Under the pieces are notes generated by a model, which was not told where the DNA came from, ran no database searches, and saw only the letters and a program-made list of their open reading frames with translations. The position numbers and the translations under genes were made by a program. This document shows positions 1 to 24,000 of a DNA stretch of 24,000 bases, piece after piece. Where the stretch lies: positions 124,453 through 148,452 of the forward strand of contig JAVBJU010000002.1 of the NCBI GenBank assembly GCA_031546825.1, written 5' to 3'. This DNA comes from Microvirga sp. (GTDB lineage: Bacteria > Pseudomonadota > Alphaproteobacteria > Rhizobiales > Beijerinckiaceae). The first letter of the stretch is position 1. Each line of letters starts with the position of its first letter.

Positions 1-1
1 C

Positions 2-784
2 AACAACGCGGAAGCACAATATCATATTGCCTCCTTTTATGCCAAAGGCAGCAACGGCCTGCCAAAGAGCATTCCTAAAGCCCTCTATTGGTATAGAAAG
101 GCCGCGGCTCTCGGTTTTCCCGAAGCTCAGGAAGAACTCGGCCGTCGATATGGATACGGGGATGGCCTGAAGCAAAACCTCGACAAAGCGATTTACTGGA
201 TACGCAAATGCAAGGCACAAACGCTCTTTCGTGAGCTTTGGGAGAAATACCCGGATAAATGGGCGACGCTGCTGTTTCCCAATGCCATATCGGAGCTTTC
301 TTACGATGGAAAAGGCCGCAACCTGCGTATGTCAGGGCATCTTATTCATTTGACACCCGTGCGTTATTCTGTCGGAAGCGCGGGCGTTGCCTCGGATATG
401 ACTGTCTGTGGTCTGATCATCAAACGAGCTGGGCGAAAAACACAAGGTATCATGACCTATGGTGCGTGGAACCGTATTGTTGAAATGGATACCTGCGAAA
501 AATTTGTTGGTGCCGGCCTCATGCCTCCTCTCGAGGGGGCGAGCCGGATCGGTCTGATTTACTACGCCAGCAGCAACTCATCTCAAGGCGGGGCTGAGAC
601 CGGCCCCATGGTCCTGATAGAAGATCAAAAAACCCGAAAATGGCGTATCGACGAAGTTTCCTCCGAAGCCGTGACGGGTTTTGTGACAATTGATGGCGAA
701 GACAAGATGATTGAAACAATCGACGATATGCGTAAATTCCTGTCGCAGCCTACCGCGCCAGTTCCCGCAAGCCCAGCCGAATGA
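2..784 (+). CDS. Sel1 (TPR-like) repeat protein, 5'-truncated by the window edge. The C-terminal ~190 aa match no family I recognise.
   Basis: Frame 2 is open from nt 2 to the stop at 782-784. The ORF track shows only the part from the internal Met at 329. Nt 2-200 translate to two textbook Sel1 repeats: [67 protein letters not shown]. Confidence 0.75.
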
Positions 785-1367
785 GCACCTTGGCTTCGGC
801 CCCCTCTTCCGCCTGCTTGAGGGCGGCGGCGATTGCAGCGGAGGCTTGTGCGCGGGGGTAGCCGAGATTGACGAGGCCGGAAACCGCATCGGCTACCGCG
901 CCGGACGCGGTGTTGTCATCGAGGGAATCGGACAGTCGCACCAACGCCGGATCAACCGAAGAGAAGGCGGGCACCTTGTCTTTCAATTCGATGCAAAGGC
1001 GTTGCGCCAGCTTCGGCCCGACACCCGACGCCCGACCAACAGCGGCCTTATCGCCGGTTGCAATGGCGGTGGCCAGTGAGCCGGTGTCAAAAATCGAGAG
1101 AAGAGCAAGCGCCACCTTAGCGCCAACCCCCTGCACCGATTGCAGCAGCCGGAACCATTCGCGTTCATTGTCTGACTTGAAGCCGAAAAGGCGAATGGCG
1201 TCTTCGCGCACTTGCGTCTCGATGGAAAGCACCGCTGCCTCGCCCACGGGCGGCAGGTTTTGCAGGGTACGCGTCGAGCATTGCACCACATAGCCCACGC
1301 CATGCACGTCAAGAATGATGAAATCCTCGCCGTAGCTATCGATGACGCCTTTGAGTTTGCCGATCAC
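750..1367 (-). CDS. ruvA: Holliday junction DNA helicase subunit RuvA
   Basis: The translation (V/M)[30 protein letters not shown]... ends in a domain III-like tail, [15 protein letters not shown]...[12 protein letters not shown] moved the start from the track's TTG at 1394 to the GTG at 1367, which gives the canonical MIGKLKG N-terminus. A GCGAGG Shine-Dalgarno sits 6 nt upstream. Confidence 0.9.
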
Positions 1368-1474
1368 GTTTTGCCTCGCCGTGGGGGGAATCAATTGGAA
1401 TACTGTTGCTTATCTAGCATTGTTTGAAGCGGCGAAGGGGGCAGTCGTTTGCGAGCTCCACCGGGAAAACACGA

Positions 1475-2395
1475 TTACTTCGTGGCGGGTGGCGTATTGT
1501 CTTTCCCCTTGTTGCGGAATGCGGCGCAGACATCTTCTTCGGGAGCCCGGCCAATAAACCAGACATAATCATAGCGCCCCTTCGCCTGGGCCAGCACCTC
1601 GGCGGGCTTCACCAGCTCTTTACCGATATGGGTTTCCTGCAAGGTAATTGAAACCGTTGCGGCCCCCGTCTCCCGGTTCACCAGTAACGGCACGGAGACA
1701 TCTTTACGGCTATGGCCGCGCCCCGAATAGAACAGCACACGGGAGTGGTGAGCGAGAGCGGATCGAACCACAGACGCCATCGCCAAATCGCGGTTTGCCT
1801 GCGCGCGCCCGAATTTTTCCGCCTGTGCCTCGTTGAGCGCATTGCAATGGGCCTCATTCATCAACCCACCCCAGGTGCTGACGATCTGCCCGGCCTGATC
1901 GCCGAGACGCGGCGCAAGCTCATCGAGCGCTGGCGTCGGCGTGCCCTTGGGTTGGTCGGCACCGTAAACCGCATTGCCTCCCTTGAACGCCCCGCCATAG
2001 AGCGGCAGATAGACCGGCCATGCGGGCCAGCCGCTTTTGCCCCATTGCAGCGCCTCGCCCAGCCCTTTGGCATCACGCGGATGCTCTTTGCGGTAAGCGT
2101 CGATGATGGGTTGTTTTTCGGCGGCGACATGCTCAACCACAACGGCGCGTTTATCTCCACCGGCGCTATTCAGTTTTTGCAAAAGACAGGCAGCCGCATT
2201 GACATGTTCTTTGACACCATGGCGCTCGCCAACCGCAACGAGTTTGGCGCTATCAATCTCCTGCATCACCTTGTCAAAGGAAACGCTACGCCCATCGGCA
2301 ACCCGCACTATTTTACCACCGCAATCGGCGGCCAATGCGTTGGCAGGCAGGAGCCCGAAGGCAATGACAATTCCAGTCAGAAAGCGAGACCCCAT
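1475..2395 (-). CDS. ChaN family / Tiki-superfamily periplasmic protein (putative haem- or iron-associated), with a signal peptide
   Basis: Three signatures support the call:
- an N-terminal signal peptide, MGSRFLTGIVIAFGLLPANALA;
- the motif LVAVGERHGVKEHVNAAACLLQKL;
- a C-terminal NRDLAMA...VLFYSGRGHSRKDVSVP.
These are as I remember them for PF04187 (ChaN). A strong AGGAGGAG RBS lies upstream of the ATG at 2395. Confidence 0.7.
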   Translation of the reverse strand: MGSRFLTGIVIAFGLLPANALAADCGGKIVRVADGRSVSFDKVMQEIDSAKLVAVGERHGVKEHVNAAACLLQKLNSAGGDKRAVVVEHVAAEKQPIIDAYRKEHPRDAKGLGEALQWGKSGWPAWPVYLPLYGGAFKGGNAVYGADQPKGTPTPALDELAPRLGDQAGQIVSTWGGLMNEAHCNALNEAQAEKFGRAQANRDLAMASVVRSALAHHSRVLFYSGRGHSRKDVSVPLLVNRETGAATVSITLQETHIGKELVKPAEVLAQAKGRYDYVWFIGRAPEEDVCAAFRNKGKDNTPPATK

Positions 2396-2409
2396 AGACT
2401 CCTCCTGTT

Positions 2410-2838
2410 TTATTCAAGCTCTAGCCAAAGGGTTTCTTCGGGATTGGGAATGAAGAGAAAAGATGTCCAGCAATCACTCATTTCCGTTCCAACTTCCGCG
2501 CCGCAAGCGCATATTCTGTTGGGCCCGTTGCATCCATCGAGACCACAACATCCGTTCAACCTTGAGCTGATTTTTGTGTAACCAACAGTTTCCAAAAGGT
2601 CTCTGTCTGTCATCCAAATTTGTGGGACATATTCAAGACGGCTCTCTGCGAAGCTTATGCCTGCGGATTTTCTATATGGAATGAGAGACTCGAAAGCGAA
2701 ACCCTCTTCCATAACGTGTTGGTTATCAATGAATTCTGGCTCGACCACATTCTCATCACCAAGACACAGAATCGCAACTGGTCGAGAAAGGGTAGTGTGG
2801 CATCGTTTGCAGATGAGCGCTTTGCGGTGTCCTACCAT
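2410..2838 (-). CDS. Hypothetical Cys-rich (probably Zn-binding) protein, 142 aa, no family recognised
   Basis: The ATG at 2838 is preceded by a GGGAGA RBS. The protein has CKRC near the N-terminus and a NGCCGLDGCNGPNRICACGAEVGTEMSDCW cluster near the C-terminus. It sits 38 nt after the ruvC stop and 14 nt before the chaN-like start. The DNA is visibly more AT-rich than its neighbours (not computed). Confidence 0.6.
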   Translation of the reverse strand: MVGHRKALICKRCHTTLSRPVAILCLGDENVVEPEFIDNQHVMEEGFAFESLIPYRKSAGISFAESRLEYVPQIWMTDRDLLETVGYTKISSRLNGCCGLDGCNGPNRICACGAEVGTEMSDCWTSFLFIPNPEETLWLELE

Positions 2839-2876
2839 GCGTTTCTCCCGGTTCGCCTGCGCACGATATCGGGGAA

Positions 2877-3380
2877 TTACCGCGCCAGCAACGCCCGCGC
2901 CTTGCGATGGTGGGCGTGGGTGATGGCAATCGCCAGCGCGTCGGCGGCATCGGCTCCGTTATTATCGGCCTTGGGGAGCAGAACCTTGATCATTGCCTGG
3001 ATTTGCCGCTTGTCGGCGTGGCCGGAACCAACCACTGTTTTCTTGACCATATTGGCGGCGTATTCAGCCACCCGCAAATCGTGCAGGGCTGGCACAAGCA
3101 GCGCAATGCCGCGCGCCTGGCCGAGTTTGAGCGTGGCTTGGGCATCTTTGTTGACGAAAGTTTCTTCCACCGCCGCCTCGTCGGGCGAGAAGGAGCGAAT
3201 GACATCTTCGATGCCATCGTGCAACTGGCGCAACCGCTCCGCCAACGTCAGCTTGTCGTCGGAGAGAATGGTGCCGCAGCCGAGATAGGACAAGCGCGTG
3301 CCTTCAGTGACAATCACCCCCCACCCGGTGCGGCGCAGGCCGGGGTCTATCCCCAAGATACGGACGGGGGGCTCAGCCAT
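2877..3380 (-). CDS. ruvC: Crossover junction endodeoxyribonuclease RuvC
   Basis: [23 protein letters not shown]...[20 protein letters not shown]...[17 protein letters not shown]...[14 protein letters not shown]. This is the canonical RuvC signature and length (167 aa). Confidence 0.93.
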
Positions 3381-3388
3381 GGGCGGGT

Positions 3389-4135
3389 TCAGCCGCCGAG
3401 CTTGGCGACGAGGGCCTCGGAAAGCTCGAAGTTGGAATAGACGTTCTGCACGTCGTCATGGTCCTGAATGGTTTCCATGAGCTTCATCAGCTTCTCACCG
3501 GTCTCGTCATCGACGGCGATGAGGTTTTGAGCCTTCCAGATCAGTTTCGAGGCCGTCGGCTCACCAAACTTGTCTTCAAGCGCTTTGCTGACTTCATTGA
3601 GCGCGGTGTGATCGCAATAGATCTCATGCCCGTGCTCGGACGATTCCACATCGGAGGCCCCGGCTTCAAGGGCCGCTTCAAACACCGCATCTGCGGCGGC
3701 GATGGTCGCCGGATACTCGATATAACCCACATGGTCGAACATGAATGAAACCGCGCCGGTTTCCGCCATGTTGCCACCGCTCTTGGTGAAGTAGGAGCGC
3801 ACATCGGCAGCGGTGCGGTTACGGTTGTCGGTCATCGCTTCGACGATGAGCGCCGTGCCGCCGGGGCCATAACCCTCATAGCGGATTTCATCATAGTTTT
3901 CGCTGTCGCCACCAATCGCCTTGTTGATGGCGCGGGTGATGTTGTCTTTCGGCATATTTTCGGCGCGCGCCGCCAGAATGGCCGAACGCAGGCGCGGGTT
4001 CATGGCCGGGTCTGGCGTGCCGAGTTTGGCGGCAACCGTGATTTCGCGGGCGAGCTTGGAAAAGACTTTCGAGCGCACCGCATCCACACGGCCCTTGCGG
4101 TGCATAATATTTTTAAACTGTGAATGGCCTGCCAT
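3389..4135 (-). CDS. yebC: YebC/PmpR (TACO1) family DNA-binding transcriptional regulator
   Basis: [39 protein letters not shown]...[10 protein letters not shown] chose the start at the third codon of the track ORF (ATG 4135), which gives the canonical MAGHS N-terminus. The stop is 8 nt upstream of the ruvC start, matching the classic yebC-ruvC linkage. Confidence 0.9.
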
Positions 4136-4391
4136 GATCAAAAACTCCGGTCATGAAAGCGGCTTCACCAATGCGGGCCGGTTTCGTGGAACCAGCGATG
4201 AGGCAACCGCTTGCGTAAATCAGATGATGGCTGCTTATAGGGCGAGATGCGGCAAACGCCAAGGGGAAGCCGTGTACGAAGCGCGGGATTGCCGAATTTT
4301 TGCGACGATACTTGAAAAAATTACCGCAATTCCTGCTTGAAAAATGCGTTTGCTCACGGCCCTGTTCTCTGCGACAAAGCCGCCCCGGAAT

Positions 4392-5150
4392 ATGAGTACC
4401 CCCATGAGAAAATGGCTTGCCGCCCTCTCCGTTCTTTGTCTTTCATCCGCACCGGCTGTTGCGCAATCGCCCTGCGCTGCGGTCAGTTTTGAGAGCATTG
4501 ATTACACCATCTGCACGGCCCGCGCGGCAAAGGACGAGATCCGCCTGTTCCTCAATGGCCGTGATGGCAAACCCTATGGCGGGTTCCACGGCATCACCAA
4601 AGGGCTTGAACCCGGCAAGGTGCTTACCTTTGCCATGAATGCAGGCATGTATCATGCCAATCTCGCCCCCGTCGGGCTTTATGTCGAAAAGAGCAGCGAG
4701 ATCGGGCATCTCAATCTACGCTCTGGCCCCGGCAATTTTCACATGCGACCCAATGGCGTGTTTTATCTTGATGGCAAAACAGCGGGCGTCATGGAAGCGG
4801 AACGCTTCGGTAAAAGCGGCATCAGGCCGGTTTATGCGACGCAATCGGGCCCGATGCTGGTGATCGACGGCAAAATCCATCCCAAAATCCGCCCTTCCGG
4901 CACATCGGCCAAATTCCGCAACGGCGTTGGCGTCAGCGGCGACGGCACTGTATATTTCGTTATTTCCGACGAGACAGTCACTTTCCACGCCATAGCACGC
5001 CTGTTCCGAGACCGGCTCAAATGCGCCAATGCGCTTTATTTCGATGGCACGGTTTCAAGCCTTTATGCGCCCACACTCGGCAGAGACACCGACCCGTTCA
5101 TCTCGCTCGGCCCCATCGTCGGAGTGGTGGCAGGCAAGGGCCGGAAGTAA
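4392..5150 (+). CDS. Phosphodiester glycosidase family protein (DUF2233/NAGPA domain), secreted
   Basis: A signal peptide, MRKWLAALSVLCLSSAPAVAQS, is followed by FAMNAGMYH...GPGNFHMRPNGVFYLDG...ATQSGPMLVIDGKIHP...RNGVGVSGDG...ALYFDGTVSSLY. The start is ambiguous among the ATGs at 4344, 4392 and 4404. Only the last two give a sensible signal peptide. Confidence 0.75.
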   Translation: MSTPMRKWLAALSVLCLSSAPAVAQSPCAAVSFESIDYTICTARAAKDEIRLFLNGRDGKPYGGFHGITKGLEPGKVLTFAMNAGMYHANLAPVGLYVEKSSEIGHLNLRSGPGNFHMRPNGVFYLDGKTAGVMEAERFGKSGIRPVYATQSGPMLVIDGKIHPKIRPSGTSAKFRNGVGVSGDGTVYFVISDETVTFHAIARLFRDRLKCANALYFDGTVSSLYAPTLGRDTDPFISLGPIVGVVAGKGRK

Positions 5151-5153
5151 CCT

Positions 5154-5816
5154 CTACCGCGCCGCCAGCCGGTAATGCCCCGTGATCGGGTAGGAGAACA
5201 GAAACTCCTGCTCGCGCGCCCCGGCTCCCACATTGTGGATGACCAGCGGCGTCTTACGATCAGCGGCCAGACGATCTGACACGAGCATGATGTGCGGAAG
5301 GTTGCCCGGCAGCGTCACTGTGACAAGATCGCCCGCCTTATAGTCCGCCGCATTGGCGCTGACGGGAAGGCTTTTGCCCTTTCGGGTGAAAAACACGCGC
5401 AGGTTGGGCACGCGGCGATGGTCGATATTGCTGTCTGCGCCTTTGAGGCCCCAGTTTTTAGGGTACGCGCTGAAATTGGCCCGCATGTCCTCGTTGACCG
5501 TCTTCTGCAGGTCATAGCCAAAGGCATCGCGATAGGCACGGATCACCACATCGGTGCACACGCCCCGGTCGCGCGGCACATCGCCGCCGGGAAACCCGAT
5601 GCGTGCGTAAGTCGGCGTGTACAGCACCGTCACACCAACCTGACGGCGCGCAGCGGCGACCAGCGCCTGAGCGGTGGTTTCAGAAACGGCGGAAGCGGGA
5701 TTGGTTGCGGGGCCAGCGAGAGACGGTGTAGCGGCAAGCAATCCGCACACCACAAGCGCCCTAACCATCAAATGAGAGAACGGTGCACGAGTGTTCATGT
5801 CATCAACCTTGGCCAT
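5154..5816 (-). CDS. DUF1287 domain-containing protein, secreted
   Basis: GGDVPRDRGVCTDVVIRAYRDAFGYDLQKTVNEDMRANFSAYPKNWGLKGADSNIDHRRVPNL...PLVIHNVGAG...ITGHYR matches my memory of DUF1287. I trimmed the start to ATG 5816 (ATG 5798 is an alternative), so the gene no longer overlaps the LysR gene. The sequence around the lysR stop reads TGAAGGTTTTATG, which suggests translational coupling. Confidence 0.7.
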   Translation of the reverse strand: MAKVDDMNTRAPFSHLMVRALVVCGLLAATPSLAGPATNPASAVSETTAQALVAAARRQVGVTVLYTPTYARIGFPGGDVPRDRGVCTDVVIRAYRDAFGYDLQKTVNEDMRANFSAYPKNWGLKGADSNIDHRRVPNLRVFFTRKGKSLPVSANAADYKAGDLVTVTLPGNLPHIMLVSDRLAADRKTPLVIHNVGAGAREQEFLFSYPITGHYRLAAR

Positions 5817-5823
5817 AAAACCT

Positions 5824-6726
5824 TCAGGCACCTGAAGGGCCAAATATGGCGCGCGCATGGCTGACCAAAGCCGAACAGAAATTTTCCGCAGCGGAAGACA
5901 GGCTGCGATCCACACGCCGGATCAAATGCACCTCACGAAACAACTCTTCCGCCAGGGGCCGCGTCACGAGATCGGGGTGGAGAAACTGATAAAGCGTCAG
6001 GCTCGGCACGAGGCTCACACCAAGCCCGGCGGCAATCAGCCCCATCATGGTGGTGAGTTGCTCGACCTCAAAGGTGTGGTAGCGGCCATCGGGTGGCAAT
6101 GCGTGGTCGAGCACCTGCCGAATGCTGGTGCGTTGTGAGAAATTAATGACCATATGACCGTCGAGATCGGTGAGGCGAATGCTCTCATGTTGCGCCAGCG
6201 GGTGGTCTTTGCGGCACACCAGATGGTAGCGTTCACTGCACAGCTTTTCGGAGCACAACTCATCATCATTGACGCGGAATGCGGTGAGGGCAAAGTCGGC
6301 AATATTGTCGTTGAGCATCTGCAGGCAGCGGTCAGATGGTGCATCATACAACTCGATCCGCACCTGCGGATAAGCACGACAGAAATCAGGCAATATCGCA
6401 GGCAGCCAGCTCACAGCCACCGAAGGCAGCGCCGCCACATAAACACGGCCGGTTTCACCGCGACCAATCGCTTTGATTTCCTTTTCAGAGTCTTCATAGA
6501 GGCGAATATGGCGCTGGGCGATAGCATGAAATGCCTCGCCATCCGGGGTGAGGTGAACGCTGCGGGTGTCGCGATCGAACAGGCGGAAACCAAGCTCGGT
6601 TTCCAATGCGTTGATCAAAGCGCTGAAAGCCGGTTGTGAGAGAAAAACAGCGGACGCCGCGCGGGTGAAATTGCGCTGCTCGCATAATGCCATGAAGGCC
6701 TTCAACTGCTTGATCGAAACATTCAC
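5824..6726 (-). CDS. LysR family transcriptional regulator
   Basis: An N-terminal wHTH (NVSIKQLKAFMALCEQRNFTRAASAVFLSQPAFSALINALE) precedes a LysR substrate-binding domain of typical length. The start is the GTG at 6726, with a GGGAGA RBS 7 nt upstream. The gene is divergent from the CitMHS operon. Confidence 0.9.
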   Translation of the reverse strand: MNVSIKQLKAFMALCEQRNFTRAASAVFLSQPAFSALINALETELGFRLFDRDTRSVHLTPDGEAFHAIAQRHIRLYEDSEKEIKAIGRGETGRVYVAALPSVAVSWLPAILPDFCRAYPQVRIELYDAPSDRCLQMLNDNIADFALTAFRVNDDELCSEKLCSERYHLVCRKDHPLAQHESIRLTDLDGHMVINFSQRTSIRQVLDHALPPDGRYHTFEVEQLTTMMGLIAAGLGVSLVPSLTLYQFLHPDLVTRPLAEELFREVHLIRRVDRSLSSAAENFCSALVSHARAIFGPSGA

Positions 6727-6918
6727 GGCGGTATCTCCCTATAAAGCGCGCGCGCCACAACCATCGATAACCCGCTGGAAACGCAGTCCCCTCCCAATTT
6801 CTTCCCATATCCCTTTGTTTTTAAACATTTATTTGATCGACAAATCCAGTGATCCAAACTCTGAATTTCTCTTGGGACGACAGGCTCTTTATACCTCAGT
6901 CTAGTAATTAGTTCGCCC

Positions 6919-6947
6919 GTATTAGCAACGCTTAATACTGAGTATAC
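6919..6947. promoter_or_regulatory. Candidate LysR-type operator: overlapping inverted repeats GTATTA-N8-TAATAC and ATACT-G-AGTAT
   Basis: The sequence reads gtattagcaacgcttaatactgagtatac. It has a perfect 6-bp-arm inverted repeat (6919-6938), and a second small palindrome (6935-6945) shares one arm. It lies 35-60 nt upstream of the CitMHS start, in the divergent LysR/CitMHS intergenic region. Confidence 0.35.
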
Positions 6948-6979
6948 AGCGCCAATCAAAATAATTCAAGGAGCATTTC

Positions 6980-8293
6980 ATGCTAGCAACGCTGGGTATC
7001 TGTACTATCTTTATAGTATTATTAGCAATTCTTACAAATAGAGCATCTCCTCTTGTTGCTCTTATTGCCGTTCCTATTATCGCAGCGCTGATAGGAGGCT
7101 TTGGCTTCGCAACGAGCGGCTTCATCATCAAAGGGATTACATCCATCGCGCCGATTGCTGCGATGTTCGTCTTCGCCATTATCTTCTTCGGCGTGATGAC
7201 AGATGCTGGAATGCTCGACCCCATCATCGACGGCATTCTCAAAAGCGTCGGCGCCAAGCCCGCGCGCATTACCATGGGCACGGCACTGCTGTCGCTTTTG
7301 ATTCACCTCGATGGTTCGGGGGCTATCTGCTTCCTGATTACCGTTCCTGCCATGCTCCCTCTTTATGATCGTCTTGGCATGGATCGGCGTATTCTCGCCT
7401 GCATGGCCGCTCTTCCCGCAGGCGTCAATTTCCTGCCATGGACAGGCCCGACAATTCGTTCGTCGGCAGCCCTCCATATCCCAACCATTGATATTTTCAA
7501 ACCTATCCTGATCCCGCAACTCGTCGGCTTGGTCTTTGTGTTTGTCATCGCTTATTGGCTTGGCAAAAAGGAAGAGCGCCGCCTGGGCCTCAACAATTCC
7601 CGGATGAGCGCTGAACAGCTCCAGTCGCTGGTTGCGACCCGCACATTAACCGACGAAGAGAAAAAAATACGTCGCCCGAAAATGTTCGTGCCAAACCTGC
7701 TCATGACGGCGGTCGTGATGGTGATCATGATCGGTGGCTGGGTTGACCCAACTGTGATGTTCATGGTCGGCACCGTTTTGGCCCTGATGATGAACTATCC
7801 CGATGTTAAGATGCAGAAGGCTCGTGTTGATGCCCATGCCAAGGCGGCGCTCATGATGGCAAGCATTCTCCTTGCGGCTGGCTGCTTCACCGGCATCATG
7901 ACCAATACGGGTATGCTCACAGCCATTGCGAAAGCCGCCGTGTCGGTGGTTCCGCCAGACATGGCACAGCATATACCATTTGTGCTTGGTCTGGTCTCCA
8001 TGCCGCTCAGCCTGCTGTTTGACCCGGATTCGTTCTATCTCGGCGTGATGCCGGTTATCGCCGAAGTCTACAAATCGTTTGGTGGCGATCCGATCCACAT
8101 TGCTCAGGCGGCGATCTTCGGCCTGCACACCACCGGCTTCCCGGTCAGCCCGCTCACGCCCGCAACCTTCCTTCTCGTAGGCCTGTCCGGTATCGAGCTT
8201 AGTGCTCATCAGCGCTTCAGCTTCAAATACCTTTATGCCGCCACCGTCGTTATGACCTTCACTGCGGTCATCATCGGCGTCATCCCGCTATAA
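6980..8293 (+). CDS. CitMHS family (citrate-divalent cation:H+) symporter
   Basis: This is a 437-aa polytopic membrane protein: GVMTDAGMLDPIIDGILK...LLIHLDGSGA...PWTGPT...FDPDSFYLGVMPV, typical of TC 2.A.11. An AAGGAG RBS lies 6 nt before the ATG at 6980. Confidence 0.8.
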   Translation: MLATLGICTIFIVLLAILTNRASPLVALIAVPIIAALIGGFGFATSGFIIKGITSIAPIAAMFVFAIIFFGVMTDAGMLDPIIDGILKSVGAKPARITMGTALLSLLIHLDGSGAICFLITVPAMLPLYDRLGMDRRILACMAALPAGVNFLPWTGPTIRSSAALHIPTIDIFKPILIPQLVGLVFVFVIAYWLGKKEERRLGLNNSRMSAEQLQSLVATRTLTDEEKKIRRPKMFVPNLLMTAVVMVIMIGGWVDPTVMFMVGTVLALMMNYPDVKMQKARVDAHAKAALMMASILLAAGCFTGIMTNTGMLTAIAKAAVSVVPPDMAQHIPFVLGLVSMPLSLLFDPDSFYLGVMPVIAEVYKSFGGDPIHIAQAAIFGLHTTGFPVSPLTPATFLLVGLSGIELSAHQRFSFKYLYAATVVMTFTAVIIGVIPL

Positions 8294-8307
8294 TCCGAGG
8301 TGTTACC

Positions 8308-9645
8308 ATGAAAACAATCCGTATCGGATCGGCTGCTGGCTATTCCGGCGACCGCATAGAACCCGCGGTGGAGCTCGCTGAAAAAGGCAATTTGAACTAT
8401 CTCGTGTTCGAATGCCTTGCCGAGCGCACCATCGCCATCGCCCAGCAGGCCAAGATGAATGACCCGACCAAGGGCTACGACGCCCTTCTGGTCGAGCGCA
8501 TGCAGGCTGTGCTCAAGCTGTGCCATGAGCGCGGCATCAAGATCATCACCAATATGGGCGCAGCCAACCCGCAGGCTGGTGCGCAAAAGGTGGTTGAGGT
8601 TGCCCGTTCACTCGGCATCAAGAACCTCAAGGTCGCAGCTGTTTCCGGCGATGACGTGCTCGCGGAACTCAAGGCAGGCAGCTATACCATCGAAGAAACC
8701 GGGAAGCCGGTTAAAGAGATGGAAAACAGCCTCGTCTCGGCCAATGCCTATATGGGCGCTGAACCGCTTGTTCAGGCACTGAAAGACGGCGCTGATGTCA
8801 TCATCACCGGGCGCGTTGCCGACCCGTCGCTGTTCCTTGCGCCGCAGATCCATGAATTTGGCTGGGCTCTCGACGATTGGGAGCGTCTGGGTCGCGGCAC
8901 CGTGACCGGGCATCTGCTCGAATGCGCGGGCCAAATCACCGGCGGCTACTACGCCGATCCCGGCAAGAAGGACATTCCTGGCCTTGCCCGCCTCGGCTTC
9001 CCGCTGGCGGAGATCGACCAAGATGGCCACGTCGTCATCACCAAGGTTGATGGCTCCGGCGGCATGGTGGCGGAATCCACCTGCAAAGAGCAGATGCTCT
9101 ATGAGTTGCACGACCCCGTGGCCTACCTCACCCCGGACGTGACCGCCGATTTCTCCGGCGTCACGTTCCATCAGGACGGCAAAGACCGTGTCCGCGTTCA
9201 AGGTGCTAAGGGGCGCGCACGCCCTGACACACTGAAGGTTTCGGTTGGCTTTGTTGATAGCTATGTCGGTGAAGGGCAAATGTCCTATGCCGGTCCCAAT
9301 GCGCTGGCGCGGGCCAAACTTGCCCTCGACATCGTGCGCGAACGGTTGAAGCTCACCGGTGTGCAGACCACCGAATTGCGTTTCGATCTCATCGGCGTCA
9401 ATTCGATTCACGGCGACAAGCTGTCAGAAGGCTCTGAGCCCTATGAAGTGCGCATCCGTGTCACCGGTCGCACCGAGAACATGAAGGAAGCGGTGCGCAT
9501 CGGCAATGAAGTCGAGACGCTCTACACCAACGGCCCGGCGGGCGGCGGCGGCGCATTCAAATCAGCGCGCCAGATCGTTGCCATGGGCTCGGCTTATCTA
9601 CCGCGCGCGAAAGCCGTGCCGGTTGTCGAATATATGGAGGCCTGA
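8308..9645 (+). CDS. AtuA-like protein (DUF1446, acyclic terpene utilisation AtuA family N-terminal part), biochemical function unknown
   Basis: MKTIRIGSAAGYSGDRIEPAVELAEKGNLNYLVFECLAERTIA...ITNMGAANP...VITGRVADPSLFLAP...GHLLECAGQITGGYYADP, as I remember the DUF1446 signature. A GAGG RBS is present. The gene follows the transporter after 14 nt. Confidence 0.75.
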   Translation: MKTIRIGSAAGYSGDRIEPAVELAEKGNLNYLVFECLAERTIAIAQQAKMNDPTKGYDALLVERMQAVLKLCHERGIKIITNMGAANPQAGAQKVVEVARSLGIKNLKVAAVSGDDVLAELKAGSYTIEETGKPVKEMENSLVSANAYMGAEPLVQALKDGADVIITGRVADPSLFLAPQIHEFGWALDDWERLGRGTVTGHLLECAGQITGGYYADPGKKDIPGLARLGFPLAEIDQDGHVVITKVDGSGGMVAESTCKEQMLYELHDPVAYLTPDVTADFSGVTFHQDGKDRVRVQGAKGRARPDTLKVSVGFVDSYVGEGQMSYAGPNALARAKLALDIVRERLKLTGVQTTELRFDLIGVNSIHGDKLSEGSEPYEVRIRVTGRTENMKEAVRIGNEVETLYTNGPAGGGGAFKSARQIVAMGSAYLPRAKAVPVVEYMEA

Positions 9646-9646
9646 G

Positions 9647-9958
9647 ATGAAGCTTTACGATATTGCCCATTCACGCACGGGCGACAAGGGCAACACCTCG
9701 AACATCTCCCTTATCGCTTACGACATGAAGCACTATGCGCTCCTCGAGAAATACGTCACCGCCGACAAGGTCAAGGAGCATTTCTCCGACACCGTGCAGG
9801 GCAAAGTGGTGCGTAAGGAGATCCCGAGCATCGGCGCGCTGAACTTCATCATGTACGAAGCGCTCGGCGGCGGTGTGACCCGCTCACTGGCCCTTGACGC
9901 CCACGGCAAATGCCTTGGGGCTGGGCTCTTGAGTTTGGAAATACCAGACACACTTTAA
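9647..9958 (+). CDS. AtuA-like ferredoxin-fold protein (DUF4387), the small partner of DUF1446
   Basis: MKLYDIAHSRTGDKGNTSNISLIAYD...GALNFIMYEALGGGVTRSL. I use the ATG at 9647, directly after the upstream TGA (9643-9645), with GGAGG 6 nt upstream. The track's longer ORF from 9506 would overlap the previous gene by 140 nt. Confidence 0.75.
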   Translation: MKLYDIAHSRTGDKGNTSNISLIAYDMKHYALLEKYVTADKVKEHFSDTVQGKVVRKEIPSIGALNFIMYEALGGGVTRSLALDAHGKCLGAGLLSLEIPDTL

Positions 9959-10025
9959 AAGAATTCGGCGCAGTTCCCCCACCGCGCCGAACCCCATGGG
10001 TTCCATAACAAGAAGCCGTGGGTAT

Positions 10026-10066
10026 AAAACTCCGGAAGGTTACCCCCAACCTTCCGGAGTTTTTTT
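10026..10066. terminator. Bidirectional rho-independent terminator between convergent operons
   Basis: aaaactccggaagg-ttaccccca-accttccggagttttttt forms a perfect GC-rich stem flanked by an A-run on one side and a T-run on the other. It lies between the stop at 9958 (+) and the stop at 10069 (-). Two further hairpins precede it (ttcggcgc...gcgccgaa at 9964-9991 and gaaccc-cat-gggttc at about 9989-10003). Confidence 0.8.
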
Positions 10067-10068
10067 AT

Positions 10069-10614
10069 TCAGGGGCGAACGAATACATCTTTTGCCCGTT
10101 GGGAGCGGCGCAGATACGCGCTTATCATCAGGGCGGGAATAACCATCCATACAATCGTCAATGAGATTGAGCGGTCCGCTGCGAAAAACTCTGGCGCCAA
10201 CGACGCCATGATCGTGGGACCACAGATATTCCATATCACCATTGCCAGTAATAATGGGACACAATATTTGCGGAAGCGGCGGCTTTTATCGATAAATCTC
10301 AGTATCAACCAGGCCACCGCAGCGGCCAGCACAAGCACTCCGATGCTATACACAAATTCCACGACCATAACGATGCGAAAGCGAAGCGCGATACTGGTGT
10401 CCAAGAGCAAGTCTGGGAGACCCGAAGCAAGATCGAGTAAGGCAGAACCTCGGATCCAGGCCGTCATCAGGCCAGCCCCCACAATCATGCAGAGATAAAC
10501 CCCGATACCAATAAGCCAGACATTCATCCGTTGCGGCTGCAGCCTCGACTGGAAGGAAGACAATTCCTCCAAAAACGCATCGTTGCTGTCTGTTGGTGCT
10601 TCATCGGCTTTCAT
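10069..10614 (-). CDS. Hypothetical integral membrane protein (about 4 TM segments)
   Basis: The ATG at 10614 has a GGGGGAG RBS. The gene lies 20 nt downstream of the ymdB-like stop. Hydrophobic stretches include VWLIGIGVYLCMIVGAGLMTAWI, VVEFVYSIGVLVLAAAVAWLIL, VPLLLAMVIWNICGPTIMA and LTIVWMVIPALMISAYL. I recognise no family. Confidence 0.6.
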   Translation of the reverse strand: MKADEAPTDSNDAFLEELSSFQSRLQPQRMNVWLIGIGVYLCMIVGAGLMTAWIRGSALLDLASGLPDLLLDTSIALRFRIVMVVEFVYSIGVLVLAAAVAWLILRFIDKSRRFRKYCVPLLLAMVIWNICGPTIMASLAPEFFAADRSISLTIVWMVIPALMISAYLRRSQRAKDVFVRP

Positions 10615-10634
10615 GGCTCCCCCAATTTAAGAAC

Positions 10635-11456
10635 TCATTCCCAAAAGCCTGGTCGGCTTTCCTCAAGATGCGGGCCGATGCGCACGGCGGCGACATGGGT
10701 GGCGAGGCCGGTTCTGTCGTCGGTCTCGATGGCGATCCCCGATAAGGTCCCCTCGCCTTCCCCCGGCTCAAGCCGCGTGCCCGGCGTCTTTTGCAGGAAG
10801 CGGCGGATCGCCTCTTCCTTCTTCATGCCAAGCACGGAATCATAATCGCCACACATGCCCGCGTCCGACATATAGGCAGTGCCCCCAGTGAGAATGCGGT
10901 GGTCACCGGTCGGGGCATGGGTGTGGGTGCCAACCACAAGCGAAACCCGCCCATCAAAATGATGGCCAAAAGCCTGCTTCTCGCTGGTTGCCTCAGCGTG
11001 GACATCAAGAATGATGGCATCCGAAACCTGGGCGAGCGGGCATTGGGAAATTTCGCGCTCGGCGGCGGCGAACGGGTCATCGAGCGCATCCATATACAGG
11101 CGGCCCATGACGCTGATGACGAGCAATCGCTTGCCGGAATGGGTATCGATGAGAGTTGCACCGCGCCCCGGTGTACCCGGCGGGTAATTGGCGGGACGCA
11201 GGAGCCTCTGTTGGCGTTCGATGTAAACCAGCGTCTCGCGCTGGTCGAAAGAGTGGTTGCCAAGCGTGACGGCATCGGCACCCGACGCCAGCAGATCATT
11301 ACAGATGGCCTCAGTCAGGCCAAAACCACCAGCGGCGTTCTCGCCGTTGATGACAACGGCATCAAGCAGCCATTGCTCACGCAACGCTGGCAATCGATCA
11401 GAAACCGCCTGACGGCCGGGACGACCCACCACATCACCAAGAAACAAAAGCCGCAT
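10635..11456 (-). CDS. YmdB-like (TIGR00282) metallophosphoesterase
   Basis: MRLLFLGDVVGRPGR...VVINGENAAGGFGLT...TLGNHSFD...DVHAEATSEKQAFGHHFDGRVSLVVGTHTHAPTGDHRIL.GGTAYMSDAGMCGDYDSVLGM is the diagnostic motif set. Confidence 0.88.
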   Translation of the reverse strand: MRLLFLGDVVGRPGRQAVSDRLPALREQWLLDAVVINGENAAGGFGLTEAICNDLLASGADAVTLGNHSFDQRETLVYIERQQRLLRPANYPPGTPGRGATLIDTHSGKRLLVISVMGRLYMDALDDPFAAAEREISQCPLAQVSDAIILDVHAEATSEKQAFGHHFDGRVSLVVGTHTHAPTGDHRILTGGTAYMSDAGMCGDYDSVLGMKKEEAIRRFLQKTPGTRLEPGEGEGTLSGIAIETDDRTGLATHVAAVRIGPHLEESRPGFWE

Positions 11457-11460
11457 ACCA

Positions 11461-12042
11461 TCACTCCGCCACTCGTATCGTCTCCGCCTCGGTCACAATC
11501 ATGCGCAAGGGCTGATCATGGGGTTCCCGCGGCAGCGCAACCTGTTCCTGCATAGCGAAGGCGACACCGATTGTCATGGGGGCACGCGGATGTTGCGCAC
11601 CGGCAAGCGCACGGTCATAGAACCCCTTGCCATAGCCAAGCCGCGTGCCTGAGCGGTCAAAGGCCGCAAGCGGCACGAGAATAACCTCGGGCTGAACAAC
11701 GGCAGCCTTCGCGTCGGGCTCCATCACACCGAAGGGTTTGCGGGTGAGAGCCGCGCCCGGTTGCCAGGCCCGGAACACCAACGTCTCCCCGGTCATCACC
11801 GGCAGAGCGATGCATCTCCCTGTCGCGCTTAAATTCTCCATGAGCGGGCGTAGATCCACCTCGCCTGCAAGCGGCCAGAATGCAGCGACGGATTTAGCCT
11901 GGGAGATTTCGGGAAGCGTGGCGATGTGGGAGCACAGCAGGGCAGATGCGGATGCGCGCCAATCCGCCGACAGGGCGTCGCGTCGGGCCACAATCTCCCG
12001 ACGCAGAATAGTCTTTTGCTCCGCAGGAAATGGTGTGTTCAT
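11461..12042 (-). CDS. ygfA: 5-formyltetrahydrofolate cyclo-ligase
   Basis: The length is 193 aa. Motifs: KTILRREIVARRDAL..., AAFWPLAGEVDLRPL, ILVPLAAFDRSGTRLGYGKGFYDR. The gene sits immediately downstream of the 6S RNA candidate, as in E. coli ssrS-ygfA. Confidence 0.88.
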   Translation of the reverse strand: MNTPFPAEQKTILRREIVARRDALSADWRASASALLCSHIATLPEISQAKSVAAFWPLAGEVDLRPLMENLSATGRCIALPVMTGETLVFRAWQPGAALTRKPFGVMEPDAKAAVVQPEVILVPLAAFDRSGTRLGYGKGFYDRALAGAQHPRAPMTIGVAFAMQEQVALPREPHDQPLRMIVTEAETIRVAE

Positions 12043-12055
12043 GGCGGGCTTTCAT

Positions 12056-12105
12056 AAAAAAACCGCGCGAGAGAGATGTTTCACCGAAACACCTGTCTCG
12101 CGCGG
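12056..12105 (-). terminator. Rho-independent terminator at the 3' end of the 6S RNA candidate, immediately upstream of the 5-FCL start
   Basis: On the minus strand, ccgcgcgaga...tctcgcgcgg forms perfect 10-bp arms (plus-strand 12063-12072 / 12096-12105) with an inner gtttc/gaaac stem. Seven U follow (plus-strand A-run 12056-12062). Confidence 0.7.
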
Positions 12106-12260
12106 TGCGGGCCACGAAAGCCGTTGGAGTGCTGATCCCGGGTACCTACATAGTAGGTGGGCGCCGTATATCCAGGTCCACGGACCTGGTCAGGGACAGC
12201 TCCCTAGGGGATCGTAAGGCCCCGGGGAAATGTCTCCTGACGAGCCCCACAGCACCGCAT
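12100..12260 (-). ncRNA. ssrS: 6S RNA (SsrS) candidate
   Basis: Position: a non-coding 290-nt gap directly upstream of, and co-oriented with, ygfA-like 5-FCL.
Fold done by eye on the minus strand:
- the 5' GCGGUGC (12252-12258) pairs perfectly with the 3' GCACCGC (12103-12109) as a closing stem;
- further paired segments are CGU/ACG, GGAG/CUCC and CCCGGG/CCCGGG, separated by internal loops;
- an apical hairpin CCAGGUCC-GU-GGACCUGG forms near 12166-12183.
A promoter-like element and a terminator flank the candidate. The ends are approximate. Confidence 0.7.
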
Positions 12261-12264
12261 CCCT

Positions 12265-12293
12265 AATGTAATGGCCGCCTCTTGCTTTTGCCA
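12265..12293 (-). promoter_or_regulatory. Candidate sigma-70-type promoter of the 6S RNA
   Basis: On the minus strand, TGGCAA (or CTGGCA) is followed by a 17-18-nt spacer and then TACATT. The -10 element ends 6-7 nt before the first base of the predicted closing stem (about 12258). Confidence 0.35.
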
Positions 12294-12332
12294 GCCCTTA
12301 GAGCAGGAAATATGCCCTTTCAGGCAAATCAT

Positions 12333-12614
12333 TCAGATCAACCCGGCATCGCGAATTTTTTGCTCTATTTCCTGTTCACTGAGGAGGTTTTTCAGGCCTA
12401 TCACCTTGGTCTTGGCCCCGACCTTGAAATTGCTGACGAGGGAATCGGTGCAGAACACCACATCATAATTCGAGGCAACGCTCTTTGCCTCTCCCACCGA
12501 CATATGGCCGACATCGGCTGGCAGGTTCAGTTTCTTGAAGACGTTGGATATCTTCATCTTGATAATCTGTGATGTGCCCATTCCGTTGCCGCACGCGGCG
12601 ATGACCTTCAGCAT
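12333..12614 (-). CDS. ulaB: PTS ascorbate-family EIIB component
   Basis: MLKVIAACGNGMGTSQIIKMKISNVFKKL... contains the phosphorylatable Cys in the AACGNGMGTS motif, as in E. coli UlaB/SgaB. I use the ATG at 12614 with a GGGAGAG RBS. The track ORF's 18-aa N-terminal extension is rejected. Confidence 0.88.
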   Translation of the reverse strand: MLKVIAACGNGMGTSQIIKMKISNVFKKLNLPADVGHMSVGEAKSVASNYDVVFCTDSLVSNFKVGAKTKVIGLKNLLSEQEIEQKIRDAGLI

Positions 12615-12661
12615 TACTCTCTCCCTAAACGGAAATTGCCCGGTCTTTGGCCCGGGAGGAA

Positions 12662-12685
12662 CCGGCACCCCTCATGGGGTGCCGG
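12662..12685 (-). other. Intercistronic stem-loop between ulaA and ulaB
   Basis: ccggcacccc-tcat-ggggtgccgg is a perfect 10-bp GC-rich stem with a 4-nt loop. It starts 15 nt after the ulaA stop. No U-run follows on the transcribed strand, so it is not a canonical terminator. Confidence 0.6.
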
Positions 12686-12700
12686 ATCGTAAGGCGGACT

Positions 12701-14149
12701 TCAGATTTCCCCCACGGCCGTCTCGAAATAGCCCTTCCTGTTTCTGCGATGTTGCAGTTGCGGAATGATGAGCATACCGATGACGAGGACACCGATGGCA
12801 AGCGCTCCGAAGTTCTGGATCAGCCATCCATAGACCGGCCACAGCGTATCCCAGTCGAAGTTGCCATGCCAACCACCGAATTCGGCAAGTCCGAAGGCAC
12901 CGGCGGCGAACGCCCCGCCGAACACCTGGATGAGGCCGGAGCAGAAGCACAGGATGACCAGCGCCCGGAACCCGCCGCGCCGGTTGGCAAACACGCCGAT
13001 TGTCGCGTTGTCGAAGAACACCGGCACAAAACCCGGAATAATCAGAACCGGCGACTTGAAGGCGATCAGCAGCATCACGGCAACGAACTGCCCGATGGCA
13101 CCGAACAGGAAGCCGAACAGGATCGAGTTGCCACCGGCTTTATCAAAACCATAAGTCGCGGCGCAGTCGATGGCGGGCAAGGCACCCTTGAGCAACCTGT
13201 CGGAAATCCCTTTGAAGGATTCGGTCATTTCGGAGACGAACATACGCACGCCAGCCGCGAGAATGTAGAGGTACACCGCGAATTGCAGGGTGGTTTTCAG
13301 CACGTATTTAAGGAACCATTCGCCCGAGCCCGCCGCGTAGAACTTCTTGGCCGCGAGATATTCCGGCCCGAGAATGCAGAGGATTGCGCCGAAAAACACC
13401 AGCATCAGAGTGGAGGTGGCGACAACATTGTCGTTGAAAATCTGGAGGAAGCCCGGCAGCTTCAGGTTCTCAACCGACTTCTCCCTGTTGCCGATCACCG
13501 GCGACAGCTTGTAGGTCAGCCAGACACCGAACATCTGCTGGTGGCCAACGGCAAAGCCAGAATTGTCCGTAAGCTCTTGTGTCGCCTCGACGGTGAGGTT
13601 TGAGAACACCGCCCAATAAGTGCCGACCAGAATACCGCAGATCACCACGCCCCAGGCATTGTTCTGGAGAATCGGTACACCGATGAAGATGATCCACAAG
13701 CCGGTCGTGGCCTGCTGCAACATGATGTGACCGGTGATGAAGAGCGTGCGGATCTTGGTATAATCACGCAAAGCCACCAGAATGATGTTCCAGATGAAGG
13801 CAACAAGCAGCGCCATCATGATCAATGAGGTGGTCCAGCCCGCCTTGGCGAAGGCTGAGTTCACCGCATTGAAACCGAAATACGGATCAATAACCGCGGC
13901 ATGGAGACCGAAGCGCTCGTTGAGCCCGGTCAGGATCGGACGGAAGGAACTGACCAGCCCCCCCGAACCGACCTGCAGGATAAAGAAGCCAACAGCGGCC
14001 TTGATGAAGCCGGAAAAGCAATCATACCAGGGCTTGCGCATCAGCATGTAGCCGATGAGCACGAGCAGGCCGATGAAGATGGCTGGCTCCGCCATGATAT
14101 TGACGAAGACGCTCTGCCAGATGCTGATGATAAAGTTAAAACTATCCAT
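12701..14149 (-). CDS. ulaA: PTS ascorbate-specific EIIC permease
   Basis: This is a 482-aa polytopic protein. GHIMLQQATTG, FAVGHQQMFGVWLTYKLSP, ENLKLPGFLQIFNDN, LPAIDCAATYGF and IIPGFVPVFFDNATIGVFAN closely track my recollection of E. coli UlaA/SgaT. Confidence 0.9.
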   Translation of the reverse strand: MDSFNFIISIWQSVFVNIMAEPAIFIGLLVLIGYMLMRKPWYDCFSGFIKAAVGFFILQVGSGGLVSSFRPILTGLNERFGLHAAVIDPYFGFNAVNSAFAKAGWTTSLIMMALLVAFIWNIILVALRDYTKIRTLFITGHIMLQQATTGLWIIFIGVPILQNNAWGVVICGILVGTYWAVFSNLTVEATQELTDNSGFAVGHQQMFGVWLTYKLSPVIGNREKSVENLKLPGFLQIFNDNVVATSTLMLVFFGAILCILGPEYLAAKKFYAAGSGEWFLKYVLKTTLQFAVYLYILAAGVRMFVSEMTESFKGISDRLLKGALPAIDCAATYGFDKAGGNSILFGFLFGAIGQFVAVMLLIAFKSPVLIIPGFVPVFFDNATIGVFANRRGGFRALVILCFCSGLIQVFGGAFAAGAFGLAEFGGWHGNFDWDTLWPVYGWLIQNFGALAIGVLVIGMLIIPQLQHRRNRKGYFETAVGEI

Positions 14150-14209
14150 CGTGAATCACCCTTGCTGAATACCGGGCGGCCCCATGGGGGCAGTTTCCGG
14201 TGCGGGCGG

Positions 14210-14241
14210 AAAAAAGCCGGAGCCCCTTGCGAGGCACCGGC
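14210..14241 (-). terminator. Intrinsic terminator/attenuator between ulaG and ulaA
   Basis: The minus strand reads GCCGGUGCCUC-GCAA-GGGGCUCCGGC followed by UUUUUU. This gives 5 + 5 bp with one U-U mismatch and one G-U pair, capped by a GNRA (GCAA) tetraloop. It begins 6 nt after the ulaG stop and lies 60 nt before the ulaA ATG. Confidence 0.65.
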
Positions 14242-14247
14242 GCTGGA

Positions 14248-15312
14248 TCAGAGGAATGACGGGAACGGCAAGTCCGTCTCGCCGGTAAAGGCGTCTTCGA
14301 AGCCGCGCGGGTAATGGTACTCCCGCTTGTCCTTGTCATTCGGATAGACGAATTTACCGCCAACCTGCCAGATATACGGCTTAAAACCGTATTGCAGGCG
14401 ATCCTTACGCATTTCCCAAAGCGCAGAGATTTCCATCGGATCCGCCTGGAAGTTTGACCAGATGTCATGATGGAATGGCATTACCACTTTGCAATTCAAC
14501 GCTTCCGCCATGCGCAGAATATCCGACGAGGTCATCTTGTCGGTAATCCCGCGCGGGTTTTCGCCGAAGGAGCCGAGCGCAACGTCAATCTCATAATCAT
14601 TGCCGTGCTTGGCGTAGTGATTGGAGTAATGAGAATCGCCCGAGTGGTAGAGGGAGCCGCCCGGCGTGCGGAACAGATAGTTCACCGCGCGCGCGTTCAT
14701 GTCCTTGGGCATCGCATCCTTGCACTTCACGTCGGCGGGCTGGGTGATGAGCACGGTGCGGTCGAAGGATTCGAGCACGATAATCTCGATATCCTTGATC
14801 TTCACCACATCACCCGGCTTCACCACCTTGCAGCGGTCTGCCGGAACGCCCCATTTCTTCCACAGATCCACACAGCTCTGCGGCCCGATGAACGGCACAG
14901 AAGCATCACAGTTTTTCAGAACTGCGGCGGCAACATTCACGTCGATATGATCGTTATGATCGTGCGTCGACATCACAGCGTCGATCTTTTTGATCGCAAA
15001 CGGGTCAAGCACGAAGGGCGACAGGCGCAGATTGGGCTGCAATTGCTTGCCACCGCTCATGCGCGCCATCTGGTGATGGGGAATCATCCATGGATTCTTG
15101 CGGCTTCGCTTACCAGTGCCGCACCACAGGTCGATGCAGATATTGGCGTCGCCCTGGGTCTTGATCCACAACCCGGTGCAGCCGAGCCACCACATGGCAA
15201 AGGTGCCAGGCTGGACGACCTCGGCTTCGATTTCTTCGTTAAGCCAGGTTCCCCATTGGGGAAATGTGCTCAAAACCCACGATTCTTTGGTGATTTCGTC
15301 AATGGTACTCAT
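14248..15312 (-). CDS. ulaG: L-ascorbate-6-phosphate lactonase
   Basis: [29 protein letters not shown]...[12 protein letters not shown]...[16 protein letters not shown]...[14 protein letters not shown]...[12 protein letters not shown]...[11 protein letters not shown]...[11 protein letters not shown] is near-colinear with E. coli UlaG as I recall it. The start is the ATG at 15312 with a GGGAGAG RBS. Confidence 0.92.
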
Positions 15313-15429
15313 GGCTCTCCCGCTCTCTTGTTCCCGGCGGAACTTCAACTGATGCGATGCGCCGCCCCTCTCAGGTGAATTCAGAACACCCTTCCGAGGC
15401 TTTAAAAAAGACTAGACCAAAAATTCATT

Positions 15430-15445
15430 TTGTCGATCATTATTT
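15430..15445. promoter_or_regulatory. Copy 1 of an exact 16-nt repeat, TTGTCGATCATTATTT (minus strand AAATAATGATCGACAA), upstream of ulaG
   Basis: It is identical to 16045-16060. On the minus strand it contains a -10-like AATAAT followed by ATGATCGACAA. It lies in the 192-nt gap between the ulaC stop and the ulaG start. Confidence 0.5.
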
Positions 15446-15454
15446 AGTATGTTT

Positions 15455-15490
15455 TGAACGATTAATGAAAAATACGAACATTTATCGAAC
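15455..15490. promoter_or_regulatory. Cluster of TGAAC/GAAC half-sites (candidate DeoR/UlaR operator) upstream of ulaG
   Basis: The sequence is TGAACGATtaatgaaaaataCGAACAtttatCGAACA. It includes one of three TGAACGAT octamers in the ula control regions and a GAAC-N7-GAAC direct repeat. Confidence 0.45.
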
Positions 15491-15504
15491 ACCCACGACC
15501 TCCG

Positions 15505-15960
15505 TCACAGACACTTGTCCATCAGCGCAACCGCGTCATCCACCGTTCGGCAGGCGCGTATCCGGTCGAAATTGTCAGGGTCTTCAAACAAGGTGACGAT
15601 CTGCACGATGCCGGTTTCGGTGTGCTCCTGCGCGCTCTTCGCCGCCAGCGTAATAAGAATATCTATTGGGTCGTTATCCGGATCACCAAAATTGACCGGC
15701 GTTTTCAGTGTAACCAGCGCAAATCCGGTTTGTTTGACACCCTCTTCCGGACGCCCATGCGGCATGGCCAGCCCCGGCGCAATCAGAAAATAGGGGCCAT
15801 ATTTCTCCACGCCATCGAGAATCGCCTGATAATAACGCGGCTCCGTCACATCGGCCGCGACCAGCAAATCGGCGCCAAGCTTGACGGCTTCCTGCCAAGT
15901 GGTCGCCTCGGCCTGCAACAGTATGGAATTATTGGCCTTCAAGGATTCCTGTAATTTCAT
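15505..15960 (-). CDS. ulaC: PTS ascorbate-family EIIA component
   Basis: [86 protein letters not shown]... closely tracks E. coli UlaC, including the phospho-His context [12 protein letters not shown] use the ATG at 15960, the sixth codon of the track ORF. Confidence 0.9.
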
Positions 15961-16044
15961 GACCCGCCTATCCATCTTCCAAACCCGCCCAACGGCCGCA
16001 GATAGCGCTGCGACCTTTGATAAAATCTATCATAAAGCCCAAGC

Positions 16045-16060
16045 TTGTCGATCATTATTT
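16045..16060. promoter_or_regulatory. Copy 2 of the exact 16-nt repeat TTGTCGATCATTATTT, in the ulaC/ulaD divergent region; probable ulaC promoter core
   Basis: It is identical to 15430-15445. On the minus strand, TTGAAA (plus 16077-16082), a 17-nt spacer and AATAAT (plus 16054-16059) form a good sigma-70-like promoter about 90 nt upstream of the ulaC ATG. Confidence 0.5.
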
Positions 16061-16111
16061 TGTGCGAATGGAACTATTTCAAAGTTTTCCGCCGAGGCCC
16101 ACTTGCCAAAA

Positions 16112-16168
16112 TGAACGATACATGTTCAAATATCTTCCGTTGGGCAAAATATATGTTCATATCGTTCA
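16112..16168. promoter_or_regulatory. Candidate DeoR/UlaR operators upstream of ulaD
   Basis: There is an inverted repeat, TGAAC-gatacat-GTTCA (16112-16128), and a direct repeat, GTTCA-tatc-GTTCA (16155-16168). They bracket a possible promoter, TTCAAA-N18-ATATAT (16125-16154). The TGAACGAT octamer occurs on both strands. Confidence 0.45.
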
Positions 16169-16241
16169 TATTTTCAGGCATCTTGACCGTCACGTTCTCT
16201 GATACCGGCCCATTACCGGAATGATCACTGAGGAACCCGTC

Positions 16242-16898
16242 ATGTCTCTTCCCCTGCTGCAACTGGCTCTCGACAACAAATCCCTCGCTGAGGCCTTTCA
16301 ATCTACCCGCTTGCTCGCCCCGGAAATTGATATCATCGAAGTCGGCACTATCCTGGCCTGCGCCGATGGTATGCAGGCCGTGCGCTGCATGAAGGCCGCA
16401 TATCCTGACCGTATCGTTCTCGCTGACGTTAAGGCGGCTGATGCTGGCAGTATTCTCTCCAATATGTGCTTCGACAATGGCGCGGACTGGATGACCGTGA
16501 TCTGCTGTGCGCCCATCGCAACCGTTGAATCGGCGATGAAGGAAGCACAGAAGCGCGGCGGAAAATACGATGTCCAGATCGAGCTGACCGGCTCCTGGAC
16601 CTGGGAGGAAGCCAAAAACTGGCACAAGGTCGGCATTCGCCAGGTTGTCTACCACCGTGGCCGCGATGCCCAGGCCGCCGGGCAATCCTGGGCCAAGGAA
16701 GATATTGACACCATTAGCCGGCTCGCCGAAATGGGCTTTCACCCGTCCATTACCGGTGGTCTCGTCATTGATGACCTACAGCTCTTCAAGGGCTTGCCGG
16801 TGAAGTCGTTCATCTCCGGTCGCTCCATGCGCGAGGCCCCCGATCCGGCGGCTGAAGCACGCGCTTTCAAGGCTCGCATCGCCGAATTGTGGGGCTGA
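16242..16898 (+). CDS. ulaD: 3-keto-L-gulonate-6-phosphate decarboxylase
   Basis: MSLPLLQLALDN...IDIIEVGTIL...IVLADVKAADAG...DWMTVICCA...VQIELTGSWTWEEA...VVYHRGRDAQAAG...FISGRSMREA...FKARIAELWG is near-colinear with E. coli UlaD/SgbH. The start is the ATG at 16242 with a GAGGAA RBS. Confidence 0.92.
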   Translation: MSLPLLQLALDNKSLAEAFQSTRLLAPEIDIIEVGTILACADGMQAVRCMKAAYPDRIVLADVKAADAGSILSNMCFDNGADWMTVICCAPIATVESAMKEAQKRGGKYDVQIELTGSWTWEEAKNWHKVGIRQVVYHRGRDAQAAGQSWAKEDIDTISRLAEMGFHPSITGGLVIDDLQLFKGLPVKSFISGRSMREAPDPAAEARAFKARIAELWG

Positions 16899-16902
16899 CC
16901 CG

Positions 16903-17784
16903 ATGCCGATGCCCGCCCTGCCCTGCCTCGGAATCTATGAAAAGGCGCTGCCCGCGTCCATGAGTTGGCGGGAGCGGCTGCTGGCCGCCCACAAAGCCGG
17001 ATACGATTACGTCGAGATGTCCATCGACGAAACCGATACCCGGCTCGCCCGGCTGCAATGGACGGGCGGGGAGCGGCGGGAACTGCGGGATATCATCAAT
17101 GATACCCGCATGCCCATTCGCTCGATCTGCCTATCCGGCCACCGCCGGTTTCCCTTCGGCAGCGAAGACCCATCCGTGCGGGGGCGCGCCCATGATATCA
17201 TGGCACGCGCAGTGGATTTTGCGGCAGATATGGGTATCCGCACCATCCAGCTTGCCGGATACGATGTCTATTACGAACCCTCCACCGCCGACAGCCTGAA
17301 GCGTTTCGAAGAGGGCCTAACCTGGGCCGCCGGGATTGCCGCGCGCTCCCAAGTGATGCTCGGCATGGAGATCATGGATACGGAACTGATGAGTTCCATC
17401 ACCCGTTGGCTGGCCTATGCCGAGAAAATCCGCAGCCCGTGGTTTCAGGTTTATCCCGATATCGGCAACCTGTCGGCGTGGAATAACGATGTTTCCGCCG
17501 AACTCATCAAGGGTGATGGACGCATCACCGCCATCCACCTCAAGGACACCAAGAAAGTCGCCCCCGGCTTCCCCGGACAGTTCCGTGACCTTCTCTTCGG
17601 CGAAGGTTCGGTGGATTTCGTTGCCGCCTTCCGAACCCTCAAAGCCATGGATTACCGCGGCGCATTTCTCGTGGAGATGTGGACGGACAAGGCCGAAGAC
17701 CCGGTTTTCGAGATTACCCGCGCGCGGCAATGGATCATCGCACGGATGCAGGAGGGCGGGCTGATCGGCCCGCAGAACCCATGA
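16903..17784 (+). CDS. ulaE: L-ribulose-5-phosphate 3-epimerase
   Basis: [10 protein letters not shown]...[18 protein letters not shown]...[16 protein letters not shown]...[14 protein letters not shown]...GMEIMDT.LM.SI...[18 protein letters not shown]...FGEGSVDF matches UlaE/SgbU. The start is 4 nt after the ulaD stop. Confidence 0.9.
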
Positions 17785-18470
17785 AAAACATCAGACAGGA
17801 AGTGTTCGAGGCCAATATTTCCTTGCCGAAGATGGGGCTGGTGCTCTTCACCTGGGGCAATGCCTCGGCCATCGACCGGGCACGCGGCCTCGTTTTCATC
17901 AAGCCGTCGGGCGTACCCTATGACGCCATGACCGCGAAAGATATGGTGGTGACGGATCTGGATGGGCGCGTGGTTGAGGGCAGACTGAAGCCATCTTCGG
18001 ACCTACCGACGCATCTCGTATTGTACAGAGCTTTTCCCGAAATCGGCGGTGTGGTCCACACCCATTCGAGCCATGCCACCGCCTGGGCGCAAGCTGGCGA
18101 GAGCATTCCCATGGAAGGCACGACGCAGGCCGATTATTTCTATGGTGGCGTGCCCTGCACCCGCGCCATGACCGATGCCGAGATCACGGGTGCCTATGAA
18201 GCTGAGACCGGCAACGTCATTGTCGAAACCTTTCGCACAGGCGGCTTCAGCCCGTTGGAGCGCCCCGCGGTGCTGGTGCGCAATCACGGCCCCTTCACCT
18301 GGGGCAAGGATGTGCACGAAGCCGTTCATAACGCCGCTGTGCTGGAAGAAGTGGCCCGGATCGGGATATTGTCACGCCTTGCCGGGCGTCCGCAGGAAGC
18401 GCAAAAGGCGCTTCTCGACAAGCACTTCCTGCGCAAGCACGGTGCCAATGCCTATTACGGACAGAGCTAA
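17781..18470 (+). CDS. ulaF: L-ribulose-5-phosphate 4-epimerase
   Basis: [33 protein letters not shown]...[11 protein letters not shown]...[34 protein letters not shown]...[20 protein letters not shown]...[15 protein letters not shown] is the AraD/UlaF signature. The ATG at 17781 overlaps the ulaE stop (ATGA). Confidence 0.9.
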
Positions 18471-18504
18471 CCCTAATTTTTTGCACAACGCCAGCGAGGG
18501 CACC

Positions 18505-18765
18505 ATGCAAACCAGAATTGTGGAAGTCGTTAATCCCACCGGCCTGCATACCCGGCCCGGCAATATGTTCGTCAAAAAGGCCAAAGAATTCACCTCCGTC
18601 GTCACCGTCGCCAAAGGCGACAAAGAAGTGAATGCCAAAAGCCTGCTGACCCTGATGAAAGCGGGCATCTGTCAGGGCGACAAAATCACCATCAAGGCAG
18701 AGGGCAGCGACGAGGCGGAAGCCGTTATCGCGCTGGCAGACCTGGTTGCATCCCTGACAGAGTGA
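18505..18765 (+). CDS. ptsH: HPr phosphocarrier protein
   Basis: The protein is 86 aa: MQTRIVEVVNPTGLHTRPGNMFVKKAKEF...EVNAKSLLTLMKAG...AEGSDEAEAV. The active-site His is at position 15 and a Ser is at position 46, both by direct count. A GCGAGGG RBS lies before the ATG at 18505. Confidence 0.9.
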   Translation: MQTRIVEVVNPTGLHTRPGNMFVKKAKEFTSVVTVAKGDKEVNAKSLLTLMKAGICQGDKITIKAEGSDEAEAVIALADLVASLTE

Positions 18766-18770
18766 GAATC

Positions 18771-20519
18771 ATGCAGCGTTTTTCGGGCATCGCCGCTTCG
18801 CCAGGCATCGCCATCGGTCAGGCTTTCCTTTACGTCTCGCCAAAGCTCGACTTTCCCATGGGCACAATTGCGGAAGCGCAGCGGGACGATGAAATCGCCC
18901 TGTGGCGGCGCGGGCGCGATAAAGCCCAACACAGGCTCCAGGCGCTGGTCGATAAGTTCACCGCGTCCGGTAACGACGATATGGCGGGTGTCTTCGAAGG
19001 CCATATTGAAATACTGACCGACGAAGGCATTGAAGAAGCGGTCTGCGATCTTATCCGCAATGGCAGTTTCGCACTCAATGCCAGCCGCGATGTCATGGAA
19101 GCGCAGCGTGCGGAGTTTCTCGCACTCGACGACGAATACATGCGCCAGCGCGCCGATGATATCGGCGATATTGCCCGCCAGTTGCTCTACGCCATTGCGG
19201 GCATCGCATTCATTGACCTCACGCGCCTCCCCATGGGCACGGTGATCATCGCCAATGATCTCGTGCCGTCCGACACCGCACAGATCGACCCCAAAGCTGT
19301 GGTTGGCATCATCACCGAAACCGGCGGGCGCACCAGCCACACCGCCATCATGGCGCGCACCTTTGAAATCCCCGCTGTGGTCGGCTGCTCCGGCATCATG
19401 GCGCAACTCTCCGACGGCTGTGCACTCGTGGTGGATGGCGGCGAAGGGAACATCGTGCGCGACGCCGATGAAAAAACCCTGTCCGACTACCGCGCAGCGC
19501 AGGCACGTGCCGCCGAAGAGCGCCAGCAAATGCTCGCGCTCGCGCCATTGCCCCCCACCACACGTGACGGCATCACTGTGGCGCTTGCCGCCAATATCGG
19601 CACTCCCGCCGATGCCGAGGCCGCGCTGCCCTGGAACCCCGATGGCGTCGGCCTTTACCGCACCGAATGCCGGTTCATGGATCGTGCGGGGACACCCAGC
19701 GAAGAAGAGCAATACCGCGCCTTTTCAGCGGTCGCCAAAGCGATGCCCGGGAAAGACATCATCATCCGCACACTCGATGTGGGCGGCGACAAACCTATTG
19801 CCGCCATCGCCTTCCCCCACGAAGACAATCCCTTCCTTGGCTGGCGGGGCCTGCGCATGTGCCTGTGGCCGGAGGATGGCCACCAGGAGATCCTGCGCAC
19901 CCAGATACGGGCCGCATTACGCGCTGCCGTTCACGGCCACATCATGCTGATGTATCCGATGATATCGTCGTTCGAAGAGGTCGAAGCGGTCAATGAGCTG
20001 TTCGCTGACGTGAAGCGAGAACTCACCGCCGCTGCAATCCCCTTCGGCAATGTGAAAACCGGCATCATGATAGAGACGCCGGGTGCGGCGCTCATCGCCG
20101 ACAAATTGGCTGAAGTGGTTGATTTCTTCTCAATCGGCTCCAATGATCTGACGCAGTATACGCTGGCAGCCGATCGCGGTAATAAGCAGATCGCGCGCTG
20201 CTACCAGCCGTTTCACCCCGCCGTTTTCCGCCTGGTCGCCTCGGTGATAGATGCCGGCAAAAGCCATAATGTGATGGTCGGCATGTGCGGCGAACTCGCA
20301 GGCATGGAGGAAGCCGCCCTGCCACTGCTCGGGCTTGGGCTCGATGAATTCAGCATGGGCGCACAATCCCTGCCCCGCATCAAACGGATCATCCGCGCCG
20401 CAACCATGGACGATGCCAGAATGGCGGCACGGCAGGTTCTTGATGCCCGCACGGCGGAAGAAGCCTTCCGTCTCGCCCATGAAATCATGCAGACCGTATT
20501 AACCCGGGGAGCGCTCTGA
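18771..20519 (+). CDS. ptsI: Phosphoenolpyruvate-protein phosphotransferase (PTS Enzyme I), sugar type without an N-terminal GAF domain
   Basis: MQRFSGIAASPGIAIGQAFLY...TETGGRTSHTAIMARTFEIPAVVG (phospho-His)...GLYRTE.RFMDR...IRTLDVGGDK...NPFLGWRG.R...SIGSNDLTQYTLAADR...GMCGELAG. The ATG at 18771 lies 5 nt after the ptsH stop. The length is about 582 aa, and the SPGIA motif falls within the first 15 residues. Confidence 0.92.
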   Translation: MQRFSGIAASPGIAIGQAFLYVSPKLDFPMGTIAEAQRDDEIALWRRGRDKAQHRLQALVDKFTASGNDDMAGVFEGHIEILTDEGIEEAVCDLIRNGSFALNASRDVMEAQRAEFLALDDEYMRQRADDIGDIARQLLYAIAGIAFIDLTRLPMGTVIIANDLVPSDTAQIDPKAVVGIITETGGRTSHTAIMARTFEIPAVVGCSGIMAQLSDGCALVVDGGEGNIVRDADEKTLSDYRAAQARAAEERQQMLALAPLPPTTRDGITVALAANIGTPADAEAALPWNPDGVGLYRTECRFMDRAGTPSEEEQYRAFSAVAKAMPGKDIIIRTLDVGGDKPIAAIAFPHEDNPFLGWRGLRMCLWPEDGHQEILRTQIRAALRAAVHGHIMLMYPMISSFEEVEAVNELFADVKRELTAAAIPFGNVKTGIMIETPGAALIADKLAEVVDFFSIGSNDLTQYTLAADRGNKQIARCYQPFHPAVFRLVASVIDAGKSHNVMVGMCGELAGMEEAALPLLGLGLDEFSMGAQSLPRIKRIIRAATMDDARMAARQVLDARTAEEAFRLAHEIMQTVLTRGAL

Positions 20520-20550
20520 CCCCTGTTCGACCCCATGAAACTGGATATCT

Positions 20551-20564
20551 TGAACATATCGAAC
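20551..20564. promoter_or_regulatory. GAAC direct repeat (TGAACatatcGAAC) upstream of the DeoR regulator gene; candidate autoregulatory operator
   Basis: It shares the GAAC-AT-rich spacer-GAAC architecture of 15476-15490 and 16155-16168 (reverse complement TGAACgatatGAAC). It lies in the 219-nt gap between ptsI and the regulator gene. Confidence 0.35.
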
Positions 20565-20738
20565 TTTGTCCCATCTGTTCCCCTTGAAGTGCAGCATGGC
20601 AACGGGTTAGGTTCGCGATCGTCATGATGCCGTGAAAACGGGCGGATTGCAGGATAAGACCGCTTGCGCAATCGGGAATGAGTACGGCATCAGCCGGTAC
20701 CTCTCCTTATATTCGTTTGGGCGGCGAAGGAGCGAAGC

Positions 20739-21599
20739 GTGCCTCACAAGACCCCCGCCATCGCAGCGGAAACCGGAAAGACAAGAAAGACCCGCAAGAA
20801 TGTGCCCGGTCGCGCCACCTCGTTGCGGCGGCAGCGGCTGCTTGCACAAATCGGACGTTCCGAAGAAATCCGCGTCACGGAACTGGCAGAGGCGTTTCAA
20901 GTGTCCGAGCTGACGATCCGCCGCGATCTCGACCAGATGGAGCAGGAAGGCCTGATCGACCGCTTCCACGGCGGCGCGCGCCTGCCCAGCACCATGCGCC
21001 CCGAAATTCTATTCGATGACAAGCCGCTTCTGCGTGCCCATGAAAAGGAAGCCATTGGCCGGGCTGCGGCGGAACTCATCAATGACGGCGAAACCGTGCT
21101 GGTCAATGGTGGCACCACCACCCTCGCCGTGCTGCGACATCTGCGCAGCAAAAGCATCTGCGTCGTCACCAACAACGCTGCCGCACCGCTGGAAATGGGC
21201 GAGTCCCGAATCGAGCTGATCCTGCTTGGCGGGCAATACCGGGCAAAATCCCGTTCGCTGTTTGGCGAGTTGGCCGCTCTCACCCTGTCGCAGGTCAATG
21301 GCGGTGTTTGCATTCTCGGCACCAACGGCATCAGCTCCCGCACCGGTACCACAACCTCGGTCTATTCCGAAGGGGCCATCAATCGCCTGATGTCCGAACG
21401 CTGTGCGGGCAAGGTGATTGTCGTTGCCGACGGCACCAAGATCGGCGCCGTCTCGTCGTTTTCGAGCGTTCCGCTGAAGCGCGTCGATATCCTGATTACC
21501 GACTCCTCGGCAGACCCGGACGAACTCGCCGCCATCCGCGCAGCGGGGGTTGAGGTTATCGTGTGCCCCATAAGCAATAGCAACGCATACGCAGGATAG
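20739..21599 (+). CDS. ulaR: DeoR/GlpR family transcriptional repressor, probable ascorbate-operon regulator (UlaR-like)
   Basis: A DeoR HTH (RRQRLLAQIGRSEEIRVTELAEAFQVSELTIRRDLDQMEQEGLIDRFHGGA) precedes a DeoR C-terminal sugar-phosphate sensor domain (VLVNGGTTT...VVTNN...ILGTNGIS...VVADGTKIG). The start is the GTG at 20739, with a GAAGGAG RBS 6 nt upstream. The functional link to ula rests on position only. Confidence 0.8.
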   Translation: MPHKTPAIAAETGKTRKTRKNVPGRATSLRRQRLLAQIGRSEEIRVTELAEAFQVSELTIRRDLDQMEQEGLIDRFHGGARLPSTMRPEILFDDKPLLRAHEKEAIGRAAAELINDGETVLVNGGTTTLAVLRHLRSKSICVVTNNAAAPLEMGESRIELILLGGQYRAKSRSLFGELAALTLSQVNGGVCILGTNGISSRTGTTTSVYSEGAINRLMSERCAGKVIVVADGTKIGAVSSFSSVPLKRVDILITDSSADPDELAAIRAAGVEVIVCPISNSNAYAG

Positions 21600-21606
21600 C
21601 GTATTT

Positions 21607-22224
21607 TCAATCGCTCCTCTCGACCATCGCGATGATCGTTTTGAAGAGCTCGTCCTTCGCCTGCTGAGCGGTCAGCTCGTTGACCGCGGCGGCATACGAC
21701 AAAGCCTCCGCCGCACCGAGCATCGCCCATAGAGCCGATAAGGCGATGCTCCCACCCTTGGAAAAAGGTGAAAGCACGCCCCGACACTTCTCAATAAATG
21801 CTGTCTGATATTCGCGTTTAATTTTTTCCAGTTCCGGCGAACCGGTCAATGCCGCGATAACTCCGGGGATCTCGCGGCCCTGTTTAAGCACACAATCAAT
21901 ATAGCACGATGAAATCAACATGGCCCTCGCCGACAAGGTCGTGTCGCTCGCCTCGAGTGCAGATTCGATGACCGCATTCTGGCGTGCATCAAACTCCTGA
22001 TAGAGCACCGCGAATAGTCTGGTTCGCGTGCCAAAATGGTCGTAAACGACGGGCTTTGTTACGCCCGATTGCTCGGCAAGGGACCCAAGGGTTAGCGCTT
22101 CCGTGCCTTGTTCCCCAACTAGCCTCCACGCAACGTCCAACAGTTGGCGATAGCGCTCTGCTCTCGACATTCGGCGGCGCGATGACGCGCTGGCAACCTG
22201 CGTTTTTGGTTCGGTGCTTGACAT
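21607..22224 (-). CDS. TetR/AcrR family transcriptional regulator
   Basis: MSSTEPKT...RAERYRQLLDVAWRLVGEQGTEALTLGSLAEQSGVTKPVVYDHFGTR is a TetR N-terminal HTH. I use the ATG at 22224, because the track ORF's 35-aa extension runs through the operator/promoter region. The gene is divergent from the oxidoreductase gene. Confidence 0.85.
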   Translation of the reverse strand: MSSTEPKTQVASASSRRRMSRAERYRQLLDVAWRLVGEQGTEALTLGSLAEQSGVTKPVVYDHFGTRTRLFAVLYQEFDARQNAVIESALEASDTTLSARAMLISSCYIDCVLKQGREIPGVIAALTGSPELEKIKREYQTAFIEKCRGVLSPFSKGGSIALSALWAMLGAAEALSYAAAVNELTAQQAKDELFKTIIAMVERSD

Positions 22225-22228
22225 ATTA

Positions 22229-22259
22229 ATATACCAAAAGTAACTTACTATTAGTATAT
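22229..22259. promoter_or_regulatory. 31-bp near-perfect palindrome, candidate TetR operator
   Basis: In atataccaaaagtaacttactattagtatat, 13 of 15 arm positions are complementary around a central C. It starts 5 nt from the tetR start codon and ends 44 nt upstream of the oxidoreductase ATG. Confidence 0.6.
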
Positions 22260-22302
22260 AAATACGCCATTCTCTCATTTCTTGCAAGCAGGAGGCTTCC
22301 GC

Positions 22303-22911
22303 ATGCACGCGCTCATTGTCCTCGCACATCCCCTCGCCTCATCACTCAGCCACAGTATTGTCACCCAGATTGCCGAAGGCATAATCCAGTCAAACCCCGA
22401 TAACTCTGTCGAAATAGCGGACATTACCAAGGAAGGGTTCGATCCTCGATTCAGCATTGCTGATATCGCTGCCTTTCACAAAGAGGCTCCGCCGCCCGCC
22501 GATGTTATCGCCGAACAGGCGCGCATTGATCGCGCCGATGCACTCGTGCTGGTCTTTCCTGTTTATTGGTGGTCGATGCCAGCAGTGCTTAAAGGCTGGA
22601 TTGATCGCGTGTTCAGCAATGGTTGGGCTTACGATGAAGCCCCGGACACCAAACCGGTGAAGAAGCTTGGTCGTCTCCCCGTACATCTGGTTGCGATCGG
22701 TGCGGCACATAGAGAAACGTACTTGCGGCACAGCTTTGCTGAAGCCATGAAGACGCAAATCGAGCACGGCATTTTTGATTATTGTGGCGCCCCCATCTTG
22801 AGCTCCGATCTATTACTCCTCCCGGAATTGCAAGAACCAAACGCATATCAGAATGTCGCCCACGTCATTGGCCGCAAAGTATTTACCACGCAGAGGGCCG
22901 AAGCAGTATGA
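22303..22911 (+). CDS. Flavodoxin-like-fold NAD(P)H dehydrogenase (quinone), NQO/KefF/MdaB-like
   Basis: MHALIVLAHPLASSLSHSI...ADALVLVFPVYWWSMPAVLKGWIDRVFSNGWAY is typical of Flavodoxin_2 family proteins. The ATG at 22303 has GGAGG 8 nt upstream. Confidence 0.75.
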   Translation: MHALIVLAHPLASSLSHSIVTQIAEGIIQSNPDNSVEIADITKEGFDPRFSIADIAAFHKEAPPPADVIAEQARIDRADALVLVFPVYWWSMPAVLKGWIDRVFSNGWAYDEAPDTKPVKKLGRLPVHLVAIGAAHRETYLRHSFAEAMKTQIEHGIFDYCGAPILSSDLLLLPELQEPNAYQNVAHVIGRKVFTTQRAEAV

Positions 22912-22912
22912 A

Positions 22913-23299
22913 TTACACCGCACCGCTCGTTTCGTTCGGCGGCGGTGCGTTCAAGCTTCGCGCCAAACGCTCAATCCGCTCCGCCGTCTGGTCGATTTTT
23001 TCGGCAAAGCGACTGGCGAGGATGGTGCTGCGCTCATCCCCTAGGGAGGCCATCGACTGATAATCAGCAAGTTCGGCCTGGGCCTTTTCAAGTTTGACGC
23101 GCAAATCCATGACTTCATCGGCGACGGTCAACGCTGCCATGACATGCAAACGCATATCGCCGATCTCGCCAAATGCCTGGCGCATTTCGTCGATACGGCT
23201 GTCGAACAGCGCGGCAAGCCCTTCGAGATGGGCTTCCTCGCCGTCGCCGCACGCCATGCGGTAGGACCGTCCGGCAATCGTCACCATGATCTGCGGCAT
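22913..23299 (-). CDS. zapA: Cell division protein ZapA
   Basis: MPQIMVTIAGRSYRMACGDGEEAHLEGLAALFDSRIDEMRQAFGEIGDMRLHVMAALTVADE is the alphaproteobacterial ZapA N-terminal signature, followed by a coiled-coil tail. Confidence 0.85.
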   Translation of the reverse strand: MPQIMVTIAGRSYRMACGDGEEAHLEGLAALFDSRIDEMRQAFGEIGDMRLHVMAALTVADEVMDLRVKLEKAQAELADYQSMASLGDERSTILASRFAEKIDQTAERIERLARSLNAPPPNETSGAV

Positions 23300-23317
23300 T
23301 GTCCCGATCTCTCTTTT

Positions 23318-23593
23318 TTACGCGCCGGTTTCCGACAGAAGGCGTCGCATTGCGTCGGATGCGCGCGTCACGCGTTCCTGCACATCCTGCGTCACGGCAT
23401 CAAGTTTTTTAAGGCGATCCGTGGTCCCCTCCAGGTCGATGGCAAGGCGGGCGCGGTCGTCCTGCATGATCTGAAGTTCGGTCTCCAGATCACCGCGCCG
23501 CTTTTCGACATCAACCTTGCGGGTCACAGACGCCTCGAGCATCCCGAGCGCCGTATCCAGCCGTTTCAATGCTTCATCCAACGATGGCGTCAT
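23318..23593 (-). CDS. DUF4164 coiled-coil protein (usual upstream partner of zapA in Rhizobiales)
   Basis: The 91-aa sequence is entirely heptad-like (LDEALKRLDTALGMLE...LETELQIMQDDRARLAIDLE...). Its stop lies 18 nt before the zapA start. Confidence 0.65.
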   Translation of the reverse strand: MTPSLDEALKRLDTALGMLEASVTRKVDVEKRRGDLETELQIMQDDRARLAIDLEGTTDRLKKLDAVTQDVQERVTRASDAMRRLLSETGA

Positions 23594-23883
23594 GACGCCT
23601 CCTGCGCGAAAACTGATTCTTTACTTAAAGCCCTTGCTGCCCGCTCGCAATCTTGAGAGGCCCCGCGGACCAACATGAATGCCCGGTATCCCCTGAGATA
23701 TGGAGCAAGAAGAGTGTTCCGCCATACCCATCGCAAACTTGCTAAACCATCCACCGACCAATGCGCCATCTGTTTTCATTTTCAACTGCCACAGGTTTGA
23801 TTCAGAAAAACCCCATGCTATTGAACACCGTCCGCTGCTTCGCGCGGGCATCATCTTTCCTGCACTCCCACGGACGTTGCATC

Positions 23884-24000
23884 GTGCCCCAAACACCAGC
23901 CACCACCCCGCTAACCCATGCCGATCTCGCCAATGCCGTGCGCGCGCTGGCCATTGATAGTGTGGAGCGGGCCAATTCCGGACACCCCGGTTTGCCGCTT
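23884..24000 (+). CDS. tkt: Transketolase, N-terminal fragment running off the window
   Basis: The frame containing gat(23923) translates to ...[29 protein letters not shown], the conserved transketolase N-terminus (ANAIRxLxMDAVxKAxSGHPGxP). The GTG at 23884 is the only in-frame start candidate nearby, so the start is uncertain. The ORF track does not list this frame. Confidence 0.7.

Follow-up and report, generated by a model that had tools for sequence, protein, structure and literature searches.

The question raised by this locus is how about 10.6 kb of DNA with 12 intact genes came to separate zapA from the 6S RNA gene (ssrS) and the 5-formyl-THF cyclo-ligase gene (5-FCL) in the window, i.e., the whole stretch of 24,000 nucleotides of Microvirga sp. 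that was analysed. The right-hand core gene, zapA (22913-23299, minus strand, 128 aa; PF05164, E 2.8e-22), encodes a protein 83% identical to ZapA of H. grylli, and its conserved upstream partner is a DUF4164 gene (23318-23593, minus strand; PF13747), which adjoins zapA in nearly all of the 160 Hyphomicrobiales loci surveyed. On the other side lie ssrS (12106-12258, minus strand) and 5-FCL (11461-12042, minus strand; PF01812, E 1.8e-41). The original prediction placed a 6S candidate at 12.1-12.26 kb, co-oriented with zapA on the minus strand and about 10.6 kb from it; these coordinates were reproduced, and a covariance search gave a full-length match to RF00013 (69.1 bits, E 5.5e-12; gathering score 46.4). 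The nucleotide identity of ssrS to its relatives is 89-92%, while that of the flanking coding sequences is 70-80%.

Both junctions proved to be as narrow as had been described. At the right edge the oxidoreductase gene converges on zapA, with its stop codon (TGA, 22909-22911) separated by 1 nt from the zapA stop (22913-22915, TTA on the plus strand); the similarity of zapA to uninterrupted loci of relatives ends about 11 codons ahead of the stop, and blastn homology resumes at 22947-22950. At the left edge the ulaB stop (12333-12335) is about 40 nt from a -35-like element and about 20 nt away from sequence homologous to the empty sites. This homologous sequence is the retained 6S promoter block (12259-12312, minus strand; TTTC..TGCT, with the -35-like element at approx. 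12293-12288 and the -10 element TACATT at 12270-12265), the spacing of which is, in the alignment, identical to that upstream of 6S in L001, L084, L091 and L171. Inside the insert, the widest spacer among the 12 genes is at most 245 nt.

The gene identities listed in the original prediction were borne out by Pfam and NCBIfam. The larger part of the insert (module 1, 12333-21599, 9.3 kb) contains ulaG-ulaA-ulaB (12333-15312, minus strand; L-ascorbate-6-P lactonase, EIIC and EIIB), ulaC (15505-15975, minus strand; ascorbate-type PTS EIIA), ulaD-ulaE-ulaF (16221-18470, plus strand; 3-keto-L-gulonate-6-P decarboxylase, L-ribulose-5-P 3-epimerase and L-ribulose-5-P 4-epimerase), ptsH (18505-18765, plus strand; HPr, 86 aa), ptsI (18771-20519, plus strand; sugar-type Enzyme I, 582 aa) and a DeoR-family regulator (20739-21599, plus strand; PF08220 and PF00455), which probably starts downstream of the GTG at 20739. 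NCBIfam cut-offs (given second) were passed by UlaG (NF008688, 658 and 306 bits), UlaA (NF006919, 398 and 380), UlaC (NF007694, 255 and 187), UlaD (NF009832, 300 and 250), UlaE (NF009689, 414 and 200), UlaF (NF006047, 363 and 257; the gene is also assigned as UlaF/AraD by Pfam and NCBIfam), HPr (TIGR01003, 87 and 48) and PtsI (TIGR01417, 569 and 342; three PEP-utiliser domains, no GAF domain). UlaB matches Pfam PTS_IIB only (52 bits versus the IIB equivalog cut-off of 138), and the DeoR regulator, at 100 bits, does not reach the UlaR equivalog cut-off of 244. The two ula promoter regions contain a 34-nt element in two copies (repeat family D4; 15430-15463 and 16045-16078, with 16 of 34 nt identical in both) alongside GAACA/TGTTCA-type repeats, all of which may serve the DeoR regulator as operators.

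Compared with the ula (sga) regulon of E. coli (ulaG, ulaABCDEF, ulaR), the cassette has the same L-Asc family EIIC, EIIB and EIIA, the same UlaG, UlaD, UlaE and UlaF, a DeoR-family regulator and divergent promoters. However, its gene order is different (ulaG-A-B are grouped in a single unit, with ulaC by itself), its regulator is not a UlaR equivalog, its UlaA is only about 41% identical to that of E. coli and nearer to the Clostridia type, and it includes a ptsH-ptsI pair of its own, absent from the E. coli regulon.

The remaining 1.3 kb (module 2, 21607-22911) comprises a TetR-family regulator (21607-22224, minus strand, approx. 205 aa; PF00440) and, divergent from it, an NAD(P)H-dependent oxidoreductase (quinone reductase, QR; 22303-22911, plus strand, Flavodoxin_2, 202 aa; PF02525, E 3.6e-39), and it meets module 1 with 7 nt between the TetR and DeoR stops. 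Oxidoreductase homologues at 60-70% identity are found across many Proteobacteria. The TetR protein shares 69% identity with its L088 counterpart and 57% with the L089/L090 one, each of which adjoins an oxidoreductase homologue, and the pair stands there in unrelated contexts. Because the ula-pts-DeoR cassette travels as a unit elsewhere and the TetR-QR pair occurs in other contexts, the insert is a composite of at least two independent modules and not one acquisition, so that the single event of the original prediction has to be given up.

The empty site is present in relatives. In at least seven of the members sampled from the Hohaiivirga-like clade (L001, which is H. grylli, L084, L091, L171 with L083, L172-L177 and L178; L171 and L083 are two contigs of one sample with a 30-nt overlap inside 6S), the zapA stop is followed after 19-70 nt by the conserved 6S promoter, with identical block spacing across these relatives, and by 6S. 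The insertion is therefore specific to the window's lineage, and the idea of accessory DNA in an otherwise contiguous block is supported. The event can be dated only to some time after the window's lineage separated from relatives at approx. 76-80% nucleotide identity. No genome that could be a donor or an intermediate was found to have either module at the zapA-ssrS site.

Among alpha- and beta-proteobacteria, module 1 recurs here and there as a unit (Uliginosibacterium L081, the metagenome-assembled L085/L086 and a JGI contig), and its proteins in those cassettes are all 59-79% identical to those of the window: 71-73% for HPr, 59-64% for PtsI in L081 and L085, and 59-61% for the DeoR regulator, which stands at the corresponding place of the cassette in L081, in L085 and in the JGI contig. 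In its phylogeny, for which nesting within gamma-proteobacteria or Firmicutes was to be checked, UlaA falls in a mixed alpha/beta clade (support 98/100), together with sequences from beta-proteobacteria and Rhodospirillales but none from Hyphomicrobiales, and this clade is sister to Clostridia-type UlaA (approx. 60% identity), while identity to E. coli UlaA is 40-42%. No Hohaiivirga- or Microvirga-named UlaA is among the best 120 UlaA hits, and no ula gene occurs in the 160 Hyphomicrobiales zapA loci; as the relatives were surveyed at the zapA locus only, the evidence against a ula cassette at another place in their genomes is indirect.

Composition gives no contrast between the insert and its host, as was noted by eye originally. 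The GC content is 0.572 both inside and outside, and relative synonymous codon usage (RSCU) of the cassette correlates with that of host genes at r = 0.94. This could result from amelioration or equally from a donor of similar composition, since the nearest cassette (L085) is close to the window cassette in both GC (0.58) and RSCU (correlation r = 0.93); thus the "old" acquisition of the original prediction cannot be established. As the cassette does not stand out by its codon usage, the call of horizontal transfer is drawn entirely from distribution and phylogeny, and these support a cassette that is phylogenetically foreign and was presumably acquired horizontally. Searches for an insertion mechanism were as negative as the first reading: there is no tRNA or tmRNA, no IS element, no integrase or transposase domain in any insert gene (Pfam), and no direct or inverted repeat pairing both insert edges.

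Of the 160 Hyphomicrobiales zapA loci, 120 were informative, and zapA-6S-5FCL was tight in 55 (approx. 46%), 32 had cargo of 0.5-3.2 kb between zapA and 6S, and 33 were breakpoints (no 6S within 10 kb, a class which holds large insertions or rearrangements, not told apart). The cargo includes a GNAT acetyltransferase, an AlkZ-like glycosylase, TetR with MFS, YcxB, a D-Ala-D-Ala ligase, and a nitrilase with LysR. In all pairwise comparisons the loss of synteny comes directly after zapA, while 6S and 5-FCL are never split in the 160 loci, with a gap of 5-358 nt, nearly all below 150 nt (first 80 loci, where both were found), and no integrase adjoins zapA in the occupied or broken loci examined. 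The expected adjacency of zapA, ssrS and 5-FCL consequently holds for the closest relatives and not as a general rule, and with 32 cargo loci and 33 breakpoints this is no one-off, "non-canonical" event. The zapA-6S junction is best described as a recurrent plastic site, a hotspot of gene gain and rearrangement without a mobile-element signature.

The zapA-ssrS-ygfA array of beta- and gamma-proteobacteria (ZapAB->SsrS->FAU1->EVE; PMC7641849) has the order and orientation seen in the window's relatives. The window has kept the ssrS-5FCL link, but it has 10.6 kb between zapA and ssrS and lacks an EVE gene, and a DUF4164 gene takes the place upstream where beta- and gamma-proteobacteria have zapB. 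That zapA flanks ssrS is described as not typical of alphaproteobacteria (PMC7641849), which is to be compared with the adjacency in nearly half of our informative Hyphomicrobiales loci.

Taken together, we consider it probable, and hold with good confidence, that two unrelated modules were gained in the window's lineage at a hotspot free of mobile elements between the zapA stop and the ssrS promoter. After the split from the sampled Hohaiivirga-like relatives, the two accessory modules would have entered the approx. 20-nt gap at this point. The likeliest route would be illegitimate or homology-assisted recombination, with later deletional trimming, which we propose as the cause of the stop-to-stop packing; the order of the two gains, like the recombination mechanism, we infer. 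The 6S promoter, 6S and 5-FCL all survive the insertion undamaged, and it is therefore neutral for the core genes.

An improbable alternative is a decayed classical island, where a site-specific integrase acted beside ssrS and was later deleted together with its att repeats. As in tRNA- and tmRNA-associated islands, the acquired DNA adjoins a gene for a small stable RNA, the classical kind of target, the site is reused in many genera, and deletion clearly acted at junctions of 1 nt, 7 nt and approx. 20 nt. However, integrases usually act at the 3' end of RNA genes, and the insert lies on the 5' side, upstream of the 6S promoter, with no att duplication of the 3' end and no atypical composition. 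Additionally, the mobility genes and repeats of such an element are missing here and integrases at the other loci examined, the 10.6 kb is filled by 12 intact metabolic and regulatory genes, and there are two unrelated modules instead of one element.

Much less credible, and strongly disfavoured, is an ancestral arrangement in which the clade ancestor had these genes and all sampled relatives lost them. The GC and codon usage indistinguishable from the host's are what long residence would give, but many independent and precise deletions would be required to produce the tight zapA-promoter-6S order with conserved spacing in at least seven clade members and 48 loci of other genera, and both the placement of UlaA and the lack of ula genes at all 160 loci speak against it. 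An assembly chimera, with the 10.6 kb wrongly joined into the zapA-ssrS interval, hardly deserves belief: the window does come from a draft contig (233,941 bp) and contig ends do fall within the conserved 6S gene in related metagenome assemblies (L171, L083), but two independent mis-joins would be needed exactly between the stop codon and the 6S promoter, neither junction has a repeat able to mislead an assembler, GC and codon usage are continuous over both, and the UlaA, QR, ZapA and YmdB proteins are all on the same contig.

The preferred reading, two gains at a hotspot, fits best with an event of a known kind, a hotspot between core genes as already described; many hotspots of gene transfer have no mobile elements (Oliveira, Touchon, Cury & Rocha 2017, PMC5635113). 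The likeness lies in variable content between the core genes zapA and ssrS-5FCL, different cargo in related genomes, no integrase, transposase or tRNA at the site, and adaptive metabolic or regulatory cargo. Those hotspots were defined within species or clades from pangenomes, whereas ours extends across genera of an order (160 loci); their diagnostic is that homologous recombination is in excess in the core genes on either side, and the comparison made here covers gene content; and, unlike them, one of the two flanks here is a small RNA gene, with conservation far above that of its surroundings.

For the organism, UlaC, UlaB and UlaA (EIIA, EIIB and EIIC) would import and phosphorylate ascorbate, with the phosphoryl relay supplied by the cassette's own Enzyme I and HPr; UlaG, UlaD, UlaE and UlaF would convert ascorbate-6-P to D-xylulose-5-P, and the DeoR-family repressor probably controls the cassette via the repeated operators in its promoter regions. 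Module 1 is portable and, with its expression and substrate presumed, would be a self-sufficient L-ascorbate utilisation kit. Alphaproteobacteria normally have no sugar PTS permeases, and only the regulatory PTS-Ntr. Their lack of PTS permeases is also documented in the literature (PMC2937029), and, judging from alphaproteobacteria in general, the cassette's ptsH and ptsI may fill a function that is missing in the host.

An ORF listing combined with Pfam, NCBIfam and Rfam scans confirmed that an accessory block of about 10.6 kb, carrying 12 genes, splits zapA (22913-23299, minus strand) from ssrS and the 5-formyl-THF cyclo-ligase gene (5-FCL; 11461-12042, minus) in the window, exactly where the original prediction had placed it. 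The block consists of an L-ascorbate PTS cassette, with an ulaB-like EIIB gene, ulaA and ulaG (12333-15312, minus), ulaC (15505-15975, minus), ulaD, ulaE, ulaF, ptsH and ptsI (16221-20519, plus) and a DeoR regulator gene (20739-21599, plus), and of a pair formed by a TetR regulator gene (21607-22224, minus) and a gene for a Flavodoxin_2 NAD(P)H oxidoreductase (QR; 22303-22911, plus). On the zapA side the next gene encodes a DUF4164 protein (23318-23593, minus), while on the other side 5-FCL is followed by the genes of a YmdB-type phosphoesterase (10635-11456, minus) and a DUF2569 protein (10069-10614, minus). All 12 insert genes are intact, with the longest spacer at most 245 nt, and the cassette and the pair are packed stop to stop, with 7 nt between TetR and DeoR and about 20 nt from ulaB to host sequence. 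Both predicted edges proved exact, as a single base parts the QR and zapA stops and about 40 nt lie between the ulaB stop and the -35-like element of the 6S promoter. The convergent pairs DeoR/TetR (21597-21609) and QR/zapA (22909-22915) have no room for a terminator, and therefore overlapping antisense 3' ends are expected in each pair.

The element at 12106-12258 (minus), put forward as a 6S candidate, is 6S RNA by covariance search, with 69.1 bits against RF00013 (gathering threshold 46.4) over model positions 1-187, thus full length; its orthologues in relatives score 64.6-87.5 bits. A zapA-anchored scan with one genome per species gave Hohaiivirga grylli as the nearest named genome (ZapA 83% identical, YmdB 90%); the values for Microvirga, Bosea, Chelatococcus and Methylobacterium were about 55-66%. 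About 66 nt part the zapA stop of H. grylli from 6S, which 5-FCL follows in turn; this is the empty site that the original prediction proposed to look for in relatives. The same arrangement was found in L084, L091, the L172-L177 group and L178, and also in the closest relative found, represented by two contigs of one sample that overlap by 30 nt (L171, which ends 104 nt after zapA, and L083, which starts inside 6S), so that at least 7 members of the clade carry it. The overlap of these two Logan contigs (run SRR31913104) is the same 30-mer inside 6S (L171 4729-4758, L083 1-30); the assembly graph evidently branches in the conserved 6S stretch, and for this reason metagenome contig ends beside 6S should not be read as insertion sites.

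When the empty sites were aligned with the two junctions of the window joined in silico, a 6S promoter block (TTTC..TGCT, CTGG(C/T), about 17-18 nt, TACAT) appeared at the same distance from the start of 6S in all of them. By blastn, homology with the empty sites stops at window position 12273, continues more weakly to about 12312 and restarts at 22947-22950, which delimits the foreign segment to about 12313-22912. The last 11 codons of zapA are divergent, although they cannot be assigned to the insert, because the ZapA tail is variable in empty-site relatives too. The insertion point falls within the 19-70 nt that relatives have between the zapA stop and the 6S promoter, and the 6S promoter, 6S and 5-FCL were left intact. 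The insert is a real, cleanly delimited and lineage-specific acquisition.

The proteobacterial linkage of ssrS immediately upstream of 5-FCL is present in the window, where 5-FCL begins 63 nt past the 6S 3' end. In every locus of the first 80 surveyed that has both genes the gap measures 5-358 nt, and nearly always less than 150 nt. In E. coli ssrS and ygfA form a dicistronic unit. The window has a hairpin (12062-12106, minus) that lies right behind the 6S 3' end, 20 nt ahead of the 5-FCL start codon, with a 21-bp stem, 90% complementary, and then a run of seven T, which looks like a strong intrinsic terminator within the ssrS-5-FCL spacer; no such hairpin was found in this spacer in the relatives L001 (H. 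grylli), L083 and L084. The hairpin after ulaB, the last gene of the ulaG-A-B unit upstream of ssrS, is weak. The 6S gene is 89-92% identical to relatives at the nucleotide level, against 70-80% for the flanking coding sequences, and we infer that so conserved a stretch would make a good homology anchor.

The zapA-ssrS-ygfA array has been documented in beta- and gamma-proteobacteria and the ssrS-ygfA pair across Proteobacteria generally, alphaproteobacteria included, with zapA flanking ssrS described as not typical for alphaproteobacteria (PMC7641849). Our survey, which covered 160 zapA loci (80 genomic and 80 metagenomic ones, with 6S searched by nhmmer and 5-FCL and YmdB by tblastn), refines this for Hyphomicrobiales, in that zapA flanks ssrS in about 46% of the informative loci of this zapA-anchored set. 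The zapA-6S distance was tight in 55 loci and 0.5-3.2 kb in 32, and in 33 loci with enough sequence no 6S lay within 10 kb, a class that the window itself would join. At least six unrelated cargo sets were seen in the inserts of 0.5-3.2 kb, namely a GNAT acetyltransferase, an AlkZ-like glycosylase, TetR with MFS, YcxB with TetR and MFS, a D-Ala-D-Ala ligase (Ddl), and Ddl with a nitrilase and LysR. Where no 6S lies nearby, zapA is variously followed by a gene for acetyl-CoA synthetase, XseA, TerC, OmpA, an ankyrin protein, LacI, IMPDH or a metallo-beta-lactamase-fold protein. Pairwise blastn within genera showed synteny kept upstream of zapA and lost directly past its stop. The zapA|6S junction is thus a recurrent soft spot, and none of the 160 surveyed loci carries ula genes.

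Two further observations concern the same junction in other genera. In two Methylobacterium genomes (L021 10394-14098; L035 about 12061-14013) the genes after zapA are one for a LacI-family regulator and an 847-aa ORF whose HPr-like and Enzyme-I-like regions share 36-37% identity with the HPr and PtsI of the window; PTS-type genes thus also stand at the zapA junction of another genus, where no 6S lies within 10 kb. In two Bosea genomes, a block that lies upstream of the DUF4164-zapA pair in one is inverted and downstream in the other (L066 14714-20348 against L058 3813-9518), which is a rearrangement around this pair.

It is already known that many gene-transfer hotspots lie between core genes without recognisable mobile elements, and they are thought to turn over via recombination in the flanking core genes (PMC5635113). 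The window fits this concept on the variety of cargo and the missing mobility proteins: one interval bounded by core genes holds differing cargo (32 loci, at least six sets), and no integrase or other mobility protein was found in the interval in the window or among the cargo and breakpoint genes sampled from 17 other loci. In the literature searched, neither ssrS nor zapA was described as a site of island integration.

A classical genomic island would share with this reading the sporadic distribution that we observed, with empty sites in at least 7 clade members and ula genes absent from the 160 loci. The att repeats of islands usually lie at the 3' end of a tRNA or tmRNA gene. The insert has neither a tRNA nor a tmRNA gene, no integrase or transposase domain, and no repeat family pairing the 12.3-kb and 22.9-kb edges (only chance-level short matches), which bears out the earlier observation that an insertion mechanism was not visible. 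All 12 genes belong to metabolic, PTS or regulator Pfam families, and spacers of 245 nt or less leave no room to hide a decayed integrase. Composition is not atypical either, and a classical island was rejected on all four counts, i.e., integrase, att repeat, tRNA target and composition.

The host-like composition that had been judged by eye was borne out by calculation. The GC content is the same (0.572) for the insert as for the sequence outside it, and when RSCU values are pooled over the ula cassette they correlate with those of host genes at r = 0.94, a closer match than two halves of the host set show with each other (0.875). The TetR-QR pair alone deviates (GC3 0.60, RSCU r = 0.69), with 405 codons that are too few to weigh. 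The acquisition had been called old or non-canonical, partly on these grounds; an old age is not established, since the nearest foreign cassette (L085, a proteobacterial MAG) has a GC content of 0.58 and an RSCU correlation of r = 0.93 with the window cassette. A donor of similar composition fits equally well, and host-like composition cannot separate it from long residence.

Regarding function, UlaA (398 bits against an NCBIfam cut-off of 380, NF006919) and UlaC (255 against 187, NF007694) establish the presence of an EIIC of the L-Asc family and its cognate EIIA, and UlaG (658 against 306), UlaD (300 against 250), UlaE (414 against 200), UlaF/AraD (363 against 257), HPr and PtsI also exceed their cut-offs. 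The EIIB protein matches Pfam PTS_IIB (E 6.7e-16) but stays below the E. coli-type IIB equivalog cut-off (52 against 138 bits), and it is 73-77% identical to the EIIB adjoining UlaA in related cassettes. The regulator is of the DeoR family (PF08220 and PF00455) and not an UlaR orthologue, as its 100 bits fall short of the UlaR equivalog cut-off (244). Taken together, the scores show a cassette with the predicted capacity for the whole L-ascorbate route plus the general PTS proteins. EIIA, EIIB and EIIC would yield ascorbate-6-P, which the UlaG lactonase, the UlaD decarboxylase and the epimerases UlaE and UlaF would convert to D-xylulose-5-P. In alphaproteobacteria such as Brucella, Sinorhizobium and Agrobacterium the PTS is limited to the regulatory PTS-Ntr, with no PTS permeases (PMC2937029), which would explain why the cassette carries its own ptsH and ptsI.

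A 34-nt element occurs once in each ula promoter region (15430-15463 and 16045-16078), with the first 16 nt, TTGTCGATCATTATTT, identical, and inverted ATGAACGAT..TGTTCA-type repeats lie in the ulaC/ulaD spacer (about 16110-16190) and upstream of the DeoR gene (about 20545-20570). The 34-nt element and the GAACA/TGTTCA-type repeats are candidate operators for the DeoR protein; the 16-mer TTGTCGATCATTATTT was not found at comparable positions in the cassettes of Uliginosibacterium (L081) and L085.

The nearest relatives of UlaA (70-81% identical) come from metagenomic Proteobacteria, the betaproteobacterium Uliginosibacterium gangwonense and a Telmatospirillum MAG (Rhodospirillales, alphaproteobacteria), with identity of about 60% to Clostridia and other Firmicutes and about 41% to E. 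coli and Pantoea. In a neighbour-joining tree (26 taxa, 472 columns, 100 bootstraps) the UlaA of the window falls inside an 11-member proteobacterial clade (98/100) whose sister consists of Firmicutes-type sequences. Around UlaA, the same set of ulaG, ulaA-B, ulaC, ulaD-E-F, HPr, Enzyme I and DeoR genes is found in L081, L085/L086 and JGI contig 3300056388 in varying order, with ulaD missing from L085 (4276-13059) and an extra LamB-type porin between ulaB and ulaC in the JGI contig; in Uliginosibacterium, a HAD hydrolase gene and an unknown 506-aa gene follow ulaB. All window cassette proteins are 59-79% identical to their counterparts, and with the shared gene set this indicates that the cassette is a single evolving and mobile unit, ptsH-ptsI and the regulator included. 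Nothing pointed to a plasmid carrier, as tblastn of UlaA against 72,556 plasmids returned nothing above 60% identity.

The TetR-QR pair recurs as well, with both genes 57-70% identical, in very different neighbourhoods, lying between a ParE toxin gene and RtcB in L088 and between a hydrolase and a guanylate cyclase in Microvirga L089/L090. As both modules recur separately elsewhere, the 10.6 kb combines two or more modules that move independently. Tblastn of the long TetR ORF aligns through the TetR-QR intergenic region (window 22225-22302; L088 9908-10000), which suggests a divergent promoter/operator region of about 80-95 nt, with an ATATAC...GTATAT imperfect palindrome, conserved with the pair. 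Comparison with L088, L089, L085 and L081 gave no similarity past the QR, ulaB, DeoR and TetR stops, and because it ends at stop codons, neither microhomology nor a donor flank is recognisable. Insertion probably proceeded via illegitimate or homology-assisted recombination, with deletional trimming afterwards.

The neighbourhood of 6S shows other gains and losses. The DUF2569 gene, which lies between YmdB and an AtuA-ferredoxin gene, has the lowest GC3 among the flanking genes (0.60) and is absent in the closest relative L083, where 134 nt part its two neighbours, as would be expected of a second small gain by this lineage. A block of LysR, CitMHS transporter, AtuA and AtuA-ferredoxin genes (window 5824-9958; L083 1735-5834) has YmdB on one side and the NAGPA-YebC-RuvC genes on the other. 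L084, L001 and L172 lack this block, which makes it a further indel polymorphism less than 2 kb away from 6S.

A wider reading seems unlikely, in which the gap between the zapA stop and the ssrS promoter would be an order-wide, mobile-element-free hotspot of Hyphomicrobiales, 6S with its identity of about 90% across genera would anchor the exchange of cargo between species, and a cargo operon (here ulaG-A-B) would read into ssrS, tying the supply of 6S precursor to the inducer of the cargo.

The genes of the insert come from known families and the setting is of a known kind, and current understanding is not overturned. The ssrS-5-FCL pair was inseparable in the survey, and the zapA|ssrS boundary is one place where Hyphomicrobiales genomes accept genes or lose synteny, a contrast that helps to annotate 6S RNA neighbourhoods and to find lineage-specific adaptive genes. 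The ula cassette is a tidy "plug-and-play" metabolic module whose ecological use we infer, and it may reflect a host-associated or fermentative niche. Since it supplies its own Enzyme I and HPr, it shows a route by which an alphaproteobacterium, a member of a group in which PTS sugar permeases are generally said to be absent, can acquire a full PTS pathway in one step.

Follow-up and report, generated by a model that had tools for sequence, protein, structure and literature searches.

The locus studied here raises the question of why an alphaproteobacterium should carry a transport-competent phosphotransferase system (PTS) together with its own general phosphotransfer proteins, as EIIB and EIIC are absent from most alpha-proteobacteria (PMC13104625; PMC2937029). 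In the window, i.e., the whole stretch of 24,000 nucleotides that was analysed, ten intact genes lie between 12333 and 21599; the minus strand encodes ulaB, ulaA, ulaG and ulaC, and the plus strand ulaD, ulaE, ulaF, ptsH, ptsI and deoR. The curated NCBIfam profiles matched these neighbouring genes at near full length, with E-values as low as 1e-198, and chance is excluded by far as an explanation of ten such matches side by side. We consider it likely that a self-contained cassette for PTS-mediated uptake and catabolism of L-ascorbate was acquired horizontally and inserted at the zapA/6S RNA site of a Microvirga-like member of Methylobacteriaceae. Gene content, intactness of the genes, active-site residues, the insertion as compared to the kin of the host, and the ula-ptsHI-deoR linkage kept in unrelated proteobacterial hosts were directly established. 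The cassette is rare among the group of the host, yet it is composed wholly of well-known canonical Ula and PTS parts. The genes listed in the earlier note were all intact and correctly placed, except that ptsI starts at 18771, as called in the public database, and not at 18762; the DeoR-family gene (20739-21599, plus strand) belongs to the same cassette and falls outside the interval 12333-20519 first assigned to it.

The presence of a complete phosphorelay in one locus, composed of EI, HPr, EIIA, EIIB and EIIC, was confirmed by profiles, structures and motifs, and the active-site motifs previously quoted for EI, HPr, EIIA and EIIB were all found in the translations. The sugar-type EI encoded by ptsI (18771-20519, plus strand, 582 aa) carries the active-site His within GGRTSHTAIMAR and the Cys within GMCGELAG, and scored 569 bits against TIGR01417 (cut-off 341.7). 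The PtsP model gave 380 bits, below its cut-off of 583, and this match started at profile position 169. Because the alignment with E. coli EI (PDB 2HWG, 497 bits) runs end to end, with residues 4-573 against 2-569, the protein has no N-terminal GAF domain and is, as had been proposed, not of the EI-Ntr type. The ptsH gene (18505-18765, plus strand) encodes an HPr of 86 aa with His15 in NPTGLHTRPG and Ser46 in NAKSLL; it scored 87.4 bits against TIGR01003 (cut-off 47.9) and only 38.5 bits against the NPr model (cut-off 119), and in PDB searches it matched a Thermoanaerobacter-type HPr, E. coli HPr and NPr with 74, 69 and 27.6 bits, respectively. The EIIA encoded by ulaC (15505-15975, minus strand, 156 aa) contains the phosphorylatable-His motif and matched the ascorbate-specific equivalog NF007694 with 254.8 bits (cut-off 187). 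In the EIIB of the L-ascorbate family encoded by ulaB (12333-12614, minus strand), the active-site Cys is located in MLKVIAACGNGMGTS, with the motif AACGNGMG; the start is most likely 12614, giving 93 aa. UlaB scored 51 bits against the ascorbate IIB profile NF007586, under the cut-off of 138, and is 75-80% identical to the EIIB of other proteobacterial cassettes. The EIIC permease of the L-ascorbate (SgaT/UlaA) family is encoded by ulaA (12701-14149, minus strand, 482 aa) and matched NF006919 with 398.4 bits (cut-off 380).

The full catabolic route from L-ascorbate-6-P to D-xylulose-5-P, also claimed before, was identified by curated profiles for all four enzymes. The L-ascorbate-6-phosphate lactonase gene ulaG (14248-15312, minus strand) most likely starts at 15312, giving 354 aa, and its product matched the NF008688 equivalog over profile positions 1-355 of 355 with 658 bits (cut-off 306). 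On the plus strand, ulaD (16221-16898), encoding 3-keto-L-gulonate-6-phosphate decarboxylase, scored 300 bits against NF009832 (cut-off 250) and 281.9 bits against the E. coli-type UlaD equivalog, under its cut-off of 294. The L-xylulose-5-P/L-ribulose-5-P 3-epimerase gene ulaE (16903-17784) gave 414.5 bits against NF009689 (cut-off 200), and the L-ribulose-5-phosphate 4-epimerase gene ulaF (17781-18470), whose ATG overlaps the stop codon of ulaE (ATGA), gave 362.7 bits against NF006047 (cut-off 257). Substrate, phosphate flow, operon organisation and control are inferred, and the mechanism is proposed by homology with the Ula system of E. coli. PEP would phosphorylate the cassette EI at the His of GGRTSHTAIMAR, and the phosphoryl group would be transferred from EI to His15 of HPr, then to the His of UlaC and the Cys of UlaB. 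L-ascorbate would be imported by UlaA and released as L-ascorbate-6-P, which the UlaG lactonase, the UlaD decarboxylase, the UlaE 3-epimerase and the UlaF 4-epimerase would convert to D-xylulose-5-P, to enter the pentose phosphate pathway.

The E. coli Ula (Sga) regulon, an L-ascorbate PTS (TC 4.A.7) composed of ulaG, ulaABCDEF and ulaR, shares eight functions with the window, i.e., EIIC, EIIB, EIIA, lactonase, decarboxylase, 3-epimerase, 4-epimerase and a DeoR-family regulator, and its active-site residues and most of its vitamin-C contacts are the same. However, the E. coli system depends on unlinked general ptsHI, whereas the window carries ptsH-ptsI within the cassette, after ulaF. Gene order is also unlike that of E. 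coli, with ulaC-ulaG-ulaA-ulaB divergent from ulaDEF-ptsHI-deoR, the regulator is GlpR/AgaR-like instead of UlaR, and the host is an alphaproteobacterium. The same cassette, with ptsH, ptsI and deoR, was found in few other Proteobacteria, i.e., Uliginosibacterium, Paludibacterium, Telmatospirillum and one MAG. Uliginosibacterium gangwonense, Paludibacterium yongneupense, the Telmatospirillum MAGs and the soil MAG (CTSoil_114 Proteobacteria, locus L003) carry the gene set of the window, although L003, with ulaC-E-F-ptsH-ptsI, had no ulaD match; UlaA is 70-79%, UlaG 73-79% and EI 57-64% identical, and their hosts belong to orders or classes other than that of the window host. The cassettes of these public genomes are apparently not discussed in the literature searched. 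The order ulaD-E-F-ptsH-ptsI is common to the window, Uliginosibacterium, Paludibacterium and Telmatospirillum, deoR adjoins ptsI in the related proteobacterial cassettes except Telmatospirillum, and a JGI soil contig has the complete ulaD-E-F-ptsH-ptsI-deoR order. In those cassettes ulaC is co-directional with ulaD, whereas the window copy has moved to a position upstream of ulaG, with one copy of a 34-nt direct repeat on each side of it.

The closest UlaA relatives were 70-81% identical and all came from Proteobacteria or metagenomes, and the identity dropped to 61% or less in Clostridia/Firmicutes and Spirochaetes. Among 185,579 GTDB representatives, the UlaA clade was found in six proteobacterial species only, none of them Methylobacteriaceae. 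The nearest EI among 5.8 billion proteins was 64% identical; the EI matches of 50-64% whose context was examined were all ula-linked (L001, L003, L005, L006 and the JGI contig), and the next tier, from Spirochaetes and Thermoanaerobacterales, reached at most 49%. The EIs of the proteobacterial cassettes group into one clade in the neighbour-joining tree, and the window EI is the most divergent member of its sub-clade. L-ascorbate-family EIIC, EIIB and EIIA in one locus with ptsH-ptsI were also found in Treponema MAGs from gut and rumen and in a few Clostridia/Negativicutes MAGs. Their HPr is 51-56% identical to that of the window and shares NPTGLHTRPG, but their EIs are only 36-42% identical and fall into separate clades, and their gene orders are unlike that of the window; these linkages may be independent in origin.

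The YmdB of the host shares 90% identity with that of Microvirga sp. W0021, followed among the named matches by proteins of Microvirga, Enterovirga and Methylobacterium. The host is a soil-type member of Methylobacteriaceae near Microvirga and therefore belongs to the alphaproteobacterial order Hyphomicrobiales (formerly Rhizobiales), in agreement with the background proposed earlier. In five relatives zapA, the 6S RNA gene and the 5-formyl-THF cyclo-ligase gene are directly adjacent, and the gap from zapA to the cyclo-ligase gene is only about 230-290 bp in L083, L085, L086/87 and L088/89. Comparison by blastn with Microvirga sp. W0021 (L083) and M. flavescens (L085) showed homology up to 12273 of the window and again from about 22950, and in a finer alignment conservation upstream of the 6S RNA gene continued to about 12310. 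Because about 10.6 kb (12311-22912, from the 6S RNA promoter region to the zapA stop codon) sits between two genes that are adjacent in the five relatives, the block was acquired. It contains the ula/pts/deoR cassette and, in 21607-22911, two genes that lie outside the cassette as found in other hosts, i.e., a tetR-family regulator (probably 21607-22224, minus strand, PF00440) and a flavodoxin-like NAD(P)H quinone oxidoreductase (NQO; probably 22303-22911, plus strand, PF02525). This pair had no match in any related locus compared, and its GC3 is 0.59 as compared to 0.72 for the ula genes. What counts against transfer is that the island shows no compositional anomaly, with a GC3 of 0.72 as compared to 0.69 in core genes, and no mobility signature, as neither an integrase nor an IS element, a tRNA gene or direct repeats at the flanks were found.

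A foreign piece joined onto a Methylobacteriaceae contig during assembly or binning could also place these genes here, and no close relative of the block was found in the Methylobacteriaceae of the databases searched. But the synteny of the host resumes on both sides at positions adjacent in the five relatives, a chimera would require two exact joins at one site, the GC3 of the block is in line with the core genes, and in the database record the protein comes from a contig 233,941 bp long, so such an artefact is extremely improbable. It is also quite improbable, though less so, that the system takes up some related sugar acid or lactone instead of L-ascorbate, with an annotation borrowed from distant E. 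coli homologs. Identity between the window UlaA and the characterised E. coli protein (PDB 4RP8, 348 bits) is about 42%, and therefore a closely related substrate would be possible. Asn replaces Met410, a residue in van der Waals contact with vitamin C, in the window copy and in the entire clade, UlaB and the E. coli-type UlaD comparison scored under their equivalog cut-offs, the regulator is not UlaR, and active-site substitutions in UlaG arise below 80% identity (PMC3219644), all of which would fit another substrate. On the other hand, ten of the 13 vitamin-C contact residues are identical, and of the substitutions Thr86 to Pro and Ile358 to Val the former is also found in Pasteurella multocida, whose protein is a proven ascorbate transporter (PMC6048161). 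UlaG, UlaC and UlaA all exceed ascorbate-specific curated cut-offs, and the whole four-enzyme route specific for ascorbate-6-P is encoded, which argues for L-ascorbate.

The earlier premise that Rhizobiales have a regulatory PTS only was too broad, and what stands of it is that a transport PTS is unusual for this host, as indicated by the rare UlaA clade, the empty sites and the reviews. Mesorhizobium loti encodes an HPr-EI fusion in one operon with a glucitol-class PTS transporter, and in both M. loti and B. japonicum ptsH and ptsI share operons with genes for dihydroxyacetone kinase (PMC2405797). Because these operons exist, a pathway-dedicated EI/HPr has precedent in the order. By their published description they resemble the window in having pathway-linked EI/HPr beside the regulatory PTS-Ntr, and at the level of concept they set a precedent in Rhizobiales for self-sufficient PTS modules, but the EII of M. 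loti is of the glucitol class (none in the dihydroxyacetone kinase case) and its EI and HPr are fused, whereas those of the window are separate genes. The same operons could suggest that the window EI and HPr are general and serve other EII permeases of the host, or that the host already has a sugar PTS and this is an ordinary ula operon beside ptsHI; Paludibacterium (Chromobacteriaceae) retains the cassette ptsHI, and its relative Chromobacterium violaceum has several other EI-containing proteins (PMC2405797). This is unlikely in view of the position of ptsH-ptsI directly after ulaF in all complete proteobacterial copies (four host genera), the separate clade of the cassette EIs, the short gaps to the ula genes, and the lack of EIIB/EIIC in most alpha-proteobacteria (PMC13104625). 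We likewise give a low probability to the acquired HPr feeding the HprK/PTS-Ntr network of the host through Ser46 phosphorylation or cross-phosphorylation of EIIA-Ntr. HprK, which phosphorylates a serine of NPr, is common in alpha-proteobacteria (PMC2937029), and the fructose-PTS protein FruB of Pseudomonas putida inducibly cross-phosphorylates PtsN (PMC13104625). However, Ser46, which the earlier note took as a sign of HprK targeting, is present in all cassette HPrs examined and in E. coli HPr. Because this residue is universal in the aligned HPrs while most proteobacteria, including E. coli, have no hprK (PMC13104625), it is no evidence for HprK. Its flank, KSLLTLMKAG, resembles the KSLFKLQTLG of E. 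coli and not the KSIMGIMSLG of the Thermoanaerobacter-type HPr, and the window sequence gives the crosstalk no support.

The dedicated EI and HPr of the preferred reading would also be regulated with the pathway. Since neither the promoter-like matches in the region (8, with 5.6 expected after shuffling) nor the terminator-like matches (9, with 12 expected) showed an excess, the operon structure was deduced from gene spacing alone; ptsH follows ulaF after 34 nt and ptsI follows ptsH after 5 nt, and therefore both are probably co-transcribed with ulaDEF. The DeoR-family protein scored about 173-175 bits against the GlpR and AgaR models, below their cut-offs. Orthology with E. coli UlaR was rejected, as the UlaR model gave 100 bits (cut-off 244). 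In L001, L003 and L005, where it adjoins ptsI, the regulator shows 59-61% identity, and the L006 match, with 47% identity, is located on the opposite strand about 1.8 kb past ptsI. This neighbouring repressor probably controls ulaDEF-ptsHI via repeated operator-like sites in two intergenic regions, and if so, the general PTS proteins would be pathway-specific and inducible. The two copies of the 34-nt repeat (family D1), upstream of ulaG (15430-15463) and of ulaC (16045-16078), are identical in their first 16 nt and represent a candidate duplicated promoter/operator module; copy 2 overlaps the best minus-strand promoter-like match (TTGAAA-17-AATAAT, 16082-16054, 10 of 12 matches). Inverted half-site pairs of the TGAACG/TGTTCA type are candidate operators that may be bound by the DeoR-family regulator, with two pairs in the divergent ulaC/ulaD intergenic region (16112-16128 and 16154-16168, spanning 16112-16168) and a third at 15475-15491. 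Two other cassettes have a similar pair next to ulaC, at position 20356 of L001 (Uliginosibacterium) and at position 1079 of L007 (Telmatospirillum).

We read the locus as a real and intact cassette for L-ascorbate PTS uptake and catabolism, which a Microvirga-like alphaproteobacterium gained by horizontal transfer and which has its own ptsHI. A compact block of ten intact genes was defined by listing ORFs in all six frames and by searching curated NCBIfam profiles. The minus strand carries ulaB (EIIB, 12333-12614), ulaA (EIIC, 12701-14149), ulaG (L-ascorbate-6-P lactonase, 14248-15312) and ulaC (EIIA, 15505-15975), and the plus strand carries ulaD (decarboxylase, 16221-16898), ulaE (3-epimerase, 16903-17784), ulaF (4-epimerase, 17781-18470), ptsH (HPr, 18505-18765), ptsI (EI, 18771-20519) and a gene for a DeoR-family regulator (20739-21599). 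The genes mapped in an earlier note were confirmed, but three start codons were shifted slightly and the DeoR-family regulator had been missing from that map. UlaG reached 658 bits over its full length against an NCBIfam equivalog cut-off of 306, which is twice the cut-off. UlaD passed its subfamily model (300 vs 250) and narrowly missed the E. coli-type equivalog (281.9 vs 294), while the UlaE model (414.5 vs 200) and the UlaF/AraD subfamily model (362.7 vs 257) were both passed. All four Ula catabolic enzymes thus passed curated models, which bears out the full route to D-xylulose-5-P proposed in the earlier note. UlaC passed NF007694 (254.8 vs 187) and has its active-site His in [11 protein letters not shown], and UlaB has its active-site Cys in CGNGMGTS and scored below the E. 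coli-type equivalog (51 vs 138); EIIB and EIIA, with the Cys and the His respectively, are separate proteins in the cassette. Profile coverage was near full length for the cut-off-passing models of UlaG, UlaC, UlaA, UlaD, UlaE, UlaF, HPr and EI. The PTS functions that had been read from the DNA, together with the motifs quoted for them, were all found in the translations. Every component of the cassette is of a canonical type that the standard annotation models identify correctly.

The EI of the cassette passed TIGR01417 (569 vs cut-off 341.7) and aligned end to end with E. coli EI, including GGRTSHT and GMCGELAG, without an N-terminal extension; this three-domain protein carries the phosphorylatable His and the catalytic Cys. 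It scored below the enterobacterial PtsI model NF008382 (582.5 vs 824) and, by that model, is not an ortholog of enterobacterial PtsI. The EI-Ntr (PtsP) model NF008283 gave 380.5 against 583, with the match starting at profile position 169, past the GAF region, and alignment with E. coli EI and a profile search both found the N-terminal GAF domain absent from the 582-aa protein. These results agree with the view, already taken from the sequence, that the protein is not EI-Ntr. HPr, in which His15 is present, passed TIGR01003 (87.4 vs 47.9), the NPr model scored 38.5 on it against a cut-off of 119, and PDB searches gave 69-74 bits for true HPrs and just 27.6 bits for NPr. The earlier note had also argued from Ser46, as an HprK target, that this HPr could feed into the regulatory network of the host. 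Ser46 is indeed present, but the argument is weak, because all aligned HPrs keep this residue, as does the E. coli protein, and its motif is the E. coli-like S-L-L-T versus the Gram-positive-type S-I-M-G. In Pseudomonas putida an inducible sugar PTS is documented to communicate with PTS-Ntr (PMC13104625), which makes the idea of crosstalk a legitimate one, and the content of the window neither favours nor counters it.

UlaA passed the ascorbate IIC model NF006919 (398.4 vs cut-off 380), matched Pfam PF03611 and aligned with E. coli UlaA (PDB 4RP8) with 348 bits over residues 8-462. The vitamin C contact residues described for the E. coli protein (PMC6048161) were mapped through this alignment at thirteen positions (T86, Y87, H135, I136, Q139, H194, Q195, D314, I358, F362, M410, S59 and R288), ten of which are identical in the cassette protein. 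Thr86 is replaced by Pro, a residue that Pasteurella multocida UlaA also has at this position, and the E. coli T86P mutant keeps growth on ascorbate (PMC6048161). Ile358 is replaced by Val, and Met410 by Asn, a non-conservative change that is invariant across the clade. L-ascorbate is the best-supported substrate of the cassette, because the contact residues, a UlaG that matches its model over the full length at twice the cut-off, and a four-step route with no step missing all point to it; with lower probability, the substrate may be a close analogue. By homology, PEP would phosphorylate the cassette EI, the phosphoryl group would be relayed from EI to His15 of HPr, then to the His of UlaC and the Cys of UlaB, and UlaA would translocate ascorbate, which would emerge as ascorbate-6-P and be taken to D-xylulose-5-P by UlaG, UlaD, UlaE and UlaF. 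L-ascorbate is a major plant metabolite, and the presence of the cassette suggests that some soil Methylobacteriaceae can use it.

The flanks of the cassette consist of core chromosomal genes, namely ruvA, ruvC, yebC and the genes for YmdB, 5-formyl-THF cyclo-ligase (5-FCL), ZapA and a DUF4164 protein. Between YmdB of the window and the Microvirga sp. W0021 protein identity is 90%, and the next named matches are in Microvirga, Enterovirga and Methylobacterium; the host was placed from these homologs, and Microvirga belongs to the Methylobacteriaceae of the Hyphomicrobiales, Alphaproteobacteria. In five relatives (Microvirga sp. W0021, M. flavescens and three from metagenomes) the gene order is tkt, DUF4164, zapA, 6S RNA gene (ssrS), 5-FCL and YmdB, and the gap between zapA and ssrS is empty, so that zapA, ssrS and 5-FCL are adjacent at the unoccupied site. 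The extra DNA of the window, delimited by blastn and a finer alignment, runs from about 12311 to 22912 (about 10.6 kb) and contains the 9.3-kb ula/pts/deoR cassette and a tetR/quinone-reductase gene pair. The two genes of this pair (21607-22911) are divergent and lie beside zapA; one encodes a TetR-family regulator, the other a flavodoxin-like NAD(P)H quinone oxidoreductase. The pair has a lower GC3 of 0.59, is unlinked to the cassette in any other host and may be a separate acquisition at the same site. No tRNA was found in the window, no integrase or transposase/IS domain was found by Pfam search of the flanking ORFs, and a repeat search found no direct repeats flanking the insertion. The composition of the island was not deviant, with a GC3 of 0.72 vs 0.69 in core genes and a GC comparison to the same effect. 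A plasmid vehicle for the cassette was not supported, as the matches from a tblastn search of UlaA against PLSDB stayed at or below 60% identity and the organisms listed for them included no Rhizobiales. A second lineage-specific block was located at 5154-10614, between NAGPA/yebC and YmdB, where the five relatives have zero or one gene; it encodes a DUF1287 protein, a LysR regulator, a CitMHS transporter, AtuA, an AtuA-ferredoxin-like protein and a DUF2569 membrane protein.

UlaA of the cassette has a small set of relatives at 70-81% identity; outside this set, identity is at most 61% in Clostridia, Negativicutes and Spirochaetes and about 42% for the E. coli protein. Among 185,579 species-representative genomes, the UlaA clade was present in just six Proteobacteria (best match 79% identical), which are Uliginosibacterium gangwonense, Paludibacterium yongneupense, two Telmatospirillum MAGs, "Rhizobiales bacterium UBA697" and one soil MAG. 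The same cassette, in the order ulaD-E-F-ptsH-ptsI, was found in the carrier loci whose contigs are long enough, with one exception for ulaD: in the soil Proteobacteria MAG CTSoil_114, the closest genomic relative of the cassette, tblastn gave no ulaD match between ulaC and ulaE, and this copy may be without the decarboxylase or have it encoded elsewhere. The deoR gene adjoins ptsI in the carrier cassettes except in Telmatospirillum, which has a weaker match to the regulator, located on the opposite strand. The closest EI in a collection of 5.8 billion proteins was 64% identical, the EI matches at 50-64% with known gene context were in ula-linked loci, and the next EIs, from Spirochaetes and Thermoanaerobacterales, reached at most 49%. 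In an EI neighbour-joining tree, which has no support values and is used descriptively, the proteobacterial cassette EIs formed one clade. As the ptsHI-ula linkage recurs across the relatives of the cassette, it belongs to the cassette and moves together with it, and was not assembled in this host. A ptsH-ptsI pair within an L-ascorbate-family PTS locus was also found in many gut and rumen Treponema MAGs (L045-L072, Treponema and Spirochaetaceae) and in three Clostridia/Negativicutes (Firmicutes) MAGs (L013, L035 and L078). The EIs of these Treponema and Firmicutes loci are distant (36-42% identity), and the linkage may therefore have arisen more than once. In Uliginosibacterium gangwonense, P2-like phage tail genes and a 96-aa integrase fragment (L001, 1-5220) are found about 5 kb away from the cassette, which hints that it too is in a variable or island region. 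In the variant on a JGI contig from sample 3300056388, ulaB and ulaC are separated by a LamB-family porin gene, whose product may let the substrate in through the outer membrane; the cassette of the window, in contrast, has no such gene.

The earlier note had stated that well-studied Rhizobiales carry only a regulatory PTS. This holds for Brucella, S. meliloti and A. tumefaciens, in which PTS permeases are absent (PMC2937029), and EIIB/EIIC are missing from most alpha-proteobacteria (PMC13104625), but it does not hold for Mesorhizobium loti, where an HPr-EI fusion is encoded in one operon with a glucitol-class PTS transporter (PMC2405797). Moreover, ptsHI operons with dihydroxyacetone kinase genes are present in M. 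loti and B. japonicum (PMC2405797). Because of these operons, a pathway-dedicated EI/HPr in Rhizobiales is rare yet has precedent. A literature search returned nothing relevant on PTS in Microvirga or on ascorbate PTS in Alphaproteobacteria. The cassette is rare in its class, where it occurs in a handful of species, its parts are canonical and well annotated, and public genomes of other Proteobacteria already include it; the embedded ptsHI is its architectural twist. The conceptual gain is modest, since all components are canonical and recognised by standard models. The locus is nonetheless a clean natural example of the transfer of a whole PTS, with EI and HPr as well as the permease, into a lineage for which the literature describes PTS permeases as normally absent, and it offers a tractable system for asking whether an imported sugar PTS can work alone in an alphaproteobacterium and whether it talks to the resident PTS-Ntr. 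A wider reading, which we consider unlikely, is that ula-ptsHI-deoR is a portable PTS starter kit with its own EI and HPr, that it has spread as a unit among Alpha- and Betaproteobacteria sampled from soil, wetland and peat, and that after induction its HPr~P and EI~P could perturb PTS-Ntr/HprK as FruB, an example of a sugar PTS protein perturbing PTS-Ntr, does in P. putida (PMC13104625). If this reading were true, ascorbate catabolism by PTS could be established in lineages with a purely regulatory native PTS, because the EI and HPr would be supplied under pathway-specific control.

The ulaE and ulaF genes overlap, and the gaps between ulaF and ptsH and between ptsH and ptsI are 34 and 5 nt, respectively; this spacing suggests that ulaDEF-ptsHI is co-transcribed. 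Promoter-like and terminator-like counts were no higher than the shuffled expectation and were not used as operon evidence. A 34-nt direct repeat occurs in two intergenic regions (15430-15463 and 16045-16078), its first 16 nt identical, and the promoter-like match that scored best has its -10-like box inside this repeat, on the minus strand; TGAACG/TGTTCA half-site pairs are present at 15475, 16112 and 16154. The exact 16-nt core was absent from the homologous cassettes, in which looser half-site pairs alone were found. The repeats and half-site pairs are candidate duplicated promoter/operator modules for the DeoR-family repressor; the promoter scan overall did not rise above chance. The regulator failed the UlaR equivalog NF010034 (100 vs 244), and its best models, GlpR and AgaR, gave about 173-175 bits, likewise below their cut-offs; by these models it is a DeoR-family protein of undefined subfamily and, by the equivalog, not UlaR. 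If EI and HPr are under DeoR control, some basal expression would be required for induction, which would then reinforce itself. The copies of the 34-nt repeat bracket ulaC. In every other proteobacterial cassette ulaC points the same way as ulaD, so the gene seems to have been relocated here with a duplicated ulaG promoter segment.

The 6S RNA gene (ssrS, 12106-12258, minus strand; Rfam, 69 bits) lies 74 nt past the ulaB stop codon, on the same strand, and transcriptional read-through from the ula operon into ssrS is conceivable. That the insertion had severed the 6S gene from its promoter was considered and rejected, as sequence upstream of the gene proved, in the finer alignment, to be conserved as far as about position -50. 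A promoter-like GGGCTGG ... TTACATT is conserved and retained upstream of the gene to about 12310, and the gene's own promoter has probably survived the insertion. Directly after the 6S gene, an inverted repeat at 12062-12106, with 21-nt arms that are 90% complementary and a 3-nt loop, is followed by seven T on the minus strand and looks like a terminator; about 14 nt separate its end from the 5-FCL start codon.
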